DNA from: a virus
Taxonomy: Duplodnaviria > Caudoviricetes
IMG/VR virus record: IMGVR_UViG_3300020463_000022
Coordinates: 1-61,441 of that record
Length of the DNA stretch: 61,441 nucleotides
Direction: 5' to 3' (one strand)
Positions within the stretch are counted from its first letter, which is position 1. Every line of letters begins with the position of its first letter. This document shows positions 1 through 61,441 of this stretch, piece after piece. Made by a program: the position numbers and the translations under genes. A model generated the notes under the pieces. It ran no database searches and was not told the DNA's origin. It saw nothing but the letters and a program-made list of their open reading frames with translations.

Positions 1-115
1 GTACGACTGTTATACTAGAAGATCAAACCGGTAGACCTCACATAACTAAAGACGGGGTTACCGTTGCAAAAACAATAAACTTATCAGAACCAGTAGAACA
101 CCTTGCGGCAGAGAT
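1..115. repeat. Terminal overlap (circular assembly), copy 1
   Basis: 1-115 equals 61327-61441 except at positions 20 (A vs G) and 89 (A vs T). It lies inside groEL, so it is an assembly overlap rather than a biological terminus. Confidence 0.95.
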
Positions 116-1490
116 AATAAAGCAAGCTTCAATTAAGACTGCTGATGAAGCTGGCGACGGAACAACTACTTCAATCGTTTTAGCTAGATCGATTATATCT
201 AATGCATTTAAAAAAATTAAAGAAAACCCTAAAATAAACGTTACAATACTTAGGGAAGAAATAGATTATATTTCAGAGAAGGTATGTAAATACCTGGATA
301 AAAAAGCAAAGCCAGTAGATCAATACTCGGTTGAAAATGTAGCTACAATATCAGCAAATAACGATCCTACTCTTGGAAAAATTATTTCACAGGCATACAA
401 TAAAGTTGGGGTGGACGGCGTCGTGACAATAGAAGAATCTATGAGGCCCGATCATAAAACATATGTGGAGATAGTGGAGGGAACAAGAATTAAAAGAGGC
501 TTTCAAAGTCCATACCTCATCACTGACAAAGAAAAGAACACTGTCGTACTAGATAATCCTTTTGTTTTAATATCTGATAAAAAAATTGACACTCTTGACG
601 ATATATCGATTCCGTGTAAAGCCGCTATGAATACTAAAAGATCGCTACTAATTATATCTGAGATAGAACAAACCGTAATGAACGTGCTTAATGTTAATAA
701 AGCAAAAGGTATTATCAAAGTGAATGTACTTCCGCCAGAAGGGGTCGGGTTAAATAGGTTTGAGTTATTAGAAGACCTTGCGTCTATGACTGGAGCGATT
801 GTGGTATCAGATCAGACGGGTAACGACTGGAATGGCGTGACAGCTGAATTTCTTGGCGAAGCCAAAAAGTCGGTGTCAACAAATAAAGAAACTATACTTA
901 CACTAAACCTAAAAAAAACTGCTGACGCAGTTAATGAAAAAATAGAGAGGATAAAAGCTATAATCAAAAACAAAGAAGATATATCTAATGATTGGCATTA
1001 TAAGGACCGACTCTCTAGGCTTTCTGGTGGAATTGCTGCAATATTTGTTGGTGCGCACACTGAAATAGAAATGAAAGAAAAAAAAGATAGGGTAGATGAT
1101 TCTATATGCGCAACAAGGGCAGCACTTGAGGAAGGTATACTTCCAGGAGGGGGAGCTGCTCTTTTTCATGCGTCTTCAACTATATATTGGGGAATTGAGG
1201 AAAAAGAAGAAAGAAGGGCTGCATGTGAAATATTGTGGAGATCCCTTCGAGAACCACTTAAAACTATAGTTAACAACTCAGGTATGCCTGTAAGTGAGAT
1301 AGAGGAGAAGGTGGGGGCGTCCGGTAGACACTCTTACGGTTATGATGTTAAGAACAAAAGAATAGGAGACATGTTTAGGTATGGCATAATCGATCCACTA
1401 AAAGTAACCAAGATGGCTCTTAAGAACGCTATATCGGTCTCTAATACTATTTTGCAAACCAATTGTGTCATATCAAACAAAAGAGCATGA
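1..1490 (+). CDS. groEL: Group I chaperonin GroEL, 3' part (gene starts at 61224; about 530 aa in total)
   Basis: Frame +3 is open from nt 3 and contains ITKDGVTVAK, AGDGTTTS, ATISANND, GVVTIEE, KEKKDRVDD, EEGILPGGG and GIIDPLKV. It joins in frame to the ATG at 61224. Confidence 0.96.
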   Translation, partial: TTVILEDQTGRPHITKDGVTVAKTINLSEPVEHLAAEIIKQASIKTADEAGDGTTTSIVLARSIISNAFKKIKENPKINVTILREEIDYISEKVCKYLDKKAKPVDQYSVENVATISANNDPTLGKIISQAYNKVGVDGVVTIEESMRPDHKTYVEIVEGTRIKRGFQSPYLITDKEKNTVVLDNPFVLISDKKIDTLDDISIPCKAAMNTKRSLLIISEIEQTVMNVLNVNKAKGIIKVNVLPPEGVGLNRFELLEDLASMTGAIVVSDQTGNDWNGVTAEFLGEAKKSVSTNKETILTLNLKKTADAVNEKIERIKAIIKNKEDISNDWHYKDRLSRLSGGIAAIFVGAHTEIEMKEKKDRVDDSICATRAALEEGILPGGGAALFHASSTIYWGIEEKEERRAACEILWRSLREPLKTIVNNSGMPVSEIEEKVGASGRHSYGYDVKNKRIGDMFRYGIIDPLKVTKMALKNAISVSNTILQTNCVISNKRA

Positions 1491-1744
1491 AGGCATTAGG
1501 AAGCTTTGTTCTACTAGAAGAACAAAAAGAGGAAATTAAAAATGATATGGGGTTGATTGTAACCGCATCAAGTGAACAAAAAATAAGATATAAACTCGCA
1601 AAAGTAATAACAACAGGAGAAGATGTAAATGGAATTAACGCTGGAGATAGTGTTTATTATGACACTGCTGCTGGTTCTGATATCAGAGTTAACGGGAAGA
1701 AGTTAGTGGTTGTTCATGATAGGGGAGTTGTTATAGTCTTGTGA
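1487..1744 (+). CDS. groES: Co-chaperonin GroES
   Basis: ATGA overlap with the groEL stop. 85 aa, MKALGSFVLL...GLIV...AKVITTG...GDSVYY, which is the GroES pattern. Confidence 0.88.
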   Translation: MKALGSFVLLEEQKEEIKNDMGLIVTASSEQKIRYKLAKVITTGEDVNGINAGDSVYYDTAAGSDIRVNGKKLVVVHDRGVVIVL

Positions 1745-2481
1745 TCTTATTTGATTTAGAAGACGATAATATTATTCTTCAAACCTACGTTGATTTCGGT
1801 GGGTATGATTTCGTTTGGTTTGAGAATCCAATTAATTATTATAACATTAAAAACATCACTGCAAGAATATCTTCATTTGAGCAACTTAAGTGGTATGCAG
1901 AGGTTTTTTTCTATTTAAACCCTGACATAGACTTAAAAATATTTAAAGGGTTTTTTCAGGCAATTTCAAGTACCGATTTTGGAAAAACGGTTAGATCTTA
2001 TGGACGAGCAAGAACAGGATCTATGGTAGCGGATGTTTATAAAGAAAAATCCATCCCTTGGTGTAGAAGGAAGAGAAGGCTTATATTCAATCCAGAAATA
2101 ATCATGTCTCCCGAAGAAAAGAAAAGTATATCAGCTACACTATGCAAAAGAGGTGTTGTTTTTACCAAGAGTGACGTCCTGGACGCTATAGAGTATTTTA
2201 GGAAGTTTAATATCATTATTACTTCACAAAGAATATCTCGTCACATTAATTGTTCTTTACCAACAGTTAATAGACTTCTTGACAAAAAAACTAAAGACAT
2301 TATTAAGTTTTACAACATTACAATAAGAGAAGAAAAGAAAATACTTAAGGTTGTTGAGTCTATTCAAATACTTACCTCAGGAGGTGATGAAATTAAAATA
2401 AGGTCTTTGAAACTTCTTACAGCTGAAAGAAACTACGAAATTATTAAAAAAGCAATTGCTAGGTTTGAGAGTTGCCTCTAG
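1741..2481 (+). CDS. Hypothetical protein with possible C-terminal HTH
   Basis: 246-aa ORF overlapping the groES stop. ITSQRISRHINCSLPTVNRLL resembles an HTH. Confidence 0.6.
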   Translation: MILFDLEDDNIILQTYVDFGGYDFVWFENPINYYNIKNITARISSFEQLKWYAEVFFYLNPDIDLKIFKGFFQAISSTDFGKTVRSYGRARTGSMVADVYKEKSIPWCRRKRRLIFNPEIIMSPEEKKSISATLCKRGVVFTKSDVLDAIEYFRKFNIIITSQRISRHINCSLPTVNRLLDKKTKDIIKFYNITIREEKKILKVVESIQILTSGGDEIKIRSLKLLTAERNYEIIKKAIARFESCL

Positions 2482-2953
2482 ACACGAGATTCATCTTTTT
2501 AATTATTTCCCTATATTTTTTGTCCATATATCCAGCGCTTTTAGAAAATATTGGATTTCTGTAAGGGTTTTCAGATATTTCTTCTTCTTGTGTTAGCTTC
2601 TTATATGTATGAGAACATATTAATTTACTTTTTTGTGACAACTCATACAGGGTTTGATAATGATACTTTTTACCTTCTCTCCATGTTTTTATATATCCCT
2701 GTGTAACCATATCACTAAACCTTCTTTTATCCCAATCTATAAGCTTTGAAAAAGAAAAAAATTGTTCTTTAGTAAATATGTTTTCATCGTATAAGAAAAG
2801 AAGTATTTCTAGTGTGGGTGTATTTATCTCATACTTCCTGGTTATGTAGTATTTGATAATTCTCCAGTTTTTTAAAAAGTTGTGTTTTTTGTGTCTTGGT
2901 CTGTATGTGGGCTTCTTTTCTCCTTTTTTGCTAATGTAATAAGCTTTTCGCAT
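2459..2953 (-). CDS. Putative winged-helix DNA-binding protein
   Basis: Basic ORF with LEILLFLY...MVTQGYI...LYELSQK (wHTH-like). ATG at 2953 preferred over TTG at 2977. TAGTTTTG -7 box at 2975-2982 (-). Confidence 0.55.
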   Translation of the reverse strand: MRKAYYISKKGEKKPTYRPRHKKHNFLKNWRIIKYYITRKYEINTPTLEILLFLYDENIFTKEQFFSFSKLIDWDKRRFSDMVTQGYIKTWREGKKYHYQTLYELSQKSKLICSHTYKKLTQEEEISENPYRNPIFSKSAGYMDKKYREIIKKMNLVSRGNSQT

Positions 2954-2998
2954 TGGTCTTGTTGTGACTTTGTCCAAAACTACAAATTTTAAAATTCT

Positions 2999-3006
2999 TA
3001 TCTTTG
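2999..3006 (+). promoter_or_regulatory. Bacteroidota -7 promoter box TATCTTTG
   Basis: TAnnTTTG 22 nt upstream of the ATG at 3029, at a divergent gene junction. Confidence 0.6.
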
Positions 3007-3028
3007 CCTATGTAAATATATTTACAAT

Positions 3029-3328
3029 ATGGCGGCAAAGCTTGATAAATCTAAGATGAGTTGTAACAAACCTAGGAAAAGTCCAAATCCTAAGAAAAAG
3101 AGGGTCGTTAAAGCTTGTTCAGGTGGAACTGAAAAAATAATTCATTATGGCGCTTCGGGTTATGGTCATAATTATAGTAATGCTGCTAGAAAATCTTTTA
3201 GGGCTAGACACAAATGCGGTCAGGCAAAAAATAAATTGACTGCACGCTATTGGGCTTGCAAAGACTTATGGGCTGGAAAAGGAGGGTCCACCAAATCATC
3301 TCCTAAATCGAAACAAGGAAAATATTAG
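3029..3328 (+). CDS. Small basic phage protein
   Basis: 99 aa, K/R-rich, with ARKSFRARHKC...TARYWAC. Confidence 0.8.
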   Translation: MAAKLDKSKMSCNKPRKSPNPKKKRVVKACSGGTEKIIHYGASGYGHNYSNAARKSFRARHKCGQAKNKLTARYWACKDLWAGKGGSTKSSPKSKQGKY

Positions 3329-3331
3329 AAT

Positions 3332-3514
3332 ATGAAAAATAATGGTTATTACTCTCCGGCGGGAAGCACGAGTTATGGTAAAATGGGACCCTTTAACAAA
3401 AAGAAAAAGAAAAGAGTTGTATCGAAGAAACAAGGTCCTTTTGGAACAATGTTCGTAACTGAAAAACCAGTCGTTAGGGATGTTGAAGTTGTGAAGCCCA
3501 AAAAAAGAGGATGA
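3332..3514 (+). CDS. Small basic hypothetical protein
   Basis: 60 aa, tightly packed between neighbours. Confidence 0.65.
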   Translation: MKNNGYYSPAGSTSYGKMGPFNKKKKKRVVSKKQGPFGTMFVTEKPVVRDVEVVKPKKRG

Positions 3515-3693
3515 AAGGGCCTTTTAAAAACCATACTGGGCTTGGAGATACCGTTGCCGCTGTTACACAAGTGACAGGAATAAAGGCAATAGTTGATGCG
3601 GGATCAAAAGCTTTTAACAAGCCCTGTGGGTGTGATGGAAGAAGAAAAACATTAAATGATTTATTTCCTTATGGCAAAAGAGAAAAGAAATAA
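3511..3693 (+). CDS. Small protein with GLGDT...CGCxxR motif
   Basis: 60 aa, ATGA overlap. Confidence 0.75.
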   Translation: MKGPFKNHTGLGDTVAAVTQVTGIKAIVDAGSKAFNKPCGCDGRRKTLNDLFPYGKREKK

Positions 3694-3826
3694 AATATGC
3701 CCTTCAGGCATAGCATGGGCAAAAAGAACCTTTGATAAATATCCATCGGCATATGCAAATATGGCGGCGAGTAAATATTGCAAAGATCCCAATTATGCAA
3801 AAAACTCAAAAAGAAAAAAGAAATGA
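3671..3826 (+). CDS. Small basic protein with YPSAYAN motif (not in ORF track)
   Basis: MAKEKRNKICPSGIAWAKRTFDKYPSAYANMAASKYCK..., 51 aa. Its stop overlaps the next ATG. Confidence 0.7.
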   Translation: MAKEKRNKICPSGIAWAKRTFDKYPSAYANMAASKYCKDPNYAKNSKRKKK

Positions 3827-4242
3827 AACTTCCCTCTAACGGTGTGGCCAAAGACATACGTCACTATATTGGCGCATTAATCGTGTTTTTTTTAGTTGTG
3901 ATAATATTATTTTATTTGACCAGGTATAAAATACCAAACGAAAATGCACAAATCGTTAACACAATCATCGGCATGATAGTTGCGAGCCTGGCGATGGTAA
4001 TAAGCAGTATCACTGGGCGCAACCCTGATGACTTAGATGCCGCAAAAAAGAAAATAAGTAATTTAGAGATGAAGATTGAAATGCTTGTAAATGCTAAAGA
4101 TATGCTGGAAGGCATGTTGATTAAACTACAAGACGACACAATAGATCGGTTATTGTTAAACAAAACACTAGAATTTGACACAAAACAAAGAAGCTGTGTT
4201 TGTGGGGAAAACTCTTGTAAATGTGAAGGACAAGATGGGTGA
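3823..4242 (+). CDS. Two-TM membrane protein with coiled coil
   Basis: ATG at 3823 (MKLPSNG). Two hydrophobic helices followed by a heptad-rich segment. Confidence 0.7.
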   Translation: MKLPSNGVAKDIRHYIGALIVFFLVVIILFYLTRYKIPNENAQIVNTIIGMIVASLAMVISSITGRNPDDLDAAKKKISNLEMKIEMLVNAKDMLEGMLIKLQDDTIDRLLLNKTLEFDTKQRSCVCGENSCKCEGQDG

Positions 4243-4474
4243 ACTTAAAAAATGGAGAGAACAAAAGTGGGTTAGAATCGGTACTGACGGCTCTATACTA
4301 GGTCCATGTGGAACAAGTAAAAACAAAAAAAATCCTGACAGATGTTTACCTTTGTCAAAAGCAAGGTCTCTATCTAAATCAGAAAGAGCCGCAACTGCTA
4401 AAAAGAAAAAGAGGGAAGGCTCAACTGGAAAACAGTTCGTCTCTAATACAAAAAAAGCAAAAGTAAAATCATGA
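4235..4474 (+). CDS. Small basic protein (LKKWREQKWV...CG...PDRCLP)
   Basis: ATG at 4235, 79 aa. Confidence 0.75.
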   Translation: MGELKKWREQKWVRIGTDGSILGPCGTSKNKKNPDRCLPLSKARSLSKSERAATAKKKKREGSTGKQFVSNTKKAKVKS

Positions 4475-4623
4475 TAAACTCAAAAAAAATTAAAGCACCA
4501 GCAGGATTTCATTGGATGAAATCGTCTAAAGGTTTAAAATTAATGAAACATACTGGTAAATTTGTAAAACACAAAGGGGCATCTTTGTATGCTGATTTTA
4601 AAATACAAAAAAAACACAAATAA
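4471..4623 (+). CDS. Small basic protein (APAGFHWM)
   Basis: 50 aa, ATGA overlap, read directly from the sequence. Confidence 0.65.
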   Translation: MINSKKIKAPAGFHWMKSSKGLKLMKHTGKFVKHKGASLYADFKIQKKHK

Positions 4624-4625
4624 TT

Positions 4626-4760
4626 ATGCCGTATAGTAAATATAGTGCAAAGCAGAAGAAGCTTGCGAGAGTAGCTCCTCCAAGAAATAAGATTACTTCT
4701 TTGGATCTCAAAGTCTTAAGAGACAATAAGAAGAAAAAGAAAACAAAGAAAAATGGATGA
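4626..4760 (+). CDS. Small basic protein
   Basis: MPYSKYSAKQKKLA..., 44 aa. Confidence 0.6.
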   Translation: MPYSKYSAKQKKLARVAPPRNKITSLDLKVLRDNKKKKKTKKNG

Positions 4761-4902
4761 TTTGAGAGTATATGGAATAAATATCTCTGCAATTACAGGG
4801 GTTGGAATAAGTGATATAAATCCTTTATTGTCAACTTTAGTTTTGACCGCAACGCTTGTTTACACTGTGATACAGATTATAGAGAAAACAAAAAAGAAAT
4901 GA
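4753..4902 (+). CDS. Small membrane protein (holin/antiholin-like)
   Basis: 49 aa, hydrophobic helix plus basic tail, just upstream of the endolysin. Confidence 0.55.
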   Translation: MDDLRVYGINISAITGVGISDINPLLSTLVLTATLVYTVIQIIEKTKKK

Positions 4903-4972
4903 AAAAATTTATAGATAAACTACAAAAAGCCTGGAATAGCCTTTTGTATAAGTTGATGTTTAAAAAATACAA

Positions 4973-5317
4973 ATGAAACATTTTTCTGAATCAGAATTTA
5001 GTAATTTTAAAATGATGGATAAAAAACTCTTAACCATGTTAGACGAGTTAAGGGATATTTACGGTCATCCTATTAAAATAACTTCAAGTTACAGAAGCCC
5101 AAGCCACCCTATAGAAGCAGCAAAAAACGAACCTGGCGAGCACGCCTATGGCGCAGCTGTCGATATATTAAGCGATAGTGGTGGTAAAACATTTAGGCTT
5201 GTCAAGGCTGCTATTCAAGTAGGATTTGAAAGAATTGGAATAAGCAGAAAAAAAGGATTTATACATTTGGGCATTGGATATCCAGGAGCGCCTGAAAAAA
5301 CAATTTGGACATATTAA
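4973..5317 (+). CDS. Endolysin, peptidase M15 family
   Basis: HFSESEF...ITSSYRS...GEHAYGAAVDI...GFIHL zinc-peptidase motifs. Confidence 0.88.
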   Translation: MKHFSESEFSNFKMMDKKLLTMLDELRDIYGHPIKITSSYRSPSHPIEAAKNEPGEHAYGAAVDILSDSGGKTFRLVKAAIQVGFERIGISRKKGFIHLGIGYPGAPEKTIWTY

Positions 5318-5318
5318 T

Positions 5319-5732
5319 ATGGCAAAAAAAGCATTTAAAGAAACTGCCGTTGGAAAATTTTTACTTCAAAAAATTCCCTCAGTCGTTGGCGCTATCGCCG
5401 AAGATACACCTGTTGGAAGTGTCATTCAAGCTATTATAGGAGGTTCTGACATGTCTGAGCAAGACAAGCAGGTCGCTTTAAAAAAGCTAGAGCTAGAAAG
5501 AGCCGAAATGGATGGCATAACAAGAAGATGGGTGGCAGACGCCAGAAGTGGTTTCCTTCCTTCTAACGTAAGGCCGTTAACATTAATATTTCTTACAGTC
5601 TCTTTTGTTATTGGATGGTATATGCAGATAGAAGGCTTATCAGTTGTCAAAGAACTTCTCTTTGTAGTCTTTGCGGGGTATTTCGGCGGAAGATCTTACG
5701 AGAAGGTGATGGGTAATAAAAACCACAAATAA
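5319..5732 (+). CDS. Holin (3TM/GTA-holin-like)
   Basis: RRWVAD...NVRPLTL, TM helices and GYFGGRSYEK. Follows the endolysin. Confidence 0.75.
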   Translation: MAKKAFKETAVGKFLLQKIPSVVGAIAEDTPVGSVIQAIIGGSDMSEQDKQVALKKLELERAEMDGITRRWVADARSGFLPSNVRPLTLIFLTVSFVIGWYMQIEGLSVVKELLFVVFAGYFGGRSYEKVMGNKNHK

Positions 5733-8700
5733 TGGCTAGAATACAAACATATGAACAAGATAGTAATGTAACTTTTCAAGACAAGCTGATAGGAACAGAT
5801 TCAGCAAGCTCTGCAACAAAGAATTTTACTATTCAAAGCTTAATGGACGTTATAAATCAGTTGAGTGGAATTGACTTGTTTGATGGTATAGTTTTTAAAT
5901 ATCAAGCGTTTGAGCCAGCTGCTGCAGATCCTGCGGGAGCATTAAACCTTGTTGGCGGGGCTGCGGCTACGCAAGCATTTACAGCAACAACTCAGATAAT
6001 AGTATCAAAAAAAGTTGTTAATGGTATTGATGTAGAAAATTATGTAAGTTCATTTTTAGGCAAAAAAATAAAAGTTTCAAAGCAAGGAGACTTTGATAAG
6101 TTTGGTGTATTTAGAGTTACTAATGTTCAGAATCATTCAAACACTAGGTATTTAGTTTTAACTGTAACCCATAAAGAGTCAAACGGAAGTTTTGAGCCAA
6201 ACAGTTATTATTTCCTTTCTTTTTATGGACTCCCTTTAGTTACAGATTTAGAAGATGTTACTAATGCTGGGTCTGGACTAATAATAACTGACGCAGAAAG
6301 AACTACTTTGGGCACAGCATTACAGCCTTCAGATATAACAGACAACCTTACCTCTACAGATGCAAATAAAGCTTTATCTGCAAATCAAGGAAAGATACTT
6401 AAAGATCTTACAGACGATCTATTTACTTTATTAGACGTTGACGCAGCAGATAAGCCTGCTTTGGACACACTTAGAGAGGTTGTTAATTTTTGTCAAATAA
6501 ATGCAGCTACTTTATCTTCTTTAGGGATAGGCAGCATTGCGGGACTTCAAGTTGCTTTAAATGCAAAGGTTGATGTTGTATCCGGTAAAGCTCTTTCAGA
6601 AAATGATTTTACAAATGCGCTTTTAACTAAATTAAACGGAATAGCCACTGGAGCTCAAGTAAATGTAAAACCAGATTTCAGTGCCACAGCAGGTGCTGCT
6701 AATGAAATATTAAACATACCTTCAGACATAACTGATTTGTCTGCTCATAACGTAACTGAGCTTTCAGATGTAAATACAGCTTTTTTTACAGGATCCACAG
6801 CTACTGCTTTAACAGACGCAGGATCAGGATCTATTATTACAAACACAGAAAGGACGAAGCTTGGCGCAATAGATGTCAATCCTACAAATTCTACAATAAC
6901 AGATGGGACTGATAGTATTACTGTCGCTCCTTCTTCTAGAACTATAGAGGTTGCAGGGACTACAAATGAAGTTGAGGTATCTCCTACCGGAGCGCAAGAT
7001 CTTTCCACAAACAGAACGTTTACAGTTGGACTTCCAAATGATGTAACCATAGGAAATGATTTAACAGTAACTGGAGCTGCAACCGCCGCTTCTTTTGTAA
7101 AATCAGGAGGAACCTCAGCACAAATTCTTTTGGCTAATGGATCGGTTATTGATCTGACAATAGAATCCCAAGGAATAAATAGCAACGATAGTGATACAAA
7201 GGTTCCTTCAAATGCTGCTGTTAAAGATGCGATAGATACTGCGGTTACAAATCTTGTAAATGGTGCTCCAACAGCACTAGATACATTAAATGAATTAGCC
7301 GCAGCCTTAGGGGATGATGCCGCTTTTTCTACTACTATAACAACAGCTTTAGGTAACAGGCTAAAATTTGATTCTTCTCAAACTTTAAGTTCTGCAGAAA
7401 AAACTCAAATACTAACAAACTTAGGGATTACCTCTACCATTCAAGAAATTAATTTTTTAGATGGAGTAACTTCTACTCTAGCATATAAAAGCCATACAGT
7501 AACTGTAGGAAGCAAGACAGGAGGAGGAAATGCTTTTTATGTAGACGGAGGCGAAACACCTGTGCTTATTATTTTGCCAGGAGCTAAATATAGGTTTGAT
7601 GTAAGCGACAGTACAAACACAGGGCATGCTTTTCAATTTAGTGAAAATGTAGATGGCGCAGGTACTGGATCATATACAGCTAATGCAACTGCTGTAGGAA
7701 CTCCTGGACAATCTGGAGCATATATCGATATAACTGGAAGTTACCAATATCCGTCATTATATTACTACTGTCCTTTCCATAACGGAATGGGAAATAGGCT
7801 TAAAACAGACGCTAGTTCTTATTTAGGAGGTCTTACTTCAGATAAAATAGAGTTTGATCATGATTTAATTCTAGATTCTAAAATAGTTACAAAGCATAGT
7901 AATACCGTAAAGACTATGGTTGTTACTGTTGTAACTAAAACTGCAGCACACCCAGCACACGGTGTAGCCGGGGCATCTAGTTCAGGATATTCTATAGACG
8001 GTATAGAATCGCCTGAGTTAACTTTTGCTGTAGGAAATACTTATAAGTTTGATCAATCAGATTCAACTAATACAAACCACCCTCTTAGGTTTTATACTGA
8101 CGAGGCAAAAACAGCTATATTTGGATCAGGAGTAACTACATCGGGTACACCTGGTCAAAGTGGTGCATATACTCAAATCATACCTTTAGAGACAACACCT
8201 AATACATTATACTATCAGTGTTCAGCCCATGTTAAAATGGGCTGGAAGGCTGTATTTAATACAAGAAACTTAACAAATTTTTTAACTGATGATTTAAATG
8301 AAGGTTCTTCTAATCTTTATTATACAGACGCAAGAGTATTAGCTAAAATCAACTCAACAAGTATTGATGCTCTTAGTGATGTAGATACAACAACAAGCGC
8401 TCCATCTTCAGGGCAGGCTCTTGTTTGGAATGGAAGTAATTTTGTGCCAAATACCGTAGGAAGCACTTTAACAGTACAAGAAGAGGGTAGTGCGTTATCT
8501 AATGCGGCAACTATATTAAATTTTGTAGGGTCAGGGGTTACAGCCTCTGGATCCGGTGGAACAAAAACAATAACTATAGGAGGTAGTATTGATGATTTAT
8601 CTGATGTAGATATTACAAGCAATGCTCCGTCTACAGGACAAATACTAAAATGGGATGGAACTAATTTTGTCCCAGGAACGGATAACTCTGGATCAGCGGC

Positions 8701-9937
8701 TTCTGACTCATTTACTACTATTTCAGTTTCAGGCCAAACAAATGTAGTTGCAGACTCAAGTTCTGACACACTTACTTTGGCTGCTGGAGACAACATGACT
8801 ATAACTACAGACACTTCCACGGACACTATAACACTTGCTGCAACTGGAGGTACTGGACAAATTGTAAAGCAATCTTTTAATGGAACCGGATCACAGGCGG
8901 TATTTACCTTATCAAATACCATTTCTGATATTGATAATATTTCTGTTTATGTAAGTGGGGTGTTGCAATACCCATCAAACTACACAGTTAGCGGAACAGA
9001 CATAACTTTTGTTGCTGGATCAATACCAGTCTCTGGAACTAACAATATTCATGTAATACACACAACAGCTGCGCCAAATGTTGCTGATGTAGGAACTGTT
9101 TTTTTAGATCAATTTACAGGAGATGGCACAAGCACACAGTTTTCTCCCTTAAGCACAACCCCTACAAGTGAAGACTTTACGGACGTATATATAGATGGTG
9201 TATATCAACAAAAAAACGCTTATAGTATTGCTGGGACACAAATCGATTTTGGTTCTGGTAATGCCCCAGTTAGCGGAGCTTATATTGAAGTTAAAACAAC
9301 GGGATCAATAGCTCCTGCTGCTGTCAGTGCTGCACAAACTACTTTAGTTTCAGATGCATTTACTGCAACCTCAGGACAGACGTCATTTACACTTGTTAAC
9401 GGAAGCCCTTCTTCGAAAGAGCTAACTATGGTTTTTATTCAGGGTGTTTATCAAGCTAAAACAAATTATAGTTTAAACTCTGGAGCAATAGTTTTCAGCC
9501 CAGGAGTAACTTTAGGAGATACCGTAGAGGTTATATCTGTCTCAGGCGCAAACTTAACAACAAGCCCTGTAACTAGCGTAAACGGACAAACAGGGGTAGT
9601 TTCAATAGCAGCAGGTGTAAGTAGTGTAAATGGTCAGACAGGAGCTGTTACTGTAGCTTCTACCATGGGCGTTAATGTGATAAACTCAAGCACAACAGCT
9701 ACAGCAAACAATCTTTATGTACTTACAGCAAATCTTACATTAACCCTCCCTGCTAGTCCAAGTGCAGGGGACTCTATAAAAATATCAAATAGATCAGGGG
9801 TTGCCACTTGTATTATTGGCAGGGGAGGAAGCAATATAATGGGAGCTGCATCTGATTTAACGTTAGACACAGCATCAGCAAGTTTTGAATTAATATACTC
9901 AGACGCAACAAACGGATGGGTAATAATAGGACAATAA
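5732..9937 (+). CDS. Long tail fibre protein
   Basis: 1401 aa, S/T/G-rich. Contains ALSANQGKILK, APTALDTLNELAAALGDD, LSDV repeats, VYVSGV/VFIQGV repeats, VTSVNGQTG, and two LYYxCxxHxxMG domains. Confidence 0.85.
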   Translation: MARIQTYEQDSNVTFQDKLIGTDSASSATKNFTIQSLMDVINQLSGIDLFDGIVFKYQAFEPAAADPAGALNLVGGAAATQAFTATTQIIVSKKVVNGIDVENYVSSFLGKKIKVSKQGDFDKFGVFRVTNVQNHSNTRYLVLTVTHKESNGSFEPNSYYFLSFYGLPLVTDLEDVTNAGSGLIITDAERTTLGTALQPSDITDNLTSTDANKALSANQGKILKDLTDDLFTLLDVDAADKPALDTLREVVNFCQINAATLSSLGIGSIAGLQVALNAKVDVVSGKALSENDFTNALLTKLNGIATGAQVNVKPDFSATAGAANEILNIPSDITDLSAHNVTELSDVNTAFFTGSTATALTDAGSGSIITNTERTKLGAIDVNPTNSTITDGTDSITVAPSSRTIEVAGTTNEVEVSPTGAQDLSTNRTFTVGLPNDVTIGNDLTVTGAATAASFVKSGGTSAQILLANGSVIDLTIESQGINSNDSDTKVPSNAAVKDAIDTAVTNLVNGAPTALDTLNELAAALGDDAAFSTTITTALGNRLKFDSSQTLSSAEKTQILTNLGITSTIQEINFLDGVTSTLAYKSHTVTVGSKTGGGNAFYVDGGETPVLIILPGAKYRFDVSDSTNTGHAFQFSENVDGAGTGSYTANATAVGTPGQSGAYIDITGSYQYPSLYYYCPFHNGMGNRLKTDASSYLGGLTSDKIEFDHDLILDSKIVTKHSNTVKTMVVTVVTKTAAHPAHGVAGASSSGYSIDGIESPELTFAVGNTYKFDQSDSTNTNHPLRFYTDEAKTAIFGSGVTTSGTPGQSGAYTQIIPLETTPNTLYYQCSAHVKMGWKAVFNTRNLTNFLTDDLNEGSSNLYYTDARVLAKINSTSIDALSDVDTTTSAPSSGQALVWNGSNFVPNTVGSTLTVQEEGSALSNAATILNFVGSGVTASGSGGTKTITIGGSIDDLSDVDITSNAPSTGQILKWDGTNFVPGTDNSGSAASDSFTTISVSGQTNVVADSSSDTLTLAAGDNMTITTDTSTDTITLAATGGTGQIVKQSFNGTGSQAVFTLSNTISDIDNISVYVSGVLQYPSNYTVSGTDITFVAGSIPVSGTNNIHVIHTTAAPNVADVGTVFLDQFTGDGTSTQFSPLSTTPTSEDFTDVYIDGVYQQKNAYSIAGTQIDFGSGNAPVSGAYIEVKTTGSIAPAAVSAAQTTLVSDAFTATSGQTSFTLVNGSPSSKELTMVFIQGVYQAKTNYSLNSGAIVFSPGVTLGDTVEVISVSGANLTTSPVTSVNGQTGVVSIAAGVSSVNGQTGAVTVASTMGVNVINSSTTATANNLYVLTANLTLTLPASPSAGDSIKISNRSGVATCIIGRGGSNIMGAASDLTLDTASASFELIYSDATNGWVIIGQ

Positions 9938-9938
9938 T

Positions 9939-10499
9939 ATGGGTAATTTAAGTACATTTTTTCCAGCACCTTCCAGCACAAATGTATTAGAACATTTGAT
10001 TTGGCAACCAGACGGTAGAACCATAAAGACTGTTGGTGGAGATAAAACAGCAGATAATTTAACTTCGTATGCAGTCGCTCCAGCTAGTTTTACAGATTAT
10101 GGTAGCACTATTGCTTATACACCTCCTGAAGGAACTAAAAATTTATTATTTTCTATGAATTTTAATTATGTAAGGGAAGGCTCAACTAGTTCCATATGGC
10201 TTACCTCTATATATGTGGATAGTACAAATGTAACTACATCCCATGATTCTATGTATGGCGGCGCTGATGATTACTATAATACAGTAAACGTACAAAGATG
10301 CCTCCAGGTAGGTGCATCTTCAGAAAATATTGCTAATGGAGTAATAGGGACTTGGACTAGTGATAAAATTTTAGAATATAGAATTGGTTCGTATAATACT
10401 AGTAGTTATAAAGTAGGGGTAGGCAAAAACATTTATAATTTTGGGGGTAGCGAAAATACCTTCCAAAGGCCAACGTATCAATTAATAGCAACAACTTAA
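9939..10499 (+). CDS. Tail-fibre associated protein
   Basis: 186-aa beta-rich ORF directly after the fibre. Confidence 0.65.
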   Translation: MGNLSTFFPAPSSTNVLEHLIWQPDGRTIKTVGGDKTADNLTSYAVAPASFTDYGSTIAYTPPEGTKNLLFSMNFNYVREGSTSSIWLTSIYVDSTNVTTSHDSMYGGADDYYNTVNVQRCLQVGASSENIANGVIGTWTSDKILEYRIGSYNTSSYKVGVGKNIYNFGGSENTFQRPTYQLIATT

Positions 10500-10513
10500 A
10501 TTAGGACAATGAT

Positions 10514-10621
10514 ATGGGTAATTTAAGTACTAGTTATGAATTTTATGTAAACGGAGCATATCATTATCATGGTGGCGCAATAGTATGTCCACCTTTTATA
10601 AAAATTACAGCAATTAAATAA
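10514..10621 (+). pseudogene. Internally deleted paralogue of 9939-10499
   Basis: 10502-10530 repeats 9927-9955 (28/29 nt). Mini-ORF MGNLST...PPFIKITAIK ends like RPTYQLIATT. Confidence 0.6.
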
Positions 10622-10628
10622 TATTTAG

Positions 10629-11945
10629 ATGGCACTAACAAAAATAAAAACAGGAGGATTAACAGACGGATCTGTAACCGCAGCTAAATTAGCAGCTGGT
10701 GTTTCAACTGGTGGAGGGACAGACTGGCAGCCAACAATACAGACATCAAACTTTACGGCAGCTGCAGGAAAAGGGTATTTTGTTAATACAACATCGGGTG
10801 TTATCACTGTAACTTTACCGTCAGGAAGCACGGGAGACGAAATACACCTTACAGATTACGCAAGCACCTTTGATACTAATGAAATACGATTTAGCGCAAG
10901 TGGCGGTCAAAAAATACAAGGATCAACAAATACCTTAAGATCTATTGTGGAAAACAACACCATAAGGTTGGTTTATCAAGACAATACAAGCGGTTGGACT
11001 GGAAATGATTTAGTTAATCTTGCTGTTCAAGTAGAGTATTTGGTTATAGCTGGCGGTGGTGGAGCAGCTGGTGGACACCAAGCGGGAGGTGGAGGCGCAG
11101 GTGGATACAGAAACTCATATGCAAGTGAACCTTCTGGAGGCGGAGGCAGCACAGAAACACCTTTATCTGCATCAATAGGAGTGAACATTTCACTTACGGT
11201 TGGGGCAGGCGGCTCTGGTGGACCTGCAGTCAGCAGTCAACAAGGATCAGCTAACAAGGGAGGAGACGGTGGAAATAGTGTTTTTGGTTCAATAATCTCA
11301 ATAGGCGGTGGTGGAAGTGCAAGCTATAACAATGGATACCCAAATAACATCGGTAGACCTGGAGGATCCGGCGGTGGAGCTGGTGCATATAATGGTAGCG
11401 TTGCGGCTTCAACAAGGGCAGCTGGAACAGCTAATCAAGGATATGCAGGAGGTGGTGGTGACGGATACGCTTCTCCTTATGGTGGAGCTGGCGGTGGTGG
11501 AGCTGGCGCAGTTGGTTCAGACTCTGGCGGAGCAGGACTTATAGGTAATGGTGGGGTTGGATTGCAATCTAGTATTACAGGCACCGCAGTATTTAGAGGC
11601 GGCGGTGGAGGTGGAGCTACTTGGGGTAGCAATTCTACCGGACAGGGTGGTAACGGTGGTGGCGGTAACGCAGACACACAATACACTGGCTCTGCAGGTG
11701 TGAGTGCTGCTACAGCCGGATCACCAAATACCGGTGGTGGCGGTGGTGGACCAGCCTGGCACTCAACTGTGGGTGGAGCCGGAGGCTCAGGAGTAGTAAT
11801 TTTGCGTTATTCTGATGATTATACCATACAAGAAACAACTAGTCCGGCTGTATTGACTTTTAGTACAGATTCAACAAGTGTAGCAAATACTAAAATAACT
11901 ACATTTACAGCTGGTGAAAACGGAACAATACAATTTATAATATAA
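10629..11945 (+). CDS. Glycine-rich tail/receptor-binding protein
   Basis: VEYLVIAGGGG...GGSGVVILRY Gly-rich domain with a TLPS...GD linker domain. Confidence 0.8.
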   Translation: MALTKIKTGGLTDGSVTAAKLAAGVSTGGGTDWQPTIQTSNFTAAAGKGYFVNTTSGVITVTLPSGSTGDEIHLTDYASTFDTNEIRFSASGGQKIQGSTNTLRSIVENNTIRLVYQDNTSGWTGNDLVNLAVQVEYLVIAGGGGAAGGHQAGGGGAGGYRNSYASEPSGGGGSTETPLSASIGVNISLTVGAGGSGGPAVSSQQGSANKGGDGGNSVFGSIISIGGGGSASYNNGYPNNIGRPGGSGGGAGAYNGSVAASTRAAGTANQGYAGGGGDGYASPYGGAGGGGAGAVGSDSGGAGLIGNGGVGLQSSITGTAVFRGGGGGGATWGSNSTGQGGNGGGGNADTQYTGSAGVSAATAGSPNTGGGGGGPAWHSTVGGAGGSGVVILRYSDDYTIQETTSPAVLTFSTDSTSVANTKITTFTAGENGTIQFII

Positions 11946-11947
11946 CT

Positions 11948-12319
11948 ATGGCACATTACGCATTACTTAATCATAAAAATATAGTCACAAAAGTTATAAC
12001 AGGTAAAGATGAAAATTCTGTAGATTCAAATATAGAGTTAGTTTATCAAAACATATTTAATCAGGTCTGCAAAAGAACGTCTTACAATACAATCGCAGGT
12101 AAGCACAAACTGGGCGGAACACCTTTTAGAAAAAATTATGCTGGCGTAGGATACACTTATGATTATGAAAAAGATGCGTTTATATCCCCTCAGCCTTATG
12201 CTAATTGGACATTAGACTCTGATAAATGTATATGGAGGTCTCCTGTAGAATATCCAGAGGATAATAAAAGGTATACATGGAACGAAGACACTGCATCTTG
12301 GGATTTGGTTTCAGAGTAA
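11948..12319 (+). CDS. Partner/chaperone of the Gly-rich tail protein
   Basis: MAHYA...RTSYN...FRKNYAG...PQPY..W, a paralogue of 13741-14112. Confidence 0.75.
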   Translation: MAHYALLNHKNIVTKVITGKDENSVDSNIELVYQNIFNQVCKRTSYNTIAGKHKLGGTPFRKNYAGVGYTYDYEKDAFISPQPYANWTLDSDKCIWRSPVEYPEDNKRYTWNEDTASWDLVSE

Positions 12320-12335
12320 ACATTTTTTGTTTTTG

Positions 12336-12343
12336 TATCTTTG
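12336..12343 (+). promoter_or_regulatory. -7 box TATCTTTG
   Basis: TAnnTTTG 15 nt before the ATG at 12359. Confidence 0.55.
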
Positions 12344-12358
12344 TTTAAATATTAAATT

Positions 12359-12745
12359 ATGCCTATAACAAAAATAACTACTGGGGTTCTTACTGATGAT
12401 TTAATTACTAGTGACAAGGTTGCAAATGAATTTACCACCATATCTTCTTTAACTCCTGGGTCAAGTAGCGATATTAGTTTTACCTCTGCTCAAATATTTA
12501 CATTAACACCAAATCAAAGCACAACTTTAAATATAACTAATCCAGTTATTGGATCACAAAAATCTGTTATAGTTACCGGCGCAGGAAGTAGCTATACCGT
12601 TTCTTTAACAGTAGGAGGATCGTCAGGAACTTTTAATAAAATATCAGGTGATTATGACGATACCTCTGGTAAGAAAAACTTATATAGTATATTGTGCGTG
12701 GGGGCAACAGAATTTTGGTATTCAATATCACAAATAGCTACATAA
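12359..12745 (+). CDS. Tail accessory/adapter protein
   Basis: N-terminus similar to those of 10629 and 14161. Confidence 0.7.
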   Translation: MPITKITTGVLTDDLITSDKVANEFTTISSLTPGSSSDISFTSAQIFTLTPNQSTTLNITNPVIGSQKSVIVTGAGSSYTVSLTVGGSSGTFNKISGDYDDTSGKKNLYSILCVGATEFWYSISQIAT

Positions 12746-12746
12746 T

Positions 12747-13739
12747 ATGTTTGGCCAAGGCATACCACATGGATTTGCGGGTGGCGCAAGTAGTGCGCCT
12801 GTAGATGTTGACTTCTTAGTTGTAGCAGGCGGTGGATCAGGATCCACTTATTACTACCAATTCCGAGCAGGTGCAGGAGGGGCTGGCGGCCTTAGAACGT
12901 CTTATGGCTCTACCTCTGGAGGTGGTGCTAGTGCAGAAAACAAAATAACACTTAATCCAGGAACAACATACACTATAACTGTAGGCGCTGGCGGATCTGG
13001 TACAGGCACAAAAGTATACTATAGTACCATGGGCAGTGCTTCTTCTATATCGGGATCTGATATTACAGATATAACAACTGTAGGCGGTGGAGGAGGCGGA
13101 TATTACTCAGCTATTTTTAATTATAGTGGTAGTACAGGCGGATCTGGTGGTGGTGGTGGTTATAGAACACAAGCAGGTGCTATTACACAAGGATATGGTG
13201 GATCAGGTACCGCAAATCAAGGATTTGATGGAGGTAATGGTAACACATATAGCGCTGGAGGAGGAGGCGGAGCTGGCGAAGCTGCGCACACCGTAGACTC
13301 TGATTATCCAGAAAGAGAACCAGGCGACGGTCTTAATATATTAATAGCCTCTAGAGCAAATGCAGTTACTTCGTCTATAGGAGATACGTTTGGTAATGTG
13401 CCTTCTAGTGCCGTATATTACGCAGGCGGTGGTCATCCTATATCTGGAGCAGGTCAAGCTGCATCACCTAGATCTTTAGGTGGAGGTGGTGTTGGGCTTT
13501 TGAATGGTACTTCTTATGATAGTGTTATAGGTGCCGTTGGCCGAGTAAATTCCGGTGGAGGTGGTGGCGGTGGATACAACTACACTGCGACATATAGTCA
13601 CGCCGGTGGTTCAGGAATTGTAATACTTAGAATGCCTGCTAATCAATACTCAGGAACTGTTACAGGTTCTCCCGACACATATGACGAAGGAACAGACAAA
13701 GTTGTAATATTTAAAGCATCAGGAACGTATACTCATTAA
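12747..13739 (+). CDS. Glycine-rich tail/receptor-binding protein 2
   Basis: VDFLVVAGGGSG...GGSGIVILR, paralogous to 10629-11945. Confidence 0.8.
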   Translation: MFGQGIPHGFAGGASSAPVDVDFLVVAGGGSGSTYYYQFRAGAGGAGGLRTSYGSTSGGGASAENKITLNPGTTYTITVGAGGSGTGTKVYYSTMGSASSISGSDITDITTVGGGGGGYYSAIFNYSGSTGGSGGGGGYRTQAGAITQGYGGSGTANQGFDGGNGNTYSAGGGGGAGEAAHTVDSDYPEREPGDGLNILIASRANAVTSSIGDTFGNVPSSAVYYAGGGHPISGAGQAASPRSLGGGGVGLLNGTSYDSVIGAVGRVNSGGGGGGGYNYTATYSHAGGSGIVILRMPANQYSGTVTGSPDTYDEGTDKVVIFKASGTYTH

Positions 13740-13740
13740 T

Positions 13741-14112
13741 ATGGCACATTTTGCAGAAATAAATAATTACGGTCATGTTATAAGAGTCATAGTAATAAGC
13801 AATGAAGTTTTATTAGATTCTGAAAACAAAGAACAAGAAAATTTAGGAATAGAATTTTGTAAAAGTTTATATGGTGAATCTACTAATTGGGTGCAAACAT
13901 CTTATAGTGGTAACTTTAGAAAAAAGTTTGCCGGTATTAACGATACTTTTGATAGCGTTAACAATGTTTTTGTAGCTCCTAGACCGGGCGTTCCCCCTTA
14001 TTTAAGCTGGTCACTAGATGAGAATTTTGATTGGCAACCACCTGTCGAAGATCCTAGTACAGAAGATAAAGTTTATGCTTGGAATGAGAGCTTACAAAAA
14101 TGGGAAGAATAG
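13741..14112 (+). CDS. Partner protein 2
   Basis: MAHFAE...WVQTSY...FRKKFAG. Confidence 0.75.
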   Translation: MAHFAEINNYGHVIRVIVISNEVLLDSENKEQENLGIEFCKSLYGESTNWVQTSYSGNFRKKFAGINDTFDSVNNVFVAPRPGVPPYLSWSLDENFDWQPPVEDPSTEDKVYAWNESLQKWEE

Positions 14113-14139
14113 CCAATAACACTTAAGGAATATATTTTG

Positions 14140-14147
14140 TAAATTTG
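14140..14147 (+). promoter_or_regulatory. -7 box TAAATTTG
   Basis: TAnnTTTG 13 nt before the ATG at 14161. Confidence 0.5.
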
Positions 14148-14160
14148 TAAAAAATAATAA

Positions 14161-14346
14161 ATGGCAGCAACACAAGTAACATCGGACGTTATTAAGGACG
14201 CTACTATAACAGGAGCAAAAATAGCCAATACAACCATTACCTCTGGCAAAGTAGACTCATCTGTAGCTAAAATAATTACGCTGACACAATCAGCTTATGA
14301 TGCTTTAGGTTCTTACAGCGCCTCAACATTATATATAACAACATAA
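14161..14346 (+). CDS. Short tail adapter protein
   Basis: 61 aa. Shared N-terminal motif plus an LTQSAYDAL...TLYI fibre-joint motif. Confidence 0.7.
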   Translation: MAATQVTSDVIKDATITGAKIANTTITSGKVDSSVAKIITLTQSAYDALGSYSASTLYITT

Positions 14347-14349
14347 ATT

Positions 14350-15522
14350 ATGGCAGTATATTTAGGAGCAACACAGTTAGACGGAGGCGGAGGCGGAGGA
14401 ACTCCAATAGGAGGTTTTGCTTTTTTTGAAAATCCTCCAGGTGTTAGCTTTACTTCAGGAAAAGAAGTATATACAGACGCAGACAATATTGTTTGGATTA
14501 AAACAGCCGCTACTATTCTTTCTTCGGATTCTGGAGTTTTAGAGGCTTCACAGTATTCTGGTTCTACTAATTCTTTACTTGTGACATCAAATACTTTTAG
14601 TGGAGGAGGAGGCTACGTTGGTAGGACATGCTTTGGTTATAATGGTGTTCATCTTCAGGCGATTGGATTAAGAGGAGGTAATAATTATGGGTCTTATGCT
14701 CTTCGTGATGAAGATAACACTGATATAGCTACGAGTTACGCCACAACTGGGCCTTTTTCAGCCGGATATTCACAAGACCCAGGAGGGACAACAAACGCAA
14801 TGGGATGGGTTTTTGGTTCATCTTTTTATAATGACACTCATGCTTTTACTGGATTTCACAGACCTGGAATTAATAGTTTTTATAGTGCAGCTAAACATGC
14901 TTATACTCCCTTCACTTCTTTTACTGGCTCAACAAACGGATATTCACAAACCAACTATTTTACACTTCCTGTTGAATTAATGGCTACAACAAATATCCAG
15001 ACAACACCGAGATATTGGGGGGTTAGCCAAGACGGAACTACAGTAACAGAATACACTTTTAATGCATCAGCGTCAAACGGAACAAATCCATTTACAGCGG
15101 TTAGTCCGTCAAATACATTTACTGTTGCATCTGCTGAAAGATTTATGTCGGATGGTGTAGATAAACTTTATGTTCATAGCGGAACATCTTTATATCAGTA
15201 TGATTTGAATGGAAATAATACCCTTACTTTTAGTGGACTTCCTGCTGCTATTACTGATACAAGTTACCATGTAGGTTTTGTTTGTGTTCCTGCTTTTAAA
15301 AATTCCGACAACGTAACACAGTTTTGGACAAGAACGGGTGGGAGTACTGCAAATAATTCAGCATATCAAACTTTTACAAGGTACGACCTTGTTGAAACAG
15401 TAGAGGGTCCTTTTACTGGAAGTTCTGCAAGCAAGGGGCTTATTCACCTTCAAGATGTTGATTCAAATGATATTCTTGGACAAGGCGGCAACTTAATTTA
15501 TTTATGGAAAAGAATAGCTTAA
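14350..15522 (+). CDS. Putative receptor-binding tail protein
   Basis: 390 aa, beta-rich. Followed by an assembly chaperone. Confidence 0.65.
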   Translation: MAVYLGATQLDGGGGGGTPIGGFAFFENPPGVSFTSGKEVYTDADNIVWIKTAATILSSDSGVLEASQYSGSTNSLLVTSNTFSGGGGYVGRTCFGYNGVHLQAIGLRGGNNYGSYALRDEDNTDIATSYATTGPFSAGYSQDPGGTTNAMGWVFGSSFYNDTHAFTGFHRPGINSFYSAAKHAYTPFTSFTGSTNGYSQTNYFTLPVELMATTNIQTTPRYWGVSQDGTTVTEYTFNASASNGTNPFTAVSPSNTFTVASAERFMSDGVDKLYVHSGTSLYQYDLNGNNTLTFSGLPAAITDTSYHVGFVCVPAFKNSDNVTQFWTRTGGSTANNSAYQTFTRYDLVETVEGPFTGSSASKGLIHLQDVDSNDILGQGGNLIYLWKRIA

Positions 15523-15523
15523 T

Positions 15524-15799
15524 ATGAAATATATATCTATAAAAAAGGAAAAAGTATTAAAGGTTTATTCTTCATCTAAAGAACTTTATGAGGATCTTAA
15601 TGCTGAACAATATCTTGAAATGGAGGATTCTGATTTTGAGAAGTATCAAAAAGATTGGAGGGACTTAGAATTAAAAAATACAGATTGGATCATTCCAATT
15701 TCAGATCATTCTCAAAGAGAAGCTTATGTTTTATACAGGCAAAAATTAAGAGATTGGCCTACTACAGAAAGCTTTCCTGACACCTGCCCTTCCCTTTAA
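15524..15799 (+). CDS. Tail-fibre assembly chaperone
   Basis: RDLELKNTDW...YRQKLRDWP...FP motif. Confidence 0.8.
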   Translation: MKYISIKKEKVLKVYSSSKELYEDLNAEQYLEMEDSDFEKYQKDWRDLELKNTDWIIPISDHSQREAYVLYRQKLRDWPTTESFPDTCPSL

Positions 15800-15832
15800 T
15801 TAAAATTGTAAAATCTATTATAATGAAAAAAT

Positions 15833-16051
15833 ATGAACTACATAAGAAAAATATCAGTTGGTTCTGACTACAAGAATGCTATGCATTACATAGTCGGACA
15901 ACAAGTAATGAACGGTTCTTATCAAATAGCTGAAATAAATCAAGAAGAAAATAGCGTTTCTATTTGGGTAAAAAAAGAAAAAGAAATTATCAAATGGAAA
16001 GATGTTTCAAACAATCCTATTATTATAGAATATAATTTGCAGGCGATATGA
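15833..16051 (+). CDS. Hypothetical protein (IRKISVGSDYKNAMHY)
   Basis: 72-aa ORF with good start context. Confidence 0.75.
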   Translation: MNYIRKISVGSDYKNAMHYIVGQQVMNGSYQIAEINQEENSVSIWVKKEKEIIKWKDVSNNPIIIEYNLQAI

Positions 16052-16602
16052 TTCCTAGGTGGAGTTATTTAATAGAGCCTGTAGACGGAGCCTATTTAAA
16101 CACCCAAAAAATAGGGGGACTTGATTTTGTTATAAACACCTCTATCGAAGATGTTAAATATGTCAATAGGCTTGGCAAAGTACTTAATTCTCCCCAAGGC
16201 TCCGAAATACCAAAAGGTTCAATCGTAATTTTACACCACAACGTTTTTAGGGTTTACTATAACATGAAAGGTAAAAAAACAAAAAGCAATGAATATTTTA
16301 GAGAAAATAAATATTTGGTTCCAGAAGAAAAAATATATATGTACAACTATAGTGGAGATTGGGTTTGCACTTCTGATTTCTGCTTTGTTAGCCCTGTAGA
16401 TTTTTCGCAAGATGATGAAATATTCCGATCTGACAAAAAAGAACAAGAGCACACTGGTGTAATAAAATATATAAAAAATTCATATATTAACACAGGTGAT
16501 AAAGTTGCTTTTACAAAAAACTCGGAATACGAGTTTAATGTAGACGGAGAAAAGCTTTATAGAATGAAGCATAAAAACATTTGTTTACTTTTAGATGGGT
16601 AA
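16048..16602 (+). CDS. GroES-like fold protein (possible tandem)
   Basis: YLIEP...GKVL...PKGSIVILHH and FVSP...TGVI...GDKVAF...VDGEKLYRM resemble two GroES-like units. Confidence 0.5.
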   Translation: MIPRWSYLIEPVDGAYLNTQKIGGLDFVINTSIEDVKYVNRLGKVLNSPQGSEIPKGSIVILHHNVFRVYYNMKGKKTKSNEYFRENKYLVPEEKIYMYNYSGDWVCTSDFCFVSPVDFSQDDEIFRSDKKEQEHTGVIKYIKNSYINTGDKVAFTKNSEYEFNVDGEKLYRMKHKNICLLLDG

Positions 16603-16686
16603 GTCATTAAATAGAAGGGGCAAATATAGCCACTGCACAAGGGCGCAGAAAAATGGAAGGAATAAACCAGCAAAAAAGAACAAGTA

Positions 16687-16926
16687 ATGGCTGATGCGTT
16701 TTTAAAAAACAACATATCCATAGTCATATCATTTGTGGCTGCAGTGTTTGCGGCAGGTGGTATATTTTCTGAATTTACATCACTAAAAGATGAGATACAT
16801 TTAGTTCACGAAAGATTAGATGAAAAAATAGTTATTATAGATCGTCTTGAAGTGCGTATACTTGAAATGGAAAAACAATTAGAGTATGAAAAAGGTTTTT
16901 TTGAAGCCACATCTAAATCTAAATAA
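16687..16926 (+). CDS. Membrane-anchored coiled-coil protein
   Basis: N-terminal TM followed by heptads. Confidence 0.65.
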   Translation: MADAFLKNNISIVISFVAAVFAAGGIFSEFTSLKDEIHLVHERLDEKIVIIDRLEVRILEMEKQLEYEKGFFEATSKSK

Positions 16927-17229
16927 ATGAGCAAGGAAATAAAAAACACCATACAGAGAGTAATTGATGCAGGAGAAAAAGCTGTTGAAGAGCTTATTAA
17001 AGTTGCGCATGATGAAATAATTACTGATGATCCGTCAGAGGATTTAGCGGCAGATAGATTGAAAAATGCAGCAGCTACAAAAAAACTTGCAATATTTGAT
17101 GCTTTTGAGATATTAAGTAGGTTAGAAACAGAAAAAGATAAGTTAAGTGGAAAGGAAGAGTCTTCAGAAGGTTCGGGAAAAGATACAGGATTTCAAAGCT
17201 TCGCAGAATCCAAAGGAAGAAAGCTTTAA
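16927..17229 (+). CDS. Putative terminase small subunit
   Basis: 100-aa helical protein immediately before terL. Call is from position only. Confidence 0.55.
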   Translation: MSKEIKNTIQRVIDAGEKAVEELIKVAHDEIITDDPSEDLAADRLKNAAATKKLAIFDAFEILSRLETEKDKLSGKEESSEGSGKDTGFQSFAESKGRKL

Positions 17230-19426
17230 TCTATTTTTAGAGCTTAAAAACTTTATACCTGCAAAAACTTTAAATGCTAAAAACAAAAATAAATCTTGGC
17301 GGTATGGATATGACCACGAGCATGATATTATTGTCATAGCAAAAAACGGACAATTAGGAAGTGTAATTCAGATCCAAGATTTAAAGATTGGATTACCTTT
17401 GCAGCCGAAGAAAATATATTCAAGAAGTCGTGAAAAAGCAAAACAATACTGGGAGCCCTTTGAGTATCCAAAAGAGCTTAATTACATTAAAACAATATTT
17501 CAATGGAACGAATATCCAAACTCATTTAAAGATAAGTGGCTTGAATATATTGAATCTGAATTTGACAGGAGAGAGGGTGGGTTTTGGTTTAAAAATAACG
17601 GGTCTCCTATTTATATTACTGGGTCTCACTACATGTACCTACAGTGGACAAAGATTGATGTTGGCAAACCAGACTTTAGAGAATCGAATCGAATATTCTA
17701 CATATTCTGGGAAGCTTGCAAGGCAGATGAACGATGTTTTGGAATGTGCTATCTCAAAAACAGAAGATCGGGATTTTCTTTTATGTCCTCATCAGAAATC
17801 GTTAACCAGGCAACAATTACTTCGGATGCAAGATTTGGTATACTATCAAAAACTGGAGCAGATGCAAAAAAAATGTTTACCGACAAAGTCGTTCCAATAT
17901 CAACAAACTACCCCTTCTTCTTTAAGCCAATACAAGACGGGATGGATCGACCAAAAACAGAACTTGCATATAGAGTTCCCGCATCAAAGCTCACTAGAAA
18001 GTCCATCGTCAAGTCGGACAGCGATAATCTTACAGGACTCGACACGACTATTGATTGGAAAAATACCGGAGATAACTCCTACGACGGTGAAAAATTACGA
18101 CTCCTTGCCCATGACGAAAGCGGTAAGTGGGAAAAACCAGATAATATCCTCAACAACTGGGCTGTCACTAAAACTACATTGAGGTTAGGTAGAAAAATTA
18201 TCGGCAAGTGTTTGATGGGATCAACTTCAAACTCATTAGACAAGGGTGGTGAAAACTTTAAAAACTTATATAGAGATTCTGATTTGTCCACAAGAAACGT
18301 AAACGGACAAACAAAAAGCGGAATGTATAATTTATTTATCCCTATGGAATGGAACATGGAAGGCTTTTTGGATATTCACGGTAACCCGGTTTTTTATACA
18401 GATAAAGTTGTTGAGGGGATAGACGGCATGGACATAAACATTGGCGTTATTGACTACTGGAACAATGAGGTGGATTCTTTAAAAAGCGACCATGATCAGC
18501 TAAATGAATTTTATAGACAATTTCCTAGAACCGAAAATCATGCTTTTAGAGATGAATCAAAAAATACTTTATTTAATTTATCTAGGATTTACGAACAGAT
18601 AGATTATAATGACGGACTTGAAGCACAAAGAGTGGTTATGCAAGGAAGTTTTTCATGGAAAAATGGAAAGAAAGATACAGAGGTAATATGGAGTCCAAAC
18701 AAAAACGGAAGATTTTATGTAACCTGGATACCTCCGAAAGAGCTTAGAAATAATGTTGTGTATAAAAACGGTAAGAAATATCCAGGAAACGAGCACATAG
18801 GATCATTTGGATGCGATTCTTATGACATTTCAGGCACTGTGGGTGGGGGTGGATCTAATGGAGCATTACATGGCCTTACAAGGCTTAATTTTGATGCGCC
18901 TTCAGATGTGTTTTTTTTAGAATATATATCAAGACCACAGACATCAGAAATATTTTATGAAGATGTGTTAATGGCTTGTGTTTTTTATGGCATGCCAATA
19001 CTTGCAGAAAATAACAAACCAAGAATATTATATCATTTTAAAAATAGAGGGTACAGATTATTTAGCCTATCAAGACCGGATAAGCATAAAAACGATTTGT
19101 CTAAAGCTGAAAGAGAACTTGGAGGGATACCTTCTTCTTCCCCAGTAATTGCTATACATGCTGAGGCTATAGAGTCCTACATAGAGAACAATGTTGGTTT
19201 TGATGAAAGTTCAAGTGGAAATATGTTTTTTAATAGAACATTATTAGATTGGGCAAACTACGATATATCTAACAGAACAAAGTTTGACGCCTCTGTTAGT
19301 TCTGGTTTAGCTATAATGGCTAACAATAAATATGTGGTGAAACCTGAAAAAAAGGTTAAAGAAATAAATGTTAACTTTGCAAGGTACAATAATCGTGGAA
19401 TGACTAGCACTATGCTTAGAAAATAA
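17147..19426 (+). CDS. terL: Terminase large subunit (start uncertain)
   Basis: Walker A variant KNRRSGFS, Walker B LLAHDESGKW, motif III GST, nuclease GCDSYD and FDASVSSGLA. Confidence 0.93.
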   Translation: MERKSLQKVREKIQDFKASQNPKEESFNLFLELKNFIPAKTLNAKNKNKSWRYGYDHEHDIIVIAKNGQLGSVIQIQDLKIGLPLQPKKIYSRSREKAKQYWEPFEYPKELNYIKTIFQWNEYPNSFKDKWLEYIESEFDRREGGFWFKNNGSPIYITGSHYMYLQWTKIDVGKPDFRESNRIFYIFWEACKADERCFGMCYLKNRRSGFSFMSSSEIVNQATITSDARFGILSKTGADAKKMFTDKVVPISTNYPFFFKPIQDGMDRPKTELAYRVPASKLTRKSIVKSDSDNLTGLDTTIDWKNTGDNSYDGEKLRLLAHDESGKWEKPDNILNNWAVTKTTLRLGRKIIGKCLMGSTSNSLDKGGENFKNLYRDSDLSTRNVNGQTKSGMYNLFIPMEWNMEGFLDIHGNPVFYTDKVVEGIDGMDINIGVIDYWNNEVDSLKSDHDQLNEFYRQFPRTENHAFRDESKNTLFNLSRIYEQIDYNDGLEAQRVVMQGSFSWKNGKKDTEVIWSPNKNGRFYVTWIPPKELRNNVVYKNGKKYPGNEHIGSFGCDSYDISGTVGGGGSNGALHGLTRLNFDAPSDVFFLEYISRPQTSEIFYEDVLMACVFYGMPILAENNKPRILYHFKNRGYRLFSLSRPDKHKNDLSKAERELGGIPSSSPVIAIHAEAIESYIENNVGFDESSSGNMFFNRTLLDWANYDISNRTKFDASVSSGLAIMANNKYVVKPEKKVKEINVNFARYNNRGMTSTMLRK

Positions 19427-19428
19427 AT

Positions 19429-21852
19429 ATGTACGAAAAGGGCCCAAGAAGAATTATAGGATTTCCTGATCAATTAGTTACTGATGGTGAAAAATCATCG
19501 GAGGACTATGGCTTGCGTGTTGCTCAAGCAATAGAAGCCGAGTGGTTTAGAAAAGAAAGTGGTACTTCAAGATACTACAACAACAGAGACACATATCATA
19601 AGCTAAGAACTTATGCTATGGGTGAACAGTCTGTTCAGAAATACAAAGATGAATTAGCTATAAACGGCGATATATCTTATCTAAACTTAGACTGGTCTCC
19701 AGTGCCTATCATACCAAAGTTTGTAGATATCGTTGTAAACGGAATGTCTAACAGGCTTTATGATGTGCTTGCTCAGGCTGTAGATAGCATTTCTTCGAAC
19801 AAGAAGGCGATGTACAAGCTTAAGCTTAAAACAGAAATGAACAATAGACAGGACTTTAAACAAATAGAAGAGTCTCTTGGAATTAGTATGTTTGACACAG
19901 CTGAAGATGAACTTCCAACTTCTAAAGACGAACTTGACTTACATGTATCTTTAAACTACAAAGACGATATAGAGCTTGCACAAGAGAAAGCTATAGAAAC
20001 TGTTTTGCAATTAAACGATTACGATCAAATTAAACGTCAAGTGGATGAAGATCAAGTCGTCTTGGGAATATCTGCTTTACGCCATTCTTTTAATACACAT
20101 GACGGTATTAAGGTAGATTATATAGATCCAGCTAATTTTATATGGAGTCCAACTGAAGACCCAAACTTTGAAGACTGTTACTATTTTGGTGAAGTTAAAA
20201 ATGTAAACATTACAGAACTGAAAAAGCTTGATCCATCTTTAACCCAGGAAGACATATCTGACATCTCTAAAATGTCTTCTAAGTTTGATGCATATCAAGG
20301 CATTAGAGGCGGGTATCATTCCGACAACTTCGATAAAAGCACTGTAACTCTATTATATTTTTGCTATAAAACAGATAAGAATATTGTATATAAGAAAAAG
20401 AAAACTGCAACTGGAGGCGAAAAAGTTTTAAAAAAAGATGACCAGTTTAACCCCCCTAAAACAGAAGCAGCAAGATTTGAAAAGCTTTCAAAAAGAATTG
20501 ATGTCTGGTATGAAGGAGTGTACGTTTTAGGTAGCAACAGATTGATTAAATGGGACATAATGAGTAATATGGTAAGACCTAAGTCTTCTATAAACAAAGT
20601 TTACTCTCCTTTTATCGTTTCAGCAAAAAAACAATACAGGGGGCAGATTGATTCACTTGTTAAAAGAATGGTGCCTTTTGCTGATCAAATTCAACTGATA
20701 CATTTAAAACTACAACAGGTCACCGCAAAAATGATACCTGATGGCGTGTATATGGATATAGATGGATTGTCCTCTATAAACATAGGAAACGGCGCTACAT
20801 ATTCTCCTCAAGAAGCTTTGAATTTATATTTTCAAACAGGCTCTGTCTTAGGAAGGTCATACGCAGAAGACGGAGAAATAAACAGAGGCAAAATACCAAT
20901 TCAGGAACTTACAGCCTCTGGAGCTAATAATAAGATATCTTCTCTTATTAATATGTATAACTACAACTTAGGTCTTATCAGATCTGTTACTGGGCTTAAT
21001 GAGGCTAGAGACGGTAGTACGCCAGATCCAAACTCTTTGGTTGGTGTGCAGAAGCTTGCTGCTTTGAATTCAAATACAGCCACTAGGCATATATTAGAGT
21101 CCAGATTAAATATGACCAGAAAGCTTTCTGAGTGCATAAGCCACAGAATGTCTGATGTGCTTATGTATTCTGATATGAAAGAAACTTTTGTAAATAGCAT
21201 TGGAAGGTACTCTATGGATCTTATAGAAGAAATAAAACAAATGCATTTACATGACTTTGGAATATTCATTCAATTACATCCAGACGAGGAAGAAAGAAAC
21301 TTCTTAGAGCAAAACATTCAACAAAGTCTATCATCTGGCAAGATAGATATAGATGACGCTATAGATATTAGAGCTATAAAAAATACTAAGATTGCATCTC
21401 AATTATTAAAAGTCAGAAAGAAGAGAAAAGAAAAGATGGATTTTGATAAACAGCAGGCGGCTATAAAAGCTCAATCTGAATCAAATCAGCAAGCAGCACT
21501 AGCATCTGAACAAGCCAAACAACAAACCATGCTCTCAAAGCAAAGAACCGAAACGGAACTTAAAAGACTTGACGCACAACTTGAAATGGAAAAGATGCAG
21601 TTTGAGGCTGAGTTAAAATTGAGGCTTATGAAAGAACAAAAATCTTTAGACAAAGAAAATATAAAAGCATCTATAGATTCTCAAATGTCTAAAGAATTAT
21701 TTAGAGAGGACAGAAAAGATAAGCGTAGCAAAATACAAGCTTCACAACAATCACAACTTATACAACAAAGAAAACAAGATTTAGATCCAATAGATTTCGA
21801 TGGCCAAGATTATTTAGGTAGCGGTTTACAGGGTCTTCAATCTGATTTTTAA
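19429..21852 (+). CDS. Portal protein
   Basis: 807 aa after terL, PIIPKFVDIVV, C-terminal Q-rich coiled coil. Confidence 0.88.
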   Translation: MYEKGPRRIIGFPDQLVTDGEKSSEDYGLRVAQAIEAEWFRKESGTSRYYNNRDTYHKLRTYAMGEQSVQKYKDELAINGDISYLNLDWSPVPIIPKFVDIVVNGMSNRLYDVLAQAVDSISSNKKAMYKLKLKTEMNNRQDFKQIEESLGISMFDTAEDELPTSKDELDLHVSLNYKDDIELAQEKAIETVLQLNDYDQIKRQVDEDQVVLGISALRHSFNTHDGIKVDYIDPANFIWSPTEDPNFEDCYYFGEVKNVNITELKKLDPSLTQEDISDISKMSSKFDAYQGIRGGYHSDNFDKSTVTLLYFCYKTDKNIVYKKKKTATGGEKVLKKDDQFNPPKTEAARFEKLSKRIDVWYEGVYVLGSNRLIKWDIMSNMVRPKSSINKVYSPFIVSAKKQYRGQIDSLVKRMVPFADQIQLIHLKLQQVTAKMIPDGVYMDIDGLSSINIGNGATYSPQEALNLYFQTGSVLGRSYAEDGEINRGKIPIQELTASGANNKISSLINMYNYNLGLIRSVTGLNEARDGSTPDPNSLVGVQKLAALNSNTATRHILESRLNMTRKLSECISHRMSDVLMYSDMKETFVNSIGRYSMDLIEEIKQMHLHDFGIFIQLHPDEEERNFLEQNIQQSLSSGKIDIDDAIDIRAIKNTKIASQLLKVRKKRKEKMDFDKQQAAIKAQSESNQQAALASEQAKQQTMLSKQRTETELKRLDAQLEMEKMQFEAELKLRLMKEQKSLDKENIKASIDSQMSKELFREDRKDKRSKIQASQQSQLIQQRKQDLDPIDFDGQDYLGSGLQGLQSDF

Positions 21853-21859
21853 TTATTTG

Positions 21860-21867
21860 TATATTTG
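21860..21867 (+). promoter_or_regulatory. -7 box TATATTTG
   Basis: Upstream of the scaffold/capsid genes. Confidence 0.6.
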
Positions 21868-21885
21868 TAAAAAATTTAATTTAAT

Positions 21886-23064
21886 ATGAGTGAAATAGAA
21901 GTGTATGCTCTTGATGACGATGGAAATCGCATAGAGCCAAAAAACGATAAAAAAGAAAACGAAGTTAAATCCGAGGAACCTCAGCCAGCTGAAGAGCCTC
22001 AACAAAAAGAAGAAGATGGCGTACAACAACAAGCCGAAGACACAAAGCAAGCCGAAGCCAAAGAAAAAGAAGAAAAAGAAAATGTATTAGAGGAAAAGGA
22101 GCCTCCAAAAGAAAACAAGGAGGAGAACTTCGATGAAAATAAGGTTTTGTCTATCCTTAAAAAACAAAAAGACATAAATATAAGTTCACTTGATGAACTT
22201 AAAAACGTTCTTTCAAATAGTGAAAAAGAAAAAGAAGCTCAAAAGTTGCCAGAGGAAGTTGAAAAGTATTTAACCTACAACAAAGAAACTGGTAGAGGGT
22301 TGGACGACTTTGTAAAGCTGCAAAAGGATTTTAGTAAAATACCAGACGCAGATCTTTTAAAAAGTTATTACCAATCAACTAAACCTGGTTTAGATTCTAG
22401 TGACATTGAGTATCTTATAAAAAGAGATTTCGGAACTAATGAGGATGAATCTGATTCAGACAAAAAAAGGAAAGAGATTTCTTACAAGGAGAAGTTATTT
22501 GAAGCAAGAGACTTTTTTAATCGTGAAAAAGACAAGTACAAAACAAAATTAGAGTCTAATAATGTTGAGCTGTCTGAAAATGATAAAAAGGCTATTGATT
22601 TTTATAATAATTATCAAAAGGAGTCAGAGAAAAGCGAAAGGACAGGTAAAGAAAAAGCTTCTGTCTTTGAAAACAAAACTAAAGGTTTTTTCTCCGAAAA
22701 GTTTGAAGGTTTCAAATTTAATGTAGGAGACAAAACTGAAACGTTTAAAGTAAAAGACAAAGAAATTGTCCTTAAAGATCAGCTTGATATAAATTCTAAA
22801 CTGTCTAGATTTCTTAACAAAGAAGGGGAGTTAGATAAAACAGAGGAATATCATAAATTTCTTTATGCAGGTACAAACGCTGATGCAATAGCCAGGCACT
22901 TTTATGAGCTTGGTAAATCAGAGGCAACTGAAGACATTGTAAAAGAAACAAAGAATATTAATATGTCTGTTCGGGATAATAAACCGGTAGATGTAAAAGG
23001 AACTAAGTTTAGAATTTTAGAAAGCGAATCTGATTTTGATTTTAAAATTAAAAAAAGAAGATAA
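21886..23064 (+). CDS. Capsid scaffolding-like protein
   Basis: Acidic, charged 392 aa between portal and capsid. Confidence 0.7.
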   Translation: MSEIEVYALDDDGNRIEPKNDKKENEVKSEEPQPAEEPQQKEEDGVQQQAEDTKQAEAKEKEEKENVLEEKEPPKENKEENFDENKVLSILKKQKDINISSLDELKNVLSNSEKEKEAQKLPEEVEKYLTYNKETGRGLDDFVKLQKDFSKIPDADLLKSYYQSTKPGLDSSDIEYLIKRDFGTNEDESDSDKKRKEISYKEKLFEARDFFNREKDKYKTKLESNNVELSENDKKAIDFYNNYQKESEKSERTGKEKASVFENKTKGFFSEKFEGFKFNVGDKTETFKVKDKEIVLKDQLDINSKLSRFLNKEGELDKTEEYHKFLYAGTNADAIARHFYELGKSEATEDIVKETKNINMSVRDNKPVDVKGTKFRILESESDFDFKIKKRR

Positions 23065-23086
23065 ACTTATTTAAAATTTTTAGAAA

Positions 23087-24424
23087 ATGGCAGTAACAAT
23101 GACCGGAGTCGGTGGTGCATTAACCCCAGCTCCCTCGAAAGCAACGCTTTCATCAAATTATTTGGGCTCAAGTGTTGAGTTTACATCTCAATATTTACCC
23201 GACGTATACGAAAAGGAATTCGAAAAGTACGGAAATAGATCCGTATCATCTTTCCTTAGAATGGTAGGTGCAGAAATGCCTATTGCTTCTGATATTATTC
23301 AATGGTCAGAGCAAGGTAGATTACACCTAGCAGTCACTGGTGCTACAAGATCAGCTGATGTTATTACTTCAAATGGACATCCATTTAGAGTAGGACAAAC
23401 AGTTATTGTATCTGACGGCACTGACCAAGAAAAAGCTATCATTACAGCTGTAACCGCAAACACATTCACAGTTGCTTCTTACGAGAACGCAAACCTAGCA
23501 TCAGCTATCGCCACAACTGGCCTTAAAGTTTTTGCATATGGTTCTGAATTCAAAAAAGGAACAAACGGAATGGACGGAAGCCTAGAGGCTCCAAAAGACA
23601 TCCAAACAACTAACCCTATCATTATCAAAGATAAATATGAAATCAATGGTTCTGATTTGGCGCAGATAGGTTGGATTGAGGTTTCAACTGAAAATGGTGC
23701 TACAGGATATTTATGGTACTTAAAGTCTGAGCATGAAACTCGTCAGAGATTTGAGGATTATCTTGAATTAGCAATGATTGAAGGTAAGCCTGCTGCAAGT
23801 TCTTCTGGCGCTGAAACTGCTGGATTTAAAGGTACTAAAGGTTTATTCCATGAAGTAGAAAACAGAGGAAATATCTCTACTGGCTCTATTGCATCTAGAA
23901 CCGATATTGAAACTCTTATCCAAGTCCTAGACAAAGAGGGAGCTATTCAAGAAAATGTTTTATTTGTAAACAGAGCTAAGTCTTTTGAGATTGACAATGT
24001 ATTAGCTGCTCAAAATAATTCAGGCGCATCAACATCATCTTACGGATTGTTTGACAATGACGAAAGCATGGCGTTGAACCTTGGTTTTATGGGCTTCAAT
24101 TTGGGATATGACTTTTATAAGTCTGACTGGAAATATCTAAACGACGCAACTACAGGAGCATTAACATCTTCTGTGACTGGAGTTTTAGTACCCGCTGGTA
24201 CAACTTCTGTTTACGATCAGGTTATGGGACGTAACGCTACAAGACCTTTCTTGCACGTTGCTTTCAGAAAGTCTGAAGCTGAAGACAGAAAGTACAAGTC
24301 TTGGGTTACTGGATCTGCTGGATCTGCTGGTATGTCTAGCGACTTAGACGCAATGCAAGTACACTTTTTATCTGAAAGAGCACTTGTTGTACATGGAGCT
24401 AATAACTTCATATTATTTAAGTAG
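23087..24424 (+). CDS. Major capsid protein
   Basis: 445 aa after the scaffold, QYLPD...WSEQGRLH...GTKGLF...SERAL. Followed by a terminator. Confidence 0.85.
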   Translation: MAVTMTGVGGALTPAPSKATLSSNYLGSSVEFTSQYLPDVYEKEFEKYGNRSVSSFLRMVGAEMPIASDIIQWSEQGRLHLAVTGATRSADVITSNGHPFRVGQTVIVSDGTDQEKAIITAVTANTFTVASYENANLASAIATTGLKVFAYGSEFKKGTNGMDGSLEAPKDIQTTNPIIIKDKYEINGSDLAQIGWIEVSTENGATGYLWYLKSEHETRQRFEDYLELAMIEGKPAASSSGAETAGFKGTKGLFHEVENRGNISTGSIASRTDIETLIQVLDKEGAIQENVLFVNRAKSFEIDNVLAAQNNSGASTSSYGLFDNDESMALNLGFMGFNLGYDFYKSDWKYLNDATTGALTSSVTGVLVPAGTTSVYDQVMGRNATRPFLHVAFRKSEAEDRKYKSWVTGSAGSAGMSSDLDAMQVHFLSERALVVHGANNFILFK

Positions 24425-24432
24425 TATTTATT

Positions 24433-24466
24433 AAGGCTGGGGGTTTCGGCCCCCATCCTTTTTTTT
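24433..24466 (+). terminator. Intrinsic terminator
   Basis: AAGGcTGGGGGT-TTCG-GCCCCCATCCTT followed by a T-run. Confidence 0.85.
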
Positions 24467-24487
24467 AATTTAATAAAGTATAATAAA

Positions 24488-25240
24488 ATGGCAAAAAGAA
24501 AGACTTCCCAGGCATGGGAAATAAAAGACAGAATATATATTTTAAGTGGTGGCAAAACTCCTGTTAATTATATTCTAAGATCAAGACACCACATAAACAA
24601 ACCTTTACAATATTTTGATGGCTCAATAAACAGATCATTAAGATATGCTTCAAACCAAACTTCTATTTTTGAAGACGAGCAATTGGGAGACGTTACGCTT
24701 CCCCCAATAATATTTAGAGACGGAAAGTTAATGGTAAACAAAGAAAATTCTTTACTTCAACAGTTTTTATCAATTTATCACCCAGATCTAGGGTCTGAGT
24801 ACATGGAGTTTGACCCCAATAAGGAAGCTGAAAAAGAAGTCAAAGATGTAGAGCTTGAGCTGGAGGCGATGAATTTAGCTAAAGAAATGGACATTGAAGA
24901 GCTAGAAGCTATTGCCAGGGCAACAATAAAAGGAAGAGTTTCTGATATGGCATCAAATGAAATAAGAAGAGATATGCTTATTTATGCCAGACAAAATCCA
25001 GAGCAATTTATTGATCTTACAAAAGACGAAAATATTAACCTAAGAAATATAGCTGTAAGGGCAGCTGAAATGGGAATAATATTTATTGACGATGATGGCA
25101 GAACAGTCAAATGGAATGATGCTAAAAAAGAAAAGATCATAACAATCCCTTATGGAGAAAATGTGTATAGCGCTTTAGCTGTTTATTTTAAGACAGACGA
25201 AGGCCTTGATACGCTGCAAGCTATAAATAATTCTATATAA
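24488..25240 (+). CDS. Conserved hypothetical protein of the head module
   Basis: 250-aa ORF after the capsid gene. Confidence 0.7.
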   Translation: MAKRKTSQAWEIKDRIYILSGGKTPVNYILRSRHHINKPLQYFDGSINRSLRYASNQTSIFEDEQLGDVTLPPIIFRDGKLMVNKENSLLQQFLSIYHPDLGSEYMEFDPNKEAEKEVKDVELELEAMNLAKEMDIEELEAIARATIKGRVSDMASNEIRRDMLIYARQNPEQFIDLTKDENINLRNIAVRAAEMGIIFIDDDGRTVKWNDAKKEKIITIPYGENVYSALAVYFKTDEGLDTLQAINNSI

Positions 25241-25277
25241 TAAGCGCAACTTACCCTCCACTATAAATGGTTGCGTT

Positions 25278-25310
25278 AAAGGGGTTGCAAATTTGCACCC
25301 CTTTTTTTTT
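25278..25310 (+). terminator. Intrinsic terminator
   Basis: AAAGGGGTtGCAAATTTGCACCCC followed by T9. Confidence 0.85.
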
Positions 25311-25312
25311 CG

Positions 25313-25320
25313 TACATTTG
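25313..25320 (+). promoter_or_regulatory. -7 box TACATTTG
   Basis: Directly after the terminator and 4 nt before the ATG at 25325. Confidence 0.6.
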
Positions 25321-25324
25321 TAGT

Positions 25325-26011
25325 ATGATAAATCATGTTAGAAACACTGTATTGTCAGTGTTAAATAAAGAAAACAGGGGCTTTTTAACCCCTGCACAAT
25401 TTAACTCGTATGCTAAACATGCGCAACAATTGATATTTAACCAGTATTTATCTGAGTATTCAAGGATGTTATTGGCAAAAAATGCTAGACAAACATCTTC
25501 AGAATTTTTAGACAGATCAGAGGTTATGCAAAGAAAGCTTGAAGACTTTACAAAAGAATCAAGTGTTGCTATTTCTGCAAATAAGTATACGAAACCAACA
25601 GATCTACAATATCTTGTATCGGTCAGATATGGCACTCTTGAAGTGGAACAGGTGTCAAGAGACAAGGAAAGATTTTTATTAAACTCAAACCTAACAGCTC
25701 CTTCGGCTAATTTTCCAATTTTTGTAGATGAGCCTTTAGCTATCACGCTTCACCCATCAACCTTAACAAGTAATATTAATTTTATTTATTTAAGAAATCC
25801 AAAAGATCCAAAATGGACATACAACACAGTTGGAGAAAACCCAGTTTTTAACCAAAGCGCATCTGATTATCAAGATTTTGAAATAGACGGTACCGAAACA
25901 GTTCCGTTGGTTATTGAGATATTAAAACTAGCTGGTGTAACTATACGAGAGGGAGAAGTCACACAAGCAGCTCAAAATATAGACGTGACCAACACCAATA
26001 AAGATTCTTAA
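25325..26011 (+). CDS. Tail adaptor/tubular structural protein
   Basis: NKENRGFLTPAQFN...YLRNPKDPKW. Position in a podovirus-type module. Confidence 0.65.
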   Translation: MINHVRNTVLSVLNKENRGFLTPAQFNSYAKHAQQLIFNQYLSEYSRMLLAKNARQTSSEFLDRSEVMQRKLEDFTKESSVAISANKYTKPTDLQYLVSVRYGTLEVEQVSRDKERFLLNSNLTAPSANFPIFVDEPLAITLHPSTLTSNINFIYLRNPKDPKWTYNTVGENPVFNQSASDYQDFEIDGTETVPLVIEILKLAGVTIREGEVTQAAQNIDVTNTNKDS

Positions 26012-26013
26012 TT

Positions 26014-26871
26014 ATGAGTATGACTGATCAGCAATATTATTCTACAAGCTCCAATTATGGAGCAGCACAGTTTGTTAGCATGAAGGATGTAGTCAATAAT
26101 TTTTACATGTTTTATGTTGGAGATGATAAAGTCATTAGTAATGTAAAAAGATATGATGTTCTTTTTCATGTAAAAAGAGCCATACAGGAATTAAATTATG
26201 ACGCTTTAAAAGACGTAAAAGCTTTAGAGCTGGAGCTTCCAACAAACCTACAGTTAACACTTCCAAAAGACTTTGTAAAGCTTGTGAGGCTGTCTTGGGT
26301 GGATGACATTGGGAAGCTTAGACCTTTAATGGTTGACAATAGAACAACGATAGCCACAGCATATTTACAAGATAACAATTATAATATTCTTTTTGATGGA
26401 AATGGAGCTGCATTAGAGGGAACTTCTTTTATAGACGAAAAGCTAGGCGCTATCAATACAAATCAACAAGACTACTCGTCCTCCTTAAGTGACGAATTTT
26501 TTGGAAGAAGGTTTGGATTAGACACGTCGGTAGCAAATGTAAATGGTAAATACAATATAGACAAAAAGAAAGGTGTAATAAGATTTAGCAGCGAGGTTAA
26601 AGGAAAGCATGTTGTTATAGAATATATATGTGATGGTATTGACTATCTTACAGAAGACGAATTAAAGATTAATAAACTCACAGAGGATTATATATACAAG
26701 CATGTTGCCCACCAAATTGTTAGCCATAAGTTTGGTGTACAAGAATTTATAGTCAGGAGACTGAAAAATGAAGCTTTTGCTGCCATGAAGAATATGAAAA
26801 TTAGAATGATGGACATACATCCTTTTGATTTAATACAATCTTTAAAAGGTAGAAACAAGTGGATTAAATAA
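26014..26871 (+). CDS. Structural protein (adaptor ring-like)
   Basis: RAIQELNYD...LPKDFV...EYICDG. Confidence 0.65.
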
Positions 26872-29800
26872 TGAAATTAAAAAACATATTTTCTGCAGGT
26901 AAAATGAACAAGGACTCAGACGAGAGGCTTGTTCAGAATGGAGAGTTTAGGGACGCTTTAAACGTAAAAGTTGCTAACTCCTCAGGTTCTGATGTTGGTG
27001 CTGTTGAAAATGAAATTTCTAATGCAGTGTTGTCTAGTTTAAGCATGGGAAACAATGCGATCTGTATTGGATCTGTTGCTGACGATGTAAATAACAAGAT
27101 ATATTGGTTTGTAAGATCTGACCTAGGAAGCTACATCTGTGAGTATGATTCTGACAATAACACATCAACATTTGTTCTTATAGACACAAGAACCGGACAC
27201 AATAATGTTTTAAATTTTACAAAAACTAATTTTATTGAGTCAAATATACTTATAGACATTGACAACAATAAAAGGTTTTTATTTTTTACAGACGGACTAA
27301 ATCCTCCTAGACGGGTTGAAATTGATTCTGCCAAACTTATAGATGGAAATGATTTTGATAAATACGACATAGATGTTGTACAAAAACCCCCGCTATATCC
27401 TCCAGTCTTAACGCTACAAAGCGCAACAAATGAAGAAAATACTATAGAGGAAAGGTTCGTTTACTTTGCTTACAGGTATAAATATAAGCACGGAGAGTAC
27501 AGTGCTTTGTCTCCTTTTTCGGAAGTAGCTTTTTTCCCTAAATCTTTTTCTATAGATTTTTCTACTGGACTGAATAAGTCTATGGTAAACGCAAATGGTT
27601 CTGTAAGCATACAGTTTGATACAGGGTCAAAAAACGTCACAGACATAGATATTGTTTTTAAAGAAAGCAACTCTAGTAATTTATATATTGTAGAGTCTAT
27701 AAATAAGCAAGACGAATCTTACGGTAATAATGCAACCCAAAACTTTTTATTTCAAAACTCTAAAATATATAAAGTCCTTCCAGAAAAAGAACTTTTTAGA
27801 GTATACGATAACGTGCCTTTAAAAGCAAAAACCCAACAACTTATAGGCAACAGAATTGTTTATGCAAACTATGTAGAAAATTTTAATCTTATTGATGCTA
27901 ATGGCAACAAAGTAAAACCAGCGATTAATTTACAAGCAACAACTACAGCTATAACAACACCTCCAGTTTCGAGCGTAAAAAGCAACAAAGACTACGAGGC
28001 TGGTATTGTTTACTTAGATGATTACGGAAGAGCCACGACTGTTGTTACCTCATCTCAGTCCAGCACAAACGTCCCTTTAAGTAATCAAAAATTACAAAAC
28101 AAACTGCAGATAACAATAAATCATTTGCCTCCTGCTTTTGCAAAAAAATACAGAGTATATATAAAGCAAAGCAAAGGCAACTACGAAAGCATATCCCCTG
28201 CAATATTTTATGAAGAACAGGAAACTGGATATGTTTATGTTCAGTTAAACGGTAACGACAAAAACAAAATAAAAGAAGGGGAATTTCTTGTAGTAAAAGC
28301 AGACTCTAGAGGTGTTAAAACTGGCCTTATAGAGACTCAGGTTTTAGAAATGAAAGACCAGCTTATTAATTTTTTAGAAGACAGCACCTATCCAGGAGCC
28401 AATGATCCGCCGATTGCACAGCAGTCAGGGTTTTATGCTAAATTTAAACCAAGTGGATATAGTCTTTCTATAGATGATTTTATTAGAACAGAACATACTG
28501 ATTATGACGATTCTAGTAACGGAAGAGATAATCCTTTAGGTATACAGTTTACATCTTCAGTAGTTGAAGGTCCTTTTTATTATGGAACAAATGGAGCGGT
28601 AACTGATGTAACTCTTGGTGGAACATACACTATCTCTGAGGAGTTTGCTAGAATTAGGGTTGAAATTGATGGAATAAATGTAGATGTTAATGGAGATGGT
28701 TCTTTGATAGTTGATACATTTCAGTGGTCAGTCGACACCCTTGACAATGACGGCACAAACACTTTGAGCGCAACAAACCTAACTATTACGCCAGGAACGC
28801 CAATAGCTCTTACTGGGTCTGGGCTTACAATTGATTTTGCTGCTGCAACGGGCCATACAATAGGAGACAGGTGGATGTTTAACGCTAGACCCTCAACAAT
28901 AAATGCCCTTTACACTAACGCAAGTGTAAGAGATGAAAGAGCTTTTTCAACATTTAGAAGTTTTCCTCAAGCAGAAGAAGAAATAGGATTGGGGACAATT
29001 ATAAATTTTACATACGACGAGTATAATAGGGGAGATCAGTTTGTAACACATGAGTTTGTAGTTAATCAAACGTTTAAAAACTTAGAAGAGTGGTATCATG
29101 AAAGTGGAGCCAAGGCAATATTAAATCCTGATATTCCTGAAAACAGAATATTTTTCCTAAGAGGAACATATGGCTCTAATCAGTCTGTTATAAATAATTC
29201 TTTGACCAGTGACCTTTTAATGATTATACGCTCTAAATTTCAGCAAAATACATCAATAAGCAAAAGAGTTAAAGTAAACAACACATTTGTTTTACTTACT
29301 AGACAAACAACTGATATAATAAATTTAGAAACAAAACCAGAAACAATAAACTCTGAGATATTTTATGAGCTTCCGGCTACATACAATATAAATAGTCAAG
29401 GGTATCATGAAGCACCCTCCGGAGGAACAACCCAAACAGATTCAACTCAAGCTACTTTCGAGCTTCCGTTTTTTAATTGTTTTTCATGGGGAAATTGTGT
29501 CGAGTCATATAAAATAAAAGATGATTTTAATGCTAAGTTTTTTGAGCCAGAAAATAGGCCATCATCAAACTTAAAGGATTATAAACAAAATAACAGAACA
29601 ACTTCTTTGACCTATAGCAACGTTTATGATCAAACAACAAAATATAATGGATTAAATGAGTTTAATCTGTCTACTGCAAATTACAAAGACATGGATGACT
29701 TCTATGGAAGCATCAACAAGATTGTCGGAAGAGAATCAGATTTGGTTGTGTTTCAGGAAAACAGAGTTTCTAAGCTGTTGTTTAACAAAAGTGTTTTATT

Positions 29801-32800
29801 TAACGCTGACGGAAGTGGCAACGTTGCTGCTAGTACAAATATTTTAGGGCAAGATGTTCCTTATCTTGGTGAATATGGAGTTACAGCCAACCCTTTTGCT
29901 GTAATAATGTGGGGTGGAAGAATATATTTTGTAGATGAAAGAAGGAGGGTTGTTTGCAGGCTATCTAGGGACGGCATAACGCAAATATCAGATTACGGTA
30001 TGCTTGATTTTTTTGGAGATGCTTTAAAAGCAACTCCTGAAGTTATAGGCGCATATGATCCAACAGATAGGTCTTATTCTTTATCACTTCGTGGTACCCA
30101 AGAAGAATGGAGAGAAGATGAGGTTGAGTGTGAGATTTTATACGATAGCACTGATACAGATGGCGACGGCACTGTTGATTCTATTGATACAGACGACGAT
30201 AACGACGGCGTGCTTGATACGGCAGACGCATTCCCATTAGACTCAACAGAGAGCGTCGATACGGATGGAGATGGCGTTGGTAATAACGCTGATACAGATG
30301 ATGACGGTGATGGGGTTGATGACGCTCAAGATGCGTTCCCATTAGATTCTTCTGAGACAACCGACACAGACTCTGATGGGACAGGAGATAACGCTGACAC
30401 AGACGATGATGGTGATGGTGTATTAGATGTTAATGAAGGAGATATGGATGGAGATGGTATTGATGACAATGATGACACCGATACTGACGGAGACGGCACG
30501 CCCAACTCAACCGACACTGATGACGACAATGATGGTGTTCCAGACGCAAGCGACGCTTTACCAACGAACCCAAATGAAACAGTTGACACGGATGGTGATG
30601 GGATAGGAAACAACCAAGACACAGACGACGACGGTGACGGGGTATTGGACACAGCAGACGCATTTCCTCTAGATTCCACTGAAAGTGTAGATACTGATGG
30701 TGACGGAGTTGGCAATAATGCAGACACAGATGACGACGGTGATGGAGTGCTTGATACTGCAGATGCGTTTCCTTTAGATTCCACAGAGACAACTGACTCT
30801 GATAGTGATGGCGTCGGTGATAATGCAGATCCTGATGACGATAACGACGGCATACCTGATGTTGCAGAAACTGATACCGATAGAGATGGAGTTCCAGATG
30901 AACAAGACGCTGATAGCGATAACGATGGAGTATTAGATTCTAGTGATGCTTTTCCCACGGATCCAAATGAAACGACAGACACAGATTCTGATGGCATAGG
31001 TGACAATGCCGATACTGACGATGACGGTGATGGTGTATTAGATACAGCTGATGCGTTTCCTTTAGACTCTACAGAGACTGTTGATACAGATAGTGATGGA
31101 ACTGGTGATAACGCTGATACGGATGACGATAATGACGGCGTTTTAGATACTCAAGATGCATTCCCGCTTGATGCGACAGAAACTACGGATACAGATTCCG
31201 ATGGTACGGGGGACAATGCAGACACAGACGATGATAACGATGGAGTTTTAGATGTACAAGATGCGTTCCCATTAGACTCAACAGAAAGTGTAGATACAGA
31301 TAGTGATGGCATAGGAAATAATGCAGACACGGATGATGACGGAGATGGAGTTGCTGATTCAAGCGATGCATTCCCGCTAGACGCAACCGAAAGCGTTGAT
31401 ACAGATAGCGATGGAATTGGTGACAATGCGGATACTGATGATGACAATGATGGAACACTCGATACGTCAGATGCATTTCCACTAGATGCGTCAGAGACAA
31501 CTGATACAGATGGCGACGGAACAGGCGACAATGCAGATACAGATGATGATAATGATGGCACTCCGGACTCTTCTGATGCGTTCCCGCTAGATGCAACTGA
31601 AACTACAGACACTGACAGTGATGGTATTGGGGACAATGCAGATACAGATGATGACAATGATGGGGTACTTGATAGCGCAGACGCTTTTCCTTTAGACGCA
31701 ACTGAAACAACAGATACAGATTCTGATGGTATCGGAGATAATGCTGATTTAGATGACGATGGAGACGGTATAAGTGATGCTTATGAAACGCAGCTAGGGA
31801 CAAATCCTTTAGACAGCACAGATACTCCAACAGACACAGATTCTGATGGCATACCAAACGCTATAGATACAGACGATGACAATGACGGGACTCCAGATGC
31901 CAGTGATGCTTTCCCTCTCGATTCTACAGAAACAACAGATACGGATTCTGATGGCACTGGAGATAACGCCGATACTGATGATGATAATGACGGAGTTCCA
32001 GATGCAGATGAAATAGCTGCAGGAACAGACCCTTTGGATAGTACTAGCACTCCCCCTGACACTGACGGAGATGGAACGTATGACTATCTAGACACAGACG
32101 ATGATAACGATGGTGTGTTAGATGTGAATGACGCTTTCCCGCTAGATGCCTCTGAAAGTGTAGATACCGATGGAGATGGTGTTGGTAATAATGCCGATAC
32201 GGATGACGATAATGATGGACTAACTGACGCTCAAGAAGCAACAGCTGGAACAAACCCATTACTTGCTGATACAGACAGTGACTTTATAGTTGACTCTGTT
32301 GACCCTGCTCCTTTAGATGGCTCTAATCCAACAGTCAGTGATACTTCAGGGGGAGGAAGAAGCACCTCTTGTCCTCCAACAGAAACACATCATTTCTTTC
32401 CAAACTCAACTGGACTATATGGAACGTCAAATAATAGGCTTACATCAGACTTTTTTAATGACAATGAGAGTCAAACAGATTCAGCCTTAGGCCTTATACC
32501 TATAGCTTCTTCAGCTGTTAGGGTAAGCGAGTATACATATATGCCTTATGCAGGCGGTGCTGTTCTTATGTCGTCTGTTAATTTAACAGACACTCCTAAA
32601 TTTAGTGATGCACTAAATGGAAACACTACTGGTTTAACAATCTATGATAGGCTTATTACAAAATCAGCAGCTGTATCTGCAGGGTACACAATAGGAATAA
32701 TGAGAAACAGGGATGAATCTGCAAAACCTTTAACTGGTCAAAGCATAAATGATATACCTGATGACGCAATATTAGAAGCGCATACTACAGACCTTGTGCC

Positions 32801-34046
32801 CCATGGCAATTCAGGAATTAAACCAAACAACGTAACTAGCGCAATTGCAATATGCGTTCCTGTTGGATTTAAAGAAATAACAGTGTTAACCTCAGTAAAT
32901 TCTAACGTAAGAGTAAAAAACCAGTTATCATACCCCAATCAGCAATTCCCTTTAATGGTTGGCACATTGAGCACATATTGTAATACTAGATGGTTTGAGG
33001 TTATCGGAAGTTTATCTTCTACTCAACAGCTTACTTCTACTGGACATCCAACCCCTACGCAGTCTTTGACTTTTCCACAAGTAACTGCATATGCAGGAGG
33101 ATCCGGAGCTGGTGCTGATACTTTTGTTTTTGGTTCCAGCGTAGTTACTCACCTTAACCAAGCCCCACCATTACCATATCGTACTGCTAATTTTGTAAGC
33201 GGAACAGATTCGTTTATAGTGTCTGGGGTTAACACAGCAGCATCCAACCAGCACAGTTTTAAAGTGGGGCCTGGATTTAGATCAACCAACTTTAATCAAG
33301 GAACAATTAAGTTACATACATACTACAATACACTTCCCCCTGTAACTATAAATATTAAAAACAGAGATTTTGGACAAACATATAACAGTACAGCTCAAAT
33401 AGTCGCTTCATCTCCTTCTGGAGACATAGGGTCTGGAGTGTCCGTTGACTCAAATGGAAACATTACAGTAAGCTCTATGGGAAGTACAAGTTACACCAAC
33501 ACACTTTCTCATCCAGATGATTCTACCGTTACAATTCACACAGGAAGTTTTACTTATGATAATAACGGTCAAAAAGTGTATACGCCATTTAAGGCTCAGT
33601 TTATAAGCCTTGATACATTAGGAGACCAGGGCTGGAAGCTTCAAAGAACTGGATCTGGTTTTAACAACAACACTCCTGCGACTGTTGGTCAAACAGAATC
33701 TAGTCTTGGAAGTGACAGTACAACAGGATCTGCACTGCCTTTTAGTCAATGGGGTGATACTACGGTTATATCAAATGGAGCCTTTGTTACAAATTCAGGG
33801 TCTGGATTAAAGTTAATAGGTGGAACTTTCTTTGATAACACTGGAAATATGACGGGGACTGTAGATGTTACGATTAAAGTAGTATTAAGCGTGATAGACT
33901 TTGTTCCAAAATTCGGATTATTGGTAATTACAGATGACACTCCACCTACTATTTCTAATGCAGTTACGTCAATATTTTATCAGAGAGATTATTTTAATAA
34001 TACGCTACAACCATTTGTTGGTAAAACCATAACTATAAACATATAG
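26871..34046 (+). CDS. Tail stabilization/nozzle protein with TSP3-like repeat insertion
   Basis: [11 protein letters not shown]...[50 protein letters not shown], then about 20 acidic repeats. Confidence 0.8.
30152..32320 (+). repeat. About 20 tandem ~35-aa (105-nt) thrombospondin type-3-like Ca-binding repeats
   Basis: [33 protein letters not shown] units with diverged codons. Confidence 0.92.
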
Positions 34047-34048
34047 AT

Positions 34049-35011
34049 ATGAAATATAGATCAGGATACAGAAAAGTTAAAACTCTAAGGAAGTATGTTA
34101 ATGGAAAGCCTACCAACATAACTAAAGCTAATGTGGCTTCAGACACTGATTATATCGAAAAATATTTGTCTGACGAATGCCCCGTTAATACGCTTCCATC
34201 TGGGATAACTGTTACCCCAACAACGCCATCTACTCAGGCATACAAGAATCCAACAGTTACTGGTTCAAACAACTATACGGTAAGCTTTAGTGAGTATGTG
34301 AATGGATGGACATCGTTTCACTCATGGATACCAGAGTCTATGGTTAATATGAATGGGGATTTTTTCACATTTAAAAGCGGTCAGCTGTATAAACATCATG
34401 CAAATGACGCCAACAGGAACAACTTTTATGGAGTGACCTATCCATCCGAACTTGAATTTGTCACAAACACTGCTCCATCAGAAAGAAAAATATTTAAAAC
34501 AGTCGAAATAGAAGGGGATACAAAAAATTGGGATGTGACTGTAATTACAGACCAAGACAGCGGACATGTAAGTAAAGCATCTTTTAGCGAACAAGAAGGG
34601 GTGTATAGAACATACATAAGAAGAAACTCTGCTGACATTGGAAACACAGAGCTCTTGTCTGTTCAAGGTATTGGCATGGCTTTAGTTGTTTCTGGCAATA
34701 ATTATACATTTGGTGAGGTTCCCTCTGAGGTTTCTGTTGGAGACTCACTATTTAAAGCAACATCCTCAGGCACATATCAATTAGTAGGAACAATATCCAC
34801 GGTAACACCTGGAGCCTCAAATACGGTTGTGGCTACGTCTGCTTCGGCAATTACCCCGTCTGTAAATGATTTTATGTTTGCTGCAAAATCTCCAGTAGCC
34901 GAATCATATGGACTAAAAGGATATTTTGCAAAAGTTAAGATATCAAATACAAGCACCTCAAAGGTTGAGGTATACGCAGTGAACACGGAAGCAGCGAAAA
35001 GCTTCCCCTAA
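34049..35011 (+). CDS. Tail protein resembling the C-terminal part of the stabilization protein
   Basis: YTVSFSEYVNGWTSFHSWIPE...RNNFYG...KIFKTVEIEG...GLKGYF. Confidence 0.65.
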   Translation: MKYRSGYRKVKTLRKYVNGKPTNITKANVASDTDYIEKYLSDECPVNTLPSGITVTPTTPSTQAYKNPTVTGSNNYTVSFSEYVNGWTSFHSWIPESMVNMNGDFFTFKSGQLYKHHANDANRNNFYGVTYPSELEFVTNTAPSERKIFKTVEIEGDTKNWDVTVITDQDSGHVSKASFSEQEGVYRTYIRRNSADIGNTELLSVQGIGMALVVSGNNYTFGEVPSEVSVGDSLFKATSSGTYQLVGTISTVTPGASNTVVATSASAITPSVNDFMFAAKSPVAESYGLKGYFAKVKISNTSTSKVEVYAVNTEAAKSFP

Positions 35012-35018
35012 TATTTAG

Positions 35019-35026
35019 TATATTTG
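35019..35026 (+). promoter_or_regulatory. -7 box TATATTTG
   Basis: 5 nt before the ATG at 35032. Confidence 0.55.
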
Positions 35027-35031
35027 CAATA

Positions 35032-35433
35032 ATGAATTTTAACATAAGAAAAGTAAAAGACTCTGATTACGAGAGTATTTTATTAAAGTGGTGGAAAGAT
35101 TGGGGATGGGAGGCCCCGCCAAAAGATTTTTTACCACAAACCGGATTGATTGTTTCAAAAGAAGATCAAGATATATGTGCGGGTTTTATGTACCTCACTA
35201 ACTCAAAAGTGGCACTTACAGAGTTTATTGTGTCAAACAAAGAGTATAAAGAGAAGGATAGAGGGCTTGCAATTGATTTTTTAATTGATTGTATTGTAAC
35301 TTTAGCAGATAACAATGGGTGTAAGTATGCTCATGTAATTTTAAAAAACCAAAGGCTCTTAAATAGATATAAAAGAGCTGGATATATAGAGTCAGACACA
35401 AAAGTAACTGAAATGATTAAAGTATGGCAATAG
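35032..35433 (+). CDS. GNAT-fold acetyltransferase-like protein
   Basis: IRKV..SDY...ICAGF...FIVS...RGLAIDFLI...YKRAGY. Confidence 0.65.
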   Translation: MNFNIRKVKDSDYESILLKWWKDWGWEAPPKDFLPQTGLIVSKEDQDICAGFMYLTNSKVALTEFIVSNKEYKEKDRGLAIDFLIDCIVTLADNNGCKYAHVILKNQRLLNRYKRAGYIESDTKVTEMIKVWQ

Positions 35434-36113
35434 CAACAGGTACAGCGATAGCTTTAGGAGTGTCAGCAGCAGCAGGTGCGGCAAATGCAATATCTGGAGC
35501 TTCAAGAGCAAGAAAAGCAAAACAAGCAATAGATAATTTTCAAAGACAAGACCTTAGAAATGAAGCAGATGATTTAAGAGTTTCAACTTTGGGAGCTGAA
35601 TTACAAACTGAAGAGGCTCAAAGAAGGTTTGCTACTTCGGTTGATGCTTTACAAGCTGGAGGAGTAAGAGGTTTAGTCGGTGGGTTAGGTCGTGCTGAAC
35701 AGGCAGCTAGCCAGGTTCAAAGAAGAATTAGTGCTGATTTAGACAGACAGCAGGCGGCAATAGAGCAAATGCAGTTTCGTGAAGATCAACAGTTAAGGAT
35801 GATGCGTGAAGAAAGGGAGTCACAACAGTTAGGCGCTCTTTACTCTGAGAGACAACAAGGACAACAAATGTTAGCCTCTGGTTTAGGACAAGTAGGGTCA
35901 GCAGCAATGACCGGACTTATGTCTATGGAATCTATGCAAGCAGCAGCTCCTTCAGTAAAATCAACTATGAGTCCTCCTGGGTTTGCTAGCTTAAGTACTG
36001 GTGGAAAAGACTACAGCCAGTTTGGAATGGACACAGTAAAAAAATCACAAAACATAAACACGTCTCTCTCAAACAATCCAAGTGATTTTTCACGTTTCAC
36101 AACAGGTAATTAA
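35424..36113 (+). CDS. Internal virion (ejection) protein
   Basis: A/G/Q-rich helical protein with a hydrophobic N-terminus. Confidence 0.65.
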   Translation: MAIATGTAIALGVSAAAGAANAISGASRARKAKQAIDNFQRQDLRNEADDLRVSTLGAELQTEEAQRRFATSVDALQAGGVRGLVGGLGRAEQAASQVQRRISADLDRQQAAIEQMQFREDQQLRMMREERESQQLGALYSERQQGQQMLASGLGQVGSAAMTGLMSMESMQAAAPSVKSTMSPPGFASLSTGGKDYSQFGMDTVKKSQNINTSLSNNPSDFSRFTTGN

Positions 36114-36119
36114 TAAAAT

Positions 36120-37808
36120 ATGTCAAGTAGAGGATTATTAGCGGGATATAGAGTAGCAGGAGCAGGACAAGCTCCTATTGTTGATTTATCAGCAAAGGCG
36201 GATGAGGTAGCAAAGTATAAAATGTTATCAGATCAAGTAACCTATGAAAGACAAAAGGCTTTTGATGATGAAAGAAAACAATTTAAAATGGATATGGCGG
36301 ATGCTTATGATGAAACCATATACGAAGATAATTTTGACGACACTGGTATTGCTGATTTAGATGCTGCTGGTACGAAACTACAGGGGCAGGTTAAACAATC
36401 TTATATAGAAAACCAGTATGCTTACGATCAAGGACTTATTGATGAAGCTACATATAAATCAAGAAGCAATAAACTCAAAAGCGAACTAAATCAATTAGGC
36501 GACGTTATAAAAGACGTTAACACCGCAGCTGATAAGTATAAAGAGCTTGAAGAGTCAGGAGATGGAAATGCTGTAAATGGCAAAAAACTTGACATGCTTG
36601 AAAACCTAATGCAAAACTTTAGGGTTACCAGGGGTCCAAATGGCTTGGCTTTAAATACAATAAGAAAAAAAGTTGACGCTGACGGAAACGAAACGGAACA
36701 AACGGAAGAGGTAAGTTTAGGTTTAAGAAACTTTAAAGACTTACTTGACATGAACTCAGGGTTTGACTCTACTACTGCGGTAGAAAACATAGTAAAAAGA
36801 GGGGGTTTTGTTGAGGAGCTTAAAGGATATGGTCGAGGAGCGATAAAAATAACTGATTTTACAAGATCAGAAACGAGTAGAGCTGTAATTGACGCTGAGG
36901 TTGATCAGATGAGTAATAAAGACAAGCTTGATTATTTAATCAAAAAAGGCTTAGTCAAAGAAAGCGATGTGGATGAAGCCGACATATTTTCAAAAGAAAA
37001 CATAAAAAAATATGACGATAAAGTTGCAGAAGCCCTAACGTCAGATTTAGATAGTGAGCTTAAATTCAAACAAAAAAAGGAGTTAGAAGACGATAAATTT
37101 GCTTTAGCAAAATATGATGCTGACCTACGAGCTTCAAACAAACAAAAACCACCTAAAGTACAGGTTTCTGTAAGAGAAGAAATTGGTGATGATAAAGGAG
37201 ATGTAGTACATTACAGCGTAACAGATCCTGAGGGAGTTAAGTTTACTAGTCTTGCTACTTCAGAAAAAATGGTTGATAGGTATAAAAAGGCAGTAGAGTT
37301 AAGTATGAAAGAAGACGGAACACTTGAAGATGTTCCGGAGCAATTCTTCACCGAAGATGTATTTAAAAGTTTAAGTATAAGAAACATGTCAAACAATCTT
37401 GACAAAGGATTTATAGAGATTGATTTCACCTACAATCTGCCTGAAGCCGGACAAGATGTTGAAAGTAAAAGTATGTTTGGCAAAAATTATGCTGATTTAG
37501 ATGATACTCAAAAAAGTCGAGTAGATCAGCAAATAAAAGCACAAGCTTCTCGTGGGGGTGTAAAGGGTGGTTCAAATCTTCAAAGAGGTTCCTTGCAACT
37601 AGATCCAATACAAGACTTTAACACCATTAACGACATAAGAGCAGTGCTGGGTCTTAAAAGTCTATCAAATATAGAAAGGGAACAACTGAGGAAAAATAGA
37701 GCTGCAAAAGCAGCTGCTGCCGCCGCAGGTGGTGGTGGAGCAGGGGGAAGTTTCGGCAGCAAATACAGTGGGGCTACAGGACAAACAGACTCTCAAAGAC
37801 AAAATTAA
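36120..37808 (+). CDS. Internal virion protein
   Basis: 562 aa, charged and helical. Call is from position. Confidence 0.6.
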   Translation: MSSRGLLAGYRVAGAGQAPIVDLSAKADEVAKYKMLSDQVTYERQKAFDDERKQFKMDMADAYDETIYEDNFDDTGIADLDAAGTKLQGQVKQSYIENQYAYDQGLIDEATYKSRSNKLKSELNQLGDVIKDVNTAADKYKELEESGDGNAVNGKKLDMLENLMQNFRVTRGPNGLALNTIRKKVDADGNETEQTEEVSLGLRNFKDLLDMNSGFDSTTAVENIVKRGGFVEELKGYGRGAIKITDFTRSETSRAVIDAEVDQMSNKDKLDYLIKKGLVKESDVDEADIFSKENIKKYDDKVAEALTSDLDSELKFKQKKELEDDKFALAKYDADLRASNKQKPPKVQVSVREEIGDDKGDVVHYSVTDPEGVKFTSLATSEKMVDRYKKAVELSMKEDGTLEDVPEQFFTEDVFKSLSIRNMSNNLDKGFIEIDFTYNLPEAGQDVESKSMFGKNYADLDDTQKSRVDQQIKAQASRGGVKGGSNLQRGSLQLDPIQDFNTINDIRAVLGLKSLSNIEREQLRKNRAAKAAAAAAGGGGAGGSFGSKYSGATGQTDSQRQN

Positions 37809-37814
37809 TTTATC

Positions 37815-40800
37815 ATGAACGAGGAAGCCTTATTAGACCTATATGAGATGGCTGCCAATGATGGTTACACCGGATCATTAGAGGCTTTCTCAAACCTTAT
37901 AAAAACAAACGATGAAGCTGTAAACGATCTTTTTGAAATGGCTCAAGGGGATGGCTACACAGACTCGATTGATGATTTCAAAACTTTAGTTGGTGCTGTT
38001 GAACAGCAAAAAGAAGGGGAAGATATTGGCCCTATAGAAATAACCACACAAGAAGCATTACAAAAATTTCTTAGAGAGGCTCCAGGTTTATTGTCAGATG
38101 AAGATGCTAGAGGTATATCTGCTGGCATAGAGGCTCAAAGGAGATTTGAAGAAGAGAAAAAATTATCTGAAGATTTAACGGAACAAAAACAAGATTTGTT
38201 AGACGACGCCCAAGGAGGCAAATCATCCTATAATAGTCTTAAAAATATGATGAAAGATATTGGCCAAATGGACAATAGGGCTAGAATGTATTTTGCCATG
38301 ATGGAGGGTGACAACCAAGAGGTTGGCATGGAGGCTTTGAAAATGGAAAGAGAGAATAGAGAAGATCCTTATTTACCAACCTATGGGCCTGAAGACCTTA
38401 AAGGTCTTTTGGACGATGGTCTTCAGCTTGATGATATAGAAGTTTTCTTAGGGACAGCTGTAAATGCTCTTACGGGTTTTGGAACATCTTTTGTTTCTTC
38501 GGCAGGCGGAGCTGCTGTTGGTACGGTAGTTGGTGGCGCAACCGGAGTAGTTGGTGGTTTACCTGGTATTATAGGTGGCGCAGCAAGCGGTAGGGTTCTG
38601 GGCTCAAAACTTGGTTTGGCTACCGACATGATTACAAGAGAAATGATCAGTGCCAACAAGATTTTAGCTAGACAAAAAGGTATAACAATAGAGGAGTTGG
38701 TTCGAAGAGGTGAAGCTGAATGGCTTATTCCAACAACAATTGGCGCTATTCAGGGATATATAGAGAAATTCCAATTAGGGAACTTGTTGGGGAAAACAGG
38801 AGCTAAAACACTCAGTCAGTATGTGAGTAAATTTATGAATAGATCTTTCTCAAGTGGCGTTCAAGAAGTTGCACAAGGGGTTGGGTCCGTAATAAACGAA
38901 ACAATAGCCGCACAAGGAGGTCAAAAAAACATATCCACAGACACTCCGGGGCAACTGGTTGATGTATTTACTAACCCGGAAACCCTTAAAAGGCTTGATA
39001 ATGATTTTGTTAATGGTGTTTTAGGTCAAGCAACAGGAAAGGCCTTATATGACGGATCGAGGTCGTTAATGGACCCACAAAAAGTTAAAGATTTATTTAG
39101 GAACAGTTTTAAAAATAATCCCGATGACGGTAGTTTTGACCCTAACAATCCTCTTAATATATTTTATCTAGGAAAGTCCGACGCTGAATATGAAAAACAA
39201 TCTGATTTAGTTACAAAATTATTAGATATAGGTGATGAAAAGGCGAAAGGAAACCTTTCACCTGAACAACTAAAAGCTCTCGATGTTGCTCAAGAAAGTG
39301 TGAAAGAAGAGCTAGAGGTAATAAGACAGAAGGTTTATAGGCGTATGAATAAAATGAGTGAGGATGAAATAAATTTTTTGATACCACATCAAAAAGAAAC
39401 ATCTGATCTTAAAAATGCTCTTGCTGTTTTAGAGAATTCAGACATAAGTGAAAAACTAAAACCTACACAGCTAGAAACTATACAAAACAGACTTAACCAG
39501 CTAGCAATACAAAAAGCAAAATTATTATCTGCTGTAGATAAAAGACCTGATCAATCTTTTTCTGAAACATTTAGTATTGATGGCAGGCAAGTAACTAAAG
39601 AAGAGTTTGACGCATACACAGAACAACAAAAAGCTTTAGGCGGGGGTGAATTTACCTTACAGTTTGGTGAGGATAAGGGTACAGTTGTTGACGCTGAAGG
39701 ACAGACAATAGGGGATTTTGTTTTTACGCCAGCTGAAGGTCCAAATGATAATGCGGTAAACCGTGCCTTAAAACAATTGGGACTTACAGCAAACCAAAAC
39801 GACTTTCTTTTAAACGAACTAGATGTTGAGTTAAAAACAAAAGGGAAATCAATAAAAAACCTTGTCGATTTTGGAGAACAAATTATTGTACAAACAAAAA
39901 GACAAAAACCAAGCTCTAATATAATATCTATAAACTCAGGCTCTTTAAGCCTAGACCCGTATACAGAAGATATATATAAATCTTTAGTTCAAAAGAATTT
40001 TGCTGATAAAATTGTAATTCCAAATTCAGATGGAGATTATTATTACAAGGTAAAACCTATAGAAGAAATAGATAATATTATACAAGAGCAAAACAAAAAA
40101 AAGACTTTAACTCCAGAACAAAAAGAAATAAACGACACAAGGAAACTTTTGGGTAAAGAACCAAAGTTTAGTGTAGAGACGGATTTTGATGCTGAAGCCG
40201 ACATTAACATGGATCAAGTGGTTGAAGAGATGAACAATATGGCAGGAGAAACTATGCTGCCTTCAGTTCCAGGACAACTTACAACTAATAATAAGATAGA
40301 TGCCGACAATATACTTAGTAGATTTCCAAATGCAAAAATTTTAAGTACGAACAAAAAGTTCGCAGGAATCCCAGGGGTGTTTGGCGTATCCGATCAACTC
40401 ACTACTGGCTCAACAAAGAACTTGATAACCGGCAATAGATTATTCTACCAAGGCGGTATTAATTTTAACAATTTACCAGAATTTTCAAAATATGCGTGGG
40501 CAGGTGCAAACGAGCAAGATGCTTTAGAATTAAAAGAAAGAGCTATATCTGTTTATCAAAACAACAAACAGCTTTTTGACCGTTTGTGGCAACAGAAAAA
40601 ATTACCCAATGGTCATATTCCTTACTATATAGTTAAGATGGGTAGTGAAGCTATATATAGCAATGAGGCTTTGTACAGGACAGCTCTTGATAATATAAGC
40701 AAAACACCAGAAAGAAATAAAAAAGCCGCTTATAACGCATTGTTAAATGATCCAGTGGTTCAAAGTAATGATCTTTACAAAGATTATGTTACTAAACAAA

Positions 40801-43800
40801 AAACACTAGATAATGTTTACAAAAACATTACAGAGTTAAAATTATCTCAACGCCCCGGTTTAGGCAAAAGAATTATTTATGGTAGTTTTAACTCTACCAC
40901 CCCTGGGACACCAAATGAAACAAAGCAGGCGGTTGTCCAATTACTTAAAGGTAGACCTCAGTCCGAAAGGGCTTTTGTAAATATAGCCTCTCTAAACAAT
41001 CAGCTTACAGACCCAGCGATAGAAGGCATCCCCGGCGACCATCTTATAGGGATTATGGGTGTTGATGTTTTAGGCCCCTCGGTAGACAAGATAAATCACA
41101 AAAATTATCCATTTGCTATCAAAGGGCAGGTCTTAGGTATACTTGAAAAGCCAATACACGCAGCAGAAGTTTTTCCTGAAATGCACGCCAATATACTTGT
41201 AAAACAAAAGAAAGATAAGTCGGGTAAACTAACAACGCCGGTGGCCGCAGCATCTCAAGCTGTATTTCCGCTTGGAAGTGTTAAAAACAAAACCTACATA
41301 GGAGCTAAAATGTCCAGCAAAATGGACAATATGAAGAAATTAATGGGTCTGTTAAAGATTACATTTCCTGATGTAGATTTAGTTGATAACGCTGCTGATT
41401 TTGAAACCGCTTTAAACCAGCCAAATGTTAAATCTTACATTAAAAAAGGCGATGTTATATATGGATTTGTGCAAGGGAAAAAAATATTTGTAAACCCTAA
41501 GTATGCAAACTCTAAAGTTGTATTACATGAGTACGGACATGTTTGGTTGGATTTTCTCAAACAAAACAACCCAGAGCTTTTACAAGTAGGATACAATCTT
41601 TTAGAAGGTAGTTTTGATTTAGAAAAGTATAAGCTCATGTATGGTGATACAGATCTTGCCAGGGAGGAGCTGATGGTGGACCTTATATCTTCAAAAGGAG
41701 AAAGGATAGGAGACGCAGCCACCAGATCTACTTTTAAAAATTGGCTAGTAGGTCTTTGGAACTATATTAAAAAGCTTTTCAAAAGTTTTTTCAATATGAC
41801 ACCAGATGAAATTCAGAACATGACCTTGGATGACTTTATAAATGGAGCTCTATCAAGCATGCTAAGTGGAGAAAGAATTAGAACACAGGGATTAAAAAAT
41901 ATTAAGTTCAGTAAAAAAACACCCACCAATGAAATAGAGGAGCTTTTAGATAAAGGTAATACTGAAGTTAAAATTAAAAAATATATCCAAGATGAGTATG
42001 GGTTTAGCATTGAAGAAACTAACAGCCTTTATGAATCTGTTAGTGGTGATTACTTAAAAAGAAAAAGAAAAGCAGAAGGATTATTTTTTAATGAAAAGGG
42101 TCAAGATAAGTTTACAGATCAATTAATAAAATTACAGAAGTTTTTTGACAAAAAAGTACATAAAAAATGGTTTTCTCAAAAAGGATTTAACCCTAAATCT
42201 TTTCAAACTTTTACCGAGTATAGAAGAGGCGCAATGGAAGATCAGGTTAAAGAATCAATAAAAAACGTAAAAAGACTAAACAAGCTGATTGGGAAAAATG
42301 AAGAATTACGCTTACAAACCGATGAGGTTTTAAGGGGGAGAGAATCAGACCTTATTAATAGCGCTCAAAACAAAAATCTATTTACTTTAGTTAAAAGACT
42401 TAGACAGCAAATTGACATGCTGACACAAAGCCTTATTGAAGAAGGGGTAATATCAGATAGACTGCAAGTGGAAACCCTGCTAAAAAATATGGGCTCATAT
42501 TTAACAAGAGCATATCGTCTTTTTGATGAAGATGGTTTTACGCCAGCAGCTGTAATTATAGAAAAAGCAAGAAATTTTTTAAGAGGACTTTCTGCAATAC
42601 AGGAAAGGGCTCAAGAGGTAGCCGAACAGTATGGCAGAGAATACAATGAAGAACTAGAAAGCCAAGTAGAGCTAGAGATAGATAAAATTTTAGGAAAAGC
42701 AATAGGCGGAAGCATATATCCCAGTGTTAGTAGATCGGGTAGAAAAGACTTGAGCATATTAAAGAAAAGAGGTGCTATACCAAAACCAATTCGGGAGCTT
42801 ATGGGGGAGTATGTGGATCCTGGTGCTAATTATGGAAGAACGATTGTTAGGATGACAGCTCTTTTAGAGCAACATAAGTTCTTAACACGACTAAGAAAAG
42901 CAGGAATGGGTGTTTTCTTTTTTGAAGAAAATGACACGCAAAGAAGGGCGGCTGGTGCAACAGAAAAAATAGAAGGAGGAGAAAGCATGACACCGCTAGC
43001 CGGATTGTATGCAGACCCACTCATAGCAAAAGAATTTAACAAGGGGAGATTCGACATAACACAATGGGTAAGGAATGGTTTTAGAAGTGTAGCTTCAACA
43101 GATAAAGCCGGAAACGAACAAACTTCAAGTCTTGCAGAAAATTATTACAAGGGTGTAAGTTTTGTAAAAGAAGCCAAAACAACATTATCGCCTCCTACGC
43201 ACGGTAAAAATGTTATTGGTAATGTTTTTTATATGTATTTACATGGATATACCGATTCAGAAGCATATTTTACAGCTCTCAAAGCAAACAGTCAAGATTT
43301 AAAACAACAACTAAATATAGGTGGTTCAGAAACAGATGCAACCCCAGAGATAATTAGAAAATTAACCAGGCTGGGCGTTTTAAACACGGAGGTTCAAACA
43401 TCTGAAATAGATAAACTAGCAGATAAGATGGATAAAGATGAAGATTTTATTCCATCATTATTAGACAACAGGCAAAAAAACTTTTACAACAAAACAAAAG
43501 GGGAGCTTTCGTCTGATGGTACGATTAGGAAAGGCGCCAGAACCATATACCAAGCTGAAGACAATTATTTTAAGATAGTTTCTTTTTTAATCGAAAGCAA
43601 AAGATATAGCAAGGGTCTTTTCAAAAAACCATACGAACAGCTTACTGTATCTGAAATAAATCAAGTCGATAGAACTGCGGCTGAAGTTGTAAAAAACATA
43701 CTACCAAATTACAATAGAATAGGGGTTATTAATGATTATATGCGAGTTATTCCTTTGTACGGAACCTTTATAAGCTTTCAGCTAGAAGCACACAGAACAC

Positions 43801-44816
43801 TTTATAATACCGGTGCTGTTGCTATAAAAGAAATGAAAGACAGTAATCCAGAAATTAAAAAAATAGGGTCCAGAAGATTTTTTAATTTTATCAAAGCTAC
43901 ATCTAGCATTGGTGGCTTGCACTTTCTTTTAGGAAGCGCAGCATTTGCGGCGTTAGGCTTGTCTGGTGACGATGAAGAAGAAACTGAAGAAAAAAATGAC
44001 CCTCACTATGATTTACTTTTGCCTTTTTGGGATAAAAACGGGTCTATTGTTCCAACAAAAATTGAAAATGGTAAGCTATATTATGTAAGTATGAGCGCCT
44101 CTAACCCTTTTGGGCAAGCAGAAAAAGCTTTAAACGGACTTCTTAAGGGTAGAACTTACGAGCAATCTTTAATGGAATTTGCAACTGAACTTTTGAGTCC
44201 TTTTGTTAATGAGGATATTTTGGCAGACGCTGTTAAGCAAGTTTGGACTCAAGAAAATAATTATGGTCGTCCATTAATAAAAGAGGATCAGTACAGACAA
44301 ACTTTTTTTGGTGATTCAATTCTGCCGGGACAAGGCAAGAAAATTATAGACATGTTTTTTCCTTTAATCAAAGCTGCAGAGCCCGGATTTATTAGGTCTA
44401 CCCTTAAGATATGGGAAAGTAATGACAAGTTAAATGAGGTTGTGGGTCAATTTACTGGTTACAAAATCAGAGAAGTAGATTTAAAACAAGCAATAACATC
44501 AAGGGCTAATCAACTACAAAAAGAAATACAAGGAAAAGGATCTTTAACGGGCAAGCTCGATGATTATTACGATGGTAAAATTAGTCTTGAACAATACGCT
44601 GCCCCTATAAAAAACGCCAGGAGAGCAAAGCTTAAAGTTTATAAAACAATGGCAAGGCTTTACAGAGCAGGCATAAAATATGGATTAGACCCAAACACAG
44701 TTTATAATGCAATGAACGATGGTGGGGTGGGTATGTTTTATTTAGATCAAATAGAGTATGATGGAGAGGTTACAAGATTCACTGAGCCAAGAAATATGCC
44801 CCTTATAGATGATTAA
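37815..44816 (+). CDS. Large internal virion/polyvalent protein with zincin motif
   Basis: 2333 aa, VVLHEYGHVW...REE metallopeptidase-like domain. Last gene of the virion module. Confidence 0.7.
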   Translation: MNEEALLDLYEMAANDGYTGSLEAFSNLIKTNDEAVNDLFEMAQGDGYTDSIDDFKTLVGAVEQQKEGEDIGPIEITTQEALQKFLREAPGLLSDEDARGISAGIEAQRRFEEEKKLSEDLTEQKQDLLDDAQGGKSSYNSLKNMMKDIGQMDNRARMYFAMMEGDNQEVGMEALKMERENREDPYLPTYGPEDLKGLLDDGLQLDDIEVFLGTAVNALTGFGTSFVSSAGGAAVGTVVGGATGVVGGLPGIIGGAASGRVLGSKLGLATDMITREMISANKILARQKGITIEELVRRGEAEWLIPTTIGAIQGYIEKFQLGNLLGKTGAKTLSQYVSKFMNRSFSSGVQEVAQGVGSVINETIAAQGGQKNISTDTPGQLVDVFTNPETLKRLDNDFVNGVLGQATGKALYDGSRSLMDPQKVKDLFRNSFKNNPDDGSFDPNNPLNIFYLGKSDAEYEKQSDLVTKLLDIGDEKAKGNLSPEQLKALDVAQESVKEELEVIRQKVYRRMNKMSEDEINFLIPHQKETSDLKNALAVLENSDISEKLKPTQLETIQNRLNQLAIQKAKLLSAVDKRPDQSFSETFSIDGRQVTKEEFDAYTEQQKALGGGEFTLQFGEDKGTVVDAEGQTIGDFVFTPAEGPNDNAVNRALKQLGLTANQNDFLLNELDVELKTKGKSIKNLVDFGEQIIVQTKRQKPSSNIISINSGSLSLDPYTEDIYKSLVQKNFADKIVIPNSDGDYYYKVKPIEEIDNIIQEQNKKKTLTPEQKEINDTRKLLGKEPKFSVETDFDAEADINMDQVVEEMNNMAGETMLPSVPGQLTTNNKIDADNILSRFPNAKILSTNKKFAGIPGVFGVSDQLTTGSTKNLITGNRLFYQGGINFNNLPEFSKYAWAGANEQDALELKERAISVYQNNKQLFDRLWQQKKLPNGHIPYYIVKMGSEAIYSNEALYRTALDNISKTPERNKKAAYNALLNDPVVQSNDLYKDYVTKQKTLDNVYKNITELKLSQRPGLGKRIIYGSFNSTTPGTPNETKQAVVQLLKGRPQSERAFVNIASLNNQLTDPAIEGIPGDHLIGIMGVDVLGPSVDKINHKNYPFAIKGQVLGILEKPIHAAEVFPEMHANILVKQKKDKSGKLTTPVAAASQAVFPLGSVKNKTYIGAKMSSKMDNMKKLMGLLKITFPDVDLVDNAADFETALNQPNVKSYIKKGDVIYGFVQGKKIFVNPKYANSKVVLHEYGHVWLDFLKQNNPELLQVGYNLLEGSFDLEKYKLMYGDTDLAREELMVDLISSKGERIGDAATRSTFKNWLVGLWNYIKKLFKSFFNMTPDEIQNMTLDDFINGALSSMLSGERIRTQGLKNIKFSKKTPTNEIEELLDKGNTEVKIKKYIQDEYGFSIEETNSLYESVSGDYLKRKRKAEGLFFNEKGQDKFTDQLIKLQKFFDKKVHKKWFSQKGFNPKSFQTFTEYRRGAMEDQVKESIKNVKRLNKLIGKNEELRLQTDEVLRGRESDLINSAQNKNLFTLVKRLRQQIDMLTQSLIEEGVISDRLQVETLLKNMGSYLTRAYRLFDEDGFTPAAVIIEKARNFLRGLSAIQERAQEVAEQYGREYNEELESQVELEIDKILGKAIGGSIYPSVSRSGRKDLSILKKRGAIPKPIRELMGEYVDPGANYGRTIVRMTALLEQHKFLTRLRKAGMGVFFFEENDTQRRAAGATEKIEGGESMTPLAGLYADPLIAKEFNKGRFDITQWVRNGFRSVASTDKAGNEQTSSLAENYYKGVSFVKEAKTTLSPPTHGKNVIGNVFYMYLHGYTDSEAYFTALKANSQDLKQQLNIGGSETDATPEIIRKLTRLGVLNTEVQTSEIDKLADKMDKDEDFIPSLLDNRQKNFYNKTKGELSSDGTIRKGARTIYQAEDNYFKIVSFLIESKRYSKGLFKKPYEQLTVSEINQVDRTAAEVVKNILPNYNRIGVINDYMRVIPLYGTFISFQLEAHRTLYNTGAVAIKEMKDSNPEIKKIGSRRFFNFIKATSSIGGLHFLLGSAAFAALGLSGDDEEETEEKNDPHYDLLLPFWDKNGSIVPTKIENGKLYYVSMSASNPFGQAEKALNGLLKGRTYEQSLMEFATELLSPFVNEDILADAVKQVWTQENNYGRPLIKEDQYRQTFFGDSILPGQGKKIIDMFFPLIKAAEPGFIRSTLKIWESNDKLNEVVGQFTGYKIREVDLKQAITSRANQLQKEIQGKGSLTGKLDDYYDGKISLEQYAAPIKNARRAKLKVYKTMARLYRAGIKYGLDPNTVYNAMNDGGVGMFYLDQIEYDGEVTRFTEPRNMPLIDD

Positions 44817-44953
44817 AAATTCTACTTGAAAAATGACAAACCGTTAAATTAAATTGGTTATTTTGTCAAACTCATAATAATTTTTTTCTTTCAAATAAAG
44901 AGTAAAATAACATTCATTTATGGATTAATTTTGTGCAATAAATCATATCAACT

Positions 44954-45310
44954 ATGCCCTTATTGCGATCTTCATTTTTTCTTTTTTTGTTTTTAGTAAC
45001 AGCTATTTCCGCTCAACCTCTTAACAATAGTCTTGAGCAAAAAATATTAAACGCAATAGAAAGCGAAAACTACATCTTTATAGAAAACTTAATTAAAAGC
45101 AAAGAATTAAGCCCGCATGCTAGAATAAACGGAAAGCCATTAATAATCCATGCCGCTATTCATGACAAAGCAGAAATGATTTTGCTATTAGCAAATTATG
45201 GTGCGTTATTAATTGAACCTTTTTGTGATGAAGGCAAAGACATTATGGATTATGCTATAGAAAACAAATCAATACATGCACAAGCTCAACTAATAATTAT
45301 AAGGGCGTAA
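44954..45310 (+). CDS. Secreted ankyrin-repeat protein
   Basis: Signal peptide (..TAISA/QP), GKPLIIHAA...LLLANYGA...GKDIMDYA. TAATTTTG box at 44926-44933. Confidence 0.7.
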   Translation: MPLLRSSFFLFLFLVTAISAQPLNNSLEQKILNAIESENYIFIENLIKSKELSPHARINGKPLIIHAAIHDKAEMILLLANYGALLIEPFCDEGKDIMDYAIENKSIHAQAQLIIIRA

Positions 45311-45311
45311 G

Positions 45312-45770
45312 TTAAATGTAGCTTGTTTTCAAAAGCCTTACAACTTCATCACAATCTTTTTGATTTCTAGGCATAAACAAAGAGGCGTTTATGTTCTTGT
45401 CAATTAAATGTTTTTTAAATAGCTTCCATCTAAGAGGAAAAGCTTCGTTGGGATTCCCTTTGCACTCAATTATAAATCTGGGAGGGTCTTGTATATCTAT
45501 AAAGTCCGGAGTATACCTTATTGGCAATATATTTTTGTTGCCTTTATCTTGAAGTATTTTTTTCCCTTTAGTTTTTTCGTAACTTGACGCAGAAAAATTA
45601 AACCCAGGAACAACTTCAAATGTTTTCCCTTCGTACAATACTTTTATTTTTTGCTTCTCTAACGCTTTGTACATATATAGCTCTAACTTGGAAGCGAATT
45701 TATGTTGTTTATATGCTACTTTGGTACTCCTGGTGATCTGTCTAGATCTTTTCCTCCTCCTCGTCCTCAT
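45312..45770 (-). CDS. PD-(D/E)xK endonuclease (T7 endonuclease I-like)
   Basis: FASKLE...YE...YTPDF...IIECKG. Confidence 0.8.
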   Translation of the reverse strand: MRTRRRKRSRQITRSTKVAYKQHKFASKLELYMYKALEKQKIKVLYEGKTFEVVPGFNFSASSYEKTKGKKILQDKGNKNILPIRYTPDFIDIQDPPRFIIECKGNPNEAFPLRWKLFKKHLIDKNINASLFMPRNQKDCDEVVRLLKTSYI

Positions 45771-46206
45771 ATATACTGATTATTTCTTCAAGCCTAAGAA
45801 TACTTTCAAAATAGTATTTTGCATAACGCATGTCTGTTTCATAACAAACATAAGGATCAAGATTATTTGAAATAACAATTTCTTTTGTAATACAATTAAA
45901 CTTTTTATAACCCCCTATACCTTGATCGTATAGTAGAGTGCTTAGGCTCTCGTAAAATCCCTCATATTCTATAATGGACACAACGGCTTCTTTATCGGTA
46001 CAATTTAATCTTTTGGATTGCCAGAAAACCTCGTTTTCAGCCAAGCTGATAACGTTGACACCTGTCTTTTTATCCACATACACATAATGATAATCTTTTT
46101 CTATTTTTCCTGATGACATTAAACTAAGTATAGCAAAACTTATGTCTCTGTATTCGGCATCCGTGAGACCATTACTTATCACTATCCTGTTTAGATTCAG
46201 ATCCAT
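45742..46206 (-). CDS. Hypothetical protein
   Basis: 154-aa ORF overlapping its neighbours. Confidence 0.65.
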   Translation of the reverse strand: MDLNLNRIVISNGLTDAEYRDISFAILSLMSSGKIEKDYHYVYVDKKTGVNVISLAENEVFWQSKRLNCTDKEAVVSIIEYEGFYESLSTLLYDQGIGGYKKFNCITKEIVISNNLDPYVCYETDMRYAKYYFESILRLEEIISIYEDEEEEKI

Positions 46207-46480
46207 CTATCTCATCTATAGCTCTTTGTAAGTAAAGAGCCAAATCCATTGATTCTTCTTTAGCGTGTTGCAACCAATCTTTTAAAGATAGCTTATTTTC
46301 GTTTAAGGTTTTTCCATATTTATTAAGACCCTTAGCGCTTCTCATAAGCATCTCCGATCTTACTTTTCTAACAACACTATCTTTCTCTTGAAGACTTTTT
46401 AAATGATCACGAACAGTTGTATTTGTTGTCCAGTTGTCGTCTTCTTGTAAGTCAAAATACTTCTTTATACTGTCACTCAT
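46172..46480 (-). CDS. All-alpha NTP pyrophosphatase-like protein
   Basis: GLNKYG...WLQHAKEESMDLALYL (EExxD). Confidence 0.6.
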   Translation of the reverse strand: MSDSIKKYFDLQEDDNWTTNTTVRDHLKSLQEKDSVVRKVRSEMLMRSAKGLNKYGKTLNENKLSLKDWLQHAKEESMDLALYLQRAIDEIDGSESKQDSDK

Positions 46481-46596
46481 TCTTTAAAATTTTATTAAAT
46501 ATTTTAATTACACCCATTTCTAATATTCTACAGACGATGTAAAAAAGTAAACCTTGAAAAAATATATTGGTTAACATATACTGTAAAGTTACGAAA

Positions 46597-47757
46597 TTAA
46601 AATAGGTGAGTAAATCTTGCAATCTGTCCATTATCTTTAGAATGAACAAAACCTTCTATAGCCTTGGGCGAGTGTTGGTATCCATTTCTATGATGCCAGG
46701 AGTCTGCGCTAGATGGAGATCTCAGAGCCTCAACCGTTACTCCATGATAATCTTTTGATACTTTATGGTGTATGTGGTGTATGTAAACGTATCTGTGTTT
46801 TGTGTCACTCCACATTTTTTTTGATTCTTGTGCCATCAAAAGAGGTAGGTCTTGTTGTTTAGCACCATCTCCGTGGGTTGTACCTATTAAGCTTGTGCCA
46901 TATTTAAAATACTTCCTGTGAGCTATACTAACGTCAAAAGATATGTTCTTGCAAGTTCTATACCAAGACTTAATAGCGTCTGCCAAGAAAAAACCATTGG
47001 TATAATCATGATTTGATGGGTTATACATTACATGAACATCCGCAATCTTTACAAGTTTATCTAATATGTCTACATATAGTCTTTTGGCAATTAAGAAATT
47101 GTCGTACCACATACCATCGGTGTCTTGAGGTGTTCCAGAAGTAGTCACTCTTTTAGGCGTGTCGATGTGCAGAATGTCGTTACCGGCAACAAAAACTATT
47201 TTTTCGATATTAAATCCACTAGCCTTTTGCAATATTCCATCAACCCCCTCTTTTACCCTTTGTACCGCTATCTGTGTGTTATAATCTTCCCCAGTTTCAA
47301 ATGATGATGCTAGCTTCCCAACATGTATATCAGCAGGATCAATAACAAGTAGGCAAGGAAGAGAATAGTTTTGTCTCCTAATTTTTTCATACTTAAAGTT
47401 ATGATTTTTTATTGCGTCTATATGATCCTGTAACATTTCCTCAAATGTGGGTCCTGTTTCAGATGGTCTAAACTGTATAGACCAATGCTTATCTTTGTTC
47501 CATGCGATGCCTACATTATCAAAATTAATTCCTCTTTCATGACAGGCTTGTGCTAAAGCTGGGTTTGATTTTCTTTTTTTGGATTGGTGTATATGATACT
47601 TGACGGTGCCCCTTGTGTGATTTATTGTTCTTTCAGTTTCGTCTATAGATAAATCTCTATGAATTCTTTTTGCTATTTGTGTGGGGTTGTTAAAACCAGC
47701 ATTAACCAGTTGGTCTATTTTTTCTTTTATCTCTGATAACAATGTTTTTTTACTCAT
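46597..47757 (-). CDS. Calcineurin-like metallophosphoesterase
   Basis: ADIHVG, GNDILH, SNHD, THGD and HHIHH motifs. Confidence 0.85.
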   Translation of the reverse strand: MSKKTLLSEIKEKIDQLVNAGFNNPTQIAKRIHRDLSIDETERTINHTRGTVKYHIHQSKKRKSNPALAQACHERGINFDNVGIAWNKDKHWSIQFRPSETGPTFEEMLQDHIDAIKNHNFKYEKIRRQNYSLPCLLVIDPADIHVGKLASSFETGEDYNTQIAVQRVKEGVDGILQKASGFNIEKIVFVAGNDILHIDTPKRVTTSGTPQDTDGMWYDNFLIAKRLYVDILDKLVKIADVHVMYNPSNHDYTNGFFLADAIKSWYRTCKNISFDVSIAHRKYFKYGTSLIGTTHGDGAKQQDLPLLMAQESKKMWSDTKHRYVYIHHIHHKVSKDYHGVTVEALRSPSSADSWHHRNGYQHSPKAIEGFVHSKDNGQIARFTHLF

Positions 47758-47921
47758 GACTCTCTTAAGTCTTTCTTTAAATCTTTTAAGAAATCTATAA
47801 GATTATCAACTGCAGATATCGAAGAATTTTTTTGTGTTTCAAATAAAGCTTCGTAAACATCTACCACATGCTTCGAAAGCGACGAAACTACATAATTAAT
47901 GTAGACTACTCGCTGTATCAT
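47754..47921 (-). CDS. Small hypothetical protein (55 aa, not in ORF track)
   Basis: MIQRVVYINYVV...DLRES, with ATGA overlaps on both sides. Confidence 0.6.
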   Translation of the reverse strand: MIQRVVYINYVVSSLSKHVVDVYEALFETQKNSSISAVDNLIDFLKDLKKDLRES

Positions 47922-48202
47922 TTGTCTTGGTGAACCAAAAACAAGTCTCCAAGCTTTGGATCAATCTTTTTTATTGCACGATAAATCTTTCTAGATTCTT
48001 TTTTTACCTCCACCCTTTCGGTTTTAGTAGAACTTCTTCCAAGGTTCATATACAATTGAGCGTCCAAACATAGTAGTTTATCTAATATTTTATTGGGGTC
48101 TTTGTATTTTCTGTGCAATAAATCTATCTCAGAGTCTATATTAAACCCTACCTTCAACATTCTCTTATGTAATTGCTCAGGATAAACAGTGTCAAATTCC
48201 AT
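47918..48202 (-). CDS. Hypothetical protein
   Basis: 94 aa. TACCTTTG -7 box at 48207-48214 (-). Confidence 0.7.
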   Translation of the reverse strand: MEFDTVYPEQLHKRMLKVGFNIDSEIDLLHRKYKDPNKILDKLLCLDAQLYMNLGRSSTKTERVEVKKESRKIYRAIKKIDPKLGDLFLVHQDK

Positions 48203-48252
48203 ACATCAAAGGTAAAAAACGTTTATTAACAAAAAAATATATTTATTAACAA

Positions 48253-48525
48253 TTAAAACTTATAGTTTTTATATTTTTCGTGTAAATGTTGGTAGATAAT
48301 ATAAGTTTGACAATAATACTCGTAGTGATTATACACATTTGGAGATAAAGATTTTTTGCTTGGTTCTTTAACTTCGATCTTGAGTTTGTCTTTTCCAACT
48401 ACGACAGGTCCAACGATAATGTTATGATTTATACACCAAACCATAGCGTTGGTCTGTTCTTTTGATGGATAAAAAAAATCAGGATCTAGAGCCCCAGGGA
48501 ATCCCAACTTGTTTTTCCTCTTCAT
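48253..48525 (-). CDS. Hypothetical protein
   Basis: ATG at 48525 preferred; start uncertain. Confidence 0.55.
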   Translation of the reverse strand: MKRKNKLGFPGALDPDFFYPSKEQTNAMVWCINHNIIVGPVVVGKDKLKIEVKEPSKKSLSPNVYNHYEYYCQTYIIYQHLHEKYKNYKF

Positions 48526-50233
48526 AGCTTGAGTTAAGTCTGTGTGTAGGTGGCACGTTGTTTGCATAATATCTACCGCTTGGTGTGTGATATTTAAAAA
48601 TAACAGAAGAACCAATATCCCCTTGAAACTTCATCTTAACCTTTTGAACCAAAAACTCTACATCGTCTTTAGATCTTTCGTCGGTGTCATTAAAATATCT
48701 AAAGATGGTAAACCCATCGTGCGTTTGATTTCTAAAGTCTGCACTCCCTGAAACACTATAAAGGTCAGGGATCTGATATAAACCGTTTTCTTTCAAAACC
48801 ATTTTTTTTGGGTGTGCTATAAGAAATATAACAACATTGTGCATTTGAGCAAAAAGCGTGAGTTTTGTAAGTGTATTTCTTATATTTATAAGGTCGTTAG
48901 AGTTTGCTTTATCAAACTCAACTTTGTTAAAAGCATCTATAACAAATATATCGATACCATAAATAAACAATTGTTCTTTAAATTTATCAAAAAGCCAAGA
49001 CCATTTTGGAAACTCGCCCTGTTCAGGAGCAGTTAAATATATTTTTTCATTTGCCCAGTCTTTGTAATCACCGATTTCTTTTTTTGTGATTCTTTTATAA
49101 AAGTCAAGATCATTAAAAAAGTTACGTCCATAAAACTTTTCTATAAATCTAGTTTTATAAAGTTCCATAGGGCTATGCTCAGGAGAGAAAAATGATGCCT
49201 TCATATTATAGTCGTTCACTAAATTCATTACATACCATTCTACAAAGCTTGATTTCCCATGACTAGGAATACCAGTGGCGACACATAAGTGACCCCTCAT
49301 AACCGAAAAAACTTCTTTTAATTCTCCAAAACATGGGTGTTTAGGATAAATCGTTTCCGGCAAACCTTTATCATGAAGATTTAAAATATCATCATAAAGA
49401 TCGCTAACTGTAAATGTTCCACTAGCAGGATACTTTTTTGAGTTTTTACAGCTATTAATTAATACATCTTTTCCTTCAATAAGGTCAGCATTTGCGTCTT
49501 TGTTTTTAAAGACCACACGCTCACACCTATACCTGCCCAATCTTTGAGCAATCTTTTCGGAAACAAAATTGCCCTTGTCGTCATTGTCGGTACATATATA
49601 AAACTTATTGACGCTCTGAAGATATTTTTCAGTATTAATCCAAAAATCGTCAGAGTCATTTGCTCCGTTAGGCAAACTTATTACATTTTTGATCCCTGCC
49701 TCCACCATTGCTAAAACATCAAACTCACCCTCAACAATATAAATCTCCTCGGATCCTATTGCTGAATTAATATTATAAAAGGTTGCTTTTCCATCTTTTG
49801 ATTGGGTAAAAGCTTTTTTTGCTGACCTATATTTTTTATTAACCACTACATCGCCTTCAAAGTAATTAAAAACAACATTATTAACCTTTCTTTGATGCTG
49901 AGGTTGATAGTAAGTCTCTTCAGTAATATTCATCTTGGTTAACGTGGCTTGAGAAATTCCTCTGGACTCACAATATTTAACGCATTTACTAGAAAGATTA
50001 GTGTAGTTTCTCCAAGTTTGCGATGGCAATTTAAATGGTCTAATGCTTTCCGTAATTGATCTTTGATCTCTAATTGAAATTGCTTCACAGTAATGGCATT
50101 TTGCCACCCCTTTATCTATGTTGACAGATAAAGATTTTGTTTTTTTGTGATCACACACAGGACAATTAAGTTTTACTTGACCACTCCTTTTGTTTTTTAG
50201 ATTTATTTTGCTCCACTCAAATGTATTCATCAA
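48479..50233 (-). CDS. Primase-helicase (T7 gp4/Twinkle-like)
   Basis: Zn ribbon CPVC...CHYC, TOPRIM IVEGEFD and DNDDKG/KDAN, Walker A GIPSHGKS, VIDAFN, LIAHP, SVSGSADF. Confidence 0.93.
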   Translation of the reverse strand: MMNTFEWSKINLKNKRSGQVKLNCPVCDHKKTKSLSVNIDKGVAKCHYCEAISIRDQRSITESIRPFKLPSQTWRNYTNLSSKCVKYCESRGISQATLTKMNITEETYYQPQHQRKVNNVVFNYFEGDVVVNKKYRSAKKAFTQSKDGKATFYNINSAIGSEEIYIVEGEFDVLAMVEAGIKNVISLPNGANDSDDFWINTEKYLQSVNKFYICTDNDDKGNFVSEKIAQRLGRYRCERVVFKNKDANADLIEGKDVLINSCKNSKKYPASGTFTVSDLYDDILNLHDKGLPETIYPKHPCFGELKEVFSVMRGHLCVATGIPSHGKSSFVEWYVMNLVNDYNMKASFFSPEHSPMELYKTRFIEKFYGRNFFNDLDFYKRITKKEIGDYKDWANEKIYLTAPEQGEFPKWSWLFDKFKEQLFIYGIDIFVIDAFNKVEFDKANSNDLINIRNTLTKLTLFAQMHNVVIFLIAHPKKMVLKENGLYQIPDLYSVSGSADFRNQTHDGFTIFRYFNDTDERSKDDVEFLVQKVKMKFQGDIGSSVIFKYHTPSGRYYANNVPPTHRLNSSYEEEKQVGIPWGSRS

Positions 50234-50874
50234 AACGCTAACCTCCTTTTATTTGTTTTCTTAAAATTTATCTTTTTTACCAACCAATGCTTAAAATGTC
50301 TTTGGTAACCCGTTAAGGTGTTAGAGACATTTCCTTCGGTAATTTGCCTTACAAAAAATTCTTCAAACAACTCATCAATCTGCTGATCATTTAATTTGTA
50401 ATTTTCTTTGACAGCATTATATACTCTACCGCCATGATATTGAATTTTGAAATCCTCTATATCTATATTATTTTCATTATTATCATTATTATCATTCTTG
50501 TTTGTTGCCCTTGGATCGTCTTTTGATTGTCCCTGGTTTGCCCCTTGTTCGCCCTCTTTTATTTTTTCACTTTGGTAATCATCATATTTTACAATGGTTA
50601 CGAGAGTATTTTTGTTTGTCCCTTTTGTAACTATTGTTTGATCCTTTTTTAATTTATTTAATGCCAGGCGTACTTGCTTAATTGAAAGGTCAGTATAGAC
50701 AGATATTTTTCTGATAGATGTAATGTGTTGTCCCCTTAAAACCTTAGTGTCAAACACAATATTATCTTTATGATTTGCTCTTAAAAGAAGAAACAAAAAA
50801 ACCCTTAAAACATTGCCATCTGAAAAGTAATTCCACTCTAGCAGTTTTCTATTTATCTTGACGTAACCCTCCAC
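50230..50874 (-). CDS. Replication initiator (lambda O/replisome organiser-like)
   Basis: GYVKINRKL...FLFLLLRAN...RGQ..TS..KIS HTH, low-complexity linker, C-terminal HFKHWL. Confidence 0.75.
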   Translation of the reverse strand: MEGYVKINRKLLEWNYFSDGNVLRVFLFLLLRANHKDNIVFDTKVLRGQHITSIRKISVYTDLSIKQVRLALNKLKKDQTIVTKGTNKNTLVTIVKYDDYQSEKIKEGEQGANQGQSKDDPRATNKNDNNDNNENNIDIEDFKIQYHGGRVYNAVKENYKLNDQQIDELFEEFFVRQITEGNVSNTLTGYQRHFKHWLVKKINFKKTNKRRLAF

Positions 50875-51421
50875 TCAGTTCTTTGATTTTTTGTTTTAAT
50901 TTAATATTTTCAGATTTCAAATCAACCATTATCATAGTTTGTCTTCTAAACATGGTTTTAAAAAGCGAAGAAGAACGCTTGTACTTGATCATCTTTTCTG
51001 CTATGGACTCTTCCCTATGGTCATCGTCTAAAAAGCCATCTGTGGCTTTTATACGGCTTTCTATAGCATCATAGTAGGATTTAATCTGTGGGTCGTATAA
51101 TAAATATACATCCTCTAACTGTTTTAGACCGTGCAAAACTGTAGCATGATCTTTTGAGGATTTTATTTTTTTATAACCAACTTTTGATTTTCCCTCAAAC
51201 AACCCCCCTACGCTTTCAAGTGGCAGGGAGGTATATTTGTAAAGAAAATAATAATATAAAGACCTTCTCCATACTAAAGGTAGTCTTCTAGAATTAATAT
51301 TTTCCCATACATCATAGTCTGTAACTATGCTATCTATAATATTGACAACCGTATCAACGGTCAATTTGGTCTTTTTAGATTTTTGAAATCTACCGCCTCT
51401 ACAAAATTTATACTTCGACAT
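50849..51421 (-). CDS. DnaA C-terminal (domain IV)-like DNA-binding protein
   Basis: SRR..LV..R...Y...YTSLPLESVG...KDHATVLHG. Confidence 0.75.
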   Translation of the reverse strand: MSKYKFCRGGRFQKSKKTKLTVDTVVNIIDSIVTDYDVWENINSRRLPLVWRRSLYYYFLYKYTSLPLESVGGLFEGKSKVGYKKIKSSKDHATVLHGLKQLEDVYLLYDPQIKSYYDAIESRIKATDGFLDDDHREESIAEKMIKYKRSSSLFKTMFRRQTMIMVDLKSENIKLKQKIKELSGGLRQDK

Positions 51422-51766
51422 CTAAAATGGTAAATCGTCTGCGACTTCTTCTTTTTGCTTACTTGCTGTAGAATTATTGTCATCTTTTAGGTCTTTCATA
51501 AACCAGGCAACAATACTATTGAAGTGTTTTACATTGCCTTTTGGATCAGTCCATTCTCTTCCGTTTATATTAATTCCAACCCTAACTTCTTGTCCGACCT
51601 TAAATTTGTCTAGCAACTGACATTTGTCTTTGTGAAATTCAAGCTGAATGTGTTGCGGATAGTCTTTGTCGTGGTCAGTTACCAATACAAATACTCTTTT
51701 TTGAAAACCATTACTTCCAAAGCTTTTAGTTTCTTCGATTAATTTAATTTTACCTTCTAATTCCAT
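51422..51766 (-). CDS. DUF3127-like single-stranded DNA-binding protein
   Basis: MELEGKI...FQKR.FV...YPQ...INGREW...HFNSI, with an acidic DDLPF tail. Confidence 0.88.
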   Translation of the reverse strand: MELEGKIKLIEETKSFGSNGFQKRVFVLVTDHDKDYPQHIQLEFHKDKCQLLDKFKVGQEVRVGININGREWTDPKGNVKHFNSIVAWFMKDLKDDNNSTASKQKEEVADDLPF

Positions 51767-51771
51767 TTAAT

Positions 51772-52485
51772 TTATATTATAGTATTTACAATCTTTTGTC
51801 CTGCTATAACTGACAGGTCAGTTAAAAACTCTCTACAGAGTTTTATCTTTTCATAAAGTTTTTCAACATCCTCTTCGTTGTATTCTATATCGAAAGACTT
51901 TATTCTATGTTCAGTTTCTATGTCATTAAACTGAAGATTATTTGTGATTTCGTTTTCAATTTCCATAGGCACATCAATCATTCCTGCCTTCCAGGAGAAA
52001 CGTCTGATTTCATCCTGAATGAGTTCAATTGGTGTGTCGGTTAGGCAATATATAACTTTACATTTTTTAGTTCCTGTTAAATCCATGTAGCCCTGCATCT
52101 GCCAGTAGTAATCTTTGTTTGGCAAACTCTCTTCATACATAGGAAAAGTCTGTAAGTTCCAACTTGACTTTATATCAATCAGTTCGTCTGCGTAGATATC
52201 AGGAGTTCCTGAGAGGTAAGTATTGGCATAACTTTTTTCGTTTTTAATATACTTCTTACCAATAAAGGTATTAAGCATCTCTATTGAGTCGTCCTCAACT
52301 ACCTTACCTTTCTCTAAAAATTTGCTTTGTATTTCTTTTGATCTACCAAAATAGATTTCTTTGTGCAATTCTTTTAAATAGGTTTTTGTCGTAACTGACA
52401 AAGGGTCTTTTTTTGACCTTGCGTTTACCATAAGCTTTCCAAGTGATGAACATCTGAAAAGATATGAATCAAAGTTTTTCTTCAT
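51772..52485 (-). CDS. Lambda-exonuclease/YqaJ-like nuclease
   Basis: RCSSLG, GTPD, IDIKSS, YYWQMQGYM. Confidence 0.85.
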   Translation of the reverse strand: MKKNFDSYLFRCSSLGKLMVNARSKKDPLSVTTKTYLKELHKEIYFGRSKEIQSKFLEKGKVVEDDSIEMLNTFIGKKYIKNEKSYANTYLSGTPDIYADELIDIKSSWNLQTFPMYEESLPNKDYYWQMQGYMDLTGTKKCKVIYCLTDTPIELIQDEIRRFSWKAGMIDVPMEIENEITNNLQFNDIETEHRIKSFDIEYNEEDVEKLYEKIKLCREFLTDLSVIAGQKIVNTII

Positions 52486-52970
52486 GATTCTTTATTTAAA
52501 ATGTAAGACAATGTTCCTTTACTGGATATATTGAAATGTTCCATAGTTTTTTTATAACTACCATACTTTTCATGAAAGGCTTTAACCTCTTCGTGGTTAT
52601 GTTTTTTAATAAAACTAGATGCGTGTATAGCCCTCTCTTTTCTTCTTTCAGACTCAACGTCATGGGCGTTTTGACTAGCAGTTCCTATATCTATGTTGTC
52701 GTAGTGATTGTTGGTGCAGTCATTATCTAAATGTCTAACCATGTATCCCTCTTGGTAAAGCTTTTCGCCATACTTTTGATACGCCTGTAAACGATGAACG
52801 CCAACATTACGATTTTTTCCTTCATGATCTCTAATTTTAAATCTTCTATATCCGTTTGTGTGTAGCCATCCAACTGGATTTTTTTTCTTTCCAATGACAA
52901 TACCCTCCTTAGTAACTCTATATCCTTTTTGATAGGCAGTTTTTTCGTTTTTATTGTATTTATATTCCAT
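52482..52970 (-). CDS. HNH homing endonuclease
   Basis: NGY...VHRL...VRHLDNDCTNNHYDNI...N. Confidence 0.88.
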   Translation of the reverse strand: MEYKYNKNEKTAYQKGYRVTKEGIVIGKKKNPVGWLHTNGYRRFKIRDHEGKNRNVGVHRLQAYQKYGEKLYQEGYMVRHLDNDCTNNHYDNIDIGTASQNAHDVESERRKERAIHASSFIKKHNHEEVKAFHEKYGSYKKTMEHFNISSKGTLSYILNKES

Positions 52971-53488
52971 TAATTAGGCAGTTTATATTCATATACAAGT
53001 TTTTTATTATCCCTGTCAACCGCTCCGAGATAAGAAACCTTGTTGTCTTTATCATATTCAAGTTTCCATTGAAGTTTCTTTAGTCTTCTTTGAAATTGAA
53101 AAGAGGATTCGTTTGGAAGAAAATTAATCCAAATAAAAGGGAAATCATAAAGTTCTCTGCCTATTCCCCAATTGAAACAGGCTCTTTTGAATGCGTCTGA
53201 CGCTTGTCCTTTTTCCTTTTCAGTTTTAGACTCAGTGCCTACGTCCTGTTTAGAAACCCATTCGCCACTTTCAGGGTCTTTGACTGACACAGTACAAAAT
53301 AAATTTCCATTAATTAGTTCGTAGTTTTTTTTCCATCCAAACTTTCCGTAAAGATCGTCAAGTATTTTCATGTCACATCTTGCGTCTTTGTAGGCAAGAA
53401 TTATAGCACCCTTATCGGTGGTTGATTGTACCCTGAAATCAATCTGATCTATCGTCAGGGGATTGTAAGTTATTTTTTGTTTTGTCAT
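52970..53488 (-). CDS. Rad52-like (Sak) single-strand annealing protein
   Basis: AYKDAR...KQDVG...EKGQASDAFKRA..NWGIGRELY. Confidence 0.88.
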   Translation of the reverse strand: MTKQKITYNPLTIDQIDFRVQSTTDKGAIILAYKDARCDMKILDDLYGKFGWKKNYELINGNLFCTVSVKDPESGEWVSKQDVGTESKTEKEKGQASDAFKRACFNWGIGRELYDFPFIWINFLPNESSFQFQRRLKKLQWKLEYDKDNKVSYLGAVDRDNKKLVYEYKLPN

Positions 53489-53912
53489 TTAAGTATGTAT
53501 TTAAATTAATTGCATTTATATTTAATAGTGATTGAATATTTTTGTTCAGATATTTTATTTCTGTTGTCATTTTATCGGTTAGCTTTATGTGACCAAATTT
53601 TATATCTTCCGAATACCTTTCTAATGTGTTTTGTTTATAGGTCAAGGCTAAACAATTTTCAATGTGTGTTGGATCATCCTCAAGGAAAAGATCAATAAGT
53701 TCGTTCTCCATTGGTCTATACATATTGCTATTTGTGTGATAAATTTCATAGTGATGATCTCCTGAAGTTTTAAGATACTTTTCAATTTTGAAAAGCTTTC
53801 CATATATAAAACTAAGTCTTCCAAAACTCATAGCCTCATAACCTTTATTTAAAAGCCTCTCAAATAAAATAGATATTTTATCTTTTCTGTATGCCTTGGA
53901 GATACCGCTCAT
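53439..53912 (-). CDS. Hypothetical protein
   Basis: 157-aa ORF. Confidence 0.65.
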   Translation of the reverse strand: MSGISKAYRKDKISILFERLLNKGYEAMSFGRLSFIYGKLFKIEKYLKTSGDHHYEIYHTNSNMYRPMENELIDLFLEDDPTHIENCLALTYKQNTLERYSEDIKFGHIKLTDKMTTEIKYLNKNIQSLLNINAINLNTYLNDKTKNNLQSPDDRSD

Positions 53913-54111
53913 ACCAAACTAAATCCTTTAAAGTTTTATCAAGTCTGTTCCTGAATTTTTTCTCTTTTATTTTCTCTCTCGACTTTTGCAGACAAAGGTT
54001 CATCATCGCTATGTGACAACTTATAATCTTTCCTCTGATTAAATTTTCTGTCTTTTTCTTTTTCCTTCTCTGTAGATATTTTTGGTAACTGAATAGTTTT
54101 ATTTTTATCAT
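53878..54111 (-). CDS. Small basic hypothetical protein
   Basis: MIKIKLFSY..., overlapped by the alternative-frame ORF 53939-54193. Confidence 0.45.
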   Translation of the reverse strand: MIKIKLFSYQKYLQRRKKKKTENLIRGKIISCHIAMMNLCLQKSREKIKEKKFRNRLDKTLKDLVWYERYLQGIQKR

Positions 54112-54327
54112 GGTTTGATTTTTTATGGTGTACATATGGCATTTGAGTCCATAGGTGCCACTCGTTTGAATCATCTAAATTTTCTTTACTCATGCTTAAA
54201 ATTTATGTTGATATTGAGGGGAGGGAGGAACCCCTCATATCAATCAACATTATTACTAACTAAAAATAAAATGAAACACTCCCTAATTTTTTAAGATTTT
54301 AAATCTACTAATAACTTGTTCATAAAC

Positions 54328-54510
54328 CTAATGTTTTGTAAACAAACTAAGTCTTGCGTGAAAAAGTTTTAGCAATGAATCAATGTCTTCCTGTGGTTGT
54401 AACGTAGCTAAAAGAGTCAGATACTTTACACAAGAATCAAAGTGCGATCCTTTTTTACACGATCTAATCACCTTTTCAGCCTTAATAAATAGCTCTGTTT
54501 TTCTTTTCAT
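54328..54510 (-). CDS. Hypothetical protein
   Basis: 60 aa, coupled to the upstream gene. Confidence 0.6.
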   Translation of the reverse strand: MKRKTELFIKAEKVIRSCKKGSHFDSCVKYLTLLATLQPQEDIDSLLKLFHARLSLFTKH

Positions 54511-54513
54511 AAT

Positions 54514-55113
54514 TTAAAATGTGCTTGACATTTTCTTCAAGCCACCTTTTGCATCATCCAAAAAATGACTAACATCACTATAAAATGTATATTTATTGGG
54601 ATCTCTCTCGTCTTTGTAAACATCATTAACGGAGACGTGAATTAAAAATTTGGTGTTCGTTGCACTCAGGGTAAAACTTACAACATAAATGTTATAAATA
54701 TATTCCTCCGCATAGGCACCCACCTCATCTTTAAATTTCATTAGATAAAAACCTCCTGCCTCTTTCTTAAAGTGTGACACTAATTGTGCTGAGAGACATT
54801 CTGCTCCATTTGCTATCTTATCGGTAGCTTTTAATTTAGAGCTTATCCCATTAACCACCTTTAGGTCTTTTAAAAAGTCTGCCAAATCCAAACCATGCCC
54901 ATACATATGACCATCATATTGTCTGTATAGATTTATAAGGGAGCCTTTAGGACTTCCATCCATTGTGTGACTTTTAACATATTTAGCTAAGGCTATATAA
55001 AACTTTTCAGCGTGTTTACTTATGTCTTTTTCTTTTGCGTTTTTAAGGCTATCAATATCTAATACCTCATTTCCATCTACTGGAATTACTCTTGTTAAAC
55101 TTCTTGTTCCCAT
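54514..55113 (-). CDS. Early hypothetical protein (MGTRS...YRQYDG family)
   Basis: MGTRSLT...LYRQYDG...G..L..FL...EEYIY. Confidence 0.75.
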   Translation of the reverse strand: MGTRSLTRVIPVDGNEVLDIDSLKNAKEKDISKHAEKFYIALAKYVKSHTMDGSPKGSLINLYRQYDGHMYGHGLDLADFLKDLKVVNGISSKLKATDKIANGAECLSAQLVSHFKKEAGGFYLMKFKDEVGAYAEEYIYNIYVVSFTLSATNTKFLIHVSVNDVYKDERDPNKYTFYSDVSHFLDDAKGGLKKMSSTF

Positions 55114-55239
55114 ATTAAATTTTATTAAATTTTAAGATTAATTAAAAAAGAAAGCTAATCGGAATGAAATGTCGCCACCGATTATGAAAAAATAGTACCA
55201 TCTTTTAAACATTTGCCTTATCTTACTTTCTCTTATTTA

Positions 55240-55800
55240 TTATATTTTGCTATATGATAGCACTTTAAACTCAGGCAGACTTATTGCATCAGGTGTTTTT
55301 GAATTTAAATCTCTTTTGCTTGAGCCTTTTACATACAGGTCATTAAATTCCTCTATGTCCTCACAATTATAAAAAATTGTGTCATCATCAACTACGTCTC
55401 CAACTCCTATTATATAGTTTTTGCAAATTTCATTGTTGTCCCTCCATTGGATTGTACAATCATATAGTGAGCCTTTTTCTTTTAATTGATACTGCTCACA
55501 ATAATCCCTTAAAACATCCCAATTAATTCCATGATTTGCATCGTGATTATTCTTGACTGCGTCTAATACTTCCATGCCCTTTTCATCGGTACAGGTGTAA
55601 CCAAGGGAGCGAATATCATCCACTCCCCATTCTATACATATAGTATTTTTTTCTTCTGAAACCTCTTCAAAGTGCCTCAAAAGTCTAATTAAGCCTTTAC
55701 ACACCCCCATATACTCGGATTTAGAATGGCTATCGTTTACCCAATCCCTGTCATCTTGAATGTCTTGGATTGCTCTTTTTAAGTCTTGTGTTGTTATCAT
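55240..55800 (-). CDS. Early hypothetical protein
   Basis: 186 aa, includes HDANHGINWD. Confidence 0.7.
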   Translation of the reverse strand: MITTQDLKRAIQDIQDDRDWVNDSHSKSEYMGVCKGLIRLLRHFEEVSEEKNTICIEWGVDDIRSLGYTCTDEKGMEVLDAVKNNHDANHGINWDVLRDYCEQYQLKEKGSLYDCTIQWRDNNEICKNYIIGVGDVVDDDTIFYNCEDIEEFNDLYVKGSSKRDLNSKTPDAISLPEFKVLSYSKI

Positions 55801-55818
55801 ATTAAATTGAATTTTTGT

Positions 55819-55850
55819 TAAAGATATACATTTAGTTCGAATCTACCAAA
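55819..55850 (-). promoter_or_regulatory. Bacteroidota sigma70-type promoter TTTG-N20-TATCTTTA
   Basis: -33/-7 boxes 20 nt apart. Shares TTTGGTAGATTCGAAC with the 60055-60086 promoter. Confidence 0.7.
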
Positions 55851-55852
55851 TA

Positions 55853-56182
55853 CTAATTATCTGATTGTTTCTTATGGGCATAGTCACACGCATCGTTATA
55901 CAGGTTTCTATTGACCTTATAGACAAAATCAACAAAGTAGTTATTCCATTCTACCTGTGATTCAAGTTCAGCGTTCTGTTCTTGCAATCTTTCCTCATCG
56001 TATGCATCAGAAGATTTTGACCCATCGTCTTGATTCATTATATCTAAATCATCCGCATCAGCTTGTGCCATCCACTCTTCATCTGTCCACCTTTCACAAT
56101 TTGGATTGTCAATATGAAACCCTCCGAGATTCATATAAAATTCCTTAATTAACGAAACCTTTTTACTCATAATTTTACTCAT
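55853..56182 (-). CDS. Acidic early protein
   Basis: 109 aa, D/E-rich. Preceded by a hammerhead substrate site. Confidence 0.7.
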   Translation of the reverse strand: MSKIMSKKVSLIKEFYMNLGGFHIDNPNCERWTDEEWMAQADADDLDIMNQDDGSKSSDAYDEERLQEQNAELESQVEWNNYFVDFVYKVNRNLYNDACDYAHKKQSDN

Positions 56183-56191
56183 AACTTTTAA

Positions 56192-56230
56192 TTTTAAGAT
56201 TAATAATAGACGTTATATAATACTATATAA
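56192..56230 (-). promoter_or_regulatory. Hammerhead substrate site 7 (C17 = 56209)
   Basis: UUAUAUA-GUAU-UAUAUAA-CGUC/UAUUAUUAAUCUUAAAA. Confidence 0.75.
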
Positions 56231-56262
56231 AAAAAGGGACGATCTTTCGCCCCCTCTTTTTT
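56229..56262 (-). terminator. Terminator-like hairpin plus U-tract
   Basis: AAAAAAGAGGGGGCGAAAGAUCGUCCC-U7 on the - strand. Confidence 0.6.
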
Positions 56263-56278
56263 CCGCTATCTTCCTATA

Positions 56279-56461
56279 TTATGTGGAAGATGTGTCCCAT
56301 ACCTTGAAGTTAAATTTTTGCTTGTCTGATTTGTTTTGGTATTTACCAAGTACGTCAAACAATGCATCAAGACATTCTCCATCGGTCATTTCATCGCCAT
56401 CTGTAGTGACAACCTTAGACACGTCATTAAATAGATTTACAAATTCTTTTTCCCAGTTCAT
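56279..56461 (-). CDS. Early hypothetical protein
   Basis: 60 aa, ATGA overlap. Confidence 0.65.
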   Translation of the reverse strand: MNWEKEFVNLFNDVSKVVTTDGDEMTDGECLDALFDVLGKYQNKSDKQKFNFKVWDTSST

Positions 56462-56697
56462 AGCGTAGGTATTACTTCTTGTTTCTTTTTTCCAAAGTAG
56501 TAGTACGCCCCTCCATCATTGCCCTCATCATCTGATTGAGACAATATTGCAGTTCCATCTGTAAATTCAATAAGTAATGGGTTTTTATACCAGTAATCTC
56601 CCATTTCTTTTTTTGTAAGATATCTTACATGACTTATAGTTTTACCTACAAGTAATTTTCTTGCGTGGTTTTGCCACTTAATTTCTGTTTTACTCAT
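56458..56697 (-). CDS. Early hypothetical protein (SDDEGNDGG)
   Basis: Likely start is MSKTEIKW at 56697, not 56805. Confidence 0.7.
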   Translation of the reverse strand: MSKTEIKWQNHARKLLVGKTISHVRYLTKKEMGDYWYKNPLLIEFTDGTAILSQSDDEGNDGGAYYYFGKKKQEVIPTL

Positions 56698-56706
56698 AAT
56701 ATTTAA

Positions 56707-56750
56707 TTTAAGATTAATAATAGACGTTGAGGGATAGTCTCCTACCCCTC
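56707..56750 (-). promoter_or_regulatory. Hammerhead substrate site 6 (C17 = 56723)
   Basis: GAGGGGUAG-GAGA-CUAUCCCUC-AACGUC/UAUUAUUAAUCUUAAA. Confidence 0.78.
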
Positions 56751-56755
56751 TCGTT

Positions 56756-57022
56756 TTAATTTCCTTCAGCAAACTGAACGAAATCATCTTGATATGAATT
56801 CTCAAGATAGTTTTTTAACTTGGGCATTGTTGTCTTAACGTGCCTAGCTAAATATTTAAATGATTCTCTTTTACTTGGCTCTTTAATTTCTAAAGAACCA
56901 TTTTCGTCAAAGTAAAAATTAAGATTTAAGTTAGTCATCTCTTCGTTTACTTTATGTGTTATCCATATTGACACCAACTGATTATCGTGGTCAAAGGATG
57001 TACTAAATTTTGAATGTAACAT
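56756..57022 (-). CDS. Early hypothetical protein
   Basis: 88 aa. Confidence 0.65.
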   Translation of the reverse strand: MLHSKFSTSFDHDNQLVSIWITHKVNEEMTNLNLNFYFDENGSLEIKEPSKRESFKYLARHVKTTMPKLKNYLENSYQDDFVQFAEGN

Positions 57023-57023
57023 A

Positions 57024-57224
57024 TTATTGGATTTTAAAAATTATACTCTCTACTATCTTGTTCGTTGAAGAATCAAATAAATCTTCTTCTACATGCTTTA
57101 TCCGATGAACATCAGAATCCTCATGGAATCTAAAGTTAACATCTACATCTTCCAAAGTTCTGTTGTTTAATTTTAAATCTTTTTCTATCCTTGATAGAAA
57201 TCTTTTTATTTCACTTGCTTTCAT
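57024..57224 (-). CDS. Early hypothetical protein
   Basis: 66 aa. Confidence 0.7.
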   Translation of the reverse strand: MKASEIKRFLSRIEKDLKLNNRTLEDVDVNFRFHEDSDVHRIKHVEEDLFDSSTNKIVESIIFKIQ

Positions 57225-57233
57225 AATATTAAA

Positions 57234-57272
57234 TTTTAAAATTAGTAATAGACGTTATATAATATTATATAA
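57234..57272 (-). promoter_or_regulatory. Hammerhead substrate site 5 (C17 = 57251)
   Basis: UUAUAUA-AUAU-UAUAUAA-CGUC/UAUUACUAAUUUUAAAA. Confidence 0.75.
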
Positions 57273-57303
57273 AAAAATGAGAGGTAGAAAAATCTACCCC
57301 CCA
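57271..57303 (-). terminator. Terminator-like hairpin plus U-tract
   Basis: UGGGGGGUAGA-UUUU-UCUACCUCUCA-U7. Confidence 0.65.
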
Positions 57304-57317
57304 TCTGAAAAACTAAT

Positions 57318-57827
57318 CTAATCGCTAATATTGATATTAAGTTTCCACCACTCAACATCTCTTCTTGTGTAGGAGGGATGTCGACTAGGAGATACATAAA
57401 CCTTTCTACCAACCCATTTATTTAAATCTAAATAAGAGTAAAAGATTTGAATTGAAAGAGGTATTTCTTTTAAACCCCTGTTGGTTGCCATAGCAAGTCT
57501 TGATAAAGAATGCCAATCCATCCTTGCTTTGACCATTTCAGATTTCCACCCCAAATCATTGCAAAAATCTAAAGCATACTTGTCACACCTAAATTCAGCC
57601 AAACAACTTGGTTTGATTCTTTGGTCTATTATGTGTTTAATTTCGTGTAGACAAACAAAAAATCTATCAAGATTATTTGGACGTGGAATTTTGATTTCTC
57701 TTTGTTTAAAGTATGCTCTTCCACAGGATGTTACCGACCACTTTTTTAATTTAATGTTGTGTTCGTTCATCAGTGATTCAATAATCTGATGTGCATCTTT
57801 ACGATTGAATCTTTTTTTGTATTTCAT
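57318..57827 (-). CDS. SprT-like/zincin metalloprotein
   Basis: CGRAY...I.I...FVCLHEIKH...AEFRCD. Confidence 0.7.
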   Translation of the reverse strand: MKYKKRFNRKDAHQIIESLMNEHNIKLKKWSVTSCGRAYFKQREIKIPRPNNLDRFFVCLHEIKHIIDQRIKPSCLAEFRCDKYALDFCNDLGWKSEMVKARMDWHSLSRLAMATNRGLKEIPLSIQIFYSYLDLNKWVGRKVYVSPSRHPSYTRRDVEWWKLNINISD

Positions 57828-57836
57828 ATAATATTA

Positions 57837-57880
57837 TTTAAAGTTAGTAATAGACGTTGGAGGGAAATACATCCCTCCAA
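57837..57880 (-). promoter_or_regulatory. Hammerhead substrate site 4 (C17 = 57853)
   Basis: UUGGAGGGA-UGUAUU-UCCCUCCAA-CGUC/UAUUACUAACUUUAAA. Confidence 0.8.
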
Positions 57881-57885
57881 TCATA

Positions 57886-58848
57886 TTAAACAAAAACTCT
57901 TCCTAAACCATTGTCAGCAGTAACCTTGCCACCCAATCCTGTGGATTTTTGTGCAACGATATTACTAAACTGGTTGAAGATAGATTGGTCAAGTCTTTGA
58001 AGACTACCAGTCAATTTAGACTCTTGTCTTGAATTCTCTGACCCTCCTTTGTGTGTGCTATAATGCGTAACACCACTAAATAAACCCCATAGTGTTTTAC
58101 CCTTATAACTCATTTCTTCAGCGACTGACTTTGTGACTTTCTCACAAATATTAATCTTCCTTGTACTATACTTATCTTGGGCAATAGCCATAGAAAGTTT
58201 AGTATCAACTCCACTAATTTTTTCAATCACTTTTTGTGCAAAGGAATCATCAATCTCAATGTTTGCCATCTTATTAAAAGTCTCATACAAGCTTGTATCA
58301 GACTCTTCAAGATTTTCCAATGCTCTTAATGATACATCGATTAGTCTCCTCATATTGCTCGTATGACGTGCAGAGGATTCTAATGATTTTTTCATTGCTG
58401 AGAATTGATTGTCACATGAAATTGTAACTCCAGTAGTACCCCATCTTAATGAGGTGCTACCATCATGAGAATTAATAGCGGTTGCATAACGCTTTATTGT
58501 ATCTTGACCAACTTTGAGCGGTTCCAGTTCCAACTGCATTACAACTCTTCGACCTCCTTTGAAAATCTGCCCTTGAGTTATTGGTTTCCCAATTACATCG
58601 CCGACATTCAAAACAAGTTCGGCGAGTTCAGAATTTTGGAATATTTCGTATTGATCAGAAAATGCACCAAAACAATCTTTGTTATCCAAACGTACAGCAC
58701 CATAAAAATTGGTGTTGAATGTTTCAATTCCGTGATTGAATTGTAATGGTTTTTTCTCTACTTTCCAATTCATACCAAATTTGTCCAAAGTATTTTCTAC
58801 TTCTGACTTGCTAATAAACTCTTGATTTTTTGTAATAGAATTTTTCAT
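57886..58848 (-). CDS. DUF932/DUF945-like phage/plasmid protein
   Basis: W.VEK.PL...Y.IFQN...GGRRV...NSHDGS...CDNQ...TLWGLFSGVT.Y..H. Confidence 0.85.
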   Translation of the reverse strand: MKNSITKNQEFISKSEVENTLDKFGMNWKVEKKPLQFNHGIETFNTNFYGAVRLDNKDCFGAFSDQYEIFQNSELAELVLNVGDVIGKPITQGQIFKGGRRVVMQLELEPLKVGQDTIKRYATAINSHDGSTSLRWGTTGVTISCDNQFSAMKKSLESSARHTSNMRRLIDVSLRALENLEESDTSLYETFNKMANIEIDDSFAQKVIEKISGVDTKLSMAIAQDKYSTRKINICEKVTKSVAEEMSYKGKTLWGLFSGVTHYSTHKGGSENSRQESKLTGSLQRLDQSIFNQFSNIVAQKSTGLGGKVTADNGLGRVFV

Positions 58849-58857
58849 TTTATATAA

Positions 58858-58901
58858 TTTTAAGATTAGTAATAGACGTTGGGAGGTTTAACCCCTCCCA
58901 A
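58858..58901 (-). promoter_or_regulatory. Hammerhead substrate site 3 (C17 = 58875)
   Basis: UUGGGAGG-GGUUAAA-CCUCCCAA-CGUC/UAUUACUAAUCUUAAAA. Confidence 0.8.
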
Positions 58902-58916
58902 TCACAAACAAATCAA

Positions 58917-59249
58917 TCAAGAAACTTTTGCTGATTTTCGCTTTGTAAAATGTAACAATAACGTGCTACATAGTAGTCCTGATAAAGAATCCTGATCTAA
59001 TGCATCAACTAATATTTTGTCAAAAGTAAAATCAATTAAATGCAGTTTATCATCTTTAATGTAAAATGAAAATTCATCTTCCCAATCATTGTCTTCATAG
59101 ATTGCTGTAATTTCAAATGAATTTACGTCTACCTGTTTTACCTTGACTGATGATGTTTTGTCTCCAGCTAGTTCTAAGGCTATAGCTAGTGTTTGACTTA
59201 CTTTTTTAGCAATAATTAACGTTTCAGTAATTGTGTACATAGTGTTCAT
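58917..59249 (-). CDS. Early hypothetical protein
   Basis: 110 aa. Confidence 0.7.
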   Translation of the reverse strand: MNTMYTITETLIIAKKVSQTLAIALELAGDKTSSVKVKQVDVNSFEITAIYEDNDWEDEFSFYIKDDKLHLIDFTFDKILVDALDQDSLSGLLCSTLLLHFTKRKSAKVS

Positions 59250-59259
59250 AATATTTAAG

Positions 59260-59300
59260 TTAAGATTAGTAATAGACGTTGGAGGGATTGCTCCCTCCGA
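59260..59300 (-). promoter_or_regulatory. Hammerhead substrate site 2 (C17 = 59275)
   Basis: GGAGGGA-GCAA-UCCCUCC-AACGUC/UAUUACUAAUCUUAA. Confidence 0.8.
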
Positions 59301-59306
59301 CCATAA

Positions 59307-59672
59307 TTAAATAGAATCTTCTACTCTATCAAGTAATTCAGAAAGTTCGATTAAATCACTTGGTTTGTATACTCCTGATTCGTGTAAATCAGTCATAAGT
59401 CTGTCATACCAGTAACCATCAAACAAACCGAATAACATATTTGTCATTTCAGATTGGTAATCCTTGGTTGTTCTATCAGCTGATTGGATCATGTTCAATA
59501 CCAATGTCCTGTCATCCCCTGAAAAAATTTCGTGCCTGTCAAATCTTCTGTGGGTATACTCTTTCGTTGGATTCATATGTTTTTGAATCGTTCGAAGATA
59601 ACCAGTATGGGTGTTAGACTGCATTTTTTCCATTTTTTCAAACCATCTGTTGTTTAAACTATTTAAGTTCAT
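59307..59672 (-). CDS. First early gene, hypothetical
   Basis: 121 aa. Its AUG lies 27 nt after the ribozyme cleavage site. Confidence 0.72.
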   Translation of the reverse strand: MNLNSLNNRWFEKMEKMQSNTHTGYLRTIQKHMNPTKEYTHRRFDRHEIFSGDDRTLVLNMIQSADRTTKDYQSEMTNMLFGLFDGYWYDRLMTDLHESGVYKPSDLIELSELLDRVEDSI

Positions 59673-59692
59673 TTTAATTAAATTTTAAGATT

Positions 59693-59828
59693 AGTAATAG
59701 ACGCAGAGGTAATAATACCTCTTTGCCAACGTTTCGACCTACCGATGTTTCACAACATTGGAATGAAAGAAACTAAACGCTCAAATCTAAGGTCTCGTCA
59801 GCATTACTCGATCTGATTAGCTTTCATC
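59693..59828 (-). ncRNA. Type I hammerhead ribozyme
   Basis: Minus strand reads AGUAAUG-CUGACGA-GACCU-[49 nt]-AGGUC-GAAA-CG...AGAGGUA/UACCUCU...CGUC/UAUUACU. All core nucleotides are present (C3-A9, G10.1-C11.1, G12-A15.1, GUC17). Predicted cleavage is between 59700 and 59699. Confidence 0.9.
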
Positions 59829-59849
59829 AATCTTTAAATATATATGTAT

Positions 59850-60050
59850 AGACGGCATTTAGCCGTAGTCCCTGTCTCCAACTGGAGGAGGATGTAGTCA
59901 ACATTGGGAGCGAGCGCTCGACCACCATGCCTATTTTGGCAATCGTTGATAAGAAGTCTGAGTGTGTGTCTCACAACTCTTGGGCTGTTAACCTGACTGC
60001 TTCTCTTCAGCCGTCTTCAGTAATCTACAGGTAAGCACCCGTCCAAAAGA
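59850..60050 (-). ncRNA. Putative structured RNA domain upstream of the hammerhead
   Basis: GC-enriched with no listed ORF. Nested helices AGACGGC/GCCGUCU, UCAACgAUUG/CAAUGUUGA, UGCC/GGCA, CUCCA/UGGAG and GAGU-UGUG/CACA-C-ACUC. Confidence 0.5.
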
Positions 60051-60054
60051 CAAC

Positions 60055-60086
60055 CAAATATATATATAAGGTTCGAATCTACCAAA
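60055..60086 (-). promoter_or_regulatory. Early promoter TTTG-N20-TATATTTG
   Basis: Perfect Bacteroidota -33/-7 consensus; predicted TSS near 60050. Confidence 0.8.
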
Positions 60087-60456
60087 CCACAATGATATTA
60101 TTTTACATTGTTGGTACATGGGCATCTTGTATTATACGCTCTCCAGTTAACGACCTTTAATTTGTAACTACCTTATATTCAGTTAGATAAAATTCTACAT
60201 GACTTTACTTTACTGATCTTATAGTAGTAGTGTAGTGTGATTATCACTTAGTGTAACTTAGTTGGTATTAGGGTTATTGTCTTACAACTAGTATTACTTG
60301 ATAGTTGTTCTAATAGGGTCGTATATCGTAACAAAAAGGTAAAAACTTTGTGTAACTGGATACTAAAACATAGGTGCAGTAGGTCTGACAAACCACTTTT
60401 CTGTGTGCGTGTGCGTTCTATATTATATATATAACCCAAATACTCAATATTTCTAG

Positions 60457-60530
60457 TGTGGCGTAAAAATGTATCATTTAAGTGTATTATATATATAGTG
60501 TGCAGCTAAATGATACAAAAACCCGCCACA
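60457..60530. repeat. Interrupted inverted repeat around a TA tract
   Basis: TGTGGCG..TGTATCATTTA-[26 nt]-TAAATGATACA..CGCCACA. Confidence 0.75.
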
Positions 60531-60548
60531 TGTTTCTTATATTCTTCT

Positions 60549-60556
60549 TATCTTTG
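60549..60556 (+). promoter_or_regulatory. -7 box TATCTTTG
   Basis: 22 nt before the ATG at 60579, at the head of the + strand operon. Confidence 0.6.
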
Positions 60557-60578
60557 TATCAAATAAAAGCTCTGTTAA

Positions 60579-60731
60579 ATGATCAATATAGTTATACAAC
60601 CTCCATACGCTCTTATGGTAGGTTTAGAAGGCGTTGTAAACGAAGAAAAAAAGGTTTCTGGAGTTATAATTCATCTATTATTAGTTTCGATAGAATACAA
60701 TTGGGATAATGGTGAGTCAATTTCTATTTGA
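60579..60731 (+). CDS. Small hypothetical protein (50 aa)
   Basis: MINIVIQPPYALMVGLEG..., read directly from the sequence. Confidence 0.55.
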   Translation: MINIVIQPPYALMVGLEGVVNEEKKVSGVIIHLLLVSIEYNWDNGESISI

Positions 60732-60972
60732 AGCTTCTGTTTTTGGAATTATATTTTTAATACTAAAAAAAATATGGAGTCCCTCTGTGAAATATTGGAT
60801 GGGACAAATAGTTATTGGAATTAACATATTTGCCTGCCTACTCTATGTGTATGGAATTTATGGTGGCACAATGACTTTAGGACTTGGGTCCTCTAAAATA
60901 CTTCTACACGCTATAGTAGCCATTATAATACATACTCTTTTTACAATACAATCAAGCAATGAACATGAGTGA
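60709..60972 (+). CDS. Three-TM membrane protein
   Basis: 87 aa, hydrophobic. Confidence 0.65.
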   Translation: MVSQFLFEASVFGIIFLILKKIWSPSVKYWMGQIVIGINIFACLLYVYGIYGGTMTLGLGSSKILLHAIVAIIIHTLFTIQSSNEHE

Positions 60973-61051
60973 ACATGTGGTTATTTTATCTCTAGCATTT
61001 GGTTGGATCATTTTTATAGCCATAGGCTGGTTATGGGAAAGAAAATCATAA
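60965..61051 (+). CDS. Single-TM micropeptide (28 aa)
   Basis: MSEHVVILSLAFGWIIFIAIGWLWERKS, overlapping both neighbours. Confidence 0.45.
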   Translation: MSEHVVILSLAFGWIIFIAIGWLWERKS

Positions 61052-61182
61052 AGTGTAGTCAGTGTGACAAAGAGTTTGAAAACGGATATGAATATAGATT
61101 ACATTGGGAGATAAAGCATTTTTATCCATATCTTAAGAAAAACTCTTTTGATATTGAAAGAGCTAAAAAAGATAAGAAATAA
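61033..61182 (+). CDS. C2H2 zinc-finger microprotein (49 aa)
   Basis: C-SQ-C-DKE-F-ENGYE-Y-RL-H-WEIK-H. Confidence 0.7.
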   Translation: MGKKIIKCSQCDKEFENGYEYRLHWEIKHFYPYLKKNSFDIERAKKDKK

Positions 61183-61223
61183 TATAATTGATTACTTTTA
61201 CATTACTTTAATAAAATTTAATT

Positions 61224-61441
61224 ATGATAGAAAAAAACATAGACTTCCATGATGATGCCAAGTCGTCTTTAATAAATGGAATCAATAAAGTTGCTGATGC
61301 TGTAAGCTCTACACTTGGAGCGGCCGGTACGACTGTTATACTAGAGGATCAAACCGGTAGACCTCACATAACTAAAGACGGGGTTACCGTTGCAAAAACA
61401 ATAAACTTATCAGATCCAGTAGAACACCTTGCGGCAGAGAT
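61224..61441 (+). CDS. groEL: GroEL 5' part (continues at nt 1)
   Basis: MIEKNIDFHDDAKSSLINGINKVADAVSSTLGAAGTTVIL...ITKDGVTVAK. Confidence 0.95.
   Translation, partial: MIEKNIDFHDDAKSSLINGINKVADAVSSTLGAAGTTVILEDQTGRPHITKDGVTVAKTINLSDPVEHLAAE
61327..61441. repeat. Terminal overlap, copy 2
   Basis: Matches 1-115 with 2 mismatches. Confidence 0.95.

What the first reader, a model, noticed from the sequence alone, without database searches (positions are those of the whole stretch)
56192..59828. One hammerhead core plus six core-less substrate sites: a candidate ribozyme that dices the early polycistronic mRNA
SEEN: the early - strand leader holds one complete hammerhead. It has a stem I arm AGUAAUG (59808-59802), core CUGACGA (59801-59795), stem II GACCU/AGGUC, GAAA (59735-59732) and a stem III arm ACGUUGG (59732-59726), and it should cut its own CGUC/UAUUACU at 59700. 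The substrate sequence AACGUC/UAUUAYUAA recurs, without any CUGANGA core, at C17 = 59275, 58875, 57853, 57251, 56723 and 56209. Every copy is intergenic, on the transcribed strand, 25-26 nt before an AUG (27 nt for the cis site). The arm ACGUUGG pairs 7/7 with CCAACGU at three remote sites, and with UCAACGU or UAACGU through G-U pairs at the others, but only 3-4 bp with its own CUGCGU. The stem I variant (UAUUAUU) keeps pairing through G-U. KNOWN: hammerheads cleave after NUH (GUC is optimal), leave 5'-OH and 2',3'-cyclic phosphate ends, and work in trans when split into enzyme and substrate strands. Natural ones are almost always single-turnover cis elements. INFERENCE: after self-cleavage, the released ~350-nt leader acts as a multiple-turnover RNA endonuclease (or acts by long-range cis pairing). 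It would process the early transcript into one- or two-gene mRNAs, an RNA-only counterpart of RNase III processing of T7 early mRNA. I know of no described phage system like this.
Basis: partly seen in the sequence, partly recalled or inferred. Interest (0 to 1): 0.97.

Follow-up and report, generated by a model that had tools for sequence, protein, structure and literature searches.

The report
One hammerhead ribozyme, many cut sites
A marine phage carries one hammerhead ribozyme at the head of its early operon and a matching 20-letter cut-site tag before each early gene, and in a diverged relative the ribozyme arm and all the tags have changed together, so one RNA enzyme may cut many sites.

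Summary
The window is a complete 61 kb phage of marine Flavobacteriia. It has exactly one hammerhead on either strand (C3 59801, C17 59700; stems I/II/III of 7/5/4 bp). None of 300 shuffles has one.

It also has six core-less copies of hairpin + ACGUC|UAUUAYU AAYYUWAA, each 25-26 nt before an early start codon. Rfam's hammerhead models do not detect this ribozyme.

Comparison adds four points.
- Stem III is extended by an abutting hairpin, and 39 of 39 sites in five lineages have such a hairpin.
- A further helix (Ib) pairs the tag's 3' part, so the invariant 20-nt block is exactly the enzyme-complementary stretch.
- An 18-bp helix links the 5' flank to loop II.
- A diverged relative (G006; first gene 75% identical) has arm AGUAUAU and eight sites ACGUC|AUAUACU. 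That is three compensatory changes, present in every copy, including the orthologous site before the DUF932 gene. G006 also has a complete type III hammerhead at the next junction.

I rate a genuine cis hammerhead at about 0.85. I rate the remote tags as its substrates, in trans or by long-range cis pairing, at about 0.55. No RNA data exist. Homogenisation of the repeats by recombination is the main rival.

The parts
60055..60086 (-). Candidate host promoter P1: TTTG (60086-60083), 20-nt spacer, TATATTTG (60062-60055). It would start the leader at about 60050.
   Evidence: Read. The Bacteroidota consensus TTTG / TAnnTTTG is recalled, not looked up. Kept in L073 (TATATTTG) and weaker in L015/L020 (TATACTTG). 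Inference only.
59843..60050 (-). Structured leader domain of several hairpins, upstream of the ribozyme. Function unknown.
   Evidence: RNAalifold on 5 sequences gives 54 predicted pairs, 5 of them with compensatory changes. Also present in the diverged clade G006. No Rfam family.
59829..59838 (-). Ib arm UUUAAAGAUU. It pairs with the tag's 3' part AAUCUUAAA.
   Evidence: RNAalifold predicted part of this pairing (6 pairs, AGAUUG with UAAUCU); the extension to 9 bp is my own reading. 9 pairs, 97% of cells paired in 4 sequences. G006 has a perfect UUAAGAUU 5 nt upstream of its stem I arm. As a free duplex it is weak: -3.8 kcal/mol, and 3.3% of 61427 windows do as well.
59810..59827 (-). Strand a (AUGAAAG CUAA UCAGAUC) of an 18-bp helix with loop II. 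Either a pseudoknot clamp or an alternative fold.
   Evidence: 18 pairs, 100% paired. One compensatory pair (U-A to C-G) and two one-sided changes that keep pairing. Absent in G006.
59802..59808 (-). Stem I arm AGUAAUG (enzyme strand).
   Evidence: It is AGUAAUA in sister lineages and AGUAUAU in G006.
59795..59801 (-). Core C3-A9, CUGACGA.
   Evidence: Invariant in the 4 clade-1 sequences. CUGAUGA in G006.
59736..59794 (-). Stem II: GACCU 59794-59790 with AGGUC 59740-59736. Its 49-nt loop holds strand a' (59787-59763) and a small hairpin.
   Evidence: pair 10.2-11.2 is A-U in the window and U-A in the three other lineages.
59726..59735 (-). G12 A13 A14 and the stem III arm: A15.1 at 59732, ACGU 59732-59729, and UGG 59728-59726, which is specific to this lineage.
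59705..59722 (-). Distal hairpin of stem III (AGAGGUA uuau UACCUCU), abutting the cis site.
59684..59704 (-). Cis site GCGUC|UAUUACU AAUCUUAAA. C17 = 59700, and the predicted cut is between 59700 and 59699. The ATG is at 59672.
59260..59298 (-). Remote site 1: hairpin 59298-59281 plus the tag; C17 = 59275.
58860..58900 (-). Remote site 2: hairpin 58900-58880 plus the tag; C17 = 58875. It lies before the DUF932 gene, and the orthologous site in G006 carries the derived triplet.
57838..57879 (-). Remote site 3: hairpin 57879-57858 plus the tag (variant AACUUUAA); C17 = 57853.
57236..57306 (-). Remote site 4: terminator-like hairpin with a U run (57306-57275), A/U palindrome hairpin 57271-57256, then the tag; C17 = 57251.
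56708..56750 (-). Remote site 5: hairpin 56750-56729 plus the tag with UAUUAUU (G-U with the arm); C17 = 56723.
56194..56253 (-). Remote site 6: GC hairpin with a U run (56253-56236), A/U palindrome hairpin 56229-56214, then the tag with UAUUAUU; C17 = 56209.

Best explanation
The early leftward operon of this marine Flavobacteriia-type phage begins with a non-coding leader of about 350 nt. Its 3' third is a type I hammerhead of unusual build.

The enzyme strand carries three guide segments:
- the Ib arm UUUAAAGAUU;
- the stem I arm AGUAAUG;
- the stem III arm ACGU, plus UGG in this lineage.
All irregularities lie on the enzyme strand: an 18-bp helix between the 5' flank and loop II, and bulges.

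The substrate strand is a plain 20-nt tag, ACGUC|UAUUAYU AAYYUWAA, which directly follows a hairpin that stacks on the short stem III. The first tag lies just after the enzyme and is cut in cis. This frees the leader and gives gene 1 a 27-nt leader with a 5'-OH end.

Six further tags, each with its own hairpin and each 25-26 nt before an early start codon, carry no core. I propose that the same core cuts them, either as the released leader RNA or while still tethered to the transcript. The operon would then be diced into one- or two-gene mRNAs. Each would end in hairpin-AACGUC with a cyclic phosphate and begin with a standard A/U-rich 5'-OH leader.

Shown here: the anatomy, one core per genome, conservation, and covariation of the arm with all tags.

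Inferred: self-cleavage, cleavage at the remote tags, trans versus tethered action, turnover, and the effect on mRNA stability or translation.
For: (1) The motif is not a chance match. There is one hit in the window and none in 300 shuffles. All core letters are present, along with the A15.1-U16.1 pair and C17.

(2) It is conserved in three sister lineages found with the site motif alone. 96.2% of 208 pair cells are paired, against 28-44% when partners are slid. There are compensatory pairs in stem II and in helix a/a'.

(3) The diverged clade G006 (first gene 75% and DUF932 61% identical; 7 of 29 ORFs match the window) keeps the leader domain, the core, GAAAC and eight tags. Its stem I arm is AGUAUAU and all eight tags read AUAUACU. 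That is three compensatory positions. The clade-1 model finds this element at 29.2 bits, E 0.005, with stem I marked as covarying.

(4) The tag before DUF932 is orthologous in both clades and differs by exactly that triplet. So the array predates the split and the remote sites changed in place.

(5) Within clade 1, site-specific variants (U at 1.6; CU for UC at 1.10-1.11) persist across lineages. Homogenisation is therefore slow, yet positions 1.1-1.3 never vary among the 23 distinct remote contexts of clade 1 or the 7 of clade 2.

(6) The invariant block runs from 16.4 to 1.15. That is exactly stem III + C17 + stem I + Ib, and the flanks vary.

(7) 39 of 39 sites in five lineages have a hairpin ending 0-2 nt before A16.4, as at the cis site. 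Hairpin sequences differ and G-U pairs occur. In the control, 87 of 500 random windows do so.

(8) Position 15.5/16.5 is U:A in the window (6 of 6 remote sites) and A:U in G006 (5 of 7 remote sites plus the cis site).

(9) In G006 the junction after the last tag holds a complete type III hammerhead behind the same kind of hairpin and before an A/U leader (Rfam RF00008, 45.4 bits, E 7.9e-8). So hammerhead cutting at these junctions is used by this phage group.

(10) The core and the repeats occur together, or not at all, in the genomes examined.
Against: - No cleavage or RNA end has been seen.
- Rfam's hammerhead models give no hit, even at E up to 10.
- Only two clades exist. The three stem I changes may be one event on each side, since UAU to AUA is a 3-nt inversion. 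The 4-sequence covariation statistics are weak: 29 of 500 shuffles do as well.
- The cis site is itself one copy of the repeat, so complementarity of all copies follows from descent. DNA contigs show recombination at the repeats, which could spread a variant without selection at remote sites.
- In G006 the pair next to the core in stem II is U.C, unless an extra U and a 42-nt insertion are allowed.
- After self-cleavage the enzyme keeps its own hairpin-GCGUC in stem III, and a remote substrate would have to displace it.
- Predicted binding of the released enzyme to the remote sites is only -3.2 to -6.7 kcal/mol in a model without pseudoknots, and the minimum-energy dimers are only partly hammerhead-like.
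- The Ib duplex alone is no better than 3.3% of random windows.
- The extended 7-bp stem III arm is not kept in sister lineages, where G15.5 faces A16.5 at most sites.
- Helix a/a' crosses stems I and II and might be an inactive fold.
- G006's extra complete hammerhead shows that a trans enzyme is not the only solution this phage group uses.
Confidence: 0.55

Rival explanations
1. The hammerhead acts in cis only. It cuts once, at the first tag, to release the structured leader RNA and set the 5' end of gene 1. The other tags are copies of a cassette boundary (hairpin plus a standard 5' UTR) spread and kept alike by recombination, as with the PeSL cassettes of T4-type phages. They serve mRNA stability, translation start or an unknown protein, and the ribozyme does not cut them to any useful extent.
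For: - Gene cassettes come and go exactly at the repeats in related DNA contigs. Joints include 58859>59260, with 23 shared letters, plus 57024>57227, 57321>57824, 57880>58859 and 59298>59684.
- The phage has a Rad52-family recombinase.
- Natural hammerheads are described as cis elements (PMC6765202, passages).
- A hammerhead before the first early ORF is known in haloviruses (PMC3088659).
- The enzyme keeps its own product strand after cutting, and predicted trans binding is weak.
- The distance to the ATG is fixed at 25-27 nt, which fits a role in translation.
Against: - Positions 1.1-1.3 changed in all eight copies of G006, in step with the enzyme arm. They never vary among remote copies, although other tag positions do vary and those variants persist across lineages.
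- A 5' UTR or stability role does not explain the invariant ACGUC, or a hairpin abutting it at 39 of 39 sites.
- It also does not explain why the invariant block ends exactly where enzyme pairing ends.
- If the complex forms, it rebuilds the same active site as in cis.
Confidence: 0.28
2. The leader RNA pairs with the tags as an antisense regulator of translation or decay of the early genes. The hammerhead chemistry matters only at the cis site.
For: There are 19-23 potential base pairs between leader and tag, including Ib, which covers +8 to +16 of each 5' UTR, close to the start codon. The arm and all tags covary.
Against: The remote pairing is the same as the cis pairing, including the GUC triplet and the abutting hairpin. 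Cleavage would therefore be expected once the complex forms. GUC is invariant at all 30 distinct remote contexts, which pure antisense pairing does not require.
Confidence: 0.07
3. There is no ribozyme. The repeat is a DNA-level or protein-level signal (a promoter, a site for a phage or host RNase, or a recombination site), and the hammerhead-like motif in the leader is a coincidence.
For: Rfam does not detect the ribozyme. Across some 250,000 scanned windows, a few chance hammerhead-like motifs are expected. The related phage phi38:1 has a different repeated motif before its genes and no hammerhead.
Against: - The core, GAAAC and all helices are conserved in five lineages, with compensatory changes in stems I and II and in a/a'.
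- No shuffle reproduces the motif.
- The tag does not match the Bacteroidota promoter consensus (by eye, recalled consensus). Sigma-70-like sites are not enriched: 21 found against 24.5 expected.
- The hairpins are too short for RNase III (recalled requirement).
- G-U pairs in the hairpins point to the RNA level.
Confidence: 0.05

Closest known systems
Clustered complete hammerheads flanking genes in prophages (Perreault et al. 2011, PMC3088659; passages read)
   Same: Hammerhead chemistry at intergenic junctions of phage polycistronic RNA. The proposed role is processing into single-gene mRNAs. Base-paired loop II contacts are common.
   Different: There, every junction has its own complete ribozyme. 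Here there is one core per genome and 6-8 core-less substrate tags. Only G006 adds one complete type III copy.
HHphage of haloviruses HF1/HF2 (same paper)
   Same: A hammerhead in the early region, 13 nt before the first ORF of a polycistronic early transcript, whose mapped 5' end lies at the cleavage site.
   Different: It is a single cis element. No repeated substrate copies are described.
Discontinuous hammerhead in mammalian Clec2 3' UTRs (Martick et al. 2008, as described in review PMC6765202; passages read)
   Same: Enzyme and substrate strands lie far apart on one RNA. According to the review, this example fuelled the search for natural trans-cleaving ribozymes.
   Different: It has one substrate site, in a eukaryotic 3' UTR. 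It is not an array of targets.
PeSL promoter-terminator cassettes of T4-type phages (PMC2839356, PMC4122927; search listing and start of abstracts only)
   Same: Near-identical intergenic repeats with a stem-loop between small early genes of unknown function. Cassettes are shuffled at the repeats.
   Different: PeSLs carry an early promoter. Here no promoter consensus is seen, and the repeat is complementary to a ribozyme and covaries with it.
RNase III processing of T7 early mRNA (recalled, not looked up)
   Same: An early polycistronic transcript is cut at intergenic signals into stable mRNAs that end in hairpins.
   Different: That is a host protein enzyme cutting inside long hairpins. Here there are short hairpins and a single-stranded GUC site that pairs with an RNA.
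Engineered trans-cleaving hammerheads and RNase P (PMC6412130, abstract in search listing; PMC6765202)
   Same: Guide arms I and III select a GUC target. RNase P RNA is the natural ribozyme that the review describes as acting in trans.
   Different: Trans hammerheads are laboratory designs. No natural multi-target one turned up in my searches.

Membership tests
Hammerhead ribozyme (type I) | Core C3 U4 G5 A6 N7 G8 A9, and G12 A13 A14 | tested here: met
   CUGACGA at 59801-59795 and GAAA at 59735-59732. Invariant in 4 clade-1 sequences. CUGAUGA and GAAAC in G006.
Hammerhead ribozyme (type I) | A15.1-U16.1 pair and cleavage after N-U-H (H17 not G) | tested here: met
   A59732 pairs with U59701 and C17 is 59700. 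GUC is present at all 39 sites.
Hammerhead ribozyme (type I) | Three helices around the core with no mispair next to the core; stem I open | tested here: met
   Window: stems I/II/III of 7/5/4 bp, with G-U, G-C and A-U next to the core. In G006 the pair 10.1-11.1 reads U.C unless an extra U is allowed, so the feature is not met there as it stands.
Hammerhead ribozyme (type I) | Helices supported by compensatory change | tested here: met
   Stem II has 1 compensatory pair (A-U/U-A). Stem I has 3 between clades. Stem III pair 15.4-16.4 is U-A/U-G. There are few independent events: 29 of 500 shuffles match the 4-sequence score.
Hammerhead ribozyme (type I) | Match to the curated covariance models (Rfam RF00163, RF00008 and others of the clan) | tested here: not met
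   No hit at gathering score in the window. No hit at E up to 10 in 59500-60100 and 59650-60650, or at E up to 1 in 44800-61441. The 49-nt loop II and the bulged stem III probably cost the score. The compact type III copy in G006 is found at 45.4 bits.
Hammerhead ribozyme (type I) | Tertiary contact between loop II and stem I | tested here: inconclusive
   The 18-bp helix a/a' between the 5' flank of stem I and loop II has 1 compensatory pair. G006 instead has a 5-nt bulge, AAGUA, in stem I. Whether either is sterically compatible was not modelled.
Hammerhead ribozyme (type I) | Mg2+-dependent self-cleavage giving 5'-OH and 2',3'-cyclic phosphate ends | not testable with these tools
   No RNA run holds the region.
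Trans-acting / multi-site ribozyme (proposed kind) | One enzyme, several core-less sites complementary to all guide arms | tested here: met
   One enzyme hit per genome. There are 6-8 remote sites per genome whose invariant 20-nt block equals the paired stretch.
Trans-acting / multi-site ribozyme (proposed kind) | Guide arm and remote sites covary | tested here: met
   Window clade: AGUAAUR with UAUUAYU. G006: AGUAUAU with AUAUACU in 8 of 8 sites, including the orthologous DUF932 site. Two clades only.
Trans-acting / multi-site ribozyme (proposed kind) | Core-dependent RNA ends at the remote sites | not testable with these tools
   No RNA data.
PeSL-like regulatory cassette | Repeat holds an early promoter as well as a stem-loop, and mediates cassette shuffling | tested here: inconclusive
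   The stem-loop and shuffling are met. No Bacteroidota-type promoter is seen in the tag by eye (recalled consensus), and the sigma-70-type scan shows no enrichment. That scan does not cover Bacteroidota promoters.

The most novel reading that the evidence does not exclude
The leader is a natural, guide-directed, multiple-turnover RNA endonuclease, the first of the small self-cleaving classes to act on many targets. Because every 5' fragment ends in hairpin-ACGUC>p and every 3' fragment begins with the same 5'-OH tag, the same active site could also run the reverse reaction. It could join the leader, or any upstream cassette, to any downstream cassette. That would be ribozyme-made leader-to-body junctions, or RNA-level reshuffling of early messages. 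The tag would then be a portable 20-nt expression signal that lets newly acquired gene cassettes plug into the operon.
Probability: 0.08. Interest if true: 0.97.

Novelty: new variant of a known kind. Interest (0 to 1): 0.86.

Why it matters
Small self-cleaving ribozymes are described as cis, single-turnover elements, and most genomic examples have no known role. The review read (PMC6765202) says that natural trans-cleaving ribozymes are being searched for.

This locus offers a concrete, cheap test case.
- It has one enzyme of about 150 nt.
- Its target is a 20-nt tag with an abutting hairpin.
- There are six natural targets on one 4.4-kb RNA.
- A second clade provides natural compensatory arm and tag variants, which give ready-made specificity controls.

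If the remote sites are cut, this would show an RNA-only counterpart of RNase III or RNase E processing of phage early mRNA. It would give a role to a hammerhead in a lytic marine phage. It would also suggest how repeated boundary sequences let phages swap early gene cassettes while keeping them expressed. Even if only cis cutting holds, the ribozyme is a new architectural variant that the curated models miss: an 18-bp flank-to-loop II helix, a stem I split by a junction, and a stem III built from 4 bp plus a stacked hairpin.

Tried and rejected
Rfam scans. I scanned the whole window at gathering score and three sub-regions at permissive E-values. There was no hammerhead hit. The only hits were chance-level: snoRNA and miRNA models, and FopS at E 0.2.

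crAss-like virion RNA polymerase promoter idea.
- The 2391-aa ORF matches thrombospondin-type repeats in the PDB, not the phi14:2 polymerase.
- The phi14:2 preprint reports no common motif upstream of early transcripts (10.1101/2020.03.07.982082, passages).
- I dropped the idea.

ECF-sigma or Bacteroidota promoter reading of the tag. I rejected it by eye, because there is no conserved -33/-35 element: the upstream sequences are variable hairpins.

RNA evidence. The look-up of sequencing runs listed no RNA holder. The four runs laid were DNA contigs, so they say nothing on expression or RNA ends.

Search for more clades.
- Besides the window lineage, they gave three sister lineages and one diverged clade (G006/L175).
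- L074 and L165-L172 are chance matches.
- Of 80 GroEL-anchored loci (889,449 bases), only the known relative L082 has the hammerhead. There were also two loose hits with 3-bp stems.
- Records G001-G005 have no hammerhead-like match beyond chance and no leader motif. G001, G003 and G004 are incomplete, so absence there means little.
- No repeated 11-mers were found upstream of GroEL in 7 more distant loci, apart from one 3-copy word in L088.

Other checks.
- MAFFT misaligned the G006 ribozyme (A5). I did not use that alignment and relied on the covariance-model alignment instead.
- The phage has no RtcB, so there is no encoded ligase for such ends.
- Supplementary figures of PMC3088659 (architectures of clustered and variant hammerheads) could not be seen. 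They might show a split or shared-core arrangement that I am unaware of.
- My statement that no natural multi-target hammerhead is in print rests on searches and on passages of PMC3088659, PMC10085705 and PMC6765202 only.

Full report
WHAT THE WINDOW IS

The window is a whole virus record of 61,441 bases, estimated 99% complete. Three matches place it with phages of marine Flavobacteriia.
- Its primase/helicase is 60% identical to those of Flavobacterium phages.
- Its 2391-aa virion protein is 35-40% identical over the first 45% of its length to proteins of Cellulophaga phages phi38:1 and phi40:1 and of Maribacter and Tenacibaculum phages.
- A GroEL-like gene runs across the two ends of the record.

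The late genes lie on the + strand. The - strand carries the replication genes and, at its start (59672 down to about 55850), a string of small genes of unknown function. One of these is a DUF932 protein. No phage RNA polymerase was recognised.

- The 14-mer ACGTCTATTAYTAA occurs seven times at up to 2 mismatches. All copies are on the - strand. None of 100 shuffles reaches seven.
- The ATG follows C17 after 27 bases at the cis site and 25 or 26 at the others.
- A descriptor scan written for this purpose finds one hammerhead in the two strands of the window and none in 300 dinucleotide-preserving shuffles.
- By my rough arithmetic such a motif is still expected by chance in a few of many thousand windows. 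The case therefore has to rest on comparison, not on the motif alone.
- Rfam does not see the ribozyme at any threshold tried.

THE RIBOZYME IS CONSERVED AND HAS AN UNUSUAL BUILD

A scan of viral contigs with the site motif alone returned 65 loci. Four of them, from three contigs, carry two or more copies of the motif, and all three contigs have the core upstream of the first site.

With the metagenome scan (whose pattern contained the core and is therefore biased) there are four distinct sequences: the window, L075, L073 and L015. On their alignment, 52 proposed pairs are 96.2% paired, against 28-44% when the partners are slid. Two pairs show compensatory change: stem II 10.2-11.2, and one pair of helix a/a'. 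With four sequences this is weak statistically, since 29 of 500 shuffles do as well.

- Stem III. It is 4 bp (ACGU with GCGU or ACGU), then a 6-nt bulge on the enzyme side, then a 7-9 bp hairpin that abuts the site.
- Helix a/a'. RNAalifold found an 18-bp helix between the 18 nt just upstream of the stem I arm and the 5' half of loop II. It crosses stems I and II. It is therefore either a pseudoknot clamp of the kind Perreault et al. describe in shorter form (PMC3088659) or an alternative fold.
- Helix Ib. The stretch just upstream of strand a (UUUAAAGAUU) pairs with the tag's 3' part (AAUCUUAAA). RNAalifold predicted 6 of these pairs, and I extended the helix to 9 by hand.

All bulges and insertions lie on the enzyme strand. 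The substrate strand pairs without interruption from 16.4 to 1.15, apart from C17.

THE REMOTE TAGS LOOK LIKE THE SUBSTRATE HALF OF THE CIS SITE

Among 23 distinct remote contexts of the window clade, the letters from A16.4 to 1.9 are invariant except for Y at 1.6. That position pairs with G either way. Conservation fades after 1.15 and before 16.4. The conserved block is thus the stretch that pairs with the enzyme.

Every one of 39 sites in five lineages has a predicted hairpin ending 0-2 nt before A16.4.
- 32 are G+C-rich hairpins of differing sequence.
- 7 are a 16-nt A/U palindrome that follows a terminator-like hairpin with a U run.
- One hairpin contains G-U pairs that would be C-A mismatches on the other strand.
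- In the control, 87 of 500 random windows end in a hairpin.

A remote site bound to the enzyme would therefore copy the cis structure. The 6-nt bulge would simply be replaced by a strand break.

THE DECISIVE COMPARISON

A scan with a motif of the upstream leader domain found contig L173 (record G006, 58.5 kb, 91% complete). Its early region was fetched as L174. Its proteins are well diverged from the window's: the first early gene is 75% identical, DUF932 61%, and others 27-64%. Seven of 29 ORFs have a match.

G006 keeps the following:
- the leader domain;
- a core CUGAUGA;
- GAAAC;
- a stem III arm ACGUAA;
- a perfect Ib arm UUAAGAUU;
- eight tags, each behind a hairpin and 25-31 nt before an ATG.

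Its stem I arm is AGUAUAU, and all eight tags read ACGUC|AUAUACU AAUCUUAA. Three positions have changed on both sides, with pairing kept, in the cis site and in all seven remote sites. The covariance model built on the window clade finds this element as its only significant new hit (29.2 bits, E 0.005) and aligns stem I as covarying.

The tag before the DUF932 gene is orthologous in the two clades and differs by exactly this triplet. So the array is older than the split.

Within the window clade, site-specific variants (U at 1.6, CU for UC at 1.10-1.11) have persisted through the splitting of four lineages. This argues against fast homogenisation. A second, weaker case is position 15.5/16.5. 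It is U:A in the window (6 of 6 remote sites) and A:U in G006 (5 of 7 remote sites plus the cis site). The sister lineages have G facing mostly A.

Finally, the junction after the last tag in G006 and in L175 carries a complete, compact type III hammerhead. It sits behind the same kind of hairpin and 30 nt before an ATG (RF00008, 45.4 bits, E 7.9e-8, just under the gathering score of 48.5). No such copy is present in the window or its sister lineages.

WHAT SPEAKS AGAINST CUTTING AT THE REMOTE SITES

- Nothing shows cleavage.
- The cis site is one member of the repeat family, so all copies match the arms by descent.
- DNA contigs of four runs show cassettes gained and lost exactly at the repeats, and the phage has a Rad52-type recombinase. 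A variant could therefore spread by recombination.
- The three stem I changes could be one small inversion on each side.
- In G006 the pair next to the core in stem II is U.C. A GACC/GGUC stem like the window's can be drawn only with an extra U after A9 and a 42-nt two-hairpin insertion.
- After self-cleavage the enzyme keeps its own hairpin-GCGUC>p in stem III, and a remote substrate must displace it.
- With a/a' masked, predicted gain on binding the released enzyme is -3.2 to -6.7 kcal/mol, and the minimum-energy dimers are only partly hammerhead-like.
- Ib as a free duplex (-3.8 kcal/mol) is matched by 3.3% of all 14-nt windows.
- The window's 7-bp stem III arm is not conserved. It can also pair with the core itself (GCUGACG with CGUUGGC), a possible inactive fold.

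ALTERNATIVES WEIGHED

- A promoter reading fails. Nothing is conserved upstream of the tag except a hairpin of variable sequence, and sigma-70-like sites are not enriched (21 found, 24.5 expected). A good Bacteroidota-type promoter (TTTG, 20 nt, TATATTTG; consensus recalled) lies at 60086-60055, in front of the whole leader.
- RNase III is unlikely because the hairpins are only 6-9 bp (requirement recalled).
- A protein or translational role for the tag cannot be excluded. It would not, however, explain the invariant ACGUC, the abutting hairpin, the limits of the invariant block, or the covariation with the arm.
- More distant relatives lack both the ribozyme and the repeats.
- phi38:1 has a different repeat (TAAACACTATCAAAA) before many genes and no hammerhead.

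VERDICT

- A genuine cis-cleaving hammerhead of a new architectural variant: about 0.85.
- The remote tags are its substrates, in trans or while tethered: about 0.55.
- Main rival, a cis-only ribozyme with recombination-spread cassette boundaries: about 0.28.

Known relatives of the idea are the arrays of complete hammerheads in prophages and the halovirus early-leader hammerhead (PMC3088659). One core serving many core-less sites did not turn up in my searches, and a 2019 review presents natural trans-cleaving small ribozymes as something still being sought (PMC6765202).

Noticed in passing
window 59843-60050 (- strand): A structured, conserved non-coding domain of about 200 nt lies between the candidate promoter and the ribozyme. 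RNAalifold predicts 54 pairs, 5 of them with compensatory changes. It has no Rfam family. Its middle part is mosaic: L075 carries the G006-type version. After self-cleavage it would be released together with the enzyme. Its role is unknown.
   Followed up: partly
window 60458-60529: A 72-nt near-perfect palindrome (GTGGCGGG...CGCCAC around a TATATATATAAT centre) lies in the gap between the divergent operons. It is conserved in L073. It may be an operator, an origin or a bidirectional element. It gave only chance-level miRNA/snoRNA hits in Rfam.
   Followed up: no
L174 5933-5987 (= G006:C1:41932-41986) and L175 3150-3204: A complete, compact type III hammerhead (UCUGUC|GAUAGG...CUGAUGA GUCC GAAA GGAC GAAAC AGA) lies at the intergenic junction after the last tag of the diverged clade. 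It scores 45.4 bits on RF00008, just under the gathering score of 48.5.
   Followed up: partly
L175 3733-3765: A match to the Rfam DUF805b RNA (RF02914) at 42.7 bits, above its gathering score of 35.6, about 550 nt downstream of that type III hammerhead.
   Followed up: no
window 56179-59703, as seen in DNA contigs of runs X5, X6, X10, X19: Related phages differ by whole gene cassettes whose ends fall in the repeated tags. For example, 58859>59260 skips 400 bases, with 23 letters shared by both sides, and 57024>57227 removes the 66-aa gene. This is modular shuffling like that at the PeSLs of T4-type phages.
   Followed up: partly
window 57256-57271 and 56214-56229: Two junctions use a 16-nt A/U palindrome (UAUAUARUAUUAUAUA) behind a terminator-like hairpin with a U run, in place of a G+C hairpin. 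This subtype accounts for 7 of 39 sites and is absent from G006.
   Followed up: partly
window 56687-56760 (+ strand) and L174 2454-2522 (- strand): Two weak matches (31.9 and 27.3 bits, E 0.2 and 0.48) to the Bacteroidetes FopS sRNA family lie antisense to two of the junctions. They are probably a generic resemblance of an A/U stretch plus a hairpin.
   Followed up: no
L080 (Cellulophaga phage phi38:1, NC_021796.1) 11973-29672, - strand: The motif ACACTATCA occurs 11 times on the - strand, 9 of them just before gene starts and mostly as TAAACACTATCAAA, often overlapping the upstream stop codon. My descriptor finds no hammerhead. This phage also encodes an RtcB-type 'tRNA splicing ligase' (gp030). 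The window phage has no RtcB.
   Followed up: partly
window 61224-61441 and 3-1490 (+ strand): A GroEL-like chaperonin gene is split by the ends of the record, so the genome is circularly permuted or circular.
   Followed up: partly
window 26871-34046 (+ strand): A 2391-aa virion protein (phrog_14478) has a central run of thrombospondin type 3-like calcium-binding repeats and an OmpA-like stretch. It is not a crAss-type RNA polymerase by sequence.
   Followed up: no

Follow-up and report, generated by a model that had tools for sequence, protein, structure and literature searches.

A type I hammerhead with a stem I bulge/loop II pseudoknot and recurring substrate-like cassettes in a phage early operon

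The hammerhead locus and its genomic setting

The window, as the stretch of DNA analysed here is called, comprises 61,441 bases and corresponds to one entire IMG/VR virus record (99% complete); it is circularly permuted, a GroEL-like gene starting at 61224 and resuming at positions 3-1490. No tRNA was found across the whole window, and a search for RNA sequencing runs containing this DNA found none. The hammerhead is encoded by the minus strand within roughly 1 kb of non-coding DNA (59673-60708) that forms the boundary between rightward genes and leftward early or replication genes, the latter including genes for DUF932, Rad52-like, HNH, and Toprim-primase proteins. The closest relatives of the primase are Flavobacterium phage primases, with approximately 60% amino-acid identity, and the phage carrying the hammerhead probably infects Flavobacteriia. 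A promoter-like pair at 60086-60055 (TTTG, 20-nt spacer, TAnnTTTG) is of the Bacteroidota type. In the structured 5′ leader RNA upstream of the hammerhead (59836-60044), five hairpins are conserved and one single-stranded motif, CUGUAGAUUACU, does not vary; compensatory changes were recorded at 10 of its 28 consensus pairs (8 sequences), and the leader has no Rfam match. The leader motif GUAGAUUACU was considered as a second substrate or pseudo-substrate for stem Ia and rejected, as it is unchanged in the L005 class despite the different stem Ia of that class. The first early gene has its start codon at 59672, 27 nt past the predicted cut.

The minus-strand RNA carries a complete type I hammerhead, confirmed by inspection of the sequence, with its core at 59801-59795 and 59735-59733 and a predicted cut after C59700 (Table 1). 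All invariant hammerhead core positions are present in the window and all three stems form, stem I being open and stems II and III closed, with covariation in stems I, II, and III. The A15.1-U16.1 pair corresponds to 59732/59701 and C17 to 59700, placing the predicted scissile bond between 59700 and 59699. The first-pass annotation had read this locus as a hammerhead with a 49-nt loop II, a sub-hairpin within that loop, and a U-G wobble as the 1.1-2.1 pair, and each of these assignments agrees with the present analysis: the core, stems, and C17 are found in the minus strand, loop II spans 59789-59741 on a 5-bp stem II, and the 1.1-2.1 pair, which adjoins the core, is G59802.U59699. The sub-hairpin (59761-59742) has a GNRA-type GUGA loop and is paired at 7 of 8 positions, the remaining one being an A.C mismatch. 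Stem III contains a 6-nt bulge, UGGCAA, followed by a closing hairpin at 59722-59705. The AGAUU of stem Ib occurs upstream in 12 of 12 relatives, the search pattern having demanded only the 3′ AATCT, and stem Ib is predicted by the minimum free energy (MFE) folds of L003, L108, L005, and L004.

Table 1. Features of the hammerhead locus and of the cassettes downstream of it. Positions are those of the window.
Feature	Positions	Strand	Description
Promoter-like pair	60055..60086	(-)	TTTG 60086-60083, 20-nt spacer, TATATTTG 60062-60055 (pattern TAnnTTTG); kept in relatives
Structured 5′ leader RNA	59836..60044	(-)	No assigned family; upstream of the hammerhead
Stem Ib, enzyme strand	59829..59834	(-)	AAGAUU; complementary to AAUCUU 59692-59687
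Pseudoknot strand	59810..59827	(-)	AUGAAAG, CUAA, UCAGAUC; 18 paired nt of the stem I bulge
Stem Ia, enzyme strand	59802..59808	(-)	AGUAAUG; pairs with 59699-59693; covaries over three relative classes
Core C3-A9	59795..59801	(-)	CUGACGA; read from the sequence
Stem II and loop II	59736..59794	(-)	GACCU 59794-59790 with AGGUC 59740-59736, 5 bp; 49-nt loop 59789-59741
G12 A13 A14 and stem III	59700..59735	(-)	G12 A13 A14 at 59735-59733; ACGU 59732-59729 with GCGU 59704-59701
Cis substrate 13-mer	59687..59699	(-)	UAUUACU AAUCUU; 3′ strands of stems Ia and Ib
Cassette 2	59262..59278	(-)	Hairpin, AA, CGUC, then UAUUACUAAUCUU after the predicted cut; no hammerhead core
Cassette 3	58862..58878	(-)	17-mer identical to cassette 2
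Cassette 4	57840..57856	(-)	CGUC, then UAUUACU AACUUU
Cassette 5	57238..57254	(-)	CGUC, then UAUUACU AAUUUU; 3′ of a terminator-like hairpin with a U-run
Cassette 6	56710..56726	(-)	CGUC, then UAUUAUU AAUCUU; C-to-U keeps a G.U pair with the enzyme
Cassette 7	56196..56212	(-)	CGUC, then UAUUAUU AAUCUU

None of the 12 hammerhead relatives has lost any part of the core. In the aligned sequences, the 10.2-11.2 pair of stem II is A-U in some and U-A in others, and the 15.4-16.4 pair of stem III is U.G or U-A. Screening of the whole window against Rfam at gathering thresholds returned no match, and at E values up to 10 over 59400-60200 no hammerhead was reported, the only matches being chance-level ones to TUG1_1 and snoR4a. 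The window copy lies below the gathering threshold of RF00163, probably due to the large insertions in its loop II and stem III. Two relatives that align with the window copy in the same context, L005 (40.6 bits) and L075 (35.3 bits), exceed the Hammerhead_1 gathering score of 34, and membership of the window copy in the hammerhead family is therefore secure by homology. Compared with the type I hammerhead described by RF00163, the window copy has the same core, three stems with stem I open, and C17 following the CGU strand of stem III, but differs by its 49-nt loop II, a 20-nt stem I bulge, and a bulged, extended stem III, and is missed by the model. A scan of both strands of the window for other cores (CUGANGA, stem II of at least 3 bp, GAAA) yielded three candidates, of which only that at 59801 is accompanied by the remaining hammerhead features; the core-like motifs at 34769 and 28560, which are antisense to long ORFs and lack other hammerhead features, were rejected.

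Using a combination of protein and pattern searches, the hammerhead element was found in five other viral contigs and in several metagenome contigs. A first collection pattern, with stem II fixed as in the window, gave two matches, both unrelated. A pattern built on the 3′ half of the element gave seven loci in viral contigs, five of them true, 106 loci in metagenome contigs, and 55 loci in bacterial and archaeal genome contigs, none of which was true. Filtering of 124 loci and the window kept 28 loci in addition to the window, of which 25 were true and three (L046, L071, and L088) were chance matches; CGTC, N7, and AATCT or AAYYT were built into the patterns, so that the lack of variation at these letters among the relatives is partly by construction. 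A leader pattern applied to viral contigs retrieved the same contigs and one locus truncated at a contig end (L129). In the phage collection, blastn with the 1.4-kb intergenic region gave no match and blastn with the 97-nt minimal hammerhead of L005 gave five chance-level matches and no relative; a cultured phage with the hammerhead and cassette system was not found in these searches. The relatives fall into three stem II architectures, namely a minimal form with a 6-nt loop II (L005, L033, L075, and L124), a form in which a long loop II pairs with the upstream strand (the window, L004, L036, L008/L009, and L092), and a form in which some 40 nt, folding into two hairpins, are inserted between CUGAUGA and stem II (L003 and L108).

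Pairing between the stem I bulge and loop II

The first-pass annotation had placed the partner of loop II in a 5′ extension of the enzyme strand. Because AAGAUU (59834-59829) pairs with AAUCUU (59692-59687) to form stem Ib, the segment 59828-59809 is instead a bulge of 20 nt that interrupts the enzyme strand of stem I between Ia and Ib, and not a free 5′ tail; the minimal relatives have a bulge of about 3 nt at this position. Single G linkers at 59828 and 59809 flank the pseudoknot strand, which pairs with loop II through a distal helix of seven Watson-Crick pairs (AUGAAAG 59827-59821 with CUUUCAU 59769-59763), a middle helix of four pairs (CUAA 59820-59817 with UUAG 59776-59773), and a proximal helix of seven pairs including one G.U (UCAGAUC 59816-59810 with GAUUUGA 59787-59781). 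The loop strand is interrupted by bulges of 4 nt (GCGU) and 3 nt (UUU). The order and places of the three complementary segments, as well as the location of both pairing strands within the enzyme strand, had been noted at first pass and stand unchanged.

The duplex energy between bulge and loop II in the window is -14.1 kcal/mol. Dinucleotide shuffling, with 2000 replicates each, reached this value 47 times for the loop and 96 times for the bulge, so that the pairing of the window copy is only modestly beyond chance. The corresponding two counts per 2000 shuffles in the relatives were 1 and 1 for L004, 6 and 14 for L036, 4 and 14 for L008, and 49 and 59 for L092. In an alignment of six rows (five distinct sequences, all close relatives), 96% of the pseudoknot cells pair, compared with 31-44% when the partner strand is slid by 1-3 columns. 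The proximal helix, in which 94% of cells pair, shows changes on both sides at four of its seven pairs and occurs in three versions: UCAGAUC/GAUUUGA, UCAAACC/GGUUUGA, and, in L092, GGAGU/ACUCC. The distal helix is invariant save for one A-U to G-U change, and the middle helix, missing from L092, is unchanged across four sequences; neither shows a compensatory change. The bulge strand of L092 carries a hairpin in place of the middle 4 bp, with AUGAAAGG/CCUUUCAU kept. The unpaired bulges of the loop strand vary among the sequences (GCGU or GCAU; UUU, UAG, or UAA), and the nested MFE folds of L004 and L092 choose the pseudoknot helices. Watson-Crick pairing between a stem I element and loop II is thus kept through compensatory changes in the proximal helix. 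Of the contact of about 18 bp put forward at first pass, the 7 bp next to the core are supported as a real helix by covariation in the aligned sequences, and the outer 11 bp are backed by conservation without covariation. A local hairpin in the bulge, given by the MFE fold of the window, was rejected, as it is not kept in L004 and L092.

Perreault et al. 2011 (PMC3088659) describe 4-6-bp pseudoknots linking stems I and II in all three hammerhead types and report that fast cleavage at 0.5 mM Mg2+ requires them. The contact in the window is an expanded form of this known stem I/loop II interaction. As in the pseudoknot-stabilised hammerheads of that report and of a crystal structure (PMC11300833), Watson-Crick pairing between stems I and II, near the stem tops, holds the stems parallel. 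The pseudoknots described there are loop-tail or loop-loop contacts of 4-6 bp, whereas the contact in the window joins a stem I bulge to loop II through three segments that total up to 18 bp, with both partners on the enzyme strand, and the loop II of the window and of L092 also contains a GNRA-type sub-hairpin. A straight 18-bp helix is impossible, because 1-nt linkers tie the bulge at both ends to the Ia/Ib junction and the ends of loop II sit on stem II; in L004-type relatives, only 3 nt join the far end of the helix back to stem II. From this geometry we infer that the 7+4+7-bp contact would be bent into a compact module, with the two 7-bp helices side by side. To our knowledge, the 18-bp bulge/loop contact would be the longest stem I/stem II pseudoknot reported for the hammerhead class, even if the ribozyme acts in cis only. 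The three-way junction of L092 fits a bent module.

Substrate-like cassettes before the early genes

The substrate half of the hammerhead, which consists of a hairpin, CGUC, a 7-mer, and AAUCU with a start codon some 26 nt further on, recurs before six more early genes. A search with TATTACTAATCTT, allowing at most 2 mismatches, gave seven minus-strand matches between 56.2 and 59.7 kb, and CGTC directly precedes all seven, though the search did not demand it. Each of the six extra cassettes is intergenic, located 3′ of a hairpin and 25-26 nt before the next start codon. By sequence, the window is a system of one enzyme core and seven predicted substrate sites, the additional sites being separate substrates that have every recognition element and lack a core of their own.

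The other five records carry 5-9 cassettes each, directly downstream of a single hammerhead and on the same strand. Across the six phage records, 45 of 45 cassettes pair with the stem Ia strand of their own record, with a score of 7/7, or of 6/7 in the G003 class, where the cis site scores equally. Three matched sets of 7-mer and enzyme strand are found: UAUUACU with AGUAAU(G/A) in the window, G002, G004, and G005; AUAUACU with AGUAUAU at 8 of 8 sites in G001; and UUAUAUU with CAUAUAA at 5 of 5 sites in G003. The sole variant inside the 7-mers is a C-to-U change opposite G, which leaves a G.U pair, and stem Ib pairs at 5-6 of 6 positions across the cassettes. The distance from cut to ATG is 25-27 nt in 43 of the 45 sites and 31 nt in the other two. 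The cassette hairpins are of 5-10 bp and end 0-3 nt before CGUC; as hairpin sequences and ATG spacers differ among the cassettes, the 16-17-nt core is conserved by selection and not through recent duplication. The suggestion, made at first pass, that a contact confined to the enzyme strand would suit action in trans gains comparative support from the six coreless cassettes of the window and from the match, in all six records, between every cassette and the predicted enzyme of its own record. Cassette arrays of this kind also accompany the minimal relatives L005, L033, L075, and L124, whose loop II is of 6 nt and which lack the long pseudoknot; the multi-site arrangement therefore does not depend on that pseudoknot, which is an elaboration.

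Stem III is more variable in its reach. The window enzyme, through ACGUUGG (59732-59726), could form 6-7 contiguous pairs with the trans cassettes, compared with four with its own cis strand. The L003 enzyme reads ACGUA and is matched by UACGU at its cis site and at 5 of 7 trans sites, a co-change at 15.5/16.5 in G001. In L004-type phages (G002), the trans stem III does not exceed 4-5 bp. The AA adjoining CGUC is taken up by many of the cassette hairpins, which would compete with a longer trans stem III, so that the dependable trans stem III is one of 3-5 bp, stacked on the cassette hairpin. Related phage contigs skip gene modules from one cassette to the next (57880 to 58859, 59298 to 59684, 57321 to 57824, and 57024 to 57227), so that the cassettes also act as recombination joints.

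Proposed cleavage in cis and in trans

It is proposed that the type I hammerhead, braced by the pairing of bulge and loop II, would cut itself and then the other cassettes in the early operon, a proposal that the sequence comparisons leave about evenly poised. The released RNA is the proposed agent because the recognition elements and the brace all lie on the enzyme strand and the substrate half recurs. The hammerhead sits in the 5′ leader of the early minus-strand operon, where the bulge/loop II pairing would hold stems I and II side by side. Based on hammerhead chemistry, self-cleavage would occur after C59700, giving the leader and ribozyme with a 2′,3′-cyclic phosphate and the first early mRNA with a 5′-OH and a 27-nt leader. 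The released enzyme would then bind the six cassettes via stems Ia and Ib (13 bp), with a stem III of 4-7 bp stacking on each cassette's own hairpin, and would cut the bound cassettes in trans, the expected outcome being monocistronic mRNAs with uniform 25-27-nt 5′-OH leaders and hairpin-capped 3′ ends. The fuller form of this proposal, advanced tentatively and at a probability a shade under even, is that of a natural guide-like trans-acting hammerhead, in which a single leader-borne enzyme, pre-folded by a pseudoknot on its own strand, would recognise a 13-nt tag and CGUC before every early gene and cut the operon into uniform monocistronic mRNAs, the 7-mer co-evolving with all targets.

The main alternative, held at a real but lesser probability, is the reading that ribozyme and pseudoknot are genuine and act in cis only, freeing the first early mRNA from its structured leader, with the cassettes conserved for another reason, for example as a 5′-UTR or translation-initiation element, a protein binding or cutting site, or module-exchange repeats, and with the enzyme matching them solely through its own site being one copy of a homogenised repeat. 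The fixed spacing between cassette and ATG, at 25-27 nt in nearly all sites, is as for a translation-initiation element, and the skipping of whole genes from cassette to cassette in related contigs also points this way; yet what is conserved in each cassette coincides exactly with the hammerhead substrate (CGU, C17, and the 3′ strands of stems Ia and Ib), amid hairpins and spacers that differ, and the sole 7-mer variant still pairs with the enzyme as G.U. Because stem III is closed in cis, the enzyme retains its own 3′ tail, and the natural hammerheads covered by the available parts of two reviews are all cis-acting (PMC6765202, PMC6155905). Against confinement to cis, every cassette has all elements for recognition by a released enzyme, and avoidance of trans cleavage would need an extra mechanism; furthermore, the window enzyme pairs better with trans cassettes than with its own cis strand, and the tertiary brace is located on the enzyme strand only.

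The two remaining readings concern the ribozyme itself. It is improbable that the bulge/loop II pairing is an alternative or regulatory fold, that is, a kinetic trap or switch delaying or gating stems Ia and II, rather than an activating contact. The nested MFE folds of L004 and L092 do form the bulge/loop helices in place of stems Ia and II, but none of the paired nucleotides belongs to stem I, II, or III, so that there is no competition for sequence; the pairing is placed as known activating pseudoknots are, at 1 nt from stem Ia and 2-4 nt from stem II, and the helix that covaries is the one adjoining the core. The size of the contact would suit such a fold, 18 bp far exceeding the 4-6 bp of the pseudoknots described in PMC3088659 and a straight helix being sterically incompatible with the short linkers, as would the minimal relatives that manage without bulge/loop pairing altogether. 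That the motif is inactive as a ribozyme, its hammerhead-like appearance and complementarity reflecting a leader structure with some other role, or chance, is highly improbable: the window copy has no Rfam hammerhead match and its shuffle test taken alone is weak, but the core is intact throughout the relatives while stems I, II, and III covary around it, two relatives pass the Rfam gathering score, and the position of the motif before the first early gene is conserved.

Small nucleolytic self-cleaving ribozymes are described as cis-acting in the available parts of two reviews (PMC6765202, PMC6155905), which also relate that the discontinuous Clec2 hammerhead prompted a search for trans-cleaving ribozymes. 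That hammerhead, found in the 3′ UTRs of mammalian Clec2 (Martick et al. 2008, summarised in PMC6155905 and PMC6765202), likewise has its enzyme and substrate parts far apart on one transcript, but is eukaryotic and of type III, with a very long helix I and one substrate per enzyme, whereas one enzyme is accompanied here by one adjacent substrate and five to eight distant ones. The setting resembles that of the HHphage hammerhead in haloviruses HF1/HF2 which, according to the available part of PMC3088659, is located 13 nt before the first gene of an early polycistronic transcript (27 nt here), with a mapped transcript 5′ end within 3 nt of the cleavage site; it differs in belonging to an archaeal virus and in being a core-insertion variant, and repeated substrate cassettes are not reported in that part of the paper. 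Engineered trans-cleaving hammerheads with tertiary stabilising motifs, as presented in PMC1199579 and PMC6412130, similarly keep the stem I/loop II contact within the ribozyme strand and cut linear substrates at low Mg2+; these are artificial, and the window's hammerhead would be their putative natural counterpart. A natural hammerhead with several separate substrates was not found in a literature search that covered few subscription journals.

Among natural ribozymes, RNase P RNA cleaves many substrates in trans, each of which presents a helix next to the cut; it works by hydrolysis leaving a 5′ phosphate, with a protein cofactor, is not encoded by phages, and uses no guide sequence to recognise its substrates. 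The proposed trans-acting hammerhead would share with RNase P RNA the action on many substrates in trans and would differ from it in fold and chemistry. If the proposal is correct, the organisation of one enzyme and many substrates would be a new mode of action for the hammerhead class, and the window's copy may be the first natural hammerhead to cut many sites; it would give a phage hammerhead a biological role, in operon mRNA processing independent of host RNases, and would show how nature has solved an engineering problem, that of confining the tertiary contacts to the trans-cleaving ribozyme itself. Natural trans action can be tested concretely at this locus, where a single enzyme is matched by at least six targets and where relatives supply three specificity classes in all.

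Two considerations bear against the trans step: stem III is closed in cis and, after self-cleavage, the enzyme's own GCGUC tail would compete with incoming substrates, which would need to displace it, a point absent from the first-pass annotation; and a match between enzyme and cassettes could also arise if the cassettes were kept uniform otherwise and the enzyme tracked the first copy.

As the released enzyme would end in the cyclic phosphate of C17 and the processed mRNAs would begin with a 5′-OH and the same tag, a bolder corollary is conceivable, in which the hammerhead reaction, run in reverse, could ligate any of the early mRNAs to the leader, as a ribozyme-run analogue of spliced-leader addition.

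A structured leader RNA and the architecture of the hammerhead

The predicted hammerhead ribozyme is preceded by a structured leader RNA, placed between it and a promoter-like site, and this leader co-occurs with the hammerhead in all relatives. The leader contains five conserved hairpins, with compensatory changes at 10 of its 28 consensus pairs, and an invariant single-stranded motif, CUGUAGAUUACU, six bases of which (AGAUUA) are complementary to UAAUCU of the cassettes, the repeated substrate-like sites found before early genes. Comparison with Rfam returned no family match. The leader may keep the ribozyme RNA stable once it has been released, or may aid it in finding its targets.

The loop II sub-hairpin is optional. 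In both lineages that have it (the window and the related locus L092), the loop remains of the GNRA type, being either GUGA or GAGA, and the A.C mismatch is identical, which hints at an additional tertiary contact. In a predicted hammerhead variant, borne by the related loci L003 and L108, an insertion of about 40 nt separates the CUGAUGA core strand from stem II (GAACC-loop-GGUC); the insertion folds as two hairpins, one of which shows covariation between the two sequences compared (GGAG/CUCC vs GGUG/CACC). To our knowledge, no insertion of about 40 nt at the A9/G10.1 junction is present among described hammerheads.

Location of features in the window and at related loci
Feature	Location	Strand	Remark
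Structured leader RNA	window 60044-59836	minus	~210 nt
Structured leader RNA, relatives	L004 2124-2371; L003 2155-2361; L005 1284-1480		
Loop II sub-hairpin	window 59761-59742; L092 loop II		
Hammerhead variant with insertion	L003 2369-2486; L108 241-357		
Cassette-to-cassette skips, related-phage contigs	57880 to 58859; 59298 to 59684; 57321 to 57824; 57024 to 57227		
G+C-rich hairpin and U-run, terminator-like	window 57254-57300	minus	precedes one cassette
A+U-rich palindrome UUAUAUA..UAUAUAA	window 56212-56260	minus	precedes another cassette
GroEL-like chaperonin gene	window 61224-61441 and 3-1490	plus	Cpn60_TCP1, E 9e-57

Cassettes and the organisation of the early region

Contigs of related phages from sequencing runs X1, X2, X4, and X5 omit entire early genes, from cassette to cassette (window 56100-60100), and the first gene 3' of the hammerhead varies among relatives. 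The cassettes thus mark the borders of exchangeable gene modules. Two atypical minus-strand cassettes lack the usual GGAGGG-type hairpin and instead follow a terminator-like hairpin or a palindrome, from which the early region may comprise several transcription units; if so, these two cassettes would be reachable by a trans-acting enzyme only.

Ends of the virus record

The phage-encoded GroEL-like chaperonin gene is divided between the two ends of the record, which shows that the record is circularly permuted.
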